DNA of 64,000 nt from a virus. The stretch is from the IMG/VR virus record IMGVR_UViG_3300009776_000830. One strand, written 5' to 3'. The translations under genes were made by a program, and so were the position numbers. This document shows, one piece after another, positions 1-64,000 of the stretch (its first letter is position 1; every line of letters starts with the position of its first letter). A model generated the notes under the pieces. The model saw only the letters and a list, made by a program, of their open reading frames with translations, was not told the origin of the DNA and made no database searches.

Positions 1-1
1 G

Positions 2-709
2 GGGTATAGATTAAAGAATGACACAAGTGGTGGGCAAGGCGCAGATTATTGGAAAGGAAAAAAATTGTCAAACGAACATAAATTGAAAGTGAAAATGAAC
101 AATCCTTTGAGAAAAGATATTTGTGAATATGAAATAGGAACAGATAAATTATTGGCTGAATATATATCTGTTCGTGAAGCTAGTAAAAAAACTGGACATA
201 CTGAGTATGCGATCATAAGTAGTTGTAAAGGATTATCAACGCCGGATAAATTTGGTGTCTATTGGAGATATAAAGATAATTATTTTCCATATGAAGCTAG
301 AGATTTGAAACCAAGTGAGGAAACTATTCAAAAAATAAAATTAAAACAACATAGAAATAATATTTGTCAGTATGAAATTGGAACAGATAGATTATTATCG
401 ACATATGAATCGAGTTATGATGCCGAAAGAATAACTGGAATAAATAGATCCCACATAATGAAATGCTGTAGAGGAATAAAAAATTATAACTCTGTTGGTG
501 GATATTACTGGAGATTTGAAGATAATTATTTTCCATATGAACCACCAGCAAATAGACCCATAAAAATAGAACAATATGATAAAAATGGAAATTTAATTAA
601 AATATATAACTCTACATACGAGTTGAGAAAAGAATTAAAAATAGATTTTAGAGCCATAATTAAAAATAATTATGATTATCTTGGATATGATTGGAAAATT
701 AAAAAATAA
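2..709 (+). CDS. GIY-YIG-family homing endonuclease, C-terminal part with NUMOD3 and three NUMOD1 DNA-binding repeats (5' truncated by window edge)
   Basis: Frame is open from position 2: GYRLKNDTSGGQG (N-x-T-x-GG-x-G end of the GIY-YIG module), KGKKLSNEHK (NUMOD3-like), then three ICxYEIGT..Y.S...A...G...I..CC.G-type NUMOD1 repeats. Confidence 0.75.
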   Translation, partial: GYRLKNDTSGGQGADYWKGKKLSNEHKLKVKMNNPLRKDICEYEIGTDKLLAEYISVREASKKTGHTEYAIISSCKGLSTPDKFGVYWRYKDNYFPYEARDLKPSEETIQKIKLKQHRNNICQYEIGTDRLLSTYESSYDAERITGINRSHIMKCCRGIKNYNSVGGYYWRFEDNYFPYEPPANRPIKIEQYDKNGNLIKIYNSTYELRKELKIDFRAIIKNNYDYLGYDWKIKK

Positions 710-721
710 ATAAATAAAAAC

Positions 722-2323
722 ATGAAAAAAATGAATTTAATAAATTTAACGGAATTTGATAAATTTGTCGAAATGATGAACGAAAGCGTAAGTGGTTCAG
801 TACGAAGCCGTTTTGCCCCTTCGCCTACAGGCGCACTTCACCTTGGGGGGGTGCGAACCGCGTTATATAATTATCTTTTCGCAAAAAAACATAATGGTGT
901 GTTTTATTTAAGAATTGAGGATACTGATCAGGTTCGTTTTGTGCCAGGCGCCGAAGAATATATTAGAAAGTCTTTAGAGTGGTGTGGAATTTCACCGGAT
1001 GAATCTCCTTGGCAGGGTGGGCCTTACGGTCCTTATCGTCAATCAGAAAGATATGACATATATCCAAAATATGCTAAAGAATTAGTGGATAAGGGTAAAG
1101 CCTATTATTGTTTTGACACACCAGATGATATAGAAAATATGAAATCTAAACTCTTAGAACAGGGAGTTGCTTCACCTCAATATGATGCTAACACCAGAAT
1201 GATGATGAAAAATTCTCTAACTCTTTCAGCAGATGAAGTTCAACATTTATTGGATTCAAAAGCTCCTTTTGTCATTAGAATAAAGTTTCCAGAAGACACA
1301 CAAATAGTTGTTAATGATATAATTAGAGGAACTGTTGTTGCCAACACAAACACATTGGATGATAAAGTTTTATTCAAATCAGACGGACTACCTACTTATC
1401 ACTTGGCTAATGTTGTTGATGATCATTTAATGAAAACATCGCACGTTATACGTGGAGAAGAGTGGTTGCCAAGTGCTCCGCTTCATTTCTTTTTATATGA
1501 GGCATTCGGTTGGGATACACCAGAATTTGCTCATCTTTCATTAATATTGAAACCAAGTGGGGCTGGAAAATTGAGTAAAAGAGATGGGGACGCTTTAGGA
1601 TTTCCAGTTTTTCCTTTAAAGTGGACGGATCCTAAAAATCCAGATGCCACATCAAAAGGATATAAAGACAGCGGTTATTTGCCTGAAGCTTTCATAAATA
1701 TGTTGGCTTTTCTTGGTTGGAATCCAGGAACAGAGCAAGAAGTTATGACAATGGACGAGCTCATACAATCTTTTTCATTAGAAAGATGTGGTAAAGCTGG
1801 AGCTCGTTTTAATATAGAAAAAACGAAATGGTATAACGGACAATATATTAGAAAAATGTCTGATGAAGAGGTTTTTGATGAATTAAAAAAATCACTGGAT
1901 GAAAGAGGAATAGATTTACCAGATGGAACTATAAAGAAAATGATAGAAATGAATAAGGGTAAAGTTAATTTTGTTTCAGATATATATGAAGCTTCTTTAT
2001 ATTTATTTGAAAAACCAGAAACATATGATAAGAAAACTGTCGAGAAGAAATGGACAGAAAAAAGCCCTGAGGTAATTTCTAATTTGAGAGAAGTTTTAGA
2101 AGGTGTCCACGATTGGTCAGGTGAAAATATTCAAAGAGCATTTGAAAAATATGTTAATGAAAATCCTGATTTGAATTTTGGTATGGTTGCTCCGGCATTG
2201 AGACTTGTTTTAACTGGTATGGGTAATGGTCCATCACTATTTGATATTATGGAAATCATCGGTAAAGAAGAAACGTTAAATAGAATGACAAATTATAATA
2301 TACAAGTTAAAAAGAAAAAATAG
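722..2323 (+). CDS. gltX: Glutamate--tRNA ligase (Bacteroidetes-type) with an extra N-terminal capsid-targeting-like leader
   Basis: RFAPSPTGALHLGG (HIGH), RIEDTDQ, HVIRGEEWLPS, GKLSKRDG (KMSKS), GFPVFPLKWTDP insert typical of Bacteroidetes GluRS. Confidence 0.97.
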   Translation: MKKMNLINLTEFDKFVEMMNESVSGSVRSRFAPSPTGALHLGGVRTALYNYLFAKKHNGVFYLRIEDTDQVRFVPGAEEYIRKSLEWCGISPDESPWQGGPYGPYRQSERYDIYPKYAKELVDKGKAYYCFDTPDDIENMKSKLLEQGVASPQYDANTRMMMKNSLTLSADEVQHLLDSKAPFVIRIKFPEDTQIVVNDIIRGTVVANTNTLDDKVLFKSDGLPTYHLANVVDDHLMKTSHVIRGEEWLPSAPLHFFLYEAFGWDTPEFAHLSLILKPSGAGKLSKRDGDALGFPVFPLKWTDPKNPDATSKGYKDSGYLPEAFINMLAFLGWNPGTEQEVMTMDELIQSFSLERCGKAGARFNIEKTKWYNGQYIRKMSDEEVFDELKKSLDERGIDLPDGTIKKMIEMNKGKVNFVSDIYEASLYLFEKPETYDKKTVEKKWTEKSPEVISNLREVLEGVHDWSGENIQRAFEKYVNENPDLNFGMVAPALRLVLTGMGNGPSLFDIMEIIGKEETLNRMTNYNIQVKKKK

Positions 2324-2324
2324 T

Positions 2325-2455
2325 ATGAAGTATATAAAATTATACGAGCAAAAGATTTTGAAAATGATTCCTGGGGAGAGGATACACCTCGTGAAAATAG
2401 TTTAATAGACATACTTAGAATGATATTTTATGGCATTCATATTTTTTTAATTTAA
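2325..2455 (+). pseudogene. Possible frameshifted small gene with CTS-like start
   Basis: ATG 2325 gives MKYIKLYEQ then stops after 26 aa; the -1 frame continues DFENDSWGEDTPRENSLIDILRMIF, resembling the acidic DPFGED motif of other small genes. Confidence 0.3.
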
Positions 2456-2590
2456 GGATTCAATTTTCATTTTCTCATCTACTACACCATAATCAACTGG
2501 CTGATCAATATCAACCAAATTGTTGGCAATCAACCAACTAAAAAACATGTCAGAAATAATCTGTTCGATTGGTTTGTCAAAATTTTCCAT
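2447..2590 (-). CDS. Small hypothetical protein (47 aa)
   Basis: Manual translation MENFDKPIEQIISDMFFSWLIANNLVDIDQPVDYGVVDEKMKIESLN, A-rich leader, downstream of and co-oriented with 2652..4016. Confidence 0.5.
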   Translation of the reverse strand: MENFDKPIEQIISDMFFSWLIANNLVDIDQPVDYGVVDEKMKIESLN

Positions 2591-2651
2591 TTTTGTTTGT
2601 TTTAAATGTTATACAAAAATAGAAAAAAATTTCAGAAATAAAAAAAATAAA

Positions 2652-4016
2652 TTATAGATTTACTGTTTTATTGGTTGGTTTTTTTCTCATTCCACCAGGC
2701 TTTCCTTTACCTTTTCCTTTCTTCTTTTCTTCACCGCCTTCACCTTCTTCGCCAGCAAAATGATTATAAATATCTGGATAAAGTCTTTTATCAGCTCCTA
2801 TGTTATAATTCAGTTTAAAATAATCGTTGAAATCTAAAAGATCACTTTTTTGTAAATTATACTCACGATTTATATTTAATAATCTATCTACTTGAGAATT
2901 AAGTTTTTCTACAAACTGATTGAATATTTCTACTGTCTGCTCATTGAAAACTCCAACAGGTTTTTTTCGTTTTTTACTGAACGATCCCAACAAAACTTTA
3001 AACATATATTCTATTTTTTTACTAGACTTTAAATTTTCTATCGTTTTTCTATTACTCAACAAGTCTAAATTGATTTTGAATTTCTCATCCATAAAGAATG
3101 GTGGTATATTGATCTCCCATTTATCAATATCACCTTTTATGTTTTCTATATAGTCATTGAAAATTTGGCACATCAACTCTATATAAATCTCATCTTTTAT
3201 ATCGGCTCTAATTTTATATTTGCTTATATCTACGAGCTGACAAAATTCTAGAAAATTCAATAATATTAAACTATACATTTCTACATATCCAGTATCATTA
3301 TAATATGATAATCTTTTATAAAGAGGGTTTAATATTTCGAAACTATATTCATCATTACCGTTTATTTTAATAACTATTTTCTCAAGATTATCATTGAAAT
3401 TTCCAGTGTCCATTAAAAATGAATTCTCAACTTGCGGATTTAATATATCATAGAAAAATTTAGCGAAATTACTTTCACCGAAGACGTATTCTAGATCATT
3501 TTCAGATGTGTTTAAGAAAAGTCCTATTATTTCGATTTGTTTTTCATTTAATTTTCCCATATAAATAACTGGCAAAAAATCACAATCAAATAAATTAGCA
3601 TATTCTTTTATTTCATCATAATTATAAACATATCTGCTTCCTTTTATTATACACGTCAATATCAATCCATTTTTCGGAATTTTACTATATTGTATGTTGC
3701 CTGGTTGAGCATCATAAGGTGGAAAATATTCAAAACAAAACCACCAATTCATATTTAATAAATTCGTTATGTAGCTTGGTAAAGTGTGAAAATAAGAAAA
3801 TGCCGAATTATAAAATTTCTGAATAGCTAAGTCTATGAAATTCAGCGGATCGTTTTTTACGCTTTTTGGTTTGATTACAAATTTATCACCGTCCCATTTT
3901 ACAAATATTCTTGATCCTTGAACATCTTCATAGATTAAAAGATCTTTATCTTTAATTATTTTTATAAATTCAGAAGATGTTTCGATGTCATTATTTAATT
4001 TTACTAACTTTGTCAT
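2652..4016 (-). CDS. RNA/DNA ligase nucleotidyltransferase-fold protein, apparently lacking the catalytic Lys
   Basis: Motif order YEDVQGSRIFV (motif I-like), FCFEYF (III), PVIYMGKL (IIIa), EKIVIK (IV), FEILNP (V). Confidence 0.45.
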   Translation of the reverse strand: MTKLVKLNNDIETSSEFIKIIKDKDLLIYEDVQGSRIFVKWDGDKFVIKPKSVKNDPLNFIDLAIQKFYNSAFSYFHTLPSYITNLLNMNWWFCFEYFPPYDAQPGNIQYSKIPKNGLILTCIIKGSRYVYNYDEIKEYANLFDCDFLPVIYMGKLNEKQIEIIGLFLNTSENDLEYVFGESNFAKFFYDILNPQVENSFLMDTGNFNDNLEKIVIKINGNDEYSFEILNPLYKRLSYYNDTGYVEMYSLILLNFLEFCQLVDISKYKIRADIKDEIYIELMCQIFNDYIENIKGDIDKWEINIPPFFMDEKFKINLDLLSNRKTIENLKSSKKIEYMFKVLLGSFSKKRKKPVGVFNEQTVEIFNQFVEKLNSQVDRLLNINREYNLQKSDLLDFNDYFKLNYNIGADKRLYPDIYNHFAGEEGEGGEEKKKGKGKGKPGGMRKKPTNKTVNL

Positions 4017-4111
4017 AATATATTCTTTTGTTTTTTGAATATTTTATTTATATATATAAAAAATATTGAGTCAAAAATTTAATATATAACATAACAAATA
4101 ACATCAATTAA

Positions 4112-4897
4112 ATGATCGATAAGTTTATACAATTCAATGAGTCAAGGAGATCTAAAAAAAGAAGATTTCATGGAATAGAAAGAAATTATAATAGATATAA
4201 TAGAAGTTTAGAGGAATCTTCACCAGAAAATGGCATGAAACTTGATGTTTCTCCACGATTTAAGGCTGTTGTAGAAAAGATGGTCGGAATTGGTGGCCTG
4301 ATAGCTAAAAATCTTTTAGAAGAAATAAATAAAAAAGAAAGACTGTTTAAAATATCTTATATAGATATATCTAGAAATCTAGATATGTTGACATATTTAC
4401 CTTTATCTGAAAAAAACTCTGGAACCGATCCTTATAAAAATCCAAAAAGAATTGGTTCTAAAATATATAAGGTCATAAGAATGCTTTTCGAAAATAGTGT
4501 CACAAAAGAAGAAATTCAAAAATTTGTATCTGTTTTTAAAAAGGTTTGTAGTTCCGATCCAGAACGACCTTCTCCAAAACCAAAAACTGAAGTTTCAGGT
4601 GTCAAAGAAGACAAAAAAACAAATAATGAGATAATATTCAAATTAATTGAAGACACTATAGAAAATAAAATTAAGTGGGAGACAGTACAGAACACAGATA
4701 ATCTAGAAAGTTATAGGACCATTGTTAATATAACAAATAATAAAAAATTAGAAATTGATGTGTTTATAATGAAAAAAAATATTGATCTCAGTAGTTTATC
4801 TATATTTTATATAATTAATAAAAATAATAATTTTATAAAAAGTATAAAATTTTCTGAAATAAAAGAATTTGAAGATTTGATTGAATTAATTAGATAA
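4112..4897 (+). CDS. Hypothetical protein, paralog of 5234..5887, shares its N-domain with 11243..12520; CTS-like start
   Basis: MIDKFIQFNES start; SPRF/SYID/DMLTYL domain; TAATATATA at 4080. Confidence 0.8.
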   Translation: MIDKFIQFNESRRSKKRRFHGIERNYNRYNRSLEESSPENGMKLDVSPRFKAVVEKMVGIGGLIAKNLLEEINKKERLFKISYIDISRNLDMLTYLPLSEKNSGTDPYKNPKRIGSKIYKVIRMLFENSVTKEEIQKFVSVFKKVCSSDPERPSPKPKTEVSGVKEDKKTNNEIIFKLIEDTIENKIKWETVQNTDNLESYRTIVNITNNKKLEIDVFIMKKNIDLSSLSIFYIINKNNNFIKSIKFSEIKEFEDLIELIR

Positions 4898-4934
4898 AAT
4901 ATTTTGATTAAAATTATTTAATATATAAATCTAT

Positions 4935-5252
4935 ATGGAAAAATTTAGCAATAAGTATATAGAGCAGTTTGATATTTTAAAAAAGGCTATCATAGGATTT
5001 GAGTTTGAATTTTATGCTGAAAGATCTTATTATAAATTATTGGAATTATTGAATCGTGAACTCGAACCAATTAATGTCTGGGGTCGTAGAAAATATCACT
5101 CTGATTTAGAACCGGATTCGAAAAATTTTAAAATTGAACCTGATTTATCTGGTGGCCCCAATATGATTGAATTGATCACAGGACCAATGCCTTACCATAA
5201 CGCCAAACTTATTCTTTTAAAAATTTTAAAGAAGTGTCCCCTAGATTTATAG
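4935..5252 (+). pseudogene. 5' stub (about 99 codons) of the amidoligase gene 8115..9515
   Basis: Near-identical N-terminal protein sequence (MEKFSNKYI..GFEFEF..KIEPDLS..ELITGPMPYHNAKLILLKILK); homology ends at 5231. Confidence 0.85.
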
Positions 5253-5887
5253 CAGCCGTTAGAAAAATGTCAGAAGTTGGTGGGTCTATCGTAAAGAAAT
5301 TATTAGATGAAATAGAAAATAAAAATAATCTATACAACATATCTTATATTGATTTGTCTAGAAATCTTGATATGCTAACATATTTGCCATTGTCGGAAAA
5401 AGATTCAAAAATAGATCCTTATAAAAATCAGAAAAGAATAGGTTCAAAAATATATAAGGTGATAAGAATGATATTTGGTAATGAAGTGACAAAAAACGAA
5501 ATACAAAAATTCGTATCTGTTTTTAAGAATGTTTGTAGTTGTGTGCCAACAACGCGACCAAAAACAAAAACCGAAAACCGAAAACAAACGGATAAAGAAA
5601 TTGTTGACACTTTAATAAAAAATACCGTAGAAAATAAGATTTCGTGGAAAAATAATCAAAAAACTGAAAATTTAGAATCTTATGTTGCTGTATATGAAAT
5701 AACCGATAACAAAGAATTAGAATTCAATTTATATATATTCCCAAAAGAAGAACATATAAGTAACATGGCTATATCTTATAGGGTTAATACCACCAAAATC
5801 CTTAAAAGAGATTTTATCAAGAATATAAATTTTAGTGGCGCTGGATTATTAAGCGAGTTCAACGATCTGAAAGAATTAGTGAAATGA
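5234..5887 (+). CDS. Diverged, N-terminally shortened copy of 4112..4897
   Basis: EVSPRF..SYIDLSRNLDMLTYLPLSEK..DPYKN.KRIGSKIYKVIRM aligns with the 4112 product from its codon ~44 onward. Confidence 0.75.
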   Translation: MSPRFIAAVRKMSEVGGSIVKKLLDEIENKNNLYNISYIDLSRNLDMLTYLPLSEKDSKIDPYKNQKRIGSKIYKVIRMIFGNEVTKNEIQKFVSVFKNVCSCVPTTRPKTKTENRKQTDKEIVDTLIKNTVENKISWKNNQKTENLESYVAVYEITDNKELEFNLYIFPKEEHISNMAISYRVNTTKILKRDFIKNINFSGAGLLSEFNDLKELVK

Positions 5888-5895
5888 AAAATGAA

Positions 5896-6048
5896 TTATT
5901 TTTTCCAAACGAATTTTAAATTTCCGGAATCATAGATTCTATATATGCCGTTTTCTAACATTATTTCGTGTTCTGTTTTATTCGGATCCGATCCTTTTTT
6001 TACCAATCTGTCTTTTCTAAAATTAAATCTATTTTTTCGTCGCCGCCC
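5896..6048 (-). pseudogene. C-terminal remnant (about 50 aa) of a Hef-like/PD-(D/E)xK homing endonuclease
   Basis: Manual translation KNRFNFRKDRLVKKGSDPNKTEHEIMLENGIYRIYDSGNLKFVWKK* closely matches the C-terminus of 46795..48480. Confidence 0.8.
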
Positions 6049-6071
6049 CTAAAAAATAAATCACAGAAACA

Positions 6072-6290
6072 ATGGAAAAAACCTTTGAAAGATTTCTGAA
6101 TATTTTTAAGGAAAAATCTTGTGACGACGATGATATCGCTGAAAAAATATATAAACACATTCAGGAAAATGATATTTTTGTGAATAAAGATATTCGTGGT
6201 TATCATTTTCATATTTTGTTAAATGAGACGGAAAATGATAGGGAAGATCCGTTTAATGAAGACTCAGCAAATTCTATTGAGATTTCGTAG
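6072..6290 (+). CDS. Small hypothetical protein with CTS-like start and EDPFNED motif (possibly truncated)
   Basis: MEKTFERFLN start; ORF track. Confidence 0.5.
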   Translation: MEKTFERFLNIFKEKSCDDDDIAEKIYKHIQENDIFVNKDIRGYHFHILLNETENDREDPFNEDSANSIEIS

Positions 6291-6328
6291 ACTCTCATTT
6301 TATTCAATTAAACTACAGGACCTCTATG

Positions 6329-6400
6329 TGCGACTGGATGGATTCGAACCACCGACGAATTGCATGTAACACAATCACTCTACCCCTGAGCTACAATCGC
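6329..6400 (-). tRNA. tRNA-Val(TAC)
   Basis: Cloverleaf folded by hand: acceptor GCGATTG/CAGTCGC, D arm GCTC/GAGT, anticodon stem ATTGT/GCAAT with loop GT-TAC-AT, T loop TTCGAAT; no encoded CCA. Confidence 0.88.
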
Positions 6401-6411
6401 TTATATATGTG

Positions 6412-6482
6412 TGTTCCCGAATGGAATCGAACCATTGCCATTTGAATGTGACTCAAATATTCTCCCTTTAAACCACAGGAAC
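6412..6482 (-). tRNA. tRNA-Val(CAC)
   Basis: Acceptor GTTCCTG/CGGGAAC, anticodon stem TTTGA/TCAAA with loop GT-CAC-AT, T arm AATGG-TTCGATT-CCATT; weak D arm; no encoded CCA. Confidence 0.85.
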
Positions 6483-6512
6483 AAAAAATGACAAAAAATG
6501 ATTAAAAAGTAT

Positions 6513-6521
6513 TAATATATA
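6513..6521 (+). promoter_or_regulatory. TAATATATA putative phage late-promoter box
   Basis: Same 9-mer recurs shortly upstream of many starts (see finding). Confidence 0.5.
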
Positions 6522-6541
6522 GAATAAAAATTATTTTTATT

Positions 6542-6916
6542 ATGAAAACATATTTAGAATTTTTAAATGAACAAGCCGCTCCAGCACCCGCTCCAGCACC
6601 CGCTCCAGCACCCGCTCCAGCACCCGCTCCAGCACCCGCTCCAGCACCCGCTCCAGCACCCGATCCAGCACCGCCCGCTCCAGCCACACAAATCCCAAAA
6701 AGAACAACTTCTTATGGTGGGAATTTAGCGAGAGCTAATGATGATAAGGTTCATGAAATAATATATAAATTAACACCTCAAACAAAAACTGATCTTCAAA
6801 ATGTTTATAAGAAAGTATTAGACGAAATCCATAAGACATTTAAAGATGATCCATCTATGACTACAAGAGATATTGCAACTGCTGTAGGAAGTATAATGTA
6901 TAATCAGCAGGGATAA
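6542..6916 (+). CDS. Putative internal head protein with T4-type capsid-targeting sequence and (Pro-Ala)n linker
   Basis: Starts MKTYLEFLNE (7/10 identical to the T4 IPII/IPIII CTS MKTYQEFIAE), followed by a PA repeat. Confidence 0.7.
   Translation: MKTYLEFLNEQAAPAPAPAPAPAPAPAPAPAPAPAPAPAPDPAPPAPATQIPKRTTSYGGNLARANDDKVHEIIYKLTPQTKTDLQNVYKKVLDEIHKTFKDDPSMTTRDIATAVGSIMYNQQG
6578..6673 (+). repeat. 12-bp tandem repeat GCTCCAGCACCC x7 plus one variant, encoding (APAP)n
   Basis: Read directly from the sequence. Confidence 0.95.
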
Positions 6917-6918
6917 TT

Positions 6919-7254
6919 TTAATTCTTCAACCTATTGAATAATTCCATTTTTTTATCAGGGAATATTTTAATAAAAATTTCACAAGGTGAAAATCTATTA
7001 TCCCCTCTCAAATTATAATCCGACTTTCTTAAATTAGATAAGTCGGATTTTTCATTTATAATTTCGTCAGATGTTATTGTACATGGACAACATCTCAAAT
7101 CCAATTTTATTACTCTTTTCGTATATCCAATAGATTTTAAATCTCTATAAATTTCCGAGTTTTCATTTAATGCGTTTCTTGTGACTTCGTTTGCGTAGTA
7201 TCTCAACCATTGCAATTCTAGGTCAATAAATTTGTTCAATTCTTCTAATTTCAT
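6919..7254 (-). CDS. Hypothetical protein
   Basis: 111-aa ORF, convergent with 6542..6916. Confidence 0.7.
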   Translation of the reverse strand: MKLEELNKFIDLELQWLRYYANEVTRNALNENSEIYRDLKSIGYTKRVIKLDLRCCPCTITSDEIINEKSDLSNLRKSDYNLRGDNRFSPCEIFIKIFPDKKMELFNRLKN

Positions 7255-7256
7255 TA

Positions 7257-7500
7257 TTATTTTATTTCTGGATATTTTTTAATCATATCATTATCTAGTA
7301 TATAATCCTTTGAATCCCCCAACCATTTTCTTAATATATTCTCTATTATATTTATATCTAAATCTGGATCAAAACAAATAATGGATTGATCTCGCAGACA
7401 AGGGCATTTTTGCCGCTAAACTTATATCAAGCAATGAAAAGATGTTTAAATATGATTTGATTTGGAAAAAAGGGGAAAGGATAAGTGGTTTCTTGAATTC
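7257..7500. other. Two juxtaposed start-less coding fragments on opposite strands
   Basis: Minus: DQSIICFDPDLDINIIENILRKWLGDSKDYILDNDMIKKYPEIK* ending at 7257; plus: WIDLADKGIFAAKLISSNEKMFKYDLIWKKGERISGF from ~7382; no in-frame starts seen. Confidence 0.35.
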
Positions 7501-8021
7501 TAAAAGGCAACCAAATTTGTTTCCTTTATTTTATCTCTAATGAGATCTATCTTTAGGGGGGATGTGACACCATATTTTTTCAAATTTGTTTCCTTTATTT
7601 TATTTTTTATTTCATTATTTTGAGTGAAGTGTTTACACCCGTATTTCTTCATGGATGTTTCTTCAACAGATTTCTTGTATTCATCGGTTTTTGTATAATG
7701 ATCCACCCCGTATTTTTTTAGAGTTGTGTTTTTCACTTTATTGTTCGCACAAATAGAAGAACACGCATAAAAACCACCGTTTTTTATGTTCTTGTAATAT
7801 TTCTGAAACATTAATTTTTTTTGTTTTCCACACACATCGCATTCAACATCAATGATGGTGTGTGAACCAGGATTAAGATCTATGGTTTTTATTTCAACGA
7901 AATCATTTAAAAATATGGAATTATATCCCCTTAATTTTAAATATTCTATGTTTTTTTTTGTTACTTTTATTTTCATTTTGTCGTTTATTATCATAAAATG
8001 TTTTATTTTTTTGTTCCACAT
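7500..8021 (-). pseudogene. N-terminal fragment of a Hef-like homing endonuclease (Zn ribbon + KYG repeats), nuclease domain missing; likely start MIINDK
   Basis: IIDVECDVCGK, ACSSIC, repeated LKKYGV units as in 43296..45053; abrupt end TNLVAF*. Confidence 0.75.
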
Positions 8022-8114
8022 CTAAGTAATGGATCAATAGGTCTAATAGTATATATAAAAATTATCCATCATTATTTTTTTATTTTCGTAAAAAAAGTTT
8101 AATATATAGACTTA

Positions 8115-9515
8115 ATGGAAAAATTTAGCAACAAATATATTGATCAATTTGACGTTCTAAAAAAAGCTGTTCTCGGGTTTGAATTCGAGTTTTATACAGA
8201 CAGATCTTATTATAAATTATTGGAGCTGTTGAACAGGGAATTGGACCCAATTAAAATTTGGGGGCGTAGAAAATATCACTCGGATTTGAAACCAGATGCC
8301 GAAAATTTTAAAATAGAACCAGACTTGAGTATGGGAAATCAGGGTGTTGAATTAATCACAGGACCAATGCCATATCATAACGCCAAACTGATATTGTTGA
8401 AGATATTAAAAATTTTACAAACTCACGCTAAAACAGACGAAAAATGTTCTCTCCATATAAATGTTTCTTTTGATAAAAAACAAACAGATAAAACAATAGA
8501 CAAGTTAAATCGATTAAAAATTATTTTAGCTGTTGATGAAAATAATATTTACAAATACTTTCCAACAAGAAGAGATAATTTTTATGCCAAAACAGTAAAA
8601 AGGCTCGTCCCATTTAAAGGGTATGATTATACTAATGACGCCATAAATATACTTGTTCAAAATTTGCAGTTACCAGACACAAAATATTATGGTATAAATG
8701 TTAAGGAAATTGGTGATGGTAGATTGGAATTTAGATATATTGGTGACACTGATTATCAATTCAAAACCAAAGAAATTATCGAATTAATGGACTATTTTAT
8801 AATGTTGGCTTGGAACAGCATAAGTGAGGAATTGAATGATGATGAAATTGATTCCTTAAGAAAATATCTTGACGAAAACATAAATAACTTTAAGAACTTT
8901 AATAAATTTGAGAATTTTATTGCCGAATTTCCAACAATTCAATTAGAAATTGACAAAAACGATGAGTTTGTTGTTGTTAAGTCACATTACGGCCAAATAT
9001 ACCCGAAGATATATGATATGATTAAAAATATTGACAATTTAAATAATTGTATTATAAACTACGATACAAATACCAAAAAACTGGAATTGGTTGACGCTGA
9101 TTTTAAAACCATTTTTGAATTAAAATACATGACTATTATAGATAGTTCACCAAACGGCGGAACATACTTAAATTGTAGATTTATAGGGTGTGATATAAAA
9201 AATAGTCATTTATATAATTGTGAAATAATTGGAACAGAGGTATTTAATTGTAAGTGTGAGGATTGTAATATTGATCAAACCAGCGAACTGAAAAAGGTCT
9301 ATTTCAACGGCGGAAATATGGATGGTGATTTTGTCTCGGGAGTATTCAGATCCGGAAAAATTGGCGAATTTGGCGAATTGAAAGATGGTGTCAAAATAAT
9401 ATCTGACACAGACAGCTATTTCAATACCAATTTAGAAGATGACAACAAAGAATCCAGCAAACCGAAAGAAACAATTAAGAAATTAAACCCCTATACGAAT
9501 ACAGCTAAGTTTTAA
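8115..9515 (+). CDS. Putative amidoligase (COOH-NH2 ligase, Amidoligase_2-like)
   Basis: GFEFEF, KIEPDLS, VELITGP, SLHINVS, KYYGIN, LEFRY motifs in the expected order. Confidence 0.75.
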   Translation: MEKFSNKYIDQFDVLKKAVLGFEFEFYTDRSYYKLLELLNRELDPIKIWGRRKYHSDLKPDAENFKIEPDLSMGNQGVELITGPMPYHNAKLILLKILKILQTHAKTDEKCSLHINVSFDKKQTDKTIDKLNRLKIILAVDENNIYKYFPTRRDNFYAKTVKRLVPFKGYDYTNDAINILVQNLQLPDTKYYGINVKEIGDGRLEFRYIGDTDYQFKTKEIIELMDYFIMLAWNSISEELNDDEIDSLRKYLDENINNFKNFNKFENFIAEFPTIQLEIDKNDEFVVVKSHYGQIYPKIYDMIKNIDNLNNCIINYDTNTKKLELVDADFKTIFELKYMTIIDSSPNGGTYLNCRFIGCDIKNSHLYNCEIIGTEVFNCKCEDCNIDQTSELKKVYFNGGNMDGDFVSGVFRSGKIGEFGELKDGVKIISDTDSYFNTNLEDDNKESSKPKETIKKLNPYTNTAKF

Positions 9516-9973
9516 TCTAACATAAAAGATATTGTTTCGAGATCATTGGCTGTTTTGAAATCTGCCGGAACATCATTTAATTGAACTTTAACGAGATCTA
9601 TGTTCGCTGTTTCATTCATTCGATCGTTAAAAATTTTTATTTGTTGTTCCCTTTTTTCCAAGTGATCTTTGTAATCTTCGTTTAATTTTTTCATTTCATT
9701 TTCGAACGTTATTCTATCTCTTATAACATATAAATCTTTGTCTATTAATGGTTTACCATTATCATCCTTATCACTGAACGTTTCGCAAATCTCTATTCTT
9801 TTGTTTTCATATTCAATAACTTCTGGGTCGACATTTTTTATAAAATCGACTTCTTCTAATTTTTTGTCAATAATTTTTTTGTTTTTAAAAACGGCGTAAG
9901 CAAACTCAACGCCCTCGTATTTAGATAATTCATCTAATTTTTTTCTTATTTCAACAAGTTGATATAATATCAT
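9512..9973 (-). CDS. Hypothetical coiled-coil protein
   Basis: 153-aa ORF. Confidence 0.7.
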   Translation of the reverse strand: MILYQLVEIRKKLDELSKYEGVEFAYAVFKNKKIIDKKLEEVDFIKNVDPEVIEYENKRIEICETFSDKDDNGKPLIDKDLYVIRDRITFENEMKKLNEDYKDHLEKREQQIKIFNDRMNETANIDLVKVQLNDVPADFKTANDLETISFMLD

Positions 9974-10029
9974 AATTTTTAATATTTTTTTGAATATTAT
10001 AGATGGTTAAAAATAAAAAGTTTATAGAA

Positions 10030-11130
10030 TTATTTCTTTAATTCTTCTAACGACAATTCGGGTATGAATTCCAATAAATCATTTCTAGACAATTTTGTTA
10101 TTTGTCTGTCGTGATATATGTCTAATATTAGTCCATCCCACAATATTTTTTCAAATGATATTTCTGCATTTTCAAGGTAATCTCCAATTACATCGAGCTC
10201 ATATTCACATCTTTTTTGACACAAATTTATATCAACTATTTCATTGTTATAATATGATATATTTGATATGAAATTAAATTTATTATCTTTAAAATAAGAT
10301 ATTTCGGCATCCGACATATTTACTTCATATGGATGTGTGTCTAAAACATCTTGTGGAAGAGTTGGAGCTTTATAATATGTATCTGAGTATTCTACCTTTT
10401 TAGGATCTCTGACAGCTGGTAAAGACTGCCAATCTATTTTACAACAAGCGTCTGCGATCTTTGTTAAAAAATCAATATCTTGTTTTTCATTGACACTGTG
10501 TTGATCAAAATAACCAACAGATATATTTGTGCACTCTGATATGATGTCTCCAAACTCGGCTGAGTCACAGTACATACCAGTTGGATCTTTTTTATATGTG
10601 AATCCGTGTATCCCGAGTTCTTTTATTAAAGCGTCAGCAAAAACATCCGAGCAGCATCTTTGTTCCATTTGATGAGTAATAACACAGTCATAGCCCTTTC
10701 TATCAAAAGCCACTACTTTTTTAATTTTATCATATCTATGTTCTTGTTTGTCTTGTATTTTTTTGGATAATTTGCTTGAACCAACACAGCCTTTTTCTTC
10801 TCCGACAGTAAAAAGATACGCCCCCGTGACACCTCTTTCTATCATTTCTAACATTATAACAACTCCAGCTTTATCATCGGCTCCCAATATTGTTTTTCCA
10901 TCTGTTTTCACCATATTATCTTGTATGACGTGTGTGACTGCCACAGAATTGACCGGTCCAACTGTATCTAAATGCGCACAAAAAAGAGTATCGGACTCAC
11001 CAATGTTGAAATATAAATTACCAAATTGATCTTTTAATAAATTTTCTGGTAATAATTCATAAACATTTTTTTCTGTTCCGAGAGGATATGTTACCTTTGT
11101 TAGTTCAATAAATTTTTCTTTTATGTTCAT
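10030..11130 (-). CDS. M28/M20-family zinc peptidase
   Basis: AHLDTV, GADDKAG, GEEKGCVGS, AFDR metal-binding motifs. Confidence 0.9.
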   Translation of the reverse strand: MNIKEKFIELTKVTYPLGTEKNVYELLPENLLKDQFGNLYFNIGESDTLFCAHLDTVGPVNSVAVTHVIQDNMVKTDGKTILGADDKAGVVIMLEMIERGVTGAYLFTVGEEKGCVGSSKLSKKIQDKQEHRYDKIKKVVAFDRKGYDCVITHQMEQRCCSDVFADALIKELGIHGFTYKKDPTGMYCDSAEFGDIISECTNISVGYFDQHSVNEKQDIDFLTKIADACCKIDWQSLPAVRDPKKVEYSDTYYKAPTLPQDVLDTHPYEVNMSDAEISYFKDNKFNFISNISYYNNEIVDINLCQKRCEYELDVIGDYLENAEISFEKILWDGLILDIYHDRQITKLSRNDLLEFIPELSLEELKK

Positions 11131-11182
11131 TTTTTATTTTTATTTTTTTGTTGAAAATATTTTTTAAATAAGAAATATTATC

Positions 11183-11190
11183 TAAATTTG
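11183..11190 (+). promoter_or_regulatory. Bacteroidota-type -7 promoter box TAnnTTTG
   Basis: TAAATTTG in the intergenic region upstream of 11243. Confidence 0.35.
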
Positions 11191-11242
11191 CCAGTTGAAT
11201 ATTATATATTAAAATAAATTTTCACGAAAATAAAAAAAAACA

Positions 11243-12520
11243 ATGAAAATTGAAAATACTACGGTGTGTTATTCCCCCAGGTTTAGGGAAATTTTGATAA
11301 GTATAAATAGTGGAATATCAATGTTCCTTTTGAATGTGGAAAATAATTCTGATTATCTTTATCCATTCAGTTATATTGATCTAACAGATAATGGAGATAT
11401 GCTTTCTTTTTTATCATCTGATAGAATGTATGACTATGAAGAACGTGAGCATTTTTGGTCATCTAAAAAAAGAAGTGTTGCTAGAGTCGGTAAATTGGTT
11501 GGCAGATTACTTCCAGTTTTATCTTCAAAAGATATTGAAGATTTTGTTAATGCCTATCGATCGGAGTTTAACACTAATAATGACATATCGTTTGAAATAG
11601 TAAATGGTAATGATATTATAAAATATTACAATGGATCTACTTATGAACAAGGCAATGGCTCCTTGAATCGTTCGTGTATGCGGCACGATAAATGTTGTAA
11701 ATATATGGACATATATCGTCAGAATTCAAATATTAATATGGTTATACTTTTGAATAAAAAGAAAAGGAGAATTCTTGGTAGAGCATTATTGTGGAAATTG
11801 ACTGAGCCATCTGGCATCTATTTAATGGATAGAATATATACAGTCGATGATTCAATTGTTCATTTGTTCAAAAAAATAGCAAAGAAAAACGGATGGTTGT
11901 ATAAAACTAAGCAAACTTTTGATTGTGTTGATGTAATAGATACTGATGAAAAAGAGAAATTTATCAAAATGAAAGTCCAACTTGAATGTGGCTCAGATTA
12001 TTATCCATATTTGGACACTTTGTTGTATTTCAATAGAAAAAATCTATATTTAACAAATGATATTGAAGATTTTAAAACCAATTCTGATATTATAAAGCTT
12101 CGAGATATAAATGGAGGAAATCAAGATAATGAAAATTTTGTTTATGATAGTATCAATGATGCGATGATTCATATAGATGATTCGATATATTGTTATTATG
12201 GCGACATTTACACACATAAAAATTTGGCTTTTTTCTCAGAGTCAGATAAAGAATATATATCTCCAAATAATTTGAGATATTCCAAGACAGAAGATAAATT
12301 TCTTCATAAACGTAATAGTGTTTTTTCTTATTTTTTAAATGATTTTATACATACAGATAATGCTGTGAGAGTTTATTTGAACAAAGAGAAAGAATTTGAT
12401 TTTATGCCAGTTTCTATGAAAGATAAAGAATTTATGAGAGATGAAATGAGTGGAGATTTTTATATCAGTGAATTATTGAGGAAAATAAAAAAAGGAAAAT
12501 ATGTTTTAAATGAAAGATAA
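11243..12520 (+). CDS. Conserved phage protein (SCMRH..RILGRALLW..MDRIY) with an N-domain homologous to 4112/5234
   Basis: Motifs seen in the translation; N-terminal SPRF..SYID..DMLSFL. Confidence 0.75.
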   Translation: MKIENTTVCYSPRFREILISINSGISMFLLNVENNSDYLYPFSYIDLTDNGDMLSFLSSDRMYDYEEREHFWSSKKRSVARVGKLVGRLLPVLSSKDIEDFVNAYRSEFNTNNDISFEIVNGNDIIKYYNGSTYEQGNGSLNRSCMRHDKCCKYMDIYRQNSNINMVILLNKKKRRILGRALLWKLTEPSGIYLMDRIYTVDDSIVHLFKKIAKKNGWLYKTKQTFDCVDVIDTDEKEKFIKMKVQLECGSDYYPYLDTLLYFNRKNLYLTNDIEDFKTNSDIIKLRDINGGNQDNENFVYDSINDAMIHIDDSIYCYYGDIYTHKNLAFFSESDKEYISPNNLRYSKTEDKFLHKRNSVFSYFLNDFIHTDNAVRVYLNKEKEFDFMPVSMKDKEFMRDEMSGDFYISELLRKIKKGKYVLNER

Positions 12521-12968
12521 AATTGTTATAAAAAATAAAAAAGCTTTTTTTAACTATGATATAGTAGAAAAAGAAGTGGCTGGAATAATTCTCCTTGGGC
12601 CAGAGGTCAAATCTGTTAGAAATTCTAATGTGAGTTTTAATGATTCATATTGCCTATTCATAAACAATGAGTTATGGATAAGAAATCTTCATATATCAGA
12701 ATATGAAAATTCATCATCTACAGATAAATATGATCCAAAAAGAGATCGTAAACTCCTTATTACAAAAGAACAAATAAGAAAATTTAAAAGAAAAATAGAA
12801 GAAAAAGGATTTACCATTATACCTCTAAACATATTGGTAAATGAGGAAGGGATCATAAAAATTGAAATCGCTCTGGCTAGAGGAAAGAAAGAATATGACA
12901 AGAGAAATGATATAGATGAAAGAGACAATAAGAAAAAATTAGATAGAATATTAAAAAATTATATATAA
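12510..12968 (+). CDS. smpB: SsrA (tmRNA)-binding protein SmpB
   Basis: NKKAFFNYDI, AGIILLGPEVKSVR, RDRKLL, GKKEYDKR C-terminal tail. Confidence 0.95.
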   Translation: MKDKIVIKNKKAFFNYDIVEKEVAGIILLGPEVKSVRNSNVSFNDSYCLFINNELWIRNLHISEYENSSSTDKYDPKRDRKLLITKEQIRKFKRKIEEKGFTIIPLNILVNEEGIIKIEIALARGKKEYDKRNDIDERDNKKKLDRILKNYI

Positions 12969-12998
12969 TATTTTAATATATATAAATAAAAAACTTAT

Positions 12999-13427
12999 TT
13001 GAAAAAATTTTTATTTATTTTATTTCTATTATTTTTTACTATTTCTTGTGAAAAGAGCGAATCAGATGATTATAGGGACACATTTTGTTATAAATGGGTT
13101 GGAAAAGTTTATATAGATACTCCAACTTGGAGCACAGAGCGAGAAAATACGATTTTTATAGTCAATGCATACAATCAAGAAGATTTGATGATATCGACTA
13201 TGGGTGGTGTTGGACAAGCTTCTGTGACAAATCAGAACACTTATGATTATTATATTTTTGAAATAGGCTCACCTTCAAATAGTTGTGGTGTAACATCTAG
13301 TGTTGAATATAGAGGATCTGGCGTGGTGAAAGGTGACAGTTTATTTGAAAGCGGCACTGTAATAATTGGTCAAAATGGCGTTATAACAAAAGGAAATTGG
13401 AAAAGTGCTTCAAAGAAAATATTATAA
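12999..13427 (+). CDS. Putative lipoprotein
   Basis: MKK + hydrophobic stretch + lipobox FTISC followed by acidic residues (Bacteroidetes-like). Confidence 0.65.
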   Translation: MKKFLFILFLLFFTISCEKSESDDYRDTFCYKWVGKVYIDTPTWSTERENTIFIVNAYNQEDLMISTMGGVGQASVTNQNTYDYYIFEIGSPSNSCGVTSSVEYRGSGVVKGDSLFESGTVIIGQNGVITKGNWKSASKKIL

Positions 13428-13451
13428 TTTTTTTATATAATAAATTATTAT

Positions 13452-13459
13452 TAATTTTG
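13452..13459 (+). promoter_or_regulatory. Bacteroidota-type -7 promoter box TAnnTTTG
   Basis: TAATTTTG 18 nt before ATG 13478; same box at 14473 and 56122. Confidence 0.5.
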
Positions 13460-13477
13460 TAAAAATAAAGAAAAATT

Positions 13478-13654
13478 ATGAAAGAAGATTTTTCAGAAGA
13501 AAGAGAAGCAAGAGAAAAACGTATGATAAAAGCAAAATTAATCATCGCTAAAAAGAAATATAAATTGCTTCAAGAAAGATTATTAACCAATAAAATCCTT
13601 TTTGATTATGTTCAGAAAAGGGATGTTGATCCATTTGATGTAGATGAATGGTAA
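13478..13654 (+). CDS. Small protein (58 aa) ending DPFDVDEW
   Basis: Manual translation MKEDFSEEREAREKRMIK...RDVDPFDVDEW*. Confidence 0.6.
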   Translation: MKEDFSEEREAREKRMIKAKLIIAKKKYKLLQERLLTNKILFDYVQKRDVDPFDVDEW

Positions 13655-13666
13655 ATTTACTTTGTT

Positions 13667-14434
13667 ATGATTTTTGAATATACTCCAGAAAAAATAGTTT
13701 CTTTGAAGCCAAATGAAATTTTTGTGTTTGGATCGAATGCTGAAGGCCGCCACGGAAAAGGAGCAGCTTTAGATGCTTTAAAATATTTTGGGGCAGTCTA
13801 CGGGCAACCAGATGGATTACAAATGCCTGCACATAAATTCGAAGGAAGAATGGTATATGCTTATGGGAAGCAGAAAAGAGATGACATAAAATCAATTAAT
13901 ACTATAGACGCGGTTGAATGTGGGGAAAGAAAAGCTACAACTCGTTTTTATTATGACGGGCATATCGATTATTGGGCTTCGGTAAATATAGGTGACATAA
14001 TAAAATGGGTTGGGGAACACAAAAACGTGTTGGTTAAAGTAACAAAACCACTGACAAAATTAGATGAAAATATTGATGCTGAAACTTGGAGTAAATTGGA
14101 AGGATGGAACGTAGAATATTTTTATAAAAACATAAAACCAAGAATATCATTAGCTTATCAAATGGAATTTGAGGTTCTCCCACAATCTTATGCTATAATA
14201 ACAAAAAAGGATTTTAGAAAAGAAAAATCATCTTCAATTGAAGAAATAAAAAACGGTATTATAAAAATGTTTCTCTTTGCTGATAAAAATCCCCATAAAA
14301 AACTGTTAGTGACTAAAATAGGGAGTTCACTAGCTGGATATACAGTGGATGAAATTAAAAATATCTTCGAAGAATTAAAAAATAAAATACCTGATAATGT
14401 TGTTCTACCAATAGAATATGAAGTGAGAGATTAA
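13667..14434 (+). CDS. Macrodomain-like phage protein (EIFVFGSN family) with an inserted ASCH-like domain
   Basis: EIFVFGSNAEGRHGKGAA..GAVYGQPDGLQ and QSYAIITK..VTKIGSSLAG separated by GERKATTR..IGDIIKW..EGW. Confidence 0.65.
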   Translation: MIFEYTPEKIVSLKPNEIFVFGSNAEGRHGKGAALDALKYFGAVYGQPDGLQMPAHKFEGRMVYAYGKQKRDDIKSINTIDAVECGERKATTRFYYDGHIDYWASVNIGDIIKWVGEHKNVLVKVTKPLTKLDENIDAETWSKLEGWNVEYFYKNIKPRISLAYQMEFEVLPQSYAIITKKDFRKEKSSSIEEIKNGIIKMFLFADKNPHKKLLVTKIGSSLAGYTVDEIKNIFEELKNKIPDNVVLPIEYEVRD

Positions 14435-14513
14435 TTTTCCTCATTTTATTTTTTTATTTCTAAATGTTTCTTTAATTTTGTTTCTAGTTTAAAACAATAA
14501 AATATAAAAAGAT

Positions 14514-15053
14514 ATGGTAACAGTTGCTGTAAATCTCGAAACGGTTAAAAATGATTATCCTGAAAAATTCGATGAATATGTTAGAATTCTTCGCTCAAGC
14601 ACTAGCAAAGATAAAGATGCTCCAGAGGAAAAGTTCAATTTTATTTATTCTTTTAGTTATTTTTTAAAAAAGGGAAGAGCTAATGAAGAATATTATGAAA
14701 ATTTGGTTCATATGAAATTCGATGAAAGACTCGAAGAAGAGATGAATAAAGTGAGAGTTACTATGACAATGGCGGCTGGTAATTTTTATATTTCTGATAG
14801 AGTGAGTGGTGTACCAGAAATAATCAAGTCGATTGTTAAAATGATAACTGTAAAGAAAATGCTCAGCGAGCAAGAAATGATAGAAGATCTCGATGTAATT
14901 AATTCTATACCTGAGGACGATTTGAAAAATGCCAAAACTGAAGAGGAAGCTAAACCACTTTCACTAGACGATCAATTGAAACATGCTATTGATGTAGAGG
15001 ATTATATGGAAGCAGCTAGAATTCGAGATCTCATAAACGCTCAAAATGAATGA
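14514..15053 (+). CDS. Hypothetical protein with C-terminal UVR (UvrB/C) coiled-coil motif
   Basis: LDDQLKHAIDVEDYMEAARIRDLI. Confidence 0.7.
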   Translation: MVTVAVNLETVKNDYPEKFDEYVRILRSSTSKDKDAPEEKFNFIYSFSYFLKKGRANEEYYENLVHMKFDERLEEEMNKVRVTMTMAAGNFYISDRVSGVPEIIKSIVKMITVKKMLSEQEMIEDLDVINSIPEDDLKNAKTEEEAKPLSLDDQLKHAIDVEDYMEAARIRDLINAQNE

Positions 15054-15068
15054 CATGGCAAAACTTGT

Positions 15069-15323
15069 TTATTTGCCAATTTTATTTAGTAACTCTTGAA
15101 TTTTTTTATCTATTTGATATTCATATTGCGGATATCTATCTTTAATTTTTTCTAATTTTTCAATAGTGACATATACAAAATCAGCCATTTCAACACCTAT
15201 TCCATCAAATATTTCATCATAAGACTCGTCTTCAATATCTTTAATGATTTTTTTTATATCTGGTTCATTTATTGATGATGCCATCTGTTCAAATTTTTTT
15301 AAATGTTTGAATTCTTTTTTCAT
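15069..15323 (-). CDS. Small CTS-bearing protein
   Basis: MKKEFKHLKKFEQMASSINE; TAATATATA box at 15339-15347 on the minus strand. Confidence 0.7.
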   Translation of the reverse strand: MKKEFKHLKKFEQMASSINEPDIKKIIKDIEDESYDEIFDGIGVEMADFVYVTIEKLEKIKDRYPQYEYQIDKKIQELLNKIGK

Positions 15324-15364
15324 GTGAATTTTTATTTTTATATATTATTATTTTAATCTCATTT

Positions 15365-18300
15365 TTAATAATAAGTAGATGTGCTTTTTGTTCTTATGAA
15401 ATAATCTTTATCCCAAGAAGATTTGAATATAAATCGATCTGAATATCCATATCCATATTCATCTATTCTTGGATATATTAAATATGCTTCCAGCATATTG
15501 TCCAAAAAGTTCTTGTTCTCATTCACTTTTGAATAGATGATTTCATCTATTTTACCAAAGTTTGTCAGAGATGTATCAAATTTATAATTGTTATCAAAAT
15601 AAACTTGATTTGAATAAGTGTATATTCTGTTTTCGATTTCATAATAAGCCGTAATAGTAATATAATCTATAGCAGCAATAGTTATACCATTTTGATCAGA
15701 ATCATTATGTATTTTTAACTGTAAGTCTAGAGCAAAATTATCACTTAATAGATCATCAATAGTAATTGGATTTGGATCATCCCATAAATCGGTTGGTCCT
15801 CCATAGACTATTTCTGTTTTACCTGTTCCCCAGTTATCTGATAGGGCTTTATTAGAATAATATTGTAATCCATTTTTTAACATAAATTGATTATCAGAGC
15901 AATATATATTGGATGTGTTGTAATTAGCTTTTCTCATCATTTTAACTTCAACTCCCAATAGTGTTATTATTGATGTGGCGCCAGATGGCATTGAGCTGAA
16001 ATTTATGCCAGACAAACTTAAAATTGGTGTTAAAAATTCATTTGTTGATGGCGGGGCTTTAAATTCTATAGGATAATCTACAGGGCTTCTATTTAATGAT
16101 CCTATTATGGTGTTATTATAATCTTCACTGGCAATCATTCTACCTGGCGCTATTTGTGGTGTTGAATATTGATATCCAGATTCGGCACTATTTATACAAC
16201 TAAAATATATTTTTAATTTGAAATCATCTATCTCGCACATAGGAGCAATGGAATCCTCCCCTTCATTGTGAATATCAAACATTAAGTTCAATCCAAAATT
16301 TGAATCTATTAAATCATTAACAGTTATTGAAGTGCCCCATAGATCATCTTGGCCACCATATGTTATTGTTTCTTCAGTGGTTGACCAATTATTTGGGTTA
16401 GCTTTATTTAATCCGCCTATTGTTAGTTCAACAATTTGATCCACACAAAAATTTGTTGCTGAATCATTAGAAGATTTTCTTTTTAATTGAATTTCAATTC
16501 CAACTATTTTTTTATTGTTTCCACCAATAGTTTCTGGACCAGAGCAAGGAAATAGAATTGGATCTACAAAGTTAGATAAAGCTAATCCGAATTCTTTGAA
16601 TGTCAGTGTGGGCGAGTTAAAATCAGACACTCTATTTGGCACAGTACAAGTTATAAATTCATATGCCCCAGATTGGTTAGATGCTATATTTACATCAAAA
16701 ACTATTTCACCATTTATATCTTGTTCGTATTCTTTTGGAACAGATGTTAAATATCCATCGACAAAAACAGAAGAATAGTCGATGTCAAAATAGAAATATC
16801 CACCCTTGAAAAGATCAATATCTTTAAATATTGGTTCATAGTACCCTAAATATCTATAAATTTGAACTTTATATGACGATGATTCATCAAATGTTAAAAC
16901 AGTCGCACCATAATCATTATCTATGGAATCAATGTAAAAGGGATCAGTCCAATAACAATCGTTATTTAATTCGATTTCAGTTGGAAATTCAGCATTTATA
17001 ACAAAATTCGTATAAGCGTAAGGCCAATCTGGTATTTGTGTCATTGTTGAGTTGGTTGTATCATTGATATATGTTCCACCATTATATAGCTCGTCGTTTA
17101 TTTCTCTTATACAATAATATTTTACTTTTATTCCATAATCCCCATTATAATCATTTAGAGCCATAATAAAATTGGATGCTATAAAAATATTTGGGTTATA
17201 GTAATTTGTTATGCCGGTATCTCCAAATAGATCTTTACCATAATACAGACCGTCTTTTTGTTCGTATAAAGACACATCATTCAAACGGTAAGTGTCACCA
17301 AAATGTATGCTAGTATTTAATATTATTAGGACATTTTTATATTTCTCGTTTAATATTACATTGATACAATTTTCAGATGTGTTTATTAGATTATTTGGAT
17401 CAAATATTCCAAAAGTTGGAGATGGATTATAATTTTCATTCAGAACGATAGAAAATTTATAACCATTAAAATCTTTGTTTCCATACAATATCTTTTTAAC
17501 TACACCACCTTCAATATAAATGTTTTTAACTTCTTTTATTTTAAATTTAATACCTTTAAATAAAGTGTTTGAATAAACATTTTCATCTCCACCATTAAAA
17601 ACTGAGTATTTATCGAAGTTTTTAAAATATATTATACCATTGTCTTCGTATTTCATTTTATTTTTGAAAAAATAAGTAAAATAGTCAAATGACAAATTAA
17701 AATATGATTCGACATCAAATCTTTTTACACTATTATCCAAATAGTCGTCTTGTTGTATATTGGTTGATTGATTTTTATAATAAACATAGTTTGATGTGTC
17801 TCCACTATAAAACGTTCCCAGCCTATAAAAATAATCTAAATTTTTAGATAATATTTCTGGATAAGTCAATAAAGGATTTGATGTTCTGTTGAAAATTCCA
17901 CCAGCTTCATTATTATTATTTAACTTATATGGATAATCAGAATGACTTATTGATCCAACAAATCCCCATTTCACAATAGATTGATTTTTTCTCCATATTT
18001 CATTTAGATCGTATATGTCTTCAACCGTGCCATCCTCTAATGTCATTTTATTGTTTGAGCCCGTACTCACTATTTCATATAACTCATCATCCGCAATATA
18101 CTCTGATGATACATTTTCAATTTTATCTTGATTTTCAGATCCATATCCACCTAACCTTTTTTCTGGTGGAATCGAATTATCGTTATAATCATAAGTGTAC
18201 AATTTTTCTTCTGTCGTGTCAACGTATTGTGTTTGCTCGTAATCAAAATCAGAGTATTTAGTATTCACTCTATCATAATCGAAATCTTTTATATCAGTAA

Positions 18301-20185
18301 ATTTCAATCGATAAACAGGAAATGTTGTTGGAGTGCTGCCAGTTAAATTGACATAAAGTTTCTTATAATATTCTGAGTTTTTCCCAACTATCCAATATTC
18401 AATATATGTGTCACTTAAATTGATTCCATAATCACTTTGTATATAATAACATTTTCTATGTTTTCCGTTAGAGTCTTTCATTAAAGTTTCTATACTATCT
18501 CCTTCATAATATTTAATGACGTGATAATTGCCATCTATATTAATTAAATATAAATCGCCATACATATATTTTATTTGTCCGCCAATTAAATATATGTCAC
18601 ATCCTTCTTCATATTGATCACTAACTTCACCATTAATATTTGTTATAAGTAGCTCGAAAACACCACTAATAGCATCATATGATATAATTTCAGCTGTAAA
18701 ACTTTTCGTTTTATCCTTTCTACTAACAACTTTAACAAACTGACCAGCTTGAAATATGTCTCCTACTGTATCACCAGTTATGAATATTGTTGTGCCTGTG
18801 TCTGAAACAGTTACACCAGTATCAGTTGTATATCCCGAGTAAGTTATTCTATATTTATCTATGAAGAAAGTGTCATCTGTAACACCAGTTGAATCAACTA
18901 TATGAGGTCTTATGACATTGTAATTATCTTTATATTCTATATTGACTGTTTTGATGTTTGTATATCCTGTGTTCCAAAATTCATCCATTATGTCATCGCT
19001 GATAATCTTATACATCCACCTGTCGTGTTGATATATTCTTTTAACGGGATATAAACCAGATATCACTTTTTTTCTTTGAAGATCATTTGAGTTATCAAAG
19101 AAAATGTAATAATCTTTTGTATCATCCCATTCCTCAATAAAAGGATTTACTGATATGTATTTTGTGTTACCCGAGAAATAAATGTTGTAGAAATCTTCCA
19201 ATATACAATTCTCTTCAGTAACGCCAGTTCCTAATATTATATTATTTAACAAAGTAGTTCCAGAAGCCATCGTTGGAGTTACATATGAAGTTAGTGAACA
19301 AACGAAATCTAAATTATCTATATAGAATCCATAATAACGATTCATCGAATATTTCCTTAGAGACGTTGGAGTGGCTGGCGTGTCATCGAATAAGAATTTT
19401 AAATTTAATATGTTTGGAAAAATTAGGTCGTTTCTTCTAAATCCTTCGGTTATAAATTTTTCAAATCTAAAATGTGGAGTTTCAATACTATTTCTATCCT
19501 CCATATACAATGTTTTCTGAGTGTATATTCCTGTATTATAATCCATTCCATACCAACTAGATAACTCGGTTTTCTCTGGATTATATTCAAATGGAGCCTT
19601 TGGAAAACGATTGTTGTTCAAATAATTATTATATAACCACACACCCAGATTGGAGCTATAATTCATATCGAAATATTTTACACATTTCCATTTATCAATT
19701 ATCTCTGTTTTAAAATTATCTTTGTTCAAACTATTTAATTGATAATTATTTGTCACATCAGAACCATAACTAGACGGGTCGTCCACTCTCAATATAATAA
19801 AACCACTTGGCAAATAATTTTTTCTAATATAGAGTGGGGCAAAATATTCAAATTCTTCACTATACCATTTATCTTCAATATAAGCGGCTCCAGCTTGATA
19901 CATAGTATCAAATTGTTTAGCGAAATCAGTTTGAACAACTTGATTATCTTTATCATATTTTACATCATATGCTAATTCTTTTGGAAGTCTTTTATAAAAA
20001 TATGGTATTCTGCTTTCGAGTAACGAATTTTTATTTAATTTATAATGTTTATAATTAATGTTACTCAGCTCTGTATTTGTATTAAAACTTTCCATAAAAA
20101 GTTCATACTTAGAGTTGACAACCACTTTAAAATTAGTTGTTAGAAGAGGATTTGTTCTAAGTAATTGAAAACTTTTATTTATCAA
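15365..20185 (-). CDS. Very large putative virion structural protein (baseplate/tail), 1606 aa
   Basis: Size, beta-rich Y/N/T composition, duplicated ~110-aa C-terminal module (YGG.DLW), location among structural genes. Confidence 0.6.
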   Translation of the reverse strand: MINKSFQLLRTNPLLTTNFKVVVNSKYELFMESFNTNTELSNINYKHYKLNKNSLLESRIPYFYKRLPKELAYDVKYDKDNQVVQTDFAKQFDTMYQAGAAYIEDKWYSEEFEYFAPLYIRKNYLPSGFIILRVDDPSSYGSDVTNNYQLNSLNKDNFKTEIIDKWKCVKYFDMNYSSNLGVWLYNNYLNNNRFPKAPFEYNPEKTELSSWYGMDYNTGIYTQKTLYMEDRNSIETPHFRFEKFITEGFRRNDLIFPNILNLKFLFDDTPATPTSLRKYSMNRYYGFYIDNLDFVCSLTSYVTPTMASGTTLLNNIILGTGVTEENCILEDFYNIYFSGNTKYISVNPFIEEWDDTKDYYIFFDNSNDLQRKKVISGLYPVKRIYQHDRWMYKIISDDIMDEFWNTGYTNIKTVNIEYKDNYNVIRPHIVDSTGVTDDTFFIDKYRITYSGYTTDTGVTVSDTGTTIFITGDTVGDIFQAGQFVKVVSRKDKTKSFTAEIISYDAISGVFELLITNINGEVSDQYEEGCDIYLIGGQIKYMYGDLYLINIDGNYHVIKYYEGDSIETLMKDSNGKHRKCYYIQSDYGINLSDTYIEYWIVGKNSEYYKKLYVNLTGSTPTTFPVYRLKFTDIKDFDYDRVNTKYSDFDYEQTQYVDTTEEKLYTYDYNDNSIPPEKRLGGYGSENQDKIENVSSEYIADDELYEIVSTGSNNKMTLEDGTVEDIYDLNEIWRKNQSIVKWGFVGSISHSDYPYKLNNNNEAGGIFNRTSNPLLTYPEILSKNLDYFYRLGTFYSGDTSNYVYYKNQSTNIQQDDYLDNSVKRFDVESYFNLSFDYFTYFFKNKMKYEDNGIIYFKNFDKYSVFNGGDENVYSNTLFKGIKFKIKEVKNIYIEGGVVKKILYGNKDFNGYKFSIVLNENYNPSPTFGIFDPNNLINTSENCINVILNEKYKNVLIILNTSIHFGDTYRLNDVSLYEQKDGLYYGKDLFGDTGITNYYNPNIFIASNFIMALNDYNGDYGIKVKYYCIREINDELYNGGTYINDTTNSTMTQIPDWPYAYTNFVINAEFPTEIELNNDCYWTDPFYIDSIDNDYGATVLTFDESSSYKVQIYRYLGYYEPIFKDIDLFKGGYFYFDIDYSSVFVDGYLTSVPKEYEQDINGEIVFDVNIASNQSGAYEFITCTVPNRVSDFNSPTLTFKEFGLALSNFVDPILFPCSGPETIGGNNKKIVGIEIQLKRKSSNDSATNFCVDQIVELTIGGLNKANPNNWSTTEETITYGGQDDLWGTSITVNDLIDSNFGLNLMFDIHNEGEDSIAPMCEIDDFKLKIYFSCINSAESGYQYSTPQIAPGRMIASEDYNNTIIGSLNRSPVDYPIEFKAPPSTNEFLTPILSLSGINFSSMPSGATSIITLLGVEVKMMRKANYNTSNIYCSDNQFMLKNGLQYYSNKALSDNWGTGKTEIVYGGPTDLWDDPNPITIDDLLSDNFALDLQLKIHNDSDQNGITIAAIDYITITAYYEIENRIYTYSNQVYFDNNYKFDTSLTNFGKIDEIIYSKVNENKNFLDNMLEAYLIYPRIDEYGYGYSDRFIFKSSWDKDYFIRTKSTSTYY

Positions 20186-20201
20186 TCTATTAAATTATTT
20201 T

Positions 20202-23200
20202 TTATGCCAAAACATCAGTTTCCCCATTAATTGTTAATGTTGATGCATTACCTTTTAAGAAATTTCTAAATCTATTTATTTTAAATGTTATTGTAAATTG
20301 ATAAACACTATTATCAGATAGCTCCATCCAAGATTTTATTTTTCTTGTTACTGAAGTTGAGCTACTTGATGGAGTATATGTTGAATCACTAGTGCTTTTA
20401 AATTTGAAATATATTCTCAGTCCTATATTAAATTTAGATTTTGGTGTTAGTACTTTTGTTTTATCTTGACCGGTTTCAACCAAAACATTTAAATCTGGTA
20501 AATATGGAAAAACTGCCGCCATGAGATAATTGTTTATTAATTCATCATCATCCCATATAAGATCATTTACACCCACATTATTTGTTGTTCCAGATGAACC
20601 GACATTCCAATTACTGCTCGATAATATTCCAAATGTTTGATTCATATTTGTGGATGTGAACCCACTTGATAAAAATGCCCCAGCATCTTTATCTGAGAAC
20701 CATATGAATTGATTGTCTTTTTGAACGTGTAGTGTGCTATCTGAATCCACCATAAATATCTTATGTTGGTCTCCTCCAGTGGCGGTGTAATATGGCGCAG
20801 TAGTGGTGCCTGTATAACTTCTTTGTGATAAGAATCCGAGATTTCCACTTTGAGCTGTATTTTCTATTGATATAACATAATCATCTATAATATATTTATT
20901 ATTTAAATAAGTTCTCGTTCCAGTTGTCGCTATGCCATAATCTTCACATTCAACAGTGACAATTGTAGATGAATTATTTGTTATATCTTTAACTAAAGTT
21001 GATTTTTTAAATAATGACACTTTAATATTGCCTTTAACACCAGCAATGGTTTCTTCGAGTTTTATGATTCTGTTCGTGAGAACAGTAAGATATTCATATA
21101 AAGTTTGATTTAGATTTGATGAATCTTTAAAACTAACCTGTATAGCATGATCTGTGTGAGCATAATAGTCTTGATTCAAGTAGAAACTGTCTTCGATGTG
21201 TTTGTATACGCCTTTACTGTTCAGAGTATTATCCATATTTACCATTGTTGTGTCTTGTTCGGCCTCTTTGGATATAAAATCTTTATCTGAAAATGTATCT
21301 TTTAAATCATCTGGAAATTCTACAGTTAACACGTCACTCCAATCCGATTCGATTAATGAATCGGGCCAACCTACTTCAGATATAGATTTTATTCTTATTT
21401 CGACCTTTTCGTCTGGTTGTATTGGTATGTCCAGTTGGTTGATATTCACTGTATCAGCATCAGAAACATCCTCAACCATCCAATACCATTGTTTTGATTG
21501 TGCGTCCCAATGTCTTTTTCTAACATCAGTTAATATAGATACCCAGTTTGAAAAATTAGCATATTTTGGCGTGGTTGTTGGGTTCTCAGTTGTTGTTGAA
21601 ACATTTGTTGCTATAACGGGTGTGGATTTACCAGTGTAAACATTTGCTGTTGATGCGGCTGATTGAGATGATGATATAGCTGCTGTTGCCCCAGCTTGAT
21701 TTTCAGTAAATGTGCCAGTGTTTCTAAAAGGGTATGGCATAGGATTTATTGTTGTCGTGTTAGATGTTGCTGGTTTTGATGTAACAGTGTAAGTAAATGT
21801 CTCTGTGTTATTTGAATTGCCAGTTTTAGAAGCATATCTATATTCTATTCTAAATTGTATAACGTGTTGTGGAACACTTTTATCTGTTAATATAGGCTCG
21901 GGTATAGACCAAAAACCTCTGACTCTGTATTTTGGAGCAACATCATTATTAACATTGCTATTTATTTCGTTGATTTGTGATAAACTGGAAGATAAACTTT
22001 TCGTAGCTACATCTAAATCTGATTTTAATTTATTTATTTCATCAACAATAGATTGTTTTTCTGTAACTGTCAAACCACCACTATATAATTTTGATGTCTT
22101 TGATGTGATGGCTGTATTTAATTGAGATATTCTGGTTTTTATGGTGCTCTTTTCAGAATGTAATTTTTTCAATGAATCTTGGTCCACACTATCAGTTAAG
22201 TGTCTATTTATCTGAACAACTTTAAAATTGTCCTGCACTAGAACAGGAGCATTTGGTGGATAACCATAACTCGATGGTATCACTTTTTTTATCATATCTT
22301 TTAAAAGTGTGCCATAATCATAGACTTGCTCGACATAATAATTGGCTAAATTTATGTTATTATTAGAGTCTAACAACAAGTCATTTGTATATAAACATAT
22401 TCCTTTGCTCCAAATGTTACCAACTATATTATCATCAGTATTTATTGGCTTGATGAATATGATGATATATTCATCAAAACCAACATTTATTTGAACTTTC
22501 TTATCGTTTGATATATCACTATAATATTTCAAGACATTTGTGCCAACAACTACTGGATCATATCCTTCAACTACTTCGAGTCTTATTTTTGTGTTGGATG
22601 AATCAGTATTTACTTCAACCACTCTATATCTCGATGATGCGTTTAATTTGTTGATTATCAATTCATCTCCTATAACTAGAGCTTTTATTGTGCCATCTTG
22701 TCCATAATATTTTATGTCATTGAGATGATACCACATTTTATTATTTATATCGTCTATTTCAACTTTGATGACTGAAAAAACGCCATAATAATTTAGATTC
22801 TTTAATTTTAAATCATATATTTGCTCATCATAAGGCTCTACGGTATCAATATAAATACCATCATTACTTGGATTATTATACCAAGCTATGAAGTCTGTTA
22901 TATTTATATCCGAGCGATTTAAATATGTGGATATGAAACTATTATAAGATCTCAAACCAGCCTCAGTTAAAGAATTATCATCGTTCCTGACAAATCTCAG
23001 GATATATCTACGGGATAATACTTTATTTACTTCTTCAGCCACTTTATCGGTTAGATCTATTGTTACAGCGAGCATTGGATTCATCAAAGATTCAAAGAAA
23101 TGGTTGTTTATGGGTGAGAATGTTGATACTTGATTTATACCAGATACTGGCATTGGCTCACGATTCAAATCCGATGTCATTATTCTTTTGTAAGACTGAC

Positions 23201-23456
23201 CGTCTCGCAAATATGTATATCCATCTATAGACGCTAAACGTTTCATATTTTGATTCAAGGCATCTATCTGGGTTTTCAAATTACCAACTGTTGGCATAGA
23301 ATAAGATCTGACAACGCCATTATCGTCATAAGCCACTTTAACAGAGGAATCTGTGCTCTCGACGAGGTCGTTTATTTTTGTTAATATTTCAACACAATTT
23401 TTATTTAAAATTGTCACCTTTTCGGCTAAAGAAACAAATGAGTTAATAGGCTCCAC
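20202..23456 (-). CDS. Large putative virion structural protein, 1084 aa, with central coiled coil and FN3-like segment
   Basis: Heptad-like region (LHSEKSTIKTRISQLN...), VRIKSISEVGWP, T/S-rich linker. Confidence 0.55.
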   Translation of the reverse strand: MEPINSFVSLAEKVTILNKNCVEILTKINDLVESTDSSVKVAYDDNGVVRSYSMPTVGNLKTQIDALNQNMKRLASIDGYTYLRDGQSYKRIMTSDLNREPMPVSGINQVSTFSPINNHFFESLMNPMLAVTIDLTDKVAEEVNKVLSRRYILRFVRNDDNSLTEAGLRSYNSFISTYLNRSDINITDFIAWYNNPSNDGIYIDTVEPYDEQIYDLKLKNLNYYGVFSVIKVEIDDINNKMWYHLNDIKYYGQDGTIKALVIGDELIINKLNASSRYRVVEVNTDSSNTKIRLEVVEGYDPVVVGTNVLKYYSDISNDKKVQINVGFDEYIIIFIKPINTDDNIVGNIWSKGICLYTNDLLLDSNNNINLANYYVEQVYDYGTLLKDMIKKVIPSSYGYPPNAPVLVQDNFKVVQINRHLTDSVDQDSLKKLHSEKSTIKTRISQLNTAITSKTSKLYSGGLTVTEKQSIVDEINKLKSDLDVATKSLSSSLSQINEINSNVNNDVAPKYRVRGFWSIPEPILTDKSVPQHVIQFRIEYRYASKTGNSNNTETFTYTVTSKPATSNTTTINPMPYPFRNTGTFTENQAGATAAISSSQSAASTANVYTGKSTPVIATNVSTTTENPTTTPKYANFSNWVSILTDVRKRHWDAQSKQWYWMVEDVSDADTVNINQLDIPIQPDEKVEIRIKSISEVGWPDSLIESDWSDVLTVEFPDDLKDTFSDKDFISKEAEQDTTMVNMDNTLNSKGVYKHIEDSFYLNQDYYAHTDHAIQVSFKDSSNLNQTLYEYLTVLTNRIIKLEETIAGVKGNIKVSLFKKSTLVKDITNNSSTIVTVECEDYGIATTGTRTYLNNKYIIDDYVISIENTAQSGNLGFLSQRSYTGTTTAPYYTATGGDQHKIFMVDSDSTLHVQKDNQFIWFSDKDAGAFLSSGFTSTNMNQTFGILSSSNWNVGSSGTTNNVGVNDLIWDDDELINNYLMAAVFPYLPDLNVLVETGQDKTKVLTPKSKFNIGLRIYFKFKSTSDSTYTPSSSSTSVTRKIKSWMELSDNSVYQFTITFKINRFRNFLKGNASTLTINGETDVLA

Positions 23457-23586
23457 GCGATTTAAAATTATTTTTTTATAGGAAAAATCCTAATTTCTTA
23501 TTATATATAAAATTTGAGCAACTCCTTTTTTAAAAAATTCACAAAAAATATTAATATATACATTTACAAAAAAAAATCAAAAAATT

Positions 23587-24387
23587 ATGAAACATTTGAA
23601 ATTATATGAGAATTTTAGATTAAATGAAGAATTTAGTAGTGATACAGCATCATTGATCGCAGTAATTATTCAGACTGGACTTTTAGCTGGAGTTGCAACT
23701 GGGCTTAGTATAGCAGCAATCAAAACAGCGATATCTAATTTTATTCATAATAGAAAAGTTAATAAAATATACAATAATTTAATGAAATATTTAAAAGATC
23801 CTGTCATCAAGCCGTTGATAGTCGAATATAGTTCTTTGTGTGTTGTAGGAGAAAAAGAGGTAGGTGATAGAAAACAGGATTATTACAGTTATGAAAGATT
23901 AAAAGAATTGTCATTGACCATAAATAATAGATTAAAAGAATTGATGACTCCAAAAGAATATGATGAACTTGAAAAATTTAGAACATATATAAAAAGTAAA
24001 TTGAAAACGAAGTATTCAGAAGAAGAACCAGAAGAATATTTTAAACCTCGCAATTATGTTCCAGAATGGGATAAAGATACTATTGTTGATGTTTTTTTGA
24101 GAAATGCCAGTAATTGGTTTGATTATGAAATGAAAGCTATAAATTGGAGAAGACACGCGAGAGATATAATAGAAAAAAGTTGGATTATAAAAAATGACAA
24201 TATTATTTTGGAAGCCGAAGAAGAGGAAGGTGATGATGATGTCATTTATGGAGATAATGAAATTATAAATGAATTTGTAAGAGATTTAACAGAAGAATGG
24301 TTCGAAGAGGGAGCTTGGGCTCGTAATTTTAGAAGATATTTAACAGATATGATAATAGAAAAAGGATATGAAATAAGTAAAAAATAA
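23587..24387 (+). CDS. CTS-bearing protein with a predicted N-terminal membrane segment
   Basis: MKHLKLYENFRLNE then hydrophobic LIAVIIQTGLLAGVATGLSIAAI; TAATATATA at 23552. Confidence 0.7.
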   Translation: MKHLKLYENFRLNEEFSSDTASLIAVIIQTGLLAGVATGLSIAAIKTAISNFIHNRKVNKIYNNLMKYLKDPVIKPLIVEYSSLCVVGEKEVGDRKQDYYSYERLKELSLTINNRLKELMTPKEYDELEKFRTYIKSKLKTKYSEEEPEEYFKPRNYVPEWDKDTIVDVFLRNASNWFDYEMKAINWRRHARDIIEKSWIIKNDNIILEAEEEEGDDDVIYGDNEIINEFVRDLTEEWFEEGAWARNFRRYLTDMIIEKGYEISKK

Positions 24388-24397
24388 ATAAAAAGAT

Positions 24398-25420
24398 ATG
24401 GAAGAACTCAAAAATTTAAAAAATTTCGGTGAATTTAAAGATTCTTTAAATGAAGAACTTTTATGGGGGGCAATTAAAAATCTTTTCAACAAATTATTTA
24501 GTAATATGGATAAAAAACTCGCTGATCAAGTAAATAATTTCACAAAAAAAATTGACGCGGCTAAAACTTGGGACGAATCTGTTAGGGCATTTGAAGCTGA
24601 TATGGCGTCTATGAAAACAAAAGTTGAAACAAATGTGAATGCTGCAACAGGTCTATTGGGATTCAGAAAAGCATTGGCAGATCTTAGTGAAGCTCTTTTT
24701 GTTGAATTACAAGTCTTATCAAATAAATATCAAGTGCCAGAATTAACCGCAGCTAAAGTTTTTGCAGGGACACCGGAAGCTGAAATGTTTAACAAAAAAA
24801 ATTCAGAAGAATTTAAAACAAGCCTTGTGACGCCATTAAATGCTAAAATAATAGAATTAAATAAAACTGGAGCAGCTGGATATGATGAAGTAGCTTTGAA
24901 AACTTATCTAGACGCACAAAATAATATAGATGCAACAGAACAAGCGACAACTGGCGGAGGATCCCCAGTTAATGCGAGTCACCTTTATCAGTCGCCAAAT
25001 AAATTATTTGAGGCGACACCTGTACCATCGACGCCAGCAACGCCAGCAACTCCAGCGGAGCCAGCAACTCCAGCGGATCCAGCAACTCCAGCGGCGCCAG
25101 CAACAGGGACTCCACCTCAAGGTGACATAACAAAATTAAAGGCGCCAGCAATAAAATGGATTACTGAAAATTTATCAGGTATAGCTTTAAAGAAAGTTAA
25201 AGAAGTTCAAAAACCAAAAGGAAATGCCGCCACTGATCCATTTGATCAGGCAGCTTTAAATACAAAAGCGACAGGTAATACACAAAACTTAGCAAAATTG
25301 CTCAGAAACATAGTTCAATTACCGACAGCTGCTGATCTAGCTAAAGTGAGAGATAATTTGGCTACTTTGGGTAAAAACCGAGAAAATCCAACTTTTAAAG
25401 ATGATATTGGAAAATTTTAA
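24398..25420 (+). CDS. CTS-bearing protein with Pro-Ala-Thr linker
   Basis: MEELKNLKNFGEFKDSLNE; PATPATPAEPATPADPAT repeat. Confidence 0.7.
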   Translation: MEELKNLKNFGEFKDSLNEELLWGAIKNLFNKLFSNMDKKLADQVNNFTKKIDAAKTWDESVRAFEADMASMKTKVETNVNAATGLLGFRKALADLSEALFVELQVLSNKYQVPELTAAKVFAGTPEAEMFNKKNSEEFKTSLVTPLNAKIIELNKTGAAGYDEVALKTYLDAQNNIDATEQATTGGGSPVNASHLYQSPNKLFEATPVPSTPATPATPAEPATPADPATPAAPATGTPPQGDITKLKAPAIKWITENLSGIALKKVKEVQKPKGNAATDPFDQAALNTKATGNTQNLAKLLRNIVQLPTAADLAKVRDNLATLGKNRENPTFKDDIGKF

Positions 25421-25453
25421 AAAAAAGGTGAGAATTTTTTCTCACCTTTTTTT
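25419..25453. terminator. Bidirectional rho-independent terminator
   Basis: A-tract, GGTGAGAA-TTTT-TTCTCACC hairpin, T-tract between convergent genes. Confidence 0.85.
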
Positions 25454-25455
25454 GT

Positions 25456-25899
25456 TTAGTCAATGTTTATTTTTTTCGATTCTTTCTTTGGCACGACTTT
25501 CTTTTTTAGATCCAAAGTCAATATGCCATTATCTAGTTTAGCAGCGAGGCTATCTTCATTATAATCTTCAGTTAGAGGGAAAGTTCTTTTAAAAGAAACT
25601 TTTGAAAATTCTCTTTTTGAATAATTTTTTCCATTGTCAGATTTTTCTGTTTTACTTTCGCCGCTTACACAGACATATCCATCTTTAACACTGACGTTTA
25701 GCTCATCCTTTGAAAATCCTGGAGCCATAATTTCAATTGTTGCCCCCTCAGGCGTTTCAATAACATTTACATTACCAATTCTATTGGTTGCTAATTTTGT
25801 GGGATAATAATTTTCAACATTTTCCCAAATTGTAGGAAGACTTTCAATCATTCTTCCAAAATTGTCAAATAAATCAATACCATTGTTTTTCATATTCAT
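25456..25899 (-). CDS. Small heat-shock protein (Hsp20/alpha-crystallin family)
   Basis: APGFSKDELNV, REFSKVSFKRTFPL, AKLDNGILTLDL. Confidence 0.93.
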   Translation of the reverse strand: MNMKNNGIDLFDNFGRMIESLPTIWENVENYYPTKLATNRIGNVNVIETPEGATIEIMAPGFSKDELNVSVKDGYVCVSGESKTEKSDNGKNYSKREFSKVSFKRTFPLTEDYNEDSLAAKLDNGILTLDLKKKVVPKKESKKINID

Positions 25900-26008
25900 T
25901 TTCTCCTTATTATTTTTTTTTTCTTATAATAGTCAATTATTGTGCCGACATGTTTTATATGACATTATGACAAAAATGTTGTAAAAAATATGACATATTA
26001 ACAAAAAA

Positions 26009-26413
26009 TCATTTGATTATGTTGACATTTTTTCTACCATCAGACCAGTAATTATCACCACCGTAATAAACACATATCTCTTCATCCTTTTCTATATCAC
26101 GCACAGCAGAAAAAATAAAGAGGCTGTTTTCCTCATCTGTTTCCCATTTAGCATTTGGTGTATCAGAATGATTATATAGACAACTGAAACCAAATGGTAT
26201 GACTTGATTTCTGGCTTCTATTCTTGGATAATTAAATCTATAATCAATAAATATAGAAGAAGCTTCACCAGTTTGCAAAGGAATGATAAGAAATGGATTT
26301 TCTTCTAATATTTCACCGCTCGAAATAAATTCTTTTGCGAATATTCCCCAACCGTGTAATGGCGATTTCCTTACTTCTATTTTTTTATTGAAAAATAATG
26401 TACTTTTTTTCAT
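26009..26413 (-). CDS. SET-domain protein methyltransferase
   Basis: SPLHGWGIFA, YNHSDTPNA, RDIEKDEEICVYYG. Confidence 0.92.
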   Translation of the reverse strand: MKKSTLFFNKKIEVRKSPLHGWGIFAKEFISSGEILEENPFLIIPLQTGEASSIFIDYRFNYPRIEARNQVIPFGFSCLYNHSDTPNAKWETDEENSLFIFSAVRDIEKDEEICVYYGGDNYWSDGRKNVNIIK

Positions 26414-26435
26414 ATTAAATATATATGAAAAATTA

Positions 26436-26978
26436 TCATAAAAGTTCTAATTCCTCTAATATTTTTTCATATAATTTTCTGTGTCCAAGCACGTGTTGAA
26501 AGGTGGTCAACTTTTTATTATAAAGTTTTTTAACTGTGTATATATCAGTGTAATTTATTACCTTCTCAACAACAATATCATAGTTATAGAAAGAAAATTG
26601 CATCATGTTCCCTTTTATGATAAAATTAACTTTATATGTTAATGTATCTAAAAAATTCAATATATTTTTAACAAGGCTATCATCAAAAATGTGTTCTTGT
26701 ATATTTTCATATCCCCCTCTTATTTTAGATATCAATTCATCAACTTTAGTTTTATTCTTATCTTCAAAAAAATAAAATCCATAACTCGAGTTATATCCCA
26801 CTAAATCTTCAGTATACAATTCATCCAATTCTTCTTCTGATATGTTCAGAGCTTCACCGCTGGGCATACCCACTATCCAATATCTCTCTTTTGTTCTTAT
26901 TGGTGTTAGCATATAGATATATATAAAATATTTTTTTTTATTTTGGGCCAAATTAATATTATATATATGAAAAAACAA
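26436..26978 (-). CDS. Hypothetical protein (true start probably MLTPIR)
   Basis: ORF track; the 5' part overlaps the divergent promoter region. Confidence 0.6.
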   Translation of the reverse strand: MFFHIYNINLAQNKKKYFIYIYMLTPIRTKERYWIVGMPSGEALNISEEELDELYTEDLVGYNSSYGFYFFEDKNKTKVDELISKIRGGYENIQEHIFDDSLVKNILNFLDTLTYKVNFIIKGNMMQFSFYNYDIVVEKVINYTDIYTVKKLYNKKLTTFQHVLGHRKLYEKILEELELL

Positions 26979-27383
26979 ACAATTTTAATGGATTTCTATT
27001 TAGTTTTGTGTAAAAATCGAAAGAAGATTTATAAGTTTATGAAAATTAATAGAATAAAGAATAAAGACATAGTAGATATAAAACTGGCTTTAGAAGAATC
27101 CGACGCATCAGAGGATAAATATTCAGATTATTTTAATTTAATGATATACACAAGAATAGTTCATTCTTTAAATAAGGGTAAAAGTGTTTATTATATACCG
27201 AATTTCGATAATGAAAAATTAGACATCAATGAAATTTTAAAAATTAAGAAAATATTAAAAAGCGGCACAAACTTTAATCTTTTAATGTTTTTTGATGAAT
27301 TTAAGGATGATTCTAGGATTCAGAATGATATATTTACAAATATATCGATTTTCGACAACACACAATTATTAAAAGATTACTGA
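26943..27383 (+). CDS. Hypothetical protein (start uncertain)
   Basis: ORF track. Confidence 0.6.
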   Translation: MGQINIIYMKKQTILMDFYLVLCKNRKKIYKFMKINRIKNKDIVDIKLALEESDASEDKYSDYFNLMIYTRIVHSLNKGKSVYYIPNFDNEKLDINEILKIKKILKSGTNFNLLMFFDEFKDDSRIQNDIFTNISIFDNTQLLKDY

Positions 27384-27443
27384 AAAATTTCATTTTTAGC
27401 GGGACGACATTTTTATATATAGTTAAAAATAGACATATAAAAA

Positions 27444-29123
27444 ATGCATTCAGAGATAAGATTTATATTCGACACAACCATAACTAGTTCTAATGGATTG
27501 ATGAATAATAGTGATAAAGGAAGTATTTATGGACGAGCTTTAAAAATTAGAAAAAGAAAGCAATTTCCAAATAATAAAGATGTCAATCCACCACCTCAAA
27601 CAGATAGCGCAAATGATGGTAAAGGGGCTCCGCCAACAAATACAGAGCAAAAAGTAGAAACTTATAGTGATAGATTATCAGGAATATATGAGGAAAAAAC
27701 TGATGCTTATTTACTTTACAAAACCAATGATTCAGCTTTTGCTGGAAATATTCCAAATTATTTAAAAACAAATAATTATAGAGAGGACACGGATGAAGAT
27801 CCTTATATAGCTTTGATTAGAAATTTTGGTGTTCATAAGCCTCTTCTTCTAAGAGCTGCAGATTTTGCTTATTTAAGGGATTTAGGAGTTTATCCAATTA
27901 ATAGGTTATGGATACTTAGAAGATTTCCAGAGAATGTAGTCGTTCCAAATAATTTGATCTCTTGGTCTAATAAGAATGGCGTAGAAGCCATATCAACTGT
28001 TGTTGGGTGGATAAAACCAAAAGAAGATTCAGAAATGTTTAATCTGTCATTTAATGAAAACTGGATTGATCAATCAGATTGGATAGATAAAGTTTTTTCA
28101 ACAATATTACAAAACGAGTTTGGTATGACACAAAAAGCATTCGTTCCAGTGCCCGGTTGGAGTCAAGGTATATTATTTGGTATATTAAAAGCAATGGGGT
28201 TAACATCTGATTTCGATGCCTACAATCCACCAACTGGGGATCCAAATGTTCTAAGACAGGCAAAAATGAGGGATATTACTAGGCAAGGGTTGGAAACAGA
28301 TTTGAGTATGACGTTAGAAACATCTTATGAGCAAAAATATATTAACGGAATAGATCCAGGTATGGCGATGATGGATATACTGACAAATTTATTTAAGATG
28401 GGCACATCCGATCAAAAATTCTTACTTGGTAATAGTCCAGCTTTACAAAATTTATTGTCTGGTATAAATAATCCAAATTGCCAAGCTTGGTTGGAATTAG
28501 GTAAGGAATTGTTGAGAACTTTTATTCAAGGTCTTCAAGATTTTTTAAAACAATTAGGAGATTCAAATAAAGTGAGTGTGGACACTAGTTCTTTGACATC
28601 TCAAGCCAAGGATGAGGAAGGTAAAATAACAGGTCCTATAACAGGAGTTGATACTAGCGTCATTCAAAATGCTATTGGAAATATAGCTGAGATCTTATTG
28701 GCGGGCACAATATCCAAATATCGTTGGCTTATAAGAGGATCAATTGGAGCTATGACAGGAATGAATACAACACCATGGCACTTGACAGTCGGAAATCCAT
28801 ATTCACCGATATTAAACATGGGAAATATTTTAGTTAAAAGAGTGACGATATCGCCTAGCAATGAACTTGGGTTTAATGATATGCCAATGAATATAAATGT
28901 TTCTATATCAGTTGAACTCGGAAGACCACTTGGAAAAACTGAGCTAGAAAGAATGTTTAACAATGGTTATGCTAGGGTTTATGCCAGCTCTTCTCCGACT
29001 GTTCCTTTACCAAGTACAGTAACTGGAAATGGGGTACCAGCTAGCACAAATGTAAGTGAGGCAGAAAGAGTTTTACCAACTTTACCAGGTACAATGGGCA
29101 ACTTGATAAATAATAAACCATGA
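27444..29123 (+). CDS. Putative baseplate/tail-associated structural protein
   Basis: First gene of the run leading to gp53-like and gp5-like genes; WHLTVGNPYSP..V.I.PSNELGFNDMP motif. Confidence 0.5.
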   Translation: MHSEIRFIFDTTITSSNGLMNNSDKGSIYGRALKIRKRKQFPNNKDVNPPPQTDSANDGKGAPPTNTEQKVETYSDRLSGIYEEKTDAYLLYKTNDSAFAGNIPNYLKTNNYREDTDEDPYIALIRNFGVHKPLLLRAADFAYLRDLGVYPINRLWILRRFPENVVVPNNLISWSNKNGVEAISTVVGWIKPKEDSEMFNLSFNENWIDQSDWIDKVFSTILQNEFGMTQKAFVPVPGWSQGILFGILKAMGLTSDFDAYNPPTGDPNVLRQAKMRDITRQGLETDLSMTLETSYEQKYINGIDPGMAMMDILTNLFKMGTSDQKFLLGNSPALQNLLSGINNPNCQAWLELGKELLRTFIQGLQDFLKQLGDSNKVSVDTSSLTSQAKDEEGKITGPITGVDTSVIQNAIGNIAEILLAGTISKYRWLIRGSIGAMTGMNTTPWHLTVGNPYSPILNMGNILVKRVTISPSNELGFNDMPMNINVSISVELGRPLGKTELERMFNNGYARVYASSSPTVPLPSTVTGNGVPASTNVSEAERVLPTLPGTMGNLINNKP

Positions 29124-29157
29124 TTAAATGGGTAAATAAAAAATAGAAAAAAGTTAT

Positions 29158-29628
29158 ATGAGTTATTTATATACAATAGAAAACCAAATTCGTAAAAGCA
29201 ATCAAAATTATTTACTGGATCTTTTAACTCCAATAGTAAATATAAGCGACGAGCTTTATTATTATCCATATCTGGTGTCAGAAGCCGAAGAAATGAGAAT
29301 AGATTTAATATGCCTAAATATATATGGACACACTGGATATATTGATGAAATTTTAACTCTAAATAACATTATAAATCCTTGGTCAATAAAAAGTGGAAGC
29401 ATTATCTATTATGTTGATGAGGAGCAAATATTATTGATGCAGACTAAACCAAAAGCCGACGAGCAAACAATACTGAACAATTTGGTTAACCCAAATAAAG
29501 ATACCAAAAAAGATCCAAATCGTCAAACTGGTGAAAATTTAACTCCAACAATAAAACCAGCTGGCTTAAAGGATGTTGAAATAAATTATGATAAAAAAAC
29601 TGTAAAAATTATTGATAAACTGAAATGA
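29158..29628 (+). CDS. Baseplate wedge protein, T4 gp53/LysM-like
   Basis: EMRIDLICLNIYG..EILTLNNIINPWSIKSGSIIY. Confidence 0.7.
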   Translation: MSYLYTIENQIRKSNQNYLLDLLTPIVNISDELYYYPYLVSEAEEMRIDLICLNIYGHTGYIDEILTLNNIINPWSIKSGSIIYYVDEEQILLMQTKPKADEQTILNNLVNPNKDTKKDPNRQTGENLTPTIKPAGLKDVEINYDKKTVKIIDKLK

Positions 29629-31076
29629 TAGAAGTAATAGACAGACCAAATAAAAAGTTAAAAGAACTAGTATTTGAATACAAAGAAACTGTAAGTGATG
29701 AGTCTATAGACAATTATGCATCAACAATTGGAAAATTTCCATATGTTGTTATAAATGGTGTGACTGTTGAAAGTACGGATATAAATTATTTAAAATTATA
29801 TAATAACGCATTTTTACCTGAGATAGAAATATCATTCAGAGATCCAACGAACAAACTACATGATTCAAACTATCCACTGGATCAGCAAATTGTCTCAATA
29901 TTGATATCAGCAACATCAGATTTATTGATGCCAATAAGAATGGATTTTTATATTACGGTTTTTAATTCCGTAAAAGGAAAGTCCGATGCCGAATCAAATT
30001 TATACTTATTGAGAGGAATTCTGGATGTCAAAAAAATTATCAAAAATTATAGTATAAATGGAACGAGTTATGAAGCTTTAAAGAAAATTTCTAATATATT
30101 GGATCTAGGATTTGCTTCGAATATCAGTGACACGAACGATTCAATGAATTGGTTGAACACTGGAGTTGATTTCGCTACAGATTATATAAAAGATATAGTG
30201 AAGCATTCATATATGAGTGATAATACTTTTTTGTGGGCATATGTTGATTTTTATTATAATTTAAATTATGTGGATATTGAAACCCAAATGAAAGAAGACA
30301 TAAGTAATATTCAAACTGTTGTGAACTCGGAAACAGTAACTGGTGAACAGACAACTATTCCACTCATTTTATCAAATCATCCTGACAAAAGCTCAACAAA
30401 CTTATTTATAGATAAATATAATTTATTGAACGAATCATTCAATGTCAATTTAAAACAAGGATACAATCCGCTTTTGATATATTATGATACCAGTAATAAA
30501 AAAATTCTAAATTATCATATTGATCCAACTTCGACAAAAGGAGATAAAGGGAATCAGATAGTTATGAAAGGACAACCGAGTGATAATAATTATTTAAAGG
30601 AACAGGAAAAGAATTATTATGTCGGTAAAATTGATACGGATAATATGCATGCTAATTACATATATGCTGAGATGCTCAACGAGCACAATTTGAATTTTTT
30701 ACAGAAAATAAGAATGAGTATAATTTTAAAAAATCCAAATTATCAATTGTATCGATTTCAAAAAGTAAGAATTGAGATATATAAATTAACTGAACTGGAT
30801 CCAAAAATAGTTATAGTAACAAAATCTGATTTATTGAACAGCGCCAATATTGATAAATATAAATTAAATGAAAGACTAAGTGGAGAATGGCTGATAACGG
30901 GTATAAATTTTACTTTCAAAAGAGGAAACCAAAGAAATATGGTTCAAGAAGTAACTGTTGTTAAACGTGAATTGACAGCCACGGAAGGTTTAGTAGAGGG
31001 AGACAATGCTGAAATGAATTCAAATAAAACAGCATCTACAGTGAATGATATAAAAAATATTTTGATGAAAAAATAA
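29625..31076 (+). CDS. Putative baseplate hub protein (gp27-like)
   Basis: Position between gp53-like and gp5-like genes; C-terminal LSGEWLITGINFTF..QEVTVVKRE typical of hub/tail proteins. Confidence 0.55.
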   Translation: MIEVIDRPNKKLKELVFEYKETVSDESIDNYASTIGKFPYVVINGVTVESTDINYLKLYNNAFLPEIEISFRDPTNKLHDSNYPLDQQIVSILISATSDLLMPIRMDFYITVFNSVKGKSDAESNLYLLRGILDVKKIIKNYSINGTSYEALKKISNILDLGFASNISDTNDSMNWLNTGVDFATDYIKDIVKHSYMSDNTFLWAYVDFYYNLNYVDIETQMKEDISNIQTVVNSETVTGEQTTIPLILSNHPDKSSTNLFIDKYNLLNESFNVNLKQGYNPLLIYYDTSNKKILNYHIDPTSTKGDKGNQIVMKGQPSDNNYLKEQEKNYYVGKIDTDNMHANYIYAEMLNEHNLNFLQKIRMSIILKNPNYQLYRFQKVRIEIYKLTELDPKIVIVTKSDLLNSANIDKYKLNERLSGEWLITGINFTFKRGNQRNMVQEVTVVKRELTATEGLVEGDNAEMNSNKTASTVNDIKNILMKK

Positions 31077-31094
31077 TAAAATATATAAAAAATA

Positions 31095-34000
31095 ATGAGT
31101 AATGATCAACCAAACATATTAGAACAGAAAGCGTATCTACCTGGCTATGAAGGATATTTAGTGGATCCAATCACAAAGAATACTTCAACAAAAGATATAA
31201 TATCGGAGTCTTTTCCTAGGGTTCAGACCGTTTTGGATAAGGATTCTTATGATTTTAAATATGGCTTGGAAGATTATGGTTATTATAGTGAAGATTTTTT
31301 CTATCAAGATCCGCTTTTTCTCAGTTTTGATATAGTTTTAGATACTTATCAGTCTCCTCTATTTGGAATGGAAAATTCTTTATCTAGTTTTCTAGATAAG
31401 TATGGTGAGATACCATCAATAAAAAATAGAGTAGATATTTATAATGAATTTTACGATATTGTTAAAAGACTTTTTAATGTTGGAAATTATTCAATTGATA
31501 AGAATAAATCATATTATATTGCCTCTATAACCGGTTTGGATAAAATAACGGCTAAAATGGTTGATTATCAGAAAGATAAAATAACCATAACTTTAAGTGA
31601 AGATGTTTCTATGGTCTCTTCTTATATGGCACTTTTATATAACAATCTGTCATATTCTTATAAAGATCAAAAATATATTATACCATATAATCTATTGAGA
31701 TTCAATATGTATATAAGGGTATCGGATCTAAGAAATATGCCAGTAATAAAAGAAAAAGATGGGACAACAACAAAAAACTATGATAAATCATCTATTGTAT
31801 ATTATTTAAGGGATTGTAATTTTAATTTTTTTGATTCAAAACCATTTGAGGCTGATCTATCAGCTGGTGGATGGGGAGCTTCGCCTTCATACAATCCATC
31901 TTCTATAAAGTTTGATGTTTATTATAAATCCATAGATGTTGAAATATATAATCCTTTATTAAATAAATCATTACAAAATAAAGGAAATTTGAATAACAAG
32001 GCAACTTCTTTGATATTGGATCCAGATAAAGGAGATCTTCATAGCGTTTTTTCCAATAGTTTGAAAAATGCTGGCAGCGAAGACAATGATAAATTGAAGA
32101 AAATGATCAATTCTCAAAATAAAGTTAGTGGTGATGATATAGATGATCCTATTAAAAAAAGACAATCAAATATAGATGAAACATTATCATCGGCTAGCTC
32201 ATCTTTAAAAGGTATAATTGATGGTGAAATAGGAACATATTATAATAGAAGAACTGGCGAAATGCTAGATTTTGAATCATTCACTGAGGCTATGAAGGAC
32301 ACAATAAACAATGAGGTGGAATTATATAACGTACTAAGAGAACAAAATTTATCTGATTTTCAAAGCTCGACATCGACTATGTTTGATACTATATCCGATC
32401 AAGTAGAAAGAAGTGATCAGTTAAGAGAAAAAACATTGAATGATATAGCCATCGGTAATTCTTATATGTTACCAGATCTGTACCAGGATTTCTTGAAAAA
32501 CTTTTTACAAGATAGATTTATGGAATTAACAGGTCTTCCAAAAATAACGTTGATGGATCCATATGGTAATTTGATAAATCAAGCCGAGCTCGATGCTCGT
32601 AGAAATGAACGAGCTTATTACGCTTTAAATGGTGTGTCTGTTATAAATAATAACAATTTGACAAGAAACGGGAGTGGAACAACCACACAAGATATGAATT
32701 GGAAAATAGATGTTTCATATAAATTAAAACCGCAGGAAAACTTGGGTAGCGTTCCTTTTGAACAACCAACAATAAATCCTGTCGTTTTAGGTAGTGTTCC
32801 TTTTGAAGAGCCAATAATAAATCCAGTTGTGCTTGGAAAGTTAAATCTGACACCACCAATTGAAGAGCCAGTGAATCTTGGTGAAATATATTTAGAACCA
32901 TTCATAATAAAACCACCTGAACTTGGTAGTGTTTCACAATTCACAAAACCGATTCAACCCATTGTAAAATTGGATTTGATGCCCGACTCTCCGACAATAG
33001 CTCCTCAACCAATGGGATCAATCGACACATCATTTACACCAAAACCAGTAGAAGAACTTGGCGATTTGATGCCAGATGTCGAAGCTCGACCCGAGCCCGA
33101 TCTAGGGAAAGTTAATACGACTCCAAGGCCAATAAGTCAAGAAGAACTTGGTAATATAGCTTTAAATCCACCGGCTGAAGGGGAAGTAGATCTAGGAGTT
33201 TTGCCAATAAATGTAAAAGAAAAAGAAGAGCTTGATTTCGGCGTTATAGATCAAACAGTTAAAGAAAGGGAAGAAACATCATTGGGTAATATTGATACAA
33301 CACCAAGAACAATAGAAGAAGTTATTCTTGGAGATTTATATTCAAATGATGTCGAGCCTCGTGAAGTCGATCTTGGTTATTTGTATAGAGGATTAACTGA
33401 AAAAAATATATTGGAAATAATCTATTTGTATACACGAGATGATAGTTTTAAATTATTGGATAATGTAAAATTATATGATAATTCTGTTTCAGTAAAAGAA
33501 ATATTAAATGAAGATAAGATAGATTTATCCACAAGAGAAAAAAGTCCTTTTGAACTCGTATATTCTTATGATAATAAAGTAGATATAAAAAAGACTATTG
33601 AAAATGCTGTTCTATATAATAATGAAATAAACAAGATAAATAATTTGGAATTAGAAAAAATTATTTCTGAGATAAAAGAAAAGAAATTAATGGAAACAGT
33701 AAAACTTTATTCTCCAGATGATACAACGGCTAAAAGATTGGATGAAAATGAATTATTATATGAACCAGTGGATAAACAACCCGTTGGAAATTTGGGCGTA
33801 ATTGAGCAAGAAGTTATAAAATCCGAGGAGAAAGAAACGCTCGGAAAATTATATTACAATGACGTTAATAAAAAATTGTTAGAATTAGAATATCTATATA
33901 GTAATGAAGTAGATAAGAAATCTATTGAATTGGGTAAATTATATGATAATACTGAAGCTTTCGTCAAGAATTTGGATGACGGCAAACGAGTATATGATCC

Positions 34001-35429
34001 GCAATCAGCCAGAGCGATATATGAAGCAGAATATGATATAAAATATAAACATCAAGATATAGATATCTTTAAGATAGAAAAAGAAGATCAAGCTAAGTTT
34101 AGAAAAACATACTTATATGAAGAAATTGGTGAAACGAACCACGATATAGAAAAAGAATACATTGATACTGAAACGAATAAGAAACATCAAGAAGGAATAT
34201 TTGATGGAGAAAGATTGTATGATAACGAAATAAAAATAGAAAAAGAAAAGGAAACTTTGAGAATTGATACGGATTTCGATAAGAAAAGAGATAAAATTGA
34301 GGATATCAATATAATAAGTGAAAATAAAGGATATATTCAAGGGATGGATAAATATAAAGTTGTTGAAGATGAAGATATTCATAAAGAGATATTAACAAGA
34401 ACTAATATTTATGATGAATCTGAATTGTCAAGAAAAAGAAAAGATATGCCTGTTGATAAATTATATGATAATGATGAAATAAAATATGAAGTTGAGAAAG
34501 AAACTATAAGAATTGATCAATCGAGCAAAGAAAAGAATATTTATGATAAGCTCGACTCCAATGATATTATACAAACGAAAGAAATAAAACATAAGGAAAT
34601 AGAAGAAGATTATATATATGATAAGGAAGAATGGATAGAAAAGAATTTCTTGACAAAATATGATAGAATAGAAGGTGTGCCGCGAGAAATTGAATCATTG
34701 GATGAGAGAAAATTATATGACAATGACGAGGTTTATATGGCAAAAGAATTATATGATGATAAAATAGATTTTGAAATCAAGAAACAAGTTGAATTCGAAC
34801 AACATAGTCTTTATGATAATGATATAACAGAAGATAAAACATTAGAAAACAAACATATAGAAATGGAAATTAGGGACACTGGTAAATTGTATAAAACTTA
34901 TTTATATAATAATGAAGCAGAAAAAACAAATGAATTAAAAGAGCAAGTTATCGATAAAGAAATCTTTGATAGAAAGACTTTGAATAATGATAAAATTTAT
35001 ATGGAAAGTGAAGCGACTGGTCCTAAACAGATTCTAAATGGAGATGAGATTTATATGGAAAATGAAGCGACTGGTCCTAAACAGATTCTAAATGGAGATG
35101 AGATTTATATGGAAAGCGAAGCCACTGGACCTAGATTAACTCTAAATGGAGATGAGATTTATATGGAAAGTGAAGCCACTGGACCTAAACAGATTCTAAA
35201 TGGCGATGAGATCTATATGGAAAGTGAAACTACTGGACCAAGATTGACACTCAATGGCGATGAAATTTATACAGATGATGAAAAATCCAATAATACTTTA
35301 AATGGAGATAGAATTGATGATTCTGGAAACAAAATAAAGAACGAATCTTTAAATGGTGATAGAATAGACACTGAAACTAAAGAAAATACAAATAATATAG
35401 AGGATACAAAGAATGAAAGACTTGGATAA
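31095..35429 (+). CDS. Large structural protein with about 900 aa of degenerate 16-18-aa repeats
   Basis: Globular N-terminal ~500 aa, then LG-periodic, LYDN-periodic and LNGDE-periodic repeats. Confidence 0.6.
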   Translation: MSNDQPNILEQKAYLPGYEGYLVDPITKNTSTKDIISESFPRVQTVLDKDSYDFKYGLEDYGYYSEDFFYQDPLFLSFDIVLDTYQSPLFGMENSLSSFLDKYGEIPSIKNRVDIYNEFYDIVKRLFNVGNYSIDKNKSYYIASITGLDKITAKMVDYQKDKITITLSEDVSMVSSYMALLYNNLSYSYKDQKYIIPYNLLRFNMYIRVSDLRNMPVIKEKDGTTTKNYDKSSIVYYLRDCNFNFFDSKPFEADLSAGGWGASPSYNPSSIKFDVYYKSIDVEIYNPLLNKSLQNKGNLNNKATSLILDPDKGDLHSVFSNSLKNAGSEDNDKLKKMINSQNKVSGDDIDDPIKKRQSNIDETLSSASSSLKGIIDGEIGTYYNRRTGEMLDFESFTEAMKDTINNEVELYNVLREQNLSDFQSSTSTMFDTISDQVERSDQLREKTLNDIAIGNSYMLPDLYQDFLKNFLQDRFMELTGLPKITLMDPYGNLINQAELDARRNERAYYALNGVSVINNNNLTRNGSGTTTQDMNWKIDVSYKLKPQENLGSVPFEQPTINPVVLGSVPFEEPIINPVVLGKLNLTPPIEEPVNLGEIYLEPFIIKPPELGSVSQFTKPIQPIVKLDLMPDSPTIAPQPMGSIDTSFTPKPVEELGDLMPDVEARPEPDLGKVNTTPRPISQEELGNIALNPPAEGEVDLGVLPINVKEKEELDFGVIDQTVKEREETSLGNIDTTPRTIEEVILGDLYSNDVEPREVDLGYLYRGLTEKNILEIIYLYTRDDSFKLLDNVKLYDNSVSVKEILNEDKIDLSTREKSPFELVYSYDNKVDIKKTIENAVLYNNEINKINNLELEKIISEIKEKKLMETVKLYSPDDTTAKRLDENELLYEPVDKQPVGNLGVIEQEVIKSEEKETLGKLYYNDVNKKLLELEYLYSNEVDKKSIELGKLYDNTEAFVKNLDDGKRVYDPQSARAIYEAEYDIKYKHQDIDIFKIEKEDQAKFRKTYLYEEIGETNHDIEKEYIDTETNKKHQEGIFDGERLYDNEIKIEKEKETLRIDTDFDKKRDKIEDINIISENKGYIQGMDKYKVVEDEDIHKEILTRTNIYDESELSRKRKDMPVDKLYDNDEIKYEVEKETIRIDQSSKEKNIYDKLDSNDIIQTKEIKHKEIEEDYIYDKEEWIEKNFLTKYDRIEGVPREIESLDERKLYDNDEVYMAKELYDDKIDFEIKKQVEFEQHSLYDNDITEDKTLENKHIEMEIRDTGKLYKTYLYNNEAEKTNELKEQVIDKEIFDRKTLNNDKIYMESEATGPKQILNGDEIYMENEATGPKQILNGDEIYMESEATGPRLTLNGDEIYMESEATGPKQILNGDEIYMESETTGPRLTLNGDEIYTDDEKSNNTLNGDRIDDSGNKIKNESLNGDRIDTETKENTNNIEDTKNERLG
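34995..35264 (+). repeat. 54-nt tandem repeat x5 (IYMESEATGPKQILNGDE)
   Basis: ATTTATATGGAA-type starts at 34995, 35049, 35103, 35157, 35211. Confidence 0.92.
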
Positions 35430-37293
35430 ACTATGGGTCGGTTTGGTCGAAGATAACAAAGATCCAAAAAAATTAGGAAGAGTTAGAGTAAGAGTTCAGG
35501 GGCTTTTTGGTGACATAGAAACCGAAGATATACCTTGGTCTTCTCCTATAAAATCGTTGAGTGCTCGTAGTTTTGAAGTACCAGCAATTGGTAAAATTGT
35601 TTCGGTTATATTTCCAAATGATTTATTATATGAATCTTATTATATGTTTGCTGATCATTATAATGTGAATCTAGCTAAAAAAGTCAGTGAATTAGAAGGA
35701 GATGAATATGCTAACTTTGTGGCTCTGGTTTTTGATCATAAAACGAAGATATTTTCAGATGACACCAATTTAACCGTTGATTATAAATATAATAGAATGA
35801 CTATTGACAATGATAATATTAATATGGAGCTGAAGGATAATAGTAAAAAATTGAATCTTGGAACTCAAAAGGCTGATCAACAAGCTGTTCTCGGCAATCA
35901 TTGGTTCGACTGGATGGATAAATTTATAAATGCTTTATTAAAACCAACGGCTCTAATAGGCAATGCTGGCGCCCCAATCTTGAAGCCTGATTTAGATAGA
36001 TTAATGGTTGAATATCAAACAATTAGAGAGACATTTGTTTCTAAAAATGTTTATATTGTTGATAATAATAAGGTTGATAAAATAGAAATGAAATATAATA
36101 GCCCAATTATGGATGATGGATTGAAATTAAATGAATCATCTATAGTGAAAGATAGTCCGATGGGAGAAAAATTATCAGATGCTATTAAAGAACAGAAAGA
36201 TAAAGAATTAGAGAAAGTTAAAAATGCTATGCCAACAGAAGCATTTGAAGAAGATTTAGTAGAAAGAAGACCCAATGGATTAGATGAGCAGAATAAAACA
36301 GATGATGATATAGTATTTAATACGATATATAAAGAAGTGTCTAATGGTGAAGAAAAGGAAATTACAAAAGAAAGATATGATGACATAAAAAAGACAGAGT
36401 CCCAAAAAACAAATATAGATTCTTATGAAGAGGTTTACGAGCAAAGTGATGCGGACGAAATAGCTTTCGGATTTTCTTTAAGTGCTGCGACCTGGATGAA
36501 TGAAGATGATATACCTTATTATGATCTGGAGCAAAGCGACACAGATAATATAGCAATGGATTACGATCCAAATAGAGCATATATTTATACAGCTTCGGAC
36601 GGTAGTAAATATACTGATGCTGGAACAGAATTTAAAACAACTACTGGTAGTTTTAATAGTGATCAATATAAAAAATACTATCTAGGAGGCGGATTAAAAG
36701 AAGATGATTATAGAAGGGCCGCCAACAGGCTTGGTGTTGATGTCGCTACAATAAAGGCTGTGACTTATGTTGAAAGTAGTGGGTCTGGATTTAGAAAAAG
36801 TGATAATAAACCAAAAATTCTTTATGAATCACATATTTTCGGAAAATTAACTGGTTATAAATATAATAAAGTGGCACCATCAGTTTCGACGACAACTTGG
36901 GATCAAGGTAGAGTATATTATAGTTTAGATCAATATAATAGATTAAACCTGGCTAGCAATTATGACAAAAATAATGCTCAAAAATCAGCATCTTGGGGAA
37001 TGTTCCAAATTCTTGGATTGAATCACGTTCAATGTGGATATAATGGTGTAGATGAATATGTTAAATCTAATTATGTGAGTGCCGGTAAACATCTTGATAA
37101 CTTTGTAACATTTTTATTAAAAAGTAAATATACAACAGAAAGAGGCAAAAAAATGGGATTTACTTCAACGATGCTAGGAGCTTTGCAAGATAAAAAATGG
37201 GATAATTTCGCTTTCTACTATAATGGACCAGGATATAAGAAAAATAATTATGATACAAAATTAAGAGACGCTTATTATGGTTTTAGAAAATAA
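35413..37293 (+). CDS. Baseplate central spike (gp5 OB-fold) fused to a C-terminal N-acetylmuramidase (DUF3380-like)
   Basis: WVGLVEDNKDPKKLGRVRVRV at the N-terminus; IKAVTYVESSG, ILYESHIF, SASWGMFQILG, YNGPGYKKNNYDTKL at the C-terminus. Confidence 0.85.
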   Translation: MKDLDKLWVGLVEDNKDPKKLGRVRVRVQGLFGDIETEDIPWSSPIKSLSARSFEVPAIGKIVSVIFPNDLLYESYYMFADHYNVNLAKKVSELEGDEYANFVALVFDHKTKIFSDDTNLTVDYKYNRMTIDNDNINMELKDNSKKLNLGTQKADQQAVLGNHWFDWMDKFINALLKPTALIGNAGAPILKPDLDRLMVEYQTIRETFVSKNVYIVDNNKVDKIEMKYNSPIMDDGLKLNESSIVKDSPMGEKLSDAIKEQKDKELEKVKNAMPTEAFEEDLVERRPNGLDEQNKTDDDIVFNTIYKEVSNGEEKEITKERYDDIKKTESQKTNIDSYEEVYEQSDADEIAFGFSLSAATWMNEDDIPYYDLEQSDTDNIAMDYDPNRAYIYTASDGSKYTDAGTEFKTTTGSFNSDQYKKYYLGGGLKEDDYRRAANRLGVDVATIKAVTYVESSGSGFRKSDNKPKILYESHIFGKLTGYKYNKVAPSVSTTTWDQGRVYYSLDQYNRLNLASNYDKNNAQKSASWGMFQILGLNHVQCGYNGVDEYVKSNYVSAGKHLDNFVTFLLKSKYTTERGKKMGFTSTMLGALQDKKWDNFAFYYNGPGYKKNNYDTKLRDAYYGFRK

Positions 37294-37305
37294 ATCACTT
37301 GAAAT

Positions 37306-38496
37306 ATGGCTAAAAAAACAGAAGGAATATTAAAAAATATAGAAAAAATTGAAGCATCTGTTTCAGATATAGGTGAAAAAATAAACAGCATCAGCGGTCT
37401 GAGTATACCAAAAATATCTTTTCAAGATTTTTCAAAGGGGACATCTATTGCTTCTGGTGTTTTTCGTTTTAAAACCCCTAGACAAATAGCGAAGAAAATG
37501 ATTACTATGGGGGGAAACATAGGAGGAACATCCATAACTGATAAAATTAAAGATTTTAATAATCAAGTGATAGCTGGGGCAGATATGGGAGCAACAGCCA
37601 GCCAGACTTTGATGGCATTAAACGAACAACTTATTGCTGAGCAAGATACAGAAATGACAGCGCATTGGATAGTATATGGTAAATTTTTATATGATGACAA
37701 TGGTAAATTGGTTGATAATGAAATTTTATTTCCAGAATGTGTTGGTCCGGATCAAAATGAAGATCCTAGAATAAATTTTATGACAAATGATTTTCCAATA
37801 ATGGATCAAGTGAAACAAATGAAAGACGAGCTCGTTCGCTCGGTAAAACAACTTCGTATAAAAGTCGGTGAAATTGCCGCAGTTTCAAAAGATATACCAG
37901 CACAATTGATATTAGCGATAACATCATTGGCTTCAGCTGTTGTCATATTCCCATTTGGATCTGGTGTTCCACCAGCTGTAACGGCAGTTAAAAATCTTTT
38001 ATCTAGTATACAATCTTTACAAACAAGAGTATCTCAATTATTAAATCTTTTAAAACCATTAGCTTATTTGGAATATTTGTTAGATGATGATGACGCTGAA
38101 AAAGCAATAGCTGTTGTAGATAAAATAATGAAAATAATATTTGTTCCAATAAAAGCTATAGAAATAATGATAGACACAATGGTTACGCCAGTTATGAGCA
38201 TCATACCAAAAATACCTGGTGTTGATACGGAAGCCGAGCCAATTGAAGCCGAAGATATTGTTGTTAAGCCATCTGATAAAATCGAACCAGGCACAGAGAT
38301 AACATTAGACATAAATCCTTCTAAAGGATCTTGGCAATATAATTATTTATGGGTGTCTTCGCCATCTGGTTTCAAATCAACCGATAAGAAAGTAAAAGTG
38401 ATTCCACCATATACTATGAAATATTATTGTCGAGTGACCGATAAGGCCGATGCTAATAATTATATTATGAAATCTGTTAAAGTGAAAGTTGGATAA
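37306..38496 (+). CDS. Putative structural protein with hydrophobic helices and a C-terminal Ig-like domain
   Basis: ORF following gp5; YNYLW..YYCRVTD Ig-like end. Confidence 0.5.
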   Translation: MAKKTEGILKNIEKIEASVSDIGEKINSISGLSIPKISFQDFSKGTSIASGVFRFKTPRQIAKKMITMGGNIGGTSITDKIKDFNNQVIAGADMGATASQTLMALNEQLIAEQDTEMTAHWIVYGKFLYDDNGKLVDNEILFPECVGPDQNEDPRINFMTNDFPIMDQVKQMKDELVRSVKQLRIKVGEIAAVSKDIPAQLILAITSLASAVVIFPFGSGVPPAVTAVKNLLSSIQSLQTRVSQLLNLLKPLAYLEYLLDDDDAEKAIAVVDKIMKIIFVPIKAIEIMIDTMVTPVMSIIPKIPGVDTEAEPIEAEDIVVKPSDKIEPGTEITLDINPSKGSWQYNYLWVSSPSGFKSTDKKVKVIPPYTMKYYCRVTDKADANNYIMKSVKVKVG

Positions 38497-38543
38497 AAAA
38501 AATGAATTTTTTATTTAATATATAATAAAAAAAATTATTCCAT

Positions 38544-38774
38544 ATGAAAAACATTAAAACATTTGATGAATTTTCTTTAAATGAGAAAAATAAACCTTCG
38601 GCAGGTTTGACAAAAAAAGAGAAATCAGAAATCGTGAAGAAGGCCAAAAGAGGCGAAGATATAGGTAAGCCAGGTGAACATTTCAAAGATGTTGTAAAAA
38701 AGGCTAAGAAATATGGCGCTAAAGATCCAGAAGCAGTAGCTGGAGCAGCCCTTTGGAAAAATATTAAAAAATAA
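38544..38774 (+). CDS. Small basic CTS-bearing protein
   Basis: MKNIKTFDEFSLNE; TAATATATA at 38516. Confidence 0.75.
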   Translation: MKNIKTFDEFSLNEKNKPSAGLTKKEKSEIVKKAKRGEDIGKPGEHFKDVVKKAKKYGAKDPEAVAGAALWKNIKK

Positions 38775-38788
38775 AAATTATATAAAAA

Positions 38789-39973
38789 ATGCCTTATATA
38801 GAACCGAATAAATTATTAACTCCAACTGAAAAACTCATAAAGCCTTATGAGTGTTCGTTCATAGCCATAGAAGGTCCAAATCTAAAGGGAAAATTAACAT
38901 TAGAAGGATTGGAGATACCTTATGATTCATTTTATTTGTCTCAACTTATTTTGAATGAGTCAGCTAAAGATCAACCACTTCTATATGGATTTTTGGGCAC
39001 GAATGTTACTTTTGTTATGATAAGAGCTAAATATATGCCGGTTTTACCACATTGGCAAATAGAAACCGAGCAGTATGTGGAATATTACTTTATTGATAAT
39101 CCATCAGAAGTGAGAGCAATGGGGCAGCTAATGGTTTTAAGTGGAAACAGTGCTCGAAGAGTTCCACAAATAATGTTGAATAATCCGAGCTCGAAATATA
39201 AGGTTCAACTAGAAGTTTTAACAGCTAATTTACCACAAAGTAGTTTAACCGGTTCAACTCTTCAATTTACAGATATGTCAAAATTTGCTGGTTTATACTA
39301 TAATTCAATTGTTACTAATCAAATCGATTATACAACATCAACTGGCTCGACAGAATTGAAGATACTTGATGCCGATTCAGATCCAGTTATGATAATACCG
39401 TTCAGCAGTATAAGAACTGTTTTAAAGGTGGATGATTTAACATTATGGGTTGGAAATGATACAGAAGAAAAAATACAACTGGAATTTTTGAGCTCATATC
39501 AAACTGATCAAGCAAATTCTAGAATAAATTGGGTTTTAGAAGAGCCATTGGAAAGATATTTGACAAAAACAAATTTATCTGTCGACACTGAAGCTCCTTC
39601 TATATTATGGGAAAATGTCTTAACTGGAACAACTACTGGTGTGACATCCGATACTTTAACGCTTTATTTATTACAGAGCGGGACAACTCGACTTGATACT
39701 GAAATAAGAGATATCATCATAAGTGGGGCTACCGATAATAGAGATGGAAATATGAATAAAAATGTTGTGGGTATAACTATAACACAGCTAAATGATATCG
39801 TGCCTGTTTCTGGTGTGACAGATGTGGGTATATATGAAATGACCTTTAATGTCAGAGACTTGGCAAACAATAGTTACACTGTTATAAAATATTTGGCTAT
39901 TTATTATGATAATTATTTAACTGGATTTTGGAATGATAGTGGCGAATGGCAAATTGTCCAAATAACAGTTTAA
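38789..39973 (+). CDS. Hypothetical (probably structural) protein
   Basis: 394-aa ORF with Ig-like C-terminal segment. Confidence 0.6.
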   Translation: MPYIEPNKLLTPTEKLIKPYECSFIAIEGPNLKGKLTLEGLEIPYDSFYLSQLILNESAKDQPLLYGFLGTNVTFVMIRAKYMPVLPHWQIETEQYVEYYFIDNPSEVRAMGQLMVLSGNSARRVPQIMLNNPSSKYKVQLEVLTANLPQSSLTGSTLQFTDMSKFAGLYYNSIVTNQIDYTTSTGSTELKILDADSDPVMIIPFSSIRTVLKVDDLTLWVGNDTEEKIQLEFLSSYQTDQANSRINWVLEEPLERYLTKTNLSVDTEAPSILWENVLTGTTTGVTSDTLTLYLLQSGTTRLDTEIRDIIISGATDNRDGNMNKNVVGITITQLNDIVPVSGVTDVGIYEMTFNVRDLANNSYTVIKYLAIYYDNYLTGFWNDSGEWQIVQITV

Positions 39974-40014
39974 GAAAAAAATGAGAAAAAAACTATAATA
40001 TATATATTAGAGCT

Positions 40015-40269
40015 ATGACTTATAACTATACTTTAGATAATTTTTTAGCTATACCAGATAATAGCGATGACAGGCTTTTTATTTACGATAAGAATAGAAA
40101 CTTTGTCGATAGTGTTATACCAAGCTTATCTTATTATTTTGTTCGAAATAATTGTTTGGTCATAAAGATAACCAATAGAAATGATATTATATTAAGTTTC
40201 AAGGATTTGGTTACAGCTAAACAGGCTTTATCGAAATTGGATCTAGTGATAAATGAAAATTTTGCTTGA
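40015..40269 (+). CDS. Hypothetical protein
   Basis: 84-aa ORF with TATA-rich leader. Confidence 0.65.
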   Translation: MTYNYTLDNFLAIPDNSDDRLFIYDKNRNFVDSVIPSLSYYFVRNNCLVIKITNRNDIILSFKDLVTAKQALSKLDLVINENFA

Positions 40270-40742
40270 TGAAGCATTTGAAAATATACGATCAGTTTAA
40301 TTTTGATGATTTTTCTGAAGAAGATCTTTTTGGAGAAGATTATGGGTCATTAACAAAATTTGAAGATTTGGTTGGTGTAACTATAATAGAAATAATTGTT
40401 GATGATCTAAAACAAAATATGATCTTTAAGTTGAAAAATGGTGACGAATATATATTATATCATCAACAAAATTGTTGCGAACAAGTGGAAATAGATGATA
40501 TAAATGGTGATTTGGATGATTTATTAAACACTCCTATATTAAAAGCGAGTGAAGACACAAACAGAAATGAACCGAGATCACCATCTGATGAAAGTTTCAC
40601 CTGGACATTCTACAATTTATCAACAATAAAGGGTTATGTTACAATAAGATGGTATGGATCTTCTAATGGATGGTATTCAGAAAAAGTTGATTTCGCGAAA
40701 GTTGAGAGAGATAATAATAATAATAGAATAATTCCAGGATAA
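40266..40742 (+). CDS. Conserved phage protein (YHxQxCCE..SxTWTFY..RWYGxSNGxYSE) with CTS-like leader
   Basis: Motifs in translation; MKHLKIYDQF..EEDLFGED leader. Confidence 0.75.
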   Translation: MMKHLKIYDQFNFDDFSEEDLFGEDYGSLTKFEDLVGVTIIEIIVDDLKQNMIFKLKNGDEYILYHQQNCCEQVEIDDINGDLDDLLNTPILKASEDTNRNEPRSPSDESFTWTFYNLSTIKGYVTIRWYGSSNGWYSEKVDFAKVERDNNNNRIIPG

Positions 40743-40746
40743 GAAA

Positions 40747-41022
40747 TTATTCTTTATAAATGACACAATAAGGCTCATTGTGTGTTAGTTGAATTATTTT
40801 ACGAAATGCTGTTCTAACATCACCATTTTCAACAAGAGGATTTTCAACATCAATTAATTTTTTTAACTCTTTCAAGTTCAAATCCCAAGGATCTCCTTTG
40901 AAAATAATTCTATCTGTTTTTGCGTTAAAGATATATCCCAAAATAAATTCGTTTAATTTATCTTGATTTTCAAATGAGCAATAAGTTATTTTTTCTTTAA
41001 GATTTAATTTCACAATATACAT
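40747..41022 (-). CDS. Hypothetical protein
   Basis: 91-aa ORF. Confidence 0.6.
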   Translation of the reverse strand: MYIVKLNLKEKITYCSFENQDKLNEFILGYIFNAKTDRIIFKGDPWDLNLKELKKLIDVENPLVENGDVRTAFRKIIQLTHNEPYCVIYKE

Positions 41023-41115
41023 TATTTTCTATAATTTATTTTTATTTTTTTATAAAGTTTAAAATTTTTGATTATTTTTGTTTTATATATATATATTAAA
41101 ATCAATATTAACTGA

Positions 41116-42477
41116 ATGAAAATTAATTTTAATGATTTCATAAACGAGGAGCTATCAATGATGTCAAATAAAAAATTGAGAGACGCCATACACGACATAG
41201 TAACTAATTTGGATAAAGACCAATCAATAGATATAGAAGAGCTTTCGAGCGAGCTTTTATTGAAATATAAAATCACAATTAGTCCTAAATTTTTAGATGA
41301 ATATCTAAATGATTTCAATAAAATAAAAAGAGGTTATAATGTTTCAGACACTATTTTTTCTAGACAAGATGCTAGATGGTTGAATATCAAAGATAAAGAT
41401 GATACTAAAGAATTGAGAAATAACTTATATTATCAGAGACCATCTTTGGCGAAACATAAAGATAGAATGGTGAAAGATATAATAGAAAAAAGATTGGATG
41501 ATGCTTATAAATCTGGCATGAAAGATTTAAAATTATCAGAAGAAACCATTAAAAAAACTTTTATTTTACAAGATCCGAATGATGCTAAAAATATAATAAA
41601 GTCGATTTATGAAATGGTGAACATTCAGATGAAATATAAAAACACAAAAGAGAATTGTTGGAAGATGATGATCATTATGGGATATAATAGAATGAAATTG
41701 GATACGAAAAAGAATTATTTTGATTTAGCGCCAGAATCTATAAAAAAAGAATATGAAGAAATCGGAAAAATAAATCTAACGCTAGAAAAAGAAGATGTAA
41801 GGAAGCCAGATCCAATATTAATGGAAGACGATACGAAAAAATCCACCAAAAATGATATGACATTAAAGGAATGGAGAGAAAAAAATAATCCAGTTCCTTC
41901 ACCTAAGAAACCAGCTCTTTTGACTAAAACTGCGGATATTAAAGATTTGGATGAAATCGTTGCTAAAAATTTAGATACCAATAAAATATTTAGAGCTGAA
42001 GTTTATGATGATCCGAAAGATATATCCAGTATGAACTTATCTATTGATACAGAATATGCTAATTTATTTACATTTATGGTACCCTGTGTAAAAATATTTT
42101 ATAACACTAATATCACAATATACTGGGATGAAATTGGTGAGATGTGGTGTTATAGTGAAAAGTTGAAAAAGTATGATTATATTTATGATGAAGATAATGA
42201 AGGTAATGAAAAAAAGCCAAAAATGTCAAATAAGATCGAGACAGGGACAAATATAAAACCTGGCGATGTGCTGATCTGTCAAAAACACGACTTTTATATA
42301 TCAGAACCAATTAGAAAAACATTGGAACTGAAATTAGATCAAGGAAGGATTGCGCCAGTTGTCGGTGAAAAAAATTTCGATTATTATGTGTATGGAACAG
42401 CCAATAAAAATTTTGTGTATAAAGCCTATCATTCAACAAAAGATGATAAGTGGCATATCGCTTCTTCACTTTTTTAA
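41116..42477 (+). CDS. CTS-bearing hypothetical protein
   Basis: MKINFNDFINE start. Confidence 0.75.
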   Translation: MKINFNDFINEELSMMSNKKLRDAIHDIVTNLDKDQSIDIEELSSELLLKYKITISPKFLDEYLNDFNKIKRGYNVSDTIFSRQDARWLNIKDKDDTKELRNNLYYQRPSLAKHKDRMVKDIIEKRLDDAYKSGMKDLKLSEETIKKTFILQDPNDAKNIIKSIYEMVNIQMKYKNTKENCWKMMIIMGYNRMKLDTKKNYFDLAPESIKKEYEEIGKINLTLEKEDVRKPDPILMEDDTKKSTKNDMTLKEWREKNNPVPSPKKPALLTKTADIKDLDEIVAKNLDTNKIFRAEVYDDPKDISSMNLSIDTEYANLFTFMVPCVKIFYNTNITIYWDEIGEMWCYSEKLKKYDYIYDEDNEGNEKKPKMSNKIETGTNIKPGDVLICQKHDFYISEPIRKTLELKLDQGRIAPVVGEKNFDYYVYGTANKNFVYKAYHSTKDDKWHIASSLF

Positions 42478-42490
42478 TCTTTTTAATTTT

Positions 42491-43075
42491 TTACCATTTT
42501 TCTTCCATAAAAGGATCATCATCTATGTTTGATTTCCATCTTTCGGCTTGTTCTTCGCTAAAAGATTTATCTCTAACACTTTTTATACTAAGAGGTTTAT
42601 AATCATACATATGATTAGGACTCAGTGCTCCCCATTCGCTTCCGTCTTTCATCACTTCGTCTTTTATTGATTCTTCCATTCTATTCAATAGAAGTTCAAG
42701 TTTTTTTCTTTGCTCTGGATCAAAAATATTCAATAATTCTTCTTTTTCTTTATCGACTTTCTCATCTCTAATAAATTCTTCTGTGATGTCTGTATCAAAA
42801 TGCGTCCACTCAACAAAGACTGAATTTTTAACATATTTTTTTAATTGTTTTTTCTGTTCATTTGTTAAATCTGATAATATTTCAAATAGCTCTTTTTTAT
42901 AAAATTTATTAGTTTTTAATTTGTTGATATATCTTTGTAAATCTGTTATCTTTCCAGGGATGTGTCTCGCTAAAAGCATTATTCCAAAAAAAGTCAACAT
43001 ACCAAGCACAAAACCGATCAATTCCGATAAGGTTTCTTCATTTAAAAATTCATCATATTTCTTTAATTTTTCCAT
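42491..43075 (-). CDS. CTS-bearing membrane protein ending DDDPFMEEKW
   Basis: MEKLKKYDEFLNE, TM segment LIGFVLGMLTFFGIMLLA. Confidence 0.75.
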   Translation of the reverse strand: MEKLKKYDEFLNEETLSELIGFVLGMLTFFGIMLLARHIPGKITDLQRYINKLKTNKFYKKELFEILSDLTNEQKKQLKKYVKNSVFVEWTHFDTDITEEFIRDEKVDKEKEELLNIFDPEQRKKLELLLNRMEESIKDEVMKDGSEWGALSPNHMYDYKPLSIKSVRDKSFSEEQAERWKSNIDDDPFMEEKW

Positions 43076-43155
43076 AGTGATTATTGGTATTTTTCATTAT
43101 ATATAAAAAAAAATTCAAAAAAAAACTTTATTTTTATTTTTTATATATTATGTAA

Positions 43156-43281
43156 ATGAAAACTAAAACAGTAGAAGAGCAATATGTTCAGCTAGAACAT
43201 CGAGAACAAATTCTTTTAGGAGAGACCGATTTTTTTTACAAATGCTTCAGAACATTTATGACATTTTTTATTAATATATAA
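43156..43281 (+). pseudogene. Orphaned original 5' end of the topoisomerase II gene (21 homologous codons, then unrelated sequence)
   Basis: MKTKTVEEQYVQLEHREQILL|GETDFFYK..* versus MKEIKKTVEEQYVQLEHREQILL|RPDT at 45040. Confidence 0.9.
43165..43218 (+). repeat. Perfect 54-bp direct repeat, copy 1
   Basis: AAAACAGTAGAAGAGCAATATGTTCAGCTAGAACATCGAGAACAAATTCTTTTA identical to 45055..45108. Confidence 0.97.
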
Positions 43282-43295
43282 AAATAAAAAATAAT

Positions 43296-45053
43296 ATGAT
43301 AATTGATACAAAAACAAAAATAAAATTGACTAAAAAATTAATTAATAAGTATAATTATAATGGAAATCCTGGTGATGTTATAGAGATTGATATCGAAAAT
43401 CTTCCAAATAATAGTATGAAATTAATAAAAGTTAAATGTGATATATGTGAGTCCGAAAGAAGCTTGCCGTATAGAACATATATGAAGAATTATTTAAAAT
43501 ACAATTTATATACGTGTTATGGTTGTAGTAGAATAAAATATGAAAAAACTTCCATTATTAAATTTGGGGTCAATAATCCAATGCAAAATGATGAAATAAA
43601 AAATAGATTAAAAGACACAATATTGAACAAATATGGAAGAGAATTTTATTTACAAACAGATGATAAAAAAGAAAAGGGTACTCAAACCTGCCTAACCAAA
43701 TATGGTGTTGAAAATCCGATGCAGGACACAAAAATAAAAAATAAGGCAAAAAACACAAAAAGAGAAAAATATGGAGATCATTATGAAAAGATAACAGAAA
43801 AAATAATAAAAACTAAAAAAGAGAAATATGGAGAGCATTATGAAAAGATAACAGAAAAAATAAATCTTACAAATGTAAAAAAATATGGATGTGATTATCC
43901 TTTACAAAATAAAGACATTTATAATAAATCTATAGAAACGTCAATTAATAAATATGGAATGCATCCAAATAAATGTTCGTTTATAAAAGATAAACAATTG
44001 ACGACATTATCAAATACCACTTTTCAAAAAATAAAAAACAAATATCCAGATATAAATTTTATATCTAAAGAGAACTGTCAATATACAATAAAATGTGACG
44101 ATTGTGGATTAGAGTATAAGATCAGTTTTAATTTATTTTTTCTTAGAAAATCAAACAATATAACGCTTTGCACTTTATGTAATGATCCAAAATTAAAACA
44201 TAAATCGGATTTTGAGCATCAAGTTATTAATTTTTTAGAAAAGAATGAAGTTAAATGTCAACCAAATTATAGAAAAATTTTAAATGGGAAAGAAGTAGAT
44301 ATATATCTTCCAGATTATAATATGGCTATTGAATGTAATGGGATTTTCTGGCATTCTGAATTATATAAATCAAAAAATTATCATAAAAATAAAAGCGAAG
44401 AATGTAAAAAAGTGGGGGTCGAACTTCTACACATATGGGAAGATGACTGGATATATAAACAAGATATAATAAAATCAATAATATTAAATAAATTAGGAAA
44501 AATAAAAAATAAAATTTATGCAAGAAAATGTGAAATATTAGAAATAAATGACAATAATATGGTTAAAAATTTTCTAGATGAAAATCATATTCAAGGATTT
44601 GTTAAATCTTCATTTAAAATTGGATTATTTTATAATAAAGAACTAGTTAGTTTGATGACTTTGGGTTATAGAATGATAAATTCTAAAAAAGAGTTTGAGC
44701 TCATAAGATTTTGTAATAAAAAATACACGAATGTAATAGGGTCAGCTAGTAGATTATTTAAAAATTTTATAGAAAAAATAAATAAACCATTTAAAATTAT
44801 CAGCTATTCCGATTCATCCCTTTTCAATGGTAATATGTATTTAAAAATTGGATTTGAATTAATTGGAGATACATCTTTAAATTATTATTGGGTTGTTGAT
44901 GGCATCAGAAACCATAGGTTCAAATATAATAAAAAAAAGTTAGTGATGATGGGAAATGATCCAAATAAAACAGAATATGAAATCATGACGGAGAATAATT
45001 ACTATAGGATATGGTCATGTGGAATGAAAAAATGGATATATGAAAGAAATTAA
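43296..45053 (+). CDS. Hef-like free-standing homing endonuclease (Zn ribbon, KYG repeats, Vsr/PD-(D/E)xK nuclease, conserved C-domain)
   Basis: VKCDICE, KYG repeats, EVDIYLPDYNMAIECNGIFWH, IWEDDW, NHIQG, ELIRFC, YRIWSCG. Confidence 0.85.
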   Translation: MIIDTKTKIKLTKKLINKYNYNGNPGDVIEIDIENLPNNSMKLIKVKCDICESERSLPYRTYMKNYLKYNLYTCYGCSRIKYEKTSIIKFGVNNPMQNDEIKNRLKDTILNKYGREFYLQTDDKKEKGTQTCLTKYGVENPMQDTKIKNKAKNTKREKYGDHYEKITEKIIKTKKEKYGEHYEKITEKINLTNVKKYGCDYPLQNKDIYNKSIETSINKYGMHPNKCSFIKDKQLTTLSNTTFQKIKNKYPDINFISKENCQYTIKCDDCGLEYKISFNLFFLRKSNNITLCTLCNDPKLKHKSDFEHQVINFLEKNEVKCQPNYRKILNGKEVDIYLPDYNMAIECNGIFWHSELYKSKNYHKNKSEECKKVGVELLHIWEDDWIYKQDIIKSIILNKLGKIKNKIYARKCEILEINDNNMVKNFLDENHIQGFVKSSFKIGLFYNKELVSLMTLGYRMINSKKEFELIRFCNKKYTNVIGSASRLFKNFIEKINKPFKIISYSDSSLFNGNMYLKIGFELIGDTSLNYYWVVDGIRNHRFKYNKKKLVMMGNDPNKTEYEIMTENNYYRIWSCGMKKWIYERN

Positions 45054-46818
45054 AAAAACAGTAGAAGAGCAATATGTTCAGCTAGAACATCGAGAACAAA
45101 TTCTTTTAAGACCAGACACCATAATAGGAAGCACCAAAACAGATGAGAGAGATCTGTTTGTTATGGATGGGGATAAAATCAAGATGAGAACGGTGAATTA
45201 TAATCCTGGTTTCTTTAAGATTTATGATGAAATTTTAACCAACGCATCCGATCATTATATTAGGACGAAACAAGTCAAATATATTAAAATTAATATTGAG
45301 GGCGATAATATATCAATAGAAAATGATGGGCCTGGTATACCAGTTCAAATTCATAAGAAAAAAAAGGTTTATGTACCGGAGCTTGTCTTTGGGCATCTTT
45401 TGACATCAGAAAACTATGATGACACCATAGAAAGGACTTGGGGTGGAAGAAATGGAATTGGTGGAAAAGCAACAAACATTTTCTCTAAAAAATTTATTAT
45501 CGAAACATCAGATGGTAAGAAAAAATATTATCAAGAATTTTTTGATAATATGTCTGACAAAACAAAACCAGAAATAATATCTAGTAGAAAAAATTATACA
45601 AAAATAAAGTTCTATCCAGATTTTTCAAGATTTGGAATATCCGATATAGATGGAAATATTCAAAATCTTATGATGCGGCGAGCAGTTGATGTTGCGGCAT
45701 ATTGCTCTGGCATAAAGATATACTTCAATGATACCATAATACCGATAAAGACATTCAAAGATTATATGAAAATGTATGAAATCGATGAGGATAACATTTT
45801 TTATGAAAAGATAAATGATAATTGGGAGATAGGAGTTTCAGCATCAGTAGATAATAATTTCAATCAAGTTTCTATGGTCAATGGCATATCTACCTATAAT
45901 GGTGGAACACACGTTAATATCATAATAAATCAAATAACAAAGGCTGTCCAAGAAATTTTATCTAAAAAATATAAAAACTTGAATATAAAGCCAGCTGACA
46001 TAAAAAATAGATTGTTTTTGTTTGTGAATTGTAAAATTGTCAATCCAGAGTTTAACGAGCAATCAAAAGAGACATTGAATACTAAAATTATAGATCAACC
46101 AAAAGTTTCAGACGCTTTAATAAAGAAAATAACTAGCTCGAATTTCATAAAGGAATTAGTGGATTTTTTACACGTCAAAGAAAGTTTGGACACAAAAAAG
46201 GAAATAGGAAAACATAAAATAAAAATTTCTAAACTGGATGACGCTCGTAAAGCTGGAACGTATGAGAGCGATAAATGTTATTTGACATTATGTGAAGGGG
46301 ACTCAGCCGCCGCTTCAGTTATGGCTGGACTTTCTGAAGTGGATTCGAGTTATTGGGGAATTTTTCCTTTAAGGGGGAAACCAATGAATGTTAGAGATGC
46401 AGCTCTTCAAAAAATAAGAGAAAATGAAGAAATAAAAAACATCATCAATATACTTGGCCTTGAATTTGGAAAAAAATATACAGATACATCAAAATTAAGA
46501 TATGGTAAAGTAGTATTAATGGCTGATGCAGACTGTATAGATGAAAACACAATGATTCTAACTAAAAGAGGATATGTGTCTATAAAAGATCTAAATTACG
46601 AGGATTGTGTCATGACTCATGAAAACAGATGGAAAAAAATTAAAAAAATTATAAAAACTAAGAAAACAAATCTGATTAAATTAACAATAAACAACGAAGA
46701 TTATTTTTTCGGAGAAAATCATGAGATTCCAGTGTTGAGAAATGGAGAAATCGTTTTAGTAAAAGTGAAGGATATATTAATTACTGATAAATTATTAAAA
46801 AGAAAAAACGAACTTTAA
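45040..46818 (+). CDS. Type IIA DNA topoisomerase N-half (GHKL ATPase, transducer, first part of TOPRIM; 498 aa) fused to a split-intein N-fragment
   Basis: EILTNASDH, ENDGPGIP, GGRNGIGGK, LCEGDSA, PLRGKPMNV, MADAD then CIDENT. Confidence 0.95.
   Translation: MKEIKKTVEEQYVQLEHREQILLRPDTIIGSTKTDERDLFVMDGDKIKMRTVNYNPGFFKIYDEILTNASDHYIRTKQVKYIKINIEGDNISIENDGPGIPVQIHKKKKVYVPELVFGHLLTSENYDDTIERTWGGRNGIGGKATNIFSKKFIIETSDGKKKYYQEFFDNMSDKTKPEIISSRKNYTKIKFYPDFSRFGISDIDGNIQNLMMRRAVDVAAYCSGIKIYFNDTIIPIKTFKDYMKMYEIDEDNIFYEKINDNWEIGVSASVDNNFNQVSMVNGISTYNGGTHVNIIINQITKAVQEILSKKYKNLNIKPADIKNRLFLFVNCKIVNPEFNEQSKETLNTKIIDQPKVSDALIKKITSSNFIKELVDFLHVKESLDTKKEIGKHKIKISKLDDARKAGTYESDKCYLTLCEGDSAAASVMAGLSEVDSSYWGIFPLRGKPMNVRDAALQKIRENEEIKNIINILGLEFGKKYTDTSKLRYGKVVLMADADCIDENTMILTKRGYVSIKDLNYEDCVMTHENRWKKIKKIIKTKKTNLIKLTINNEDYFFGENHEIPVLRNGEIVLVKVKDILITDKLLKRKNEL
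45055..45108 (+). repeat. Perfect 54-bp direct repeat, copy 2
   Basis: Identical to 43165..43218. Confidence 0.97.
46534..46815 (+). mobile_element. Split intein N-fragment (IntN, 94 aa)
   Basis: Cys1 block A CIDENTMILT directly after DAD; block B FGENHEI; ORF ends shortly after. Confidence 0.9.
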
Positions 46819-48480
46819 ATTTCCAGAGTCATATATTCTATAAATTTTTCTCTCAAGCATTATATCGTGTTCGGTCTTGCTCGGATCAAATCCTTGTTTA
46901 ACTAGCTCATCTTTTCTAAAACCAAATCTATGCTTTCTCACACCATCGATAATATAATAATAATTAGGCTCGGTCTTTCCAACAAGCTTGAAACCAAGTT
47001 TTTTATATAACTCTCCTTGACTCCAAGACCTGTCAGCATAGCTGGTCACTTCTTTTGGCTCAAAGTTTTTAACAAAAAATTTGAACAGTCTTGAAGCTCC
47101 TCCAACAACACTGGTGTTCAGCTTGTTACAGAACCTTAGCATCTCGTAGGATCCATCGTGTGAACTTTGTCCCATAGCCCTTCTCAAGCTTCCAAAGGTC
47201 ATTAAAGAAACAAGTTCTTCTTGATAAAAAAGACCGATCTTGATCTTTGAACCGACGAACCCTTGAATGTGGTTCGTTTCAAGGAAATCTTTAACTAATT
47301 TATTATTATTAACCTCTTTCATATCACATTTTCTAGCATAGATCTTATTTGGAGTCTTGTTCAACAAATTCAGAATTCTAGATTTAACGATTTCTTGTTT
47401 ATACAACCATTCATCCTCATAAATATGAATGAGTTTAATCTCTTGTTTTTCTGCTAGTTCAGTTTTTTCAAGATGATAATTGTTTGACTTGTTCAATTCA
47501 TTATGCCACCATATTCCATTAAATTCAAAAGCTATTTTTAAATCAGGTATATAAATATCTAGCTCACCGTTTATTGTTTTCCTATCTGATGATAAAACTT
47601 TATAATATTTTTCAATAAATTCTTTTACTTGAATTTGACCACCAGATGTATAATATGTTGGATTACAAATATTACAGATTTTCAATCCGGATCTGGCTCT
47701 ATTGTAGATGACATGTTTAGGCACAATGAATGTATGATCTTTTCCACAATCACATTTACATTCACACAAATTTGTATTTGATATTGATAAAATTGTAAGA
47801 ATTTTTTCAAAATTTTTTATAAATGATTCTTTAAATTTATCTTTACATTCAATAGTGTTATTATAATAATCGCCATATCTTTCTACACTTGTTTCATATT
47901 GTTTGTTTTTAAAATCTTTAAATTGAAGAGGATGTTCCACTCCATATTTTTCGAGAAGAACATTTTTTATTTTTACTTTGACTGACTCATCTTGAAATAA
48001 ATTTTCTACTCCGTATTTCTCCAAACATGTCTTTTTATATCTATCTTTAAAAATATTTGTTTTGCTTGTATGTTCAACTCCATATTTTTCTAAACATGTC
48101 TTTTTATATTTTTTTTTAACAATATCACTTTTCTTTGGGTGCGAAACTCCATATTTTTTCAATGATGACTTTTTAAGTTTTTCTTTTGTGTCGATATTCA
48201 AAGTTGAACATCTTGTAGAACAAAAAGTTCTATATCCTAATGTTTTATTTAAAAATTTAACTATTCTACCACATTCTTTACAAGTTGGAACATTATTCAT
48301 GTTATTAACGAATAAATAAACTTTTTCTTTAAAAGATAATCGATCAAAATCGAACTTATTCGAATAATCAACAATTTGTTCATAAATTTCATGACAATTT
48401 TTCATCAAATATTCTTCTCTGGAATATTTTCCAGAATCATTTTTTGTTAAATACAATTTTTCAAAATCAATTATTGTCAT
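46795..48480 (-). CDS. Hef-like homing endonuclease inverted between the intein halves
   Basis: PTCKECG, FCSTRC, KYG repeats, ELDIYIPDLKIAFEFNGIWWH, NHIQG, EMLRFC, YRIYDSG. Confidence 0.88.
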   Translation of the reverse strand: MTIIDFEKLYLTKNDSGKYSREEYLMKNCHEIYEQIVDYSNKFDFDRLSFKEKVYLFVNNMNNVPTCKECGRIVKFLNKTLGYRTFCSTRCSTLNIDTKEKLKKSSLKKYGVSHPKKSDIVKKKYKKTCLEKYGVEHTSKTNIFKDRYKKTCLEKYGVENLFQDESVKVKIKNVLLEKYGVEHPLQFKDFKNKQYETSVERYGDYYNNTIECKDKFKESFIKNFEKILTILSISNTNLCECKCDCGKDHTFIVPKHVIYNRARSGLKICNICNPTYYTSGGQIQVKEFIEKYYKVLSSDRKTINGELDIYIPDLKIAFEFNGIWWHNELNKSNNYHLEKTELAEKQEIKLIHIYEDEWLYKQEIVKSRILNLLNKTPNKIYARKCDMKEVNNNKLVKDFLETNHIQGFVGSKIKIGLFYQEELVSLMTFGSLRRAMGQSSHDGSYEMLRFCNKLNTSVVGGASRLFKFFVKNFEPKEVTSYADRSWSQGELYKKLGFKLVGKTEPNYYYIIDGVRKHRFGFRKDELVKQGFDPSKTEHDIMLERKIYRIYDSGNLKFVFSF

Positions 48481-48632
48481 ATGATTATATCATCTATATT
48501 TTTTCCTATTTTTTTAAAATAATTAAACAATATCCACTCTATAAGCTTTGACTTGTTTTTTGTATTATCATTTAACAGCTCTAATATTTTTGGATTTATT
48601 GTAAAAGTTGTTCCAATTTTTTTTGTTATCAT
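48477..48632 (-). CDS. Ribbon-helix-helix (CopG-like) protein, 51 aa; stop overlaps the endonuclease start (ATGA)
   Basis: Manual translation MITKKIGTTFTINPKILELLNDNTKNKSKLIEWILFNYFKKIGKNIDDIII. Confidence 0.7.
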   Translation of the reverse strand: MITKKIGTTFTINPKILELLNDNTKNKSKLIEWILFNYFKKIGKNIDDIII

Positions 48633-48707
48633 AAACTTTTTTTATTTGTATATATTAATATTTAAAAGTCAAAAACCATTATTTTTACAATTATTTTACA
48701 TTATTAT

Positions 48708-48818
48708 TTAAAGATGAATATGATCAACCACAACAACATCGACACTTTCTTTATTCATAGAACTCATTATGTCTATACAATCTCCTAAATATAATTCAAC
48801 ATTTTGAAATTTATCCAT
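48708..48818 (-). pseudogene. 5' stub (36 aa) of an N4/N6 DNA methyltransferase
   Basis: MDKFQNVELYLGDCIDIMSSMNKESVDVVVVDHIHL*: typical GDC..SVD..D(PPY) start, truncated where DPPY should be. Confidence 0.7.
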
Positions 48819-48931
48819 TTTTATTTTTTTTTATTTATATATTAAATTGAAAAACCATTATTTTTCCATTATTTTGTTTTTCAAACTATAAAATAATATT
48901 AAGATATATAAAAAAAAAATGATTATTGTTT

Positions 48932-49117
48932 ATGGTAAATAGATTAAAAAATGAAGAAAAACGGAAAAATCTTCCAGTTTCTTTAAATAGAAAATTATAT
49001 GATATTCTAGAAGAAGTTTGTGCCGAAAAAGATGTTAATAAATCAAAATTAGTGGAGAAACTGATAAGAGAATATCTAAAAGAAGAAAAAGGAATAGACA
49101 CAAGCTCTATAATATAA
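48932..49117 (+). CDS. Ribbon-helix-helix (CopG-like) protein, paralog of 48477..48632
   Basis: LPVSLNRKLYDILEEVCAEKDVNKSKLVEKLIREYL. Confidence 0.8.
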   Translation: MVNRLKNEEKRKNLPVSLNRKLYDILEEVCAEKDVNKSKLVEKLIREYLKEEKGIDTSSII

Positions 49118-49135
49118 AAAAGAAGCAAGAGAATA

Positions 49136-49285
49136 ATGGATTTAAATATAAAAGATTTTGAAGTTTTAAATATAGATAATATAAAGAAAATAGAAAAAGA
49201 AACCACAATGTATGATATCGAAGTGGAAGACGATAATACATTTTACATATCTAAAAATCAAAAAGATGATATATTAGTTCATAAT
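49136..49285 (+). mobile_element. Split intein C-fragment (IntC, 50 aa)
   Basis: Block F MYDIEVEDDNTFY, block G ILVHN followed by Cys+1. Confidence 0.92.
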
Positions 49286-51067
49286 TGTGATGGAGATCAT
49301 ATAAGGGGATTGATTATAAATCTTTTTGACACATTTTGGCCGGAACTTTTAAAATTAAATTTTATCTATGATTTCATAAGCCCTATAGTCAAGATCACAA
49401 ATGGAAAAACTGTAAAATATTTTTATAGATTAAGTGAATATCAAAAAGAAAAAGATAAATATAAGGGATTGGAAATCAAGTGGATAAAGGGGTTAGGCAC
49501 GATAAGTCCAGACGAAATGAAATTGTTTTTTAAAAATATTAAAAAACACCTCATTCCTTTTCATTATGACAATAAAGATACAGAAGAGCTCATTGATATG
49601 GTTTTCAACACGAAACGATCGGACGATAGAAAAGAATGGATGAAAAATTATGAGCCGAAAGATATTATAGATAAATTTTCAACAAAACAGACATTTGATA
49701 AATTTATAAACACAGAGCTTATGGAATGGAGTATGGCAGATAATAATCGTGTCATACCAAGTGCTATTGACGGATTGAAGCCTGGCCAGCGCAAAGTTAT
49801 TTATACTTTGTTTAAGAAGGGGCTCAAAGGAGAAATAAAAGTCAGTTCTTTATCAGGCTCTGTCATTCAGGATGCGGCTTATCATAATGGGAATGTTTCT
49901 ATTGAGCAAACCATAATAGGAATGGCTCAAGATTTTGTTGGCTCGAATAATTTGAATCTGATATTACCAAAGGGGCAATTTGGATCGCGTTTGAAAGGCG
50001 GAAGCGATGCGGCAGCATCTAGATATATTTTCACAAAATTTAACGATATAACTAGTTATATTTTTAGAAAAGAAGACAATGATATTTTAACATATCTAGA
50101 TGATGATGGATTTTTAATCGAACCAAAATATTACGTTCCGATTATACCAATGATATTAGTGAATGGAGCGAAGGGAATAGGTTCTGGTTATTCGACAGAG
50201 ATACCTTCATATAATCCTATGGATATAATAATCTATCTCCAAAATAAAATAAAGAAAAAGAAAAATATAGAATTAAATCCATTCTATAAAGATTTCAAAG
50301 GTGAGATAATCTTAGATATAGAAAATCGAAGATATATTACCAGGGGGGTTTTGAAAAAATTAAATGAAACAACATATGAAATAAATGAGCTTCCGATAGG
50401 AATTTGGAATTCAAATTACTATGAATTTTTGGATGAGCTGTCAGAAGATAAGAAAGATAAAAATGGAAAGATTATTCGTAAATCTATAATAAGAGATTGG
50501 AGCAAAAATGGTAATGATAAAGAAGTAAAAATAAAGATTTATTTTTATAAAGACATCGATGATGATTATTATAATGATATATTCAAAAATCTAAGATTAG
50601 AAACGTATGTTTCATTTAATAATATGCATCTTTTTGATAAAAATAAGAAGATAAAAAAATATAATAATCAGTATGAAATTATTGATGATTTTTATGAAAC
50701 GAGAATAGAATATTATGATAAAAGAAAAAATCATTTATTAGACGATTTAAATTATGATATTAGCGTTTTGAAAAACAGAATTATGTTTGTCAAAGCTGTT
50801 GTTGACGATAAGTTAGTTATAAACAAAAGAAGTCGCGAGCAAATAGAAAAAGATATAGCGTCTTTAAATCTAATGAAAATAAATGACTCATATTCATATT
50901 TATTGAATATGTCAATATCTAGTTTGACAAAGGAAAAGTTGATAGATTTAAAAGAAGAATATGACAAAAAAAAGAATGATTTAAAACTTTTGAAAGAAAA
51001 AACAATAGAAGATATGTGGTTGGAAGAACTAGAAATTTTAAAAAAGGAATTGAAAAAATATGAATGA
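49136..51067 (+). CDS. Split-intein C-fragment fused to topoisomerase II C-half (rest of TOPRIM + breakage-reunion domain, 593 aa)
   Basis: VHN|CDGDHIRGL, KWIKGLGT, IPSAIDGLKPGQRK, YHNG, AAASRYIF (catalytic Tyr), PMILVNGAKGIGSG. Confidence 0.95.
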   Translation: MDLNIKDFEVLNIDNIKKIEKETTMYDIEVEDDNTFYISKNQKDDILVHNCDGDHIRGLIINLFDTFWPELLKLNFIYDFISPIVKITNGKTVKYFYRLSEYQKEKDKYKGLEIKWIKGLGTISPDEMKLFFKNIKKHLIPFHYDNKDTEELIDMVFNTKRSDDRKEWMKNYEPKDIIDKFSTKQTFDKFINTELMEWSMADNNRVIPSAIDGLKPGQRKVIYTLFKKGLKGEIKVSSLSGSVIQDAAYHNGNVSIEQTIIGMAQDFVGSNNLNLILPKGQFGSRLKGGSDAAASRYIFTKFNDITSYIFRKEDNDILTYLDDDGFLIEPKYYVPIIPMILVNGAKGIGSGYSTEIPSYNPMDIIIYLQNKIKKKKNIELNPFYKDFKGEIILDIENRRYITRGVLKKLNETTYEINELPIGIWNSNYYEFLDELSEDKKDKNGKIIRKSIIRDWSKNGNDKEVKIKIYFYKDIDDDYYNDIFKNLRLETYVSFNNMHLFDKNKKIKKYNNQYEIIDDFYETRIEYYDKRKNHLLDDLNYDISVLKNRIMFVKAVVDDKLVINKRSREQIEKDIASLNLMKINDSYSYLLNMSISSLTKEKLIDLKEEYDKKKNDLKLLKEKTIEDMWLEELEILKKELKKYE

Positions 51068-51290
51068 AATTAATGTAGACGGGTGTTTAAATTGCCCGTT
51101 TCTTACATCAGAATATGATGATTGGGCCGTTGGACATTCTACCTTAGATAAATGTACTCTTTCTATGTTTTTAGATAAAGAAGAATATATAGTTTCTATG
51201 CACGACAATTATGGACCGAATCAAGATTCTGATACTCCAAAATGGTGTCCATTAATAGAAAATTCTTATTTGTTAAAAAAATCTGAATAA
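51060..51290 (+). CDS. Small Cys-containing phage protein
   Basis: GCLNCPF..C..TPKWCPL. Confidence 0.7.
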   Translation: MNEINVDGCLNCPFLTSEYDDWAVGHSTLDKCTLSMFLDKEEYIVSMHDNYGPNQDSDTPKWCPLIENSYLLKKSE

Positions 51291-51291
51291 A

Positions 51292-51828
51292 ATGGAAAAA
51301 GAAACACCAAAAACTTTTCAAGTGATATATGCTGATCCACCTTGGTCGTATGATAATAAAAAAACTGGTGGTAGTATGATATCTGGTTCGGCTTCAAAAT
51401 ATCCTACAATGAGTGTTGATGAAATATGCGAAATGAAGATACCATCAGATAAAAATTCTGTTCTATTTTTGTGGGCTACTGTTCCTTTGATGCCATACGC
51501 ATTTAAAGTAATGGAAGCTTGGGGATATAAATATAAAACAATGATAACCTGGCGAAAAATAATGAGTTTAGGAATGGGATTTTGGTGGCGCGGACAAACT
51601 GAGCATCTTTTATTCGGTGTTAAAGGTAATGTTAAAGCTTTTCGTATGCAGGAGCCTAACATTATTCAATGTAAAGTCGAACGTCATAGTCAAAAACCAA
51701 AAGCTTTTCGTGAGCTCATAGAAAGGGCAACAACTCATATGCCAAATAAATTAGAACTTTTTGCTCGAGAAAAGGTTGATGGTTGGTATGTTTGGGGAAA
51801 TGAAGTGGAAAGCGATATAAAAATGTAA
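51292..51828 (+). CDS. MT-A70-family (m6A) methyltransferase
   Basis: VIYADPPW, LFLWAT, GQTEHLLFG, HSQKP, KLELFAR. Confidence 0.92.
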   Translation: MEKETPKTFQVIYADPPWSYDNKKTGGSMISGSASKYPTMSVDEICEMKIPSDKNSVLFLWATVPLMPYAFKVMEAWGYKYKTMITWRKIMSLGMGFWWRGQTEHLLFGVKGNVKAFRMQEPNIIQCKVERHSQKPKAFRELIERATTHMPNKLELFAREKVDGWYVWGNEVESDIKM

Positions 51829-51864
51829 TTTTTTTTTTAATATATATAAGAAAAAAAAAACAAT

Positions 51865-52266
51865 ATGAATTTGAAAAAATTTGAGGGATTCGATAATAAA
51901 AAAGATCTAGAGACATCGGTGTTACAAAATCTTCTTGAATTATCCAAGGATGAAAAAAAATTTGATAAAGCTGTTGTGGCTTTGTATATGAATAGTTCTA
52001 TATCAATGGAGGTTATAAACTCCTTTTACGAATCAATAGGTAGAAAATCTATATTGGAAGACGATCCATTTGGTGAAGATGCTGATTTACCAGCACCTCC
52101 AAGGCGATCACCGACACGATTTTTTGATGCTTGTCATACTACAACTACAAGAACAGTTGGTTGTGGTGGCGGCGCTGGTCAGGAAGCGGCTCATCGGCCA
52201 AGAAGAAGAGGAAGAGCTAGAGGTTTCGGAATAAGTTGTGGCGGCAATCAAGGAGGAGGATGTTAA
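51865..52266 (+). CDS. CTS-like protein with Gly/Cys/Arg-rich C-terminal tail (possible modified-peptide precursor)
   Basis: MNLKKFEGF, DDPFGED, C-terminal VGCGGG..ISCGGNQGGGC. Confidence 0.65.
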   Translation: MNLKKFEGFDNKKDLETSVLQNLLELSKDEKKFDKAVVALYMNSSISMEVINSFYESIGRKSILEDDPFGEDADLPAPPRRSPTRFFDACHTTTTRTVGCGGGAGQEAAHRPRRRGRARGFGISCGGNQGGGC

Positions 52267-53158
52267 ATTCATTTTTATGATTTTATTTGATAAGGAAATA
52301 CCAATAAGAACTCATCATTGTAGTGTGTTTGATCAACCACCGAAAGAGGTTGAAATCCCTTATGTTAATTTGTATATAAGATTCAAAGGATGTAATGCCA
52401 AATGTAAATTTTGTGAATATTCTGACACAGCGAATAAATTTAATATTGAAAAATTTAAATTCATATTAGAAGAATTAAAGAAAAATATAAGCATTAAAAA
52501 AGTTTCTTTGACTGGGGGCGAACCAACATTAAATTTCGATAAATTTAAAGAAATTACTCTTCTTGCAAACGAAATATTGAACGAGTCAGCTTTTGTGTTG
52601 AACACTAATGGATTTAATTTACAAAAAATATTTAATGATGAAGTTTTGGGATATATTGATAATATATCAATAAGTCGCCACCATTATAATGATGATTTGA
52701 ATAATGAGATCTTGGGATTAAATACGATAAGATCTAGTGAATTAAAAGAATATGCTGCCGAATACGAAGATACTGAATTATTACATTTTAGTTGTAATTT
52801 AACAAAAGGATATATAGATTCGAAAAAAGAAATATTAAAATATTTGGAATATACGAATGATACTAATGTGCATAGTGTTGGTTTTGTTCAACTTATGCCT
52901 ATAAATGATTATTGTAAAGAACATTTCGTTCATATTGATTTAGATTCTTTATTAAGTAAAAGATTTAATTTGTTGAAAAGAACAAAAAAACTAGGGGCCT
53001 GTGAATGCAATAATTACGTCTATATACCAAAGAAAATGAAAAATTCTGCTGTAAGAGTATATTATAAAAATACTTATTTTCCAGAAAAAATGATAAATGA
53101 TCTAACTTTCGATGGCGAAAATCTTTTTTACGGATTCGATGGTGTAAAAATTGTTTAA
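52238..53158 (+). CDS. Radical SAM enzyme (likely start ATG 52277)
   Basis: CNAKCKFC (CxxxCxxC), SLTGGEPT, LNTNG, ISISRHH. Confidence 0.92.
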   Translation: MAAIKEEDVKFIFMILFDKEIPIRTHHCSVFDQPPKEVEIPYVNLYIRFKGCNAKCKFCEYSDTANKFNIEKFKFILEELKKNISIKKVSLTGGEPTLNFDKFKEITLLANEILNESAFVLNTNGFNLQKIFNDEVLGYIDNISISRHHYNDDLNNEILGLNTIRSSELKEYAAEYEDTELLHFSCNLTKGYIDSKKEILKYLEYTNDTNVHSVGFVQLMPINDYCKEHFVHIDLDSLLSKRFNLLKRTKKLGACECNNYVYIPKKMKNSAVRVYYKNTYFPEKMINDLTFDGENLFYGFDGVKIV

Positions 53159-53190
53159 TCTTTTGTTTTTTTATTGTCTATATAATTTTT

Positions 53191-54174
53191 ATGTTTAAAG
53201 AAGGTTTAGTTTGTGGTAAATTTGAAGTGTTGCATAAAGGACATTTAGCTCTAATAGATTTTGCTAGAAATAGATGTGATAAACTGAATATTTTATTATG
53301 TTCGAATGAAAAATATGAATTGATACCTGGTCGAACAAGATTTCAATGGTTAAAAGAAACATATAAATATGACAATAAAATTAATGTGGAATATACAGAT
53401 GTAGATTTGCCATATACTTCTGAATCAAATAGAGATGTTGCTGAAGTTTGGTCGAATTATTTCAAAAAATTATATCCAGAATTATATGTCATATTTACTT
53501 CAGAAAAATATGGTGATTATGTTGCTGAATACATGAAAATCGAGCATATTATGTTTGATGAAAAAAGAATTTCAAAACCAATAAGCTCGACAGAAATAAT
53601 AAAAAGACCTCTATCAAATTGGGATTTTATATCAGATGTGGCCAAACCATATTTTGTTAAAAAAATTGTTTTATTTGGAACTGAATCAACTGGAAAATCC
53701 ACCTTCTCAGAAAAACTAGCTAAAGAGTTTTCAACAAATTGTGTTCTTGAAAGATCTAGAGATATAATGACAAATACAGATACTTGCACTTATGAAGATA
53801 TGTTTATTTTAGCCGAAATGCATTCCAATGATATAAATAAAGGCATTATAAATTCAAACAAGATGATTTTTGTAGATACAAATATAGAAACTATAAAAGT
53901 TTATTCCGATTTCTTATTTAATAAGAAACCGTCATTTAAAAATTGGATCGAACAATCGAACAAGGCTGATTTATATATATTTTTATCAAACGACGCCCCA
54001 TATGTTCAAGATGGAACCAGGCTCAATTTAGAAAGAAGAAATAGATTGAATGATATGGAATTAGAACACTTGATAAAAAATAATCTAAACTTTGAAATCG
54101 TAAAAGGACAGAATTGGGACGAAAGGTATCAAAAAGCTATTCAAATAATTAAAAAATTTAAAGAAAATTTATGA
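53191..54174 (+). CDS. nadR: NadR-like bifunctional NMN adenylyltransferase / nicotinamide-riboside kinase (no HTH)
   Basis: GKFEVLHKGH (HxGH), FTSEKYG, Walker A GTESTGKST, FVDTN, YVQDGTR. Confidence 0.88.
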   Translation: MFKEGLVCGKFEVLHKGHLALIDFARNRCDKLNILLCSNEKYELIPGRTRFQWLKETYKYDNKINVEYTDVDLPYTSESNRDVAEVWSNYFKKLYPELYVIFTSEKYGDYVAEYMKIEHIMFDEKRISKPISSTEIIKRPLSNWDFISDVAKPYFVKKIVLFGTESTGKSTFSEKLAKEFSTNCVLERSRDIMTNTDTCTYEDMFILAEMHSNDINKGIINSNKMIFVDTNIETIKVYSDFLFNKKPSFKNWIEQSNKADLYIFLSNDAPYVQDGTRLNLERRNRLNDMELEHLIKNNLNFEIVKGQNWDERYQKAIQIIKKFKENL

Positions 54175-56111
54175 AAAAATTATTACTCATTTTATTATTG
54201 TTTTCCACTTGCTTTTTAATGTATGGTCAAGACACCATCAATTTAAAAGAAGTAGATATTATATCTTTTTATAGAGCGGACAAAAAGATACCAGTAACAC
54301 AAAAAACTGCAATTACTGAAAATTCTTATACAGAAGAGGTTCCGATATATCTATCAAAAACACCATCTATAACATCAAATTCTGATGGTGGTCATAATAT
54401 AGGATATTCCTATATGAGACTTAGAGGAATAGATCAAACAAGAATAAATTTTACTTTAGATGGAATACCTTTAAATGAGCCTGAGGATCAAGGCTTTTAT
54501 TCATCTAATTTTCCTGATTTTGTCGCATCAACATCTTCAACACAGATTATAAGGGGAGTCGGTCCTTCAAATTATGGAGTGTCTTCTTATGTGGGTTCAG
54601 TTAATTTTGAAAGTAAGAATTTGCCAGATTCAGCATATCTAAAATTAATAAGAGATTTTGGATCTTATAACACAAACAAAAGAGGATTCGAAATAAATAC
54701 TGGTTCTTTAAAAAATCTAGCCCTTTATTATAGAATATCTAGTATGAATACAGATGGTTATAAAGAACATTCTGGTTCTGATGGATACTCGAGTTTTTTT
54801 AAAATAGGATACTTTAAAAAAAATGATATTTTTAAATTTTCATTTTTCAATGGTAATGTTAATAATAATCTGGCTTGGTATGGTGTAACAAAAAAAGAGA
54901 TAGAGGATTATGGTAGAAGATATAATGCAAATACAATTAACGAAGATGATGAATATAAAGAAACTCTCGCATATCTACAATATATTCATAACATAAATAA
55001 TAAATCAGATATAACAACATCTGTATATTACAGCAAATTAGATGGTTATTGGGCTTATGATTATGGAGATATAATAAAATATAATGTTAGATCTAATTTA
55101 TACGGACTAACAACAAATTATGTTTTTAATAAGAATAATTTCAAAATAAATGTCGGCATAAATGGGAGCACATATAATAGATTACATTTTGGCGAAACGA
55201 ATATAAAATTATATGAGAACAAAGGAATAAAAAACAATTTGAATACTTATTCAAAATTATCTTATTCGAAAAGAAATTTTACAACTTATATTGATCTGCA
55301 AGAGTCTTTTATTAGTTATGATTATGTGAAAGACATAATAGATCCAATATCGGTTGGTATGAATAAGAAGGAATGGCGGTTCTTTAATCCAAAAGCTGGT
55401 TTATCATACAATTTTAATAATAATAAAATATATTTATCAGTAGGTAAAATGCAACGTGAACCAACTCGGGCAGATATGTTTGGTGGGTTAGATAATTTAG
55501 ATGTGAATAATATAAATTTCACCAATATATCTCCAGAAGATGTTATTGATTATGAAATTGGTTTAAATATTGATAAAAAATCATTAAAATATAATTTGAA
55601 TTATTTCTATATGGATTTCAATAATGAAATAACATTGTCCGGTGCATTAGGTCAAAATGGTTTGCCGTTAATGACGAGTGTGGATCGAAGTTTTCGATCT
55701 GGATTTGAGAGCGATTTAGATGTTTTATATAAGAACTTTGAATTAAACAACAATTTTACTTTTATGTACAATGAAATAAAAACTGACTCTGGTAATTTCA
55801 AACCAGTTATGACACCAGATTTTTTAATAAACACATCTTTAACTTACAATTATAAAAAATTTGAATTATCTATGACACATAAATATATATCAAAACGATA
55901 TATAGATCTAGAGAATACATCAACTTTAGATCCATTTCAAGAACTCGGTATGAACTTAAAATATAAAACTAAAAATTTTGACATTTCTTTTATTACAAAT
56001 AATTTGACCAATGAAAAGAATTTTTCAACAGCTTACTTGAGTTATGGTGAAATTTTATATATGGTTTCTGCTGAAAGAAATTATTATTTATCTTTAATTT
56101 TTAAATTATAA
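54171..56111 (+). CDS. TonB-dependent outer-membrane receptor (Bacteroidetes vitamin-uptake type)
   Basis: Signal peptide; plug SDGG..GYSYMRLRGIDQTRINFTLDGIPLNEPEDQ, QIIRGVGPS; FFNPKAG, PEDVIDYEIG; C-terminal beta-signal. Confidence 0.88.
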   Translation: MKKLLLILLLFSTCFLMYGQDTINLKEVDIISFYRADKKIPVTQKTAITENSYTEEVPIYLSKTPSITSNSDGGHNIGYSYMRLRGIDQTRINFTLDGIPLNEPEDQGFYSSNFPDFVASTSSTQIIRGVGPSNYGVSSYVGSVNFESKNLPDSAYLKLIRDFGSYNTNKRGFEINTGSLKNLALYYRISSMNTDGYKEHSGSDGYSSFFKIGYFKKNDIFKFSFFNGNVNNNLAWYGVTKKEIEDYGRRYNANTINEDDEYKETLAYLQYIHNINNKSDITTSVYYSKLDGYWAYDYGDIIKYNVRSNLYGLTTNYVFNKNNFKINVGINGSTYNRLHFGETNIKLYENKGIKNNLNTYSKLSYSKRNFTTYIDLQESFISYDYVKDIIDPISVGMNKKEWRFFNPKAGLSYNFNNNKIYLSVGKMQREPTRADMFGGLDNLDVNNINFTNISPEDVIDYEIGLNIDKKSLKYNLNYFYMDFNNEITLSGALGQNGLPLMTSVDRSFRSGFESDLDVLYKNFELNNNFTFMYNEIKTDSGNFKPVMTPDFLINTSLTYNYKKFELSMTHKYISKRYIDLENTSTLDPFQELGMNLKYKTKNFDISFITNNLTNEKNFSTAYLSYGEILYMVSAERNYYLSLIFKL

Positions 56112-56146
56112 AATAATTTTTTACTTTTGTAAAAATAAAAAAAAAA

Positions 56147-56557
56147 ATGAATGTAAGAGTTGGTGTCGGTGTAATAGTCTATTATGAAAACAAAATTTTT
56201 CTATTGAAACGACAAGGCTCGCACGGATCTGGTGAATGGAGTTTTCCAGGAGGACATTTAGAATATTTTGAAACATTAGAAGATTGTGCCTGTCGCGAAG
56301 TCAAAGAAGAATTAGATATTGAAATAGAAAATTTGAAATTTCTGACCATAACCAATGATATTTTCGAAAAGGAGAATAAACATTACATAACAATATATTT
56401 TACATCAGACTATAAATCAGGTGATTATAAAATAATGGAGCCAGATAAAGCTACTGATATCGGACTATTTGATAAAAATGAATTGCCCGAGCCATTGTTT
56501 CTTCCAATAAGGAATTTGTTAGAAAATGAAAAAAAATTGAATTATAAATATTTATGA
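56147..56557 (+). CDS. Nudix hydrolase (MutT/NUDT15-like)
   Basis: WSFPGGHLEYFETLEDCACREVKEE Nudix box; MEPDK. Confidence 0.93.
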   Translation: MNVRVGVGVIVYYENKIFLLKRQGSHGSGEWSFPGGHLEYFETLEDCACREVKEELDIEIENLKFLTITNDIFEKENKHYITIYFTSDYKSGDYKIMEPDKATDIGLFDKNELPEPLFLPIRNLLENEKKLNYKYL

Positions 56558-56730
56558 CAAACAAAGAAGAATATGTTATTTTATACTATGAGTCTCTATT
56601 TGGGGATGATATTTCTTTGCAAAAAATAATTTTTGATAAACATATAATATATCTCTGTGAAAAAACTGGCTATAAAAAAGAAGAAATATTGGAAATCGTA
56701 AAAAAATATATAGATGAAAAAAATTCATAA
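56554..56730 (+). CDS. Small hypothetical protein (58 aa)
   Basis: Manual translation MTNKEEYVILYYESLFG..; ATGA overlap with the Nudix gene. Confidence 0.55.
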   Translation: MTNKEEYVILYYESLFGDDISLQKIIFDKHIIYLCEKTGYKKEEILEIVKKYIDEKNS

Positions 56731-56943
56731 ATGCCATTATTTACAACTTTAAAAAGAGTTATGACCGAATATGGTGAAATAAGAATGGTAGCGGATAGAA
56801 GAATAGAGTGTTCGAGTTGGGATAAAGCCGAAGAAATTTGTAGAAGATTTTATCCTGATCTAGTGGTAGATGGAGAATTTGTTGAAGAAATTCAAATTGC
56901 TGAGCATTTTGTAGAGAATATAAAAAAATCCAACTTTTTATAG
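56731..56943 (+). CDS. Small hypothetical protein
   Basis: ORF track, abuts the previous stop. Confidence 0.6.
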   Translation: MPLFTTLKRVMTEYGEIRMVADRRIECSSWDKAEEICRRFYPDLVVDGEFVEEIQIAEHFVENIKKSNFL

Positions 56944-56957
56944 AGTTGGATTTTTTT
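56922..56957. terminator. Bidirectional terminator hairpin
   Basis: AAAAAAATCCAACT / AGTTGGATTTTTTT perfect 14-bp inverted repeat between convergent genes. Confidence 0.8.
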
Positions 56958-56976
56958 ATAATTTTTCAAGCCATTA

Positions 56977-57303
56977 TTAGAGATTTTCAAAAATGTTATC
57001 TAATTTTGATCTGTCTATAGTTCTTATATCTGAATTTTCTTCTTCTTCAAAATAATATGATAGATTTTGTATATCTATAACGATAAAATTCTTTTTATCA
57101 ACATCTTTAACTGCATCGTCTGCCGTAAAGCTATAATCGGTCAATTTATCAACGATGCCTTTATCAAACTTTATTTGAAATTTAAATTTATTCTCTTTTG
57201 AGAATTTTCTTTGTGGACCTGGTTCATTCATTTCAGCTGGAACAGGTTGAACATCAGCATTTTCATTCATAAAAGAATTATAATTTTTAATTATTTTTTT
57301 CAT
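56977..57303 (-). CDS. CTS-bearing small protein
   Basis: MKKIIKNYNSFMNE. Confidence 0.7.
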   Translation of the reverse strand: MKKIIKNYNSFMNENADVQPVPAEMNEPGPQRKFSKENKFKFQIKFDKGIVDKLTDYSFTADDAVKDVDKKNFIVIDIQNLSYYFEEEENSDIRTIDRSKLDNIFENL

Positions 57304-57323
57304 ATCTTTTTAATTATTTTTTT

Positions 57324-57884
57324 TTAACTTTTGAAAAAATCTTTAAATGATTTTATATTTTTAAAATTTTCTGTAATGTTCTTTTCATCATCATCCTCAT
57401 CATTGATCATTTCATCTTCTTGATCAATAACTCTATCGCCAGCTAGTGGATCTTCATCTTCATCATTTTCTTCTATATCATCTATATTGTCTTCTTCATC
57501 GTTCCAATCAAAATTTTCTTCATTATCGACTTCATCATCTTCAATTTCGTCGTCTATTTCCATATTTTTCAATATATCTTTCTTGGCTTTATCTTTATCA
57601 TTTTCATCTTTTAGTTCATCGTATATGTTAATTGCGTCTTTTTCATCTGATATACCAGCGGCTATTAACCTATCGTAATACTCAGGATTTTCGCTCAAAT
57701 GATCCATAGAGATTTCTGTAGCTATATCAGGATTACTAGTATGTTCTCTTTGAACGGCAGAACCTATAGCAATATCATCTGGATTAAAATCCTCGGGTCT
57801 TTTATTATCAGCTTTTCCACCAGGAATTCTATCTATCCATTTTCTATTGCCAAAATCAGTGAAATTAGTTATTATTTTACTCAT
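57324..57884 (-). CDS. DUF5661-like protein with long acidic tail
   Basis: IPGGKAD..REHTSNPDIATEISMDHLSENPEYY; D/E-rich C-half; TAATATATA at 57906-57914 on the minus strand. Confidence 0.7.
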   Translation of the reverse strand: MSKIITNFTDFGNRKWIDRIPGGKADNKRPEDFNPDDIAIGSAVQREHTSNPDIATEISMDHLSENPEYYDRLIAAGISDEKDAINIYDELKDENDKDKAKKDILKNMEIDDEIEDDEVDNEENFDWNDEEDNIDDIEENDEDEDPLAGDRVIDQEDEMINDEDDDEKNITENFKNIKSFKDFFKS

Positions 57885-58022
57885 TTTCTGTATATTCTTT
57901 TTTCTTATATATTAATAATTTTTTATTGTTTTTTCATTTTTTCTAAATGTTAATAATATTTATATATATAAATAAATAAACAAAATATATTTTTATATAT
58001 ATAAATAAAAAATTGTAGTAAT

Positions 58023-58247
58023 ATGATAAGTTTAAATCAAAATGGTATGGGAAGAATTGTACCACCAGAAGCCGGATTAATAAAAGACTCATCTTTAACC
58101 GATAAAGAAGTAATGGATCTTCGTGAGAGTTTTAAAATTCAGTATGCTAAAATGAAAGGATGGGATCCTGAGAAACTGACGCCCGAACAATTGAATGAAA
58201 TCCATTCGGATAATCGTTGGAAGACTCCTGGATTATTGCTTTCTTGA
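58023..58247 (+). CDS. Small hypothetical protein
   Basis: ORF track with TATA-rich leader. Confidence 0.65.
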   Translation: MISLNQNGMGRIVPPEAGLIKDSSLTDKEVMDLRESFKIQYAKMKGWDPEKLTPEQLNEIHSDNRWKTPGLLLS

Positions 58248-58599
58248 AAAATATTCATATAATGTTATGGTAAAATTTTTAGATGAAGAAGATTTTTTTG
58301 AGTTCGATCTACCTGAGTTAGAGACAGATAATTATTTTAGTTTCAAGTCTAGATTTAAAATAATAGACACTCCTAATGGATTTAGATTGGTTTTAGATAA
58401 TATATTTAAAAGAACTCTATCAAAATTAAATCTAGAAATTTTACAAAATTTAATTGAAACAAGATTTCCAGTTGATATAAATGATGTATCAGGACTCGTT
58501 CTTGAGGATTTGAGAATAAACAAATTTTATAATGGAGAGTTTGATGTATCTATTTATACAAGTGGAGTTTTTGATTTAACATTATCTTCTTTTGAATAA
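58195..58599 (+). CDS. Hypothetical protein (likely start ATG 58267)
   Basis: ORF track. Confidence 0.55.
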   Translation: MKSIRIIVGRLLDYCFLEKYSYNVMVKFLDEEDFFEFDLPELETDNYFSFKSRFKIIDTPNGFRLVLDNIFKRTLSKLNLEILQNLIETRFPVDINDVSGLVLEDLRINKFYNGEFDVSIYTSGVFDLTLSSFE

Positions 58600-58604
58600 A
58601 AAAA

Positions 58605-59228
58605 TTACATCATTAATATTCTTAATCTTCCGAATTCTAATCCACAAACAGCTATTGGGGTGGAGTAATTTCCTGTTGCAACATTATTTCCTAGCATCCC
58701 ACCACTAGCCGGCCCCCAAGCCCAAATATTGTTGTGATTATCTAATGCGTAACAGTTATAACTAAGTGCTTTTATTTGACAAAATGTATGAGCTCCGCAA
58801 ACAGCAACTGGAGTTGAATAACAAACAGTTGAATTATTACCTAGTGATCCATAATAATTATATCCCCAAGCCCAAGCTTTTCCATCTTTATCTATAGCGA
58901 GTGTAGTGTGTTCACCACAAGATATTTGACAAAATGTGTGTGCTCCACAAACTGCGATTGGAGTTGAATAAGAAACTGTTGAGTTGTTACCTAGATAACC
59001 AAAATCGTTGGATCCCCAAGTCCAAGCTTTTCCGTTTTTATCTATGGATGATGAATGTCCAGCATTTCCAGTAAAATATTTTCCAGCTGATATGTGACAA
59101 AAAGTGTGTGCTCCGCAGACAGCGATTGGTGTACTCTTTCCTACAGTGGAATTATCACCCAACTCACCATATAGATTGGTTCCCCACCCCCAAGCTTTTC
59201 CATTTTTATCTATTGCTAAAGTATACAT
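58605..59228 (-). CDS. RCC1-repeat protein, four blades
   Basis: Four AW.WG.N.YG.LG.NST..STP.AVCG repeats. Confidence 0.85.
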   Translation of the reverse strand: MYTLAIDKNGKAWGWGTNLYGELGDNSTVGKSTPIAVCGAHTFCHISAGKYFTGNAGHSSSIDKNGKAWTWGSNDFGYLGNNSTVSYSTPIAVCGAHTFCQISCGEHTTLAIDKDGKAWAWGYNYYGSLGNNSTVCYSTPVAVCGAHTFCQIKALSYNCYALDNHNNIWAWGPASGGMLGNNVATGNYSTPIAVCGLEFGRLRILMM

Positions 59229-59243
59229 TATATTTTTTATTTT

Positions 59244-59798
59244 TTATACAGTTATAGCTAAACCAGCTGATATGTGACAAAAAGTGTGTGCTCCGCAGAC
59301 TGCAACGGGCATAGATTTATTAACTCCTGTGTTGTCTCCAATAGAACTAGTGGAATTATTCCCCCACCCCCAAGCTTTTCCATTTTTATCTATGGCAAAT
59401 GATGTTCCAGCATAACTTTCTATTTTACAAAAAGTGTGTGCTCCGCAAACTGCAACTGGAGTTGAATAACAAGTAGTCGAATTATTACCTAATGATCCAT
59501 AAAAATTTTCTCCCCAAGCCCAAGCTTTTCCTTGATGGTCTATAGCGAGTGATATCATATAATTGGAGTTACTCATTTCACAAAAAGTGTGAGCTCCACA
59601 AACAGCAACTGGAGTTGAATAACAAGTAGTCGAATTATTACCTAATGATCCATAAAAATTTTCTCCCCAAGCCCACTCGTCGCCTGATATATCTATGGCT
59701 GATGTCGCAGATAATTTACTATATCTCCTTGGTTCTGCGGTCGGGGTAAGAAATACTTCACAAGTAGTTATTTTTATTATTGGATTTAGTTGAGCCAT
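59244..59798 (-). CDS. RCC1-repeat protein, three blades
   Basis: Three repeats of the same consensus, two nearly identical at DNA level. Confidence 0.85.
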   Translation of the reverse strand: MAQLNPIIKITTCEVFLTPTAEPRRYSKLSATSAIDISGDEWAWGENFYGSLGNNSTTCYSTPVAVCGAHTFCEMSNSNYMISLAIDHQGKAWAWGENFYGSLGNNSTTCYSTPVAVCGAHTFCKIESYAGTSFAIDKNGKAWGWGNNSTSSIGDNTGVNKSMPVAVCGAHTFCHISAGLAITV

Positions 59799-59883
59799 AT
59801 TTTATATAATGAGTTTTTATTATATATTAAATTTTAATAACCAAAAAATAATATATAGAGAAAAAACTTTTTCATCTCTATAA

Positions 59884-62800
59884 ATGAGTTTCAAGAAAAT
59901 ACAATTAATAGATCCATTAACAATAGGCTGTCCCGAGATTGGTCACATTTATTTGGGTAGAGATGCAACAGGTCTTTGGGAGAAAAGAGATAATTGCGAA
60001 ATAGTTTATTTGGCTTTTGCTGAAAGTGGATCAACAAATGGTATAGATGGCACGTCAGGCTCCTCGGGTAGAGACGGAACATTTTTAGGAACTCACGGCA
60101 CGTCAGGCACTTCTGGTCGAACTGGAACATCTGGAACATCAGGAAGAACAGGAACATCTGGAACATCTGGTGGTCCTGGAACTTCTGGAACATCAGGCAA
60201 ATCAGGTACATCTGGTTCATCTGGAACTTCAGGATTTGGTGGAACAGCTGGAACATCAGGAACATCTGGTGAAAGTGGAACATCTGGAACATCTGGCTCA
60301 TCAGGCTCGTCAGGTACGTCTGGCTCATCAGGCTCGTCAGGCATAGATGGCATAGATGGTGGATATGGTGCAGCAACTAGAGAATGGACATACACAATCA
60401 ATTCAATTCCAACAAATGGCGAATTTTATACTGATGCTATAAATTTTGGTTCGACCACAATCAGAATTAATAGATTTGATGATAGCGGAGCAGATCAAAT
60501 AGAATGGCTTAGAACTTGGAGTACAGTATCTGGAATATTAAAAATAGAAGACCGTAATGATGCCAGCATTTTTGGTTTATATAGAGTACCATATGACTCT
60601 GTTAATCAGGTTGGTAATTTCTTTGAGTTATCTAATTTTATTAATTTATCTGCTTCCGGGGAGACATTTGATGGTAGTGATTATTTGATTTCATTTATAG
60701 GTGCAACTGGAGATAGATACGCAACTACTTCAAATACAACGATATCTATACCAACTTCATCAGGTAATACTATACTTTTAACTGGTGGCACAGGATTGGC
60801 ATATAGCGTTGGTCAAGAAATTCTCATAGCATATGATACAGGACATACTTTTACGGCTCAAGTAGTATCCTATGATCCATTAACAGGTGAATTTGTTTTG
60901 ATATCTGAAAGTAATGTAGGAACAGGAACTTTTTCTGATTGGTATATAAATTTAATGGGGGCACCTGGTCAAGAGGGGCCTGCTGGAACATCAGGCACAT
61001 CTGGTAAAGATGGCCCAACTGGTACAAGCGGCACGTCTGGTTTAACTGGTACGAGTGGTACATCTGGAAGAGACGGAACAAGTGGTACATCTGGAAGAGA
61101 TGGAACAAGTGGTACATCTGGAAGAGACGGGACAAGTGGAACATCTGGTACTTCTGGTACATCTGGAACATCAGGCACTTCTGGTGTTACAGGGACAGCA
61201 GGTACATCAGGATTAACTGGAACATCAGGCACATCAGGATTAACTGGAACATCAGGCACATCAGGAGAAACAGGAACATCTGGTACTTCTGGAAAGCAAG
61301 GGACTTCTGGCACTTCAGGAATTTCTGGTACAGCAGGTTCTTCAGGATTAACTGGAACATCAGGCACATCAGGATTAACTGGAACATCAGGCACATCTGG
61401 TACTTCAGGCACTTCTGGGAAACAAGGCACTTCTGGCACTTCTGGCACTTCAGGAATTTCTGGTACAGCAGGTACAGCAGGTTCTTCAGGATTAACTGGA
61501 ACGTCTGGATCAAGTGGAACAAGCGGATTAACTGGAACTTCTGGAACTAGCGGATTAACTGGAACTTCTGGAACTAGCGGATTAACTGGAACTTCTGGAA
61601 CATCAGGTACATCTGGAACAAGTGGTTTAACTGGCACTTCTGGTTCATCTGGTACATCTGGAATATCAGGCACATCTGGAACATCAGGATTAACTGGAAC
61701 TTCAGGAACATCAGGATTGACAGGTACATCAGGTACTTCTGGCACTTCAGGTACATCAGGCAAAGAAGGCACATCTGGTTCTTCAGGTACATCAGGTACT
61801 TCTGGAACTTCAGGAACATCAGGAACATCAGGATTGACAGGCACGTCAGGTACTTCTGGAACATCAGGAACATCAGGATTGGCAGGCACATCAGGTACTT
61901 CTGGAACTTCAGCAACTAGTGGAACATCAGGTACATCAGGATTGGCTGGCACATCTGGTACATCTGGCACATCTGGTTCATCTGGAACCAGTGGTCATTC
62001 AGGGACATCAGGTACTTCTGGAACCTCAGCAACTAGTGGAACATCAGGTACTTCTGGAACTTCAGCAACTAGTGGAACATCAGGTACATCGGGATTAGCT
62101 GGAACATCTGGCACATCTGGTTTATCTGGAACAAGTGGAACAGCCGGTACATCAGCAACATCTGGCACATCTGGAACATCAGGATTAACAGGCACATCTG
62201 GTTCTTCAGGCACTTCTGGATTAACAGGAACATCAGGTACTTCAGGATTAGCTGGAACATCTGGTACATCTGGAACGAGTGGTTCATCAGGCACATCGGG
62301 TACTTCAGGTGTAACAGGCACATCAGGCACGTCTGGATTAACAGGCACATCGGGCACATCAGGACAAACAGGCACTTCAGGCACTTCTGGCGTTGGTCCA
62401 ACAGGGGAGTCTGGCACATCTGGTACATCTGGCACATCTGGTTTAACTGGAACCAGTGGAACATCAGGAAAAGAAGGAACTTCTGGTTCTTCGGGTTCAT
62501 CTGGGACAAGTGGAAATTCAGGCACATCAGGAACTTCTGGTACTTCTGGTACTTCAGGTACTTCAGCAACCAGTGGAACATCTGGCGTTTCAGGTACTTC
62601 TGGCACTTCTGGAATTAGTGGAACATCAGGTGTATCAGGTACTTCTGGTTCATCTGGAACAAGTGGATCATCAGGAACATCTGGTATTTCAGGATCTTCA
62701 GGTACATCAGGAACTTCAGGTACATCAGGAACTTCTGGGACTTCAGGTACATCAGGAACTTCTGGGACTTCAGGTACATCAGGAACTTCTGGGTTTTCAG

Positions 62801-64000
62801 GTACATCAGGAACATCAGGCACTTCAGCAACCAGTGGAACATCAGGTGTATCAGGTACTTCTGGTTCATCTGGAACCAGTGGAACATCAGGTTCATCAGG
62901 CACTTCAGGTTCATCTGGGGCAAGTGGAACATCAGGCACTTCAGCAACCAGTGGAACATCAGGCATATCAGGCACTTCAGGTTCATCCGGGACCAGTGGT
63001 TATTCAGGAACATCGGGTACTTCTGGAACTTCTGGTACTTCAGGTATTTCAGGAACCAGTGGTTCTTCAGGAACCAGTGGATATTCAGGAACCTCAGGTA
63101 CTTCTGGGACTTCAGGAACTAGTGGAATAAGTGGGACTTCTGGAACTTCAGGAACTAGTGGATATTCAGGAACTTCAGGCACTTCAGGAACATCAGCAAC
63201 CAGTGGAACATCAGGTTATTCTGGCACATCTGGTTCATCTGGTACTAGTGGTTATTCAGGAACTTCAGGTACGTCAGGTTTGACAGGAACATCAGGCACA
63301 TCTGGTTCATCTGGGACAAGTGGTTCTTCTGGGGCATCTGGAACTTCTGGTACTTCAGCAACTAGCGGAACATCAGGTACTTCAGGCACATCTGGAAAAC
63401 AGGGAACATCTGGTTCATCGGGTTCTTCTGGAACCAGTGGTTATTCAGGAACATCAGGTACTTCTGGAACTTCAGCAACTAGCGGAACATCAGGCACTTC
63501 AGCAACTAGCGGAACATCAGGAACTTCAGCAACTAGCGGAACATCAGGCACTTCAGCAACTAGCGGTACATCTGGTTCATCTGGTTATTCTGGAACTAGC
63601 GGATTTAGTGGCACATCTGGAACTAGCGGATTTAGTGGTACATCTGGAACATCTGCAACTAGTGGAACATCTGCAACTAGTGGAACATCTGGCGCTTCTG
63701 GTACTAGTGGAACTTCAGGGACTTCCGCAACTAGTGGAGCATCTGGAACATCTGGATCATCTGGAACAAGTGGTTCTTCTGGGACATCTGGAACTTCTGG
63801 TACTTCAGCAACTTCTGGAACATCTGGAGCTTCTGGTACTAGTGGAACTTCAGGGACTTCCGCAACTAGTGGAACATCTGGGTCATCTGGATCATCTGGT
63901 ACTTCAGGAACATCTGGTACTTCAGGAACTTCTGGTACTTCAGGAACTTCTGGTACTTCAGGAACTTCTGGTGTCGGCGGAACATCAGGCACGTCTGGAT
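59884..64000 (+). CDS. Giant Gly-Thr-Ser collagen-like tail-fibre protein (3' truncated, >1370 aa; absent from the ORF track)
   Basis: ATG 59884 [16 protein letters not shown]..; I saw no in-frame stop to the window end; G-X-Y tracts flank a ~200-aa globular insert (60361-60957). Confidence 0.9.
60958..64000 (+). repeat. 9-nt-period Gly-X-Y coding repeat (mostly GGN ACN TCN)
   Basis: Gly in register at all spot-checked positions, with a register shift at ~62389 (GVGPT). Confidence 0.95.

Follow-up and report, generated by a model that had tools for sequence, protein, structure and literature searches.

A TonB-dependent receptor paired with a NadR-like enzyme in a Bacteroidota megaphage: a probable outer-membrane extension of NARP3-type NAD+ salvage

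Described routes for pyridine and vitamin uptake

Uptake of NAD and nicotinamide riboside (NR) by Haemophilus influenzae involves the OmpP2 porin, the periplasmic nucleotidases NadN and e(P4), PnuC and NadR. For thiamine, Bacteroides reportedly carry an OMthi-PnuT-TPK operon under a TPP riboswitch. Phage NAD+ rebuilding by NARP2, with NadV-NatV of KVP40, starts from nicotinamide via Nampt with no import step, and has an NMNAT paired with a Nudix domain. In NARP3, the PnuC-like transporter Bas30_87 and the HTH-less NadR Bas30_86 of phage TrudiRoth import NR, rebuild NAD+ and defeat Sir2-HerA (Sci Adv 2026, PMC13464706). A preprint on outer-membrane proteins (OMPs) of huge phages describes a transcribed 22-strand TonB-dependent receptor in Lak phages, and NMN-transporter genes among the neighbours of large-barrel OMPs (bioRxiv 10.64898/2026.10.24.761521).

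We have analysed a 64-kb megaphage fragment (the whole stretch is called the window below), related to LR745206, LR756501, LR756502 and the Lak phages, in which a NadR-like gene is paired with a gene for a TonB-dependent outer-membrane receptor (TBDR). The pair probably constitutes NARP3-type NAD+ salvage with an added outer-membrane step in a Bacteroidota megaphage, and most likely extends NARP3 to the cell surface, which makes it a variation on a strategy already known, not a new strategy. The earlier note on this DNA had proposed an NAD-precursor importer plus NadR as a third phage strategy; the pairing and the receptor family spoke for the importer, but the claim to a third strategy fell with the publication of PnuC plus NadR as NARP3 (PMC13464706). 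Novelty is reduced since NARP3 (August 2026) and the preprint (October 2026) came before, and the advance is incremental because salvage chemistry and phage TBDRs had both been published.

With NARP3 the module shares an HTH-less NadR with two domains (RNK and NMNAT), in which K10/F11, HxGH, Walker A and DG(x)R are conserved, and the proposed logic of NR entering, being trapped as NMN and adenylated to NAD+; related megaphages also hold PnuC directly beside NadR. It differs by the TBDR, the text of PMC13464706 containing neither 'TonB' nor 'outer membrane', by Bacteroidota instead of Enterobacteriaceae as hosts, by an Ile at the arginine of ISxTxxR, and by being known from sequence; furthermore, the two-gene PnuC-NadR cassette was not found in the window, which holds NadR only. 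The H. influenzae route likewise leads from envelope to cytosol and ends in PnuC and NadR, but it uses a passive porin and periplasmic hydrolases where the module would have an energised TBDR and has no nucleotidase. The thiamine operon also combines a TonB-dependent receptor, a Pnu-family channel and a cytoplasmic trapping kinase, whereas the module lacks a TPP riboswitch and has a full NMNAT plus RNK NadR and NAD-related neighbours. The survey of huge-phage OMPs concerns the same gene class in the same phage group, but takes an envelope-protein view and favours receptor-landscape roles; its accessible text ties the receptor neither to NadR or NAD+ rebuilding nor to the cellular TBDR-PnuC-NadR family (bioRxiv 10.64898/2026.10.24.761521).

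The gene string and its products

The phage genes of the window include a baseplate hub/tail lysozyme, MT-A70, an aminoacyl-tRNA synthetase and a topoisomerase II split by homing endonucleases. The three core open reading frames, of 327, 646 and 136 aa, lie on the + strand and encode the NadR-like enzyme (53191..54174), the TBDR (54171..56111) and a small Nudix hydrolase (56147..56557). They are preceded on the same strand by a radical SAM gene (52238..53158; Pfam Radical_SAM and Fer4_12; likely true start ATG 52277) and followed by two small co-directional frames of 58 and 70 aa (56554..56943, +), neither hydrophobic, which end the gene string. Intergenic gaps are short, and a terminator-like hairpin of 19 pairs followed by a T-run (56919..56960, +) stands between convergent gene blocks and probably marks the 3' end of the transcription unit. 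The nadR stop and the TBDR start overlap as ATGA at 54171-54174, read directly in the sequence, just as the earlier note had described for the overlap and the Nudix gene behind it; the two genes are thus predicted to be translationally coupled. In the 69% relative L007 the gene order is identical, similar-sized frames likewise trail the Nudix gene, and dN/dS values of the cassette genes against it are 0.11-0.17 (radical SAM 0.11, receptor 0.13, NadR 0.14). The phage cassette genes are intact and under purifying selection.

The NadR-like protein begins at its N-terminal NMN adenylyltransferase domain (NMNAT; Pfam CTP_transf_like, E 5.6e-9), followed by a C-terminal ribosylnicotinamide kinase (RNK; AAA_28, E 1.8e-22), and it matches PHROG 3462 (E 1.4e-70). 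The N-terminal HTH repressor domain of the trifunctional enterobacterial enzymes is absent, with no HTH match in Pfam and the NF005988 match beginning at profile position 65. Full-length matches were obtained with E. coli NadR 8x7f (2e-36), 9x6f (1e-31) and H. influenzae NadR 1lw7; chain 9x6f was equated with the NARP3 enzyme Bas30_86 solely on the basis of its name and two entries. Scores lie below the NCBIfam equivalog cut-offs (TIGR01526, 179.5 vs 341.15 bits; NF005988, 156.9 vs 201), albeit with full-length alignments. The NMNAT motif (H/T)xGH is present in GKFEVLHKGH, with H15, G17 and H18 invariant in the alignment, and the RNK motifs (Walker A GTESTGKST, Walker B FVDT, LID QDGTR) occupy invariant columns throughout. 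The ISxTxxR motif, on the other hand, reads ISSTEII, with Ser and Thr kept and Arg replaced by Ile137. L007 also has Ile, whereas Arg is found in the megaphage loci L001, L002, L003 and L008, in Lak-A1, in E. coli NadR and in 9x6f, and NMNAT activity may therefore be weakened in the window lineage.

The receptor matches the Pfam plug (PF07715, 30.8 bits vs a cut-off of 23.9) and barrel (TonB_dep_Rec_b-barrel, PF00593, 65.4 bits vs 27). Its AF2 model (pLDDT 84.2, pTM 0.83) has a complete plug and barrel, the plug region being both modelled and conserved. Downstream of the N-terminus MKKLLLILLLFSTCFLMYGQ stands LKEVDII, which on sequence reading alone aligns with the family consensus LxxVxxxG, so that the protein appears to consist of a signal peptide, a TonB-box-like segment, a plug and a 22-strand-type barrel. 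Full-length TM scores of 0.80-0.83 were observed to PqqU (9c4o), FecA and YncD, but these matches to siderophore, PQQ and copper transporters are generic, and at 12-16% identity they are uninformative on substrate. Phage TBDRs are uncommon in deposited genomes, as the earlier note had it: they occur in 24 of 50,697 records, all from megaphages or gut fragments.

Michniewski et al. gave the receptor of LR745206 and Mar_Mega_1 the label SusC and suggested that it takes up carbohydrate (PMC9723777). Proteins of the SusC/RagA type are about 1000 aa long, carry a carboxypeptidase-regulatory-like domain at the N-terminus as well as a SusC/RagA signature, and are encoded next to a SusD-like lipoprotein. 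The window receptor does not fit this type: it has 646 aa, Plug and barrel as its only Pfam domains and no match of any kind in NCBIfam, SusC/RagA included, and no SusD-like neighbour was found in the window or in relatives.

The Nudix protein (PF00293, 77.4 bits, E 1.3e-21) has an intact Nudix box, GHLEYFETLEDCACREVKEELDI (REVKEE), in which a final G to D is the only change from Gx5Ex7REUxEExGU. Its best solved relatives, 4kyx, NUDX1 and NUDT15, point to a generic MutT/NUDT15/NUDX1-like enzyme. L007 has an orthologue at the equivalent position (73% identity, 17-aa N-terminal deletion), and a distinct Nudix gene adjoins the cluster of LR756502 (35% identity over 65 aa). NAD-specific Nudix enzymes are marked by a family-level score or by an extra domain (zinc/NADH motif, NMNAT fusion or C-terminal wHTH). 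Scores here were 39 vs 158 for NudC and 29.6 or less vs 354-449 for NadM-Nudix, and an NrtR-type wHTH was excluded since 136 aa leaves no room for it. The suggestion that the Nudix gene belongs to the NAD salvage route thus found no support. The likeness to NARP2 lies in NAD+ rebuilding by a phage and in a Nudix gene near the NMNAT, but here the Nudix is a separate MutT-like protein far below the NadM-Nudix cut-offs.

The radical SAM protein resembles viperin and PFL-AE at the level of the core only. Orthologues adjoin NadR in L007 (67% identity), LR745206 (L001; 42%) and LR756502 (L002; 47%) and were absent from 80 cellular loci of the receptor family. It is a conserved NadR neighbour in megaphages to which no role in the NAD route is assigned; it might add a step on the imported pyridine compound.

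Receptor and NadR linkage in megaphages and cells

The 80 cellular Bacteroidota loci encode receptors 36-42% identical to the window receptor over about 640 aa, full-length. In the tree, the receptors of the window and L007 pair within a starred clade of phage and cellular members, the phage receptors nesting among the cellular ones, and the window receptor keeps all of the 100+ invariant columns of its family. It is accordingly placed in the Bacteroidota TBDR family linked to PnuC and NadR. The 300 relatives in species genomes lie nearly always beside PnuC-NadR, and no description of a cellular TBDR-PnuC-NadR cluster was found in the searchable literature.

Enough downstream DNA for gene order was available at 74 of the 80 loci. 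TBDR, PnuC and NadR follow each other on one strand in 59/74 and TBDR is followed by NadR in a further 9, so that NadR begins 33-752 nt downstream of the TBDR in 68/74. All adjacent NadR-like genes (71/71) encode two domains, including an NMNAT with GKFxPxHxGH, and never a kinase alone. NAMPT occurs in 14/80 loci, NrtR in 13/80 and Prs in 11/80, with Mucilaginibacter loci among these, and one Bacteroidia MAG has the order NrtR-Prs-NADAR-Tpt1-...-NAMPT-Macro-TBDR-PnuC-NadR. For the TBDR-NadR arrangement without PnuC, all five genomes tested have PnuC elsewhere, suggesting that the pair can work without a linked PnuC. Rfam searches of the window, of 10 sampled cellular loci and of 9 others (7 phage-like, 2 MAG) detected no riboswitch, TPP or otherwise, and a THI-box pattern was absent from all 80 cellular loci. 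Thiamine, given in the earlier note as an optional substrate, is therefore disfavoured, since TPP riboswitches are missing and the NadR partners have two domains, a full NMNAT plus RNK.

TBDR-PnuC-NadR clusters with overlapping genes are present in LR745206, LR756502 and LR756501, the last preceded by NadE and followed by an isochorismatase (PncA-like) gene. Metagenomic contigs of the sister clade have the same order, PnuC being present in L090 and L091. In Lak-A1, NadR-PnuC and a distant family member (29% identity) share a strand and are 5 kb apart. The TBDR-NadR pairing thus recurs in four other megaphage lineages and in the 68/74 cellular loci, which is far beyond chance, and it is conserved in relatives where the earlier note had named loss of conservation as a reason to abandon its reading. 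The window shares partner genes and an overlapping arrangement with the cellular clusters, but its order is NadR before TBDR, it has neither PnuC nor the NrtR regulator, and its neighbours are the megaphage-specific radical SAM gene and the small Nudix gene.

The cluster is rearranged in the lineage of the window and L007, with no linked pnuC. As the earlier note had remarked for the window, pnuC was not detected there, neither by tblastn with three megaphage PnuCs nor as a frame with 4 or more TM-like segments. Nor was a pnuC or multi-pass membrane frame seen in the 10 kb before and the 2 kb after the window, about 75 kb of contig being covered in total. The inner-membrane step of the window phage is consequently unaccounted for.

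Proposed route and alternative purposes

We propose that a Bacteroidota-infecting megaphage acquired an auxiliary NAD+-salvage module from its host phylum. The phage-made TBDR would reach the outer membrane by the host Sec/BAM machinery, be energised by host TonB-ExbBD, and carry a pyridine nucleoside or nucleotide, likeliest NR and possibly NMN or an NAD-derived compound, into the periplasm. The precursor would cross the inner membrane via PnuC, either the host's own or one encoded elsewhere in the unfinished phage genome; in related megaphages the channel is encoded between the TBDR and NadR genes. Finally, conversion to NMN by the kinase domain of the NadR-like enzyme would trap the precursor, and the NMNAT domain would adenylate this NMN to NAD+. 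NAD+ could thus be raised or restored during a long megaphage infection, and NAD+-depleting defences blunted as well; a purpose against Thoeris or SIR2 is speculative. Import of an NAD precursor by the receptor is well supported by the genomic context, and we regard as evenly balanced the fuller proposition that Bacteroidota megaphages build an energised outer-membrane gate for NR (or NMN) which feeds NARP3-type NAD+ reconstitution.

If true, the 'SusC/carbohydrate uptake' label of megaphage receptors would change to NAD-precursor import, and NARP3 would extend to the outer membrane of diderm hosts, in which vitamin entry may be limited by small porins, with an external vitamin pool within reach even where the host outer membrane otherwise restricts access. 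Among phage pathways of metabolism or counter-defence it would be the first to begin at the outer membrane, and it would bear on megaphages facing NAD+-depleting immunity in Bacteroidota of gut, sludge and digester. A widespread Bacteroidota TBDR family would also gain a testable substrate, relevant to vitamin-B3 cross-feeding in microbiomes.

The same import and salvage chemistry could supply the NAD+-consuming enzymes of the phage while it infects a nutrient-limited host over a long time, rather than serve counter-defence, a possible but rather unlikely reading. Jumbo phages widely encode NAD+ synthesis and many NAD+-consuming enzymes, with pnuC in 68 of 174 'NAD-jumbo phages' (PMC11662467), and in cells the module forms part of housekeeping salvage operons of the NrtR type; moreover, no anti-defence gene was recognised beside the module, PADLOC giving weak pVip-like and PDC-S07 matches only. 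The homologous two-gene NARP3 module, however, rescues phages from Sir2-HerA (PMC13464706), and the two purposes are compatible and inseparable by sequence.

It is improbable that the receptor instead remodels the surface, masking or displacing host receptors for superinfection exclusion or to prevent adsorption of progeny to the lysing cell, with the NadR adjacency merely reflecting a copied host operon. Such a role would fit the loss of linked PnuC in the window lineage, the frequent use of TBDRs as phage receptors (FhuA with T5 pb5 and FhuA with the superinfection-exclusion lipoprotein Llp were among the structural matches), and the wide occurrence of phage-encoded OMPs in huge phages, for which the preprint considers a possible role in interference at the receptor level, with reference to lambda Lom/LamB (bioRxiv 10.64898/2026.10.24.761521). 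On the other hand, megaphage lineages with receptors only 29-47% identical have retained NadR, and usually PnuC, as linked genes, the rearrangement in the window lineage preserved the apparent translational coupling of NadR and TBDR, and the plug and every invariant column of the transport family are retained, needlessly for a mere decoy. Import of thiamine, a carbohydrate (SusC type), iron or B12, with NadR either unrelated to the uptake or phosphorylating a different vitamin, is very improbable: the SusC label, the JGI label 'iron complex outermembrane receptor' of homologues and the closest folds would agree with it, but the loci scanned lack riboswitches and THI-boxes, their NadR partners carry an NMNAT, their neighbours are NAMPT, NrtR, Prs, NadE and the PncA-like gene, and the receptor has neither the length nor the partner of a SusC.

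As to transcription of the NAD+-salvage module, only short contigs of 99% identity were seen, in one metatranscriptome, and these may stem from DNA carry-over. One low-depth contig from a different sample apparently skips the radical SAM, NadR and TBDR genes, suggesting that this cassette is dispensable.

A receptor gene coupled to nadR

Three consecutive genes on the + strand, placed as in the earlier note, were confirmed as open reading frames. The first, at 53191-54174, encodes a NadR-like protein of 327 aa with the Pfam domains CTP_transf_like and AAA_28, i.e. the NadR architecture without the HTH. It is followed by a gene for a TonB-dependent receptor (TBDR) at 54171-56111 (646 aa; Pfam Plug and TonB_dep_Rec_b-barrel, both above gathering scores) and by a Nudix gene at 56147-56557 (136 aa; Pfam NUDIX). 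The stop of NadR overlaps the start of the receptor gene in the ATGA at 54171-54174, a radical SAM gene ends 32 nt ahead of NadR, and 35 nt separate the receptor from the Nudix gene. Two small ORFs follow, and a terminator-like hairpin of 19 pairs (56919-56960) stands ahead of a convergent block. In PHROGs, the NadR-like gene matches nicotinamide-nucleotide adenylyltransferase (E 1.4e-70), and no family was found for the receptor.

The window was compared with L007, the nearest relative locus, whose receptor is 69% identical. All four genes of the radical SAM-NadR-TBDR-Nudix block gave dN/dS values of 0.11-0.17, with dS near saturation, and are under purifying selection. A scan for sigma-70-type promoters was uninformative (77 sites versus 67.7 expected), Bacteroidota and phage promoters lying outside its scope. 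Short contigs, 99% identical, from one activated-sludge metatranscriptome run cover 53086-53236 (the NadR start) as well as 54273-54504 and 54561-54711 (inside the receptor gene). Since these are contigs only, and DNA carry-over is possible, they are a hint of transcription at most and are not counted as expression; uncovered stretches of the window carry no meaning.

Some contigs depart from the window. In a low-depth contig from one activated-sludge run, position 52088 is connected to 56106 through 13 other letters; this contig thus skips the radical SAM, NadR and receptor genes and keeps Nudix. Two runs have contigs that part from the window after 54190, and the loose end is the same in both. 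On this thin evidence, there may be strain variants that lack the receptor cassette or carry a replacement. Upstream of the radical SAM gene lies an ORF of 133 aa, whose C-terminal third (52090-52266) is locally G+C-rich and Gly/Arg-rich. This third takes in the GTG annotated as the radical SAM start, and the left end of the possible cassette deletion falls at the same place.

Gene order in phage and cellular relatives

In the huge phages LR745206 and LR756502 the genes are overlapping and ordered TBDR-PnuC-NadR, PnuC being the inner-membrane channel for nicotinamide riboside (NR). The corresponding cluster of LR756501 reads NadE-TBDR-(205-aa ORF)-PnuC-NadR-(116-aa ORF)-isochorismatase/PncA-like, and PnuC in all three clusters matches PF04973 (E 1e-44 to 1e-48). 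Metagenomic contigs with receptors from the sister clade of the window receptor carry either TBDR-PnuC-NadR or TBDR-PnuC with NadR 4.5 kb further; the genes around them are phage-like, and one contig also has a tRNA array. In Lak-A1 the receptor precedes NadR-PnuC by 5 kb, with both on one strand. L007 exhibits exactly the order of the window, radical SAM-NadR-TBDR-Nudix, again without PnuC. The pairing of receptor and NadR, from which the earlier note had started, is thus kept in all these relatives, and the gene orders shared by the phages show that the association is conserved down to 29% receptor identity. Judged from the same orders, the window lineage shows a derived rearrangement in which the NadR-TBDR coupling was kept and the linked channel lost.

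A different arrangement was observed in a phage-like metagenomic contig (L091, 539-10569), where CoaC-like (Flavoprotein) and CoaB-like (DFP) genes separate TBDR-PnuC from NadR, and a further cytidylyltransferase-like gene comes after NadR. This stretch may be a broader cofactor-salvage island.

Cellular relatives were collected with a profile from 25 receptor homologues, which was run on species genomes and gave 300 relatives. The best 80 of these 300 are almost all from Bacteroidota, and complete chromosomes as well as isolates (Chitinophaga, Zobellia, Flavobacterium, Flammeovirga, Flexithrix, Dysgonomonas and Mucilaginibacter) are among them. Gene order was counted in the 74 of these 80 loci with at least 1.7 kb of downstream DNA. 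TBDR, PnuC and NadR follow each other on one strand in 59/74 loci, NadR comes directly after the receptor in nine, and neither PnuC nor NadR is present in the remaining six. NAMPT was found in 14, NrtR in 13 and Prs in 11 of the 80 loci, and the locus of one Bacteroidia MAG (L008) reads NrtR-Prs-NADAR-Tpt1-Metallophos-NDT-NAMPT-Macro-TBDR-PnuC-NadR. No published description of a cellular TBDR-PnuC-NadR cluster was found in the literature searched, and the NrtR paper is silent on one. In L008, which belongs to a 575-kb contig, an array of 11 tRNA genes lies directly after the operon, together with WYL, S24-peptidase and RNase T genes (10097-13824).

Phage and cellular sequences are interleaved in a tree of 99 receptors. 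The window and L007 belong to a starred clade of 11 rows whose members are phage-like metagenomic sequences; this clade is nested in a starred 28-row clade with LR745206, LR756502 and the cellular NrtR/NAMPT-linked group. The possibility that the cellular NrtR-NAMPT-TBDR clade (that of L008) is a misbinned megaphage was considered. The cellular label is retained because the contig of a close clade member measures 1.0 Mb and the cluster also occurs in isolates. A window phage protein had no match in MAGs of this clade, a non-match that carries no weight there.

The absence of pnuC from the window, remarked on in the earlier note, was borne out by tblastn, which gave no match to PnuC, and by the lack of any ORF with at least four TM-like segments. 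Nor is PnuC called in the gene tables for 10 kb upstream and ~2 kb downstream; the absence holds for the window plus these flanks. PnuC is encoded elsewhere in the genome in 5/5 cellular genomes with NadR directly after the receptor, and an arrangement without PnuC is therefore not disqualifying. Our working inference is that the channel is supplied by the host or encoded distally in the phage.

Substrate of the receptor and relation to known systems

By reading of its sequence, the receptor carries a putative signal peptide and a TonB-box-like segment, and it keeps all of the 100+ invariant columns of its family. The AF2 model (pLDDT 84.2, pTM 0.83) exhibits a full plug and barrel, with a TM score of 0.83 to PqqU. 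A PDB sequence search gave no match, and a fold search returned generic TonB-dependent transporters only, at 12-16% identity, a level at which the substrate is not readable from the fold.

The receptor homologue of LR745206 was published as SusC, i.e. carbohydrate uptake (PMC9723777), a reading that is unsupported for a protein of 646 aa with plug and barrel only, no SusC/RagA NCBIfam match and no SusD neighbour. Thiamine, the alternative substrate in the earlier note, is disfavoured. All 71 NadR-like genes beside receptors are two-domain (300-368 aa) with the NMNAT motif GKFxPxHxGH, and 66 of them have a strict Walker A. The THI-box pattern occurs in none of the 80 cellular loci, and Rfam gave no riboswitch for the window, for a sample of 10 cellular loci or for nine further loci (seven of them phage-like). 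These results speak against a thiamine-type (TPP-riboswitch) operon and for a receptor cluster of the NAD type.

Judged by its conserved context in cells and phages, the receptor is probably the outer-membrane component of a salvage route for NR (or NMN) with NadR as its last step. The import-based NAD+ salvage proposed earlier is thus partly supported: the receptor-NadR context stands, the inner-membrane step is missing here, the link to Nudix is unsupported, and a defence-related purpose is putative.

In a study from August 2026, phage PnuC together with HTH-less NadR was shown to take up NR, restore NAD+ and overcome Sir2-HerA, and the route was named NARP3 (PMC13464706); TonB and the outer membrane are not mentioned in that paper. 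The window module would be alike in working, but has an extra putative outer-membrane step and is without the inner-membrane PnuC. Jumbo-phage NAD+ synthesis was described in 2024 with no mention of TonB; 68 of the 174 'NAD-jumbo phages' carried pnuC (PMC11662467). An October 2026 preprint lists 1,603 beta-barrel OMPs from huge phages, reports a 22-strand TonB-dependent receptor transcribed in Lak phages, and notes NMN-transporter genes among large-barrel OMP neighbours (bioRxiv 10.64898/2026.10.24.761521). The present analysis adds the reassignment of megaphage 'SusC' receptors, a substrate hypothesis for a large Bacteroidota transporter family, a derived gene order without PnuC, and a radical SAM neighbour that is conserved and has no role assigned.

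The window NadR has full-length matches to E. coli NadR (8x7f), to 9x6f, which judged by its name and two entries is probably the NARP3 enzyme, and to the NadR proteins of H. influenzae and L. lactis. It conserves K10/F11, HxGH, Walker A, the Walker B Asp and DGTR. The window and L007 have Ile at the Arg position of ISxTxxR, and all other relatives have Arg there; the window protein scores below the NCBIfam equivalog cut-offs. By these residues and scores, the kinase half looks sound and the adenylyltransferase half may be weakened.

Neighbouring genes and the megaphage setting

The Nudix box is intact, and the protein is closest to a MutT-like protein from Rickettsia (4kyx), to plant NUDX1 and to NUDT15, and not to NudC, NadM-Nudix or NrtR. 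The Nudix adjoining the LR756502 cluster is a different one. The gene is not assigned to the NAD+ route in which the earlier note had included it. A remnant of NrtR was also rejected (22% identity over 105 aa, no wHTH).

The radical SAM gene (52238-53158, likely start 52277) adjoins NadR in four megaphage loci at orthologue level (42-67% identity), with orthologues at 3430-4329 in L007, 8733-9632 in the LR745206 locus and 8941-9828 (- strand) in the LR756502 locus. It is found at 0/80 cellular TBDR loci. Its similarity to viperin and PFL-activase is confined to the radical-SAM core, and the Atlas clusters of its family are mostly viral. The gene, whose protein has no assigned function, may have been added to the module specifically in phages.

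The window has a G+C content of ~28% and encodes a baseplate hub/tail lysozyme, MT-A70, and topoisomerase II genes interspersed with homing endonucleases. A Glu/Gln-tRNA-synthetase-like gene (722-2323; PF00749 and Anticodon_2) and two adjoining tRNA-Val genes (6328-6482; anticodons TAC and CAC) are present, such translation genes being typical megaphage content. The window is part of a 190,656-bp JGI contig and of a 168-kb ENA contig. For NadR and receptor alike, the phages that rank first as relatives are huge and uncultured, namely LR745206 (635 kb), LR756502 (642 kb) and LR756501/3 (735 kb), and the Prevotella Lak megaphages rank next; an IMG/VR scan with the receptor gave no relative. Among runs holding at least 30% of its words, small-share runs (wetland and others) being left out, the DNA occurs in anaerobic-digester, activated-sludge and wastewater samples, which gives a hint at its habitat. 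Gene content, huge-phage relatives, contigs and runs together identify the window as a megaphage fragment, probably from a phage of Bacteroidota, with a full genome presumably above 500 kb.

Between 59884 and 64000 the G+C content is 44-48%, a jump from the ~28% before. A + strand ORF exceeding 1372 aa exits the window, long - strand ORFs are also open, and gene callers picked - strand genes. Directly before this jump, two adjacent RCC1/WD40_RLD-repeat proteins (207 and 184 aa) are encoded on the - strand (58605-59798). Within 43296-51067, two large homing-endonuclease-like genes (43296-45053, +; 46795-48480, -; PHROG 3339/559, DUF7487) flank and separate the topoisomerase II genes, one GyrB-like (45040-46818) and one with TOPRIM_C and topoIV-A (49136-51067).
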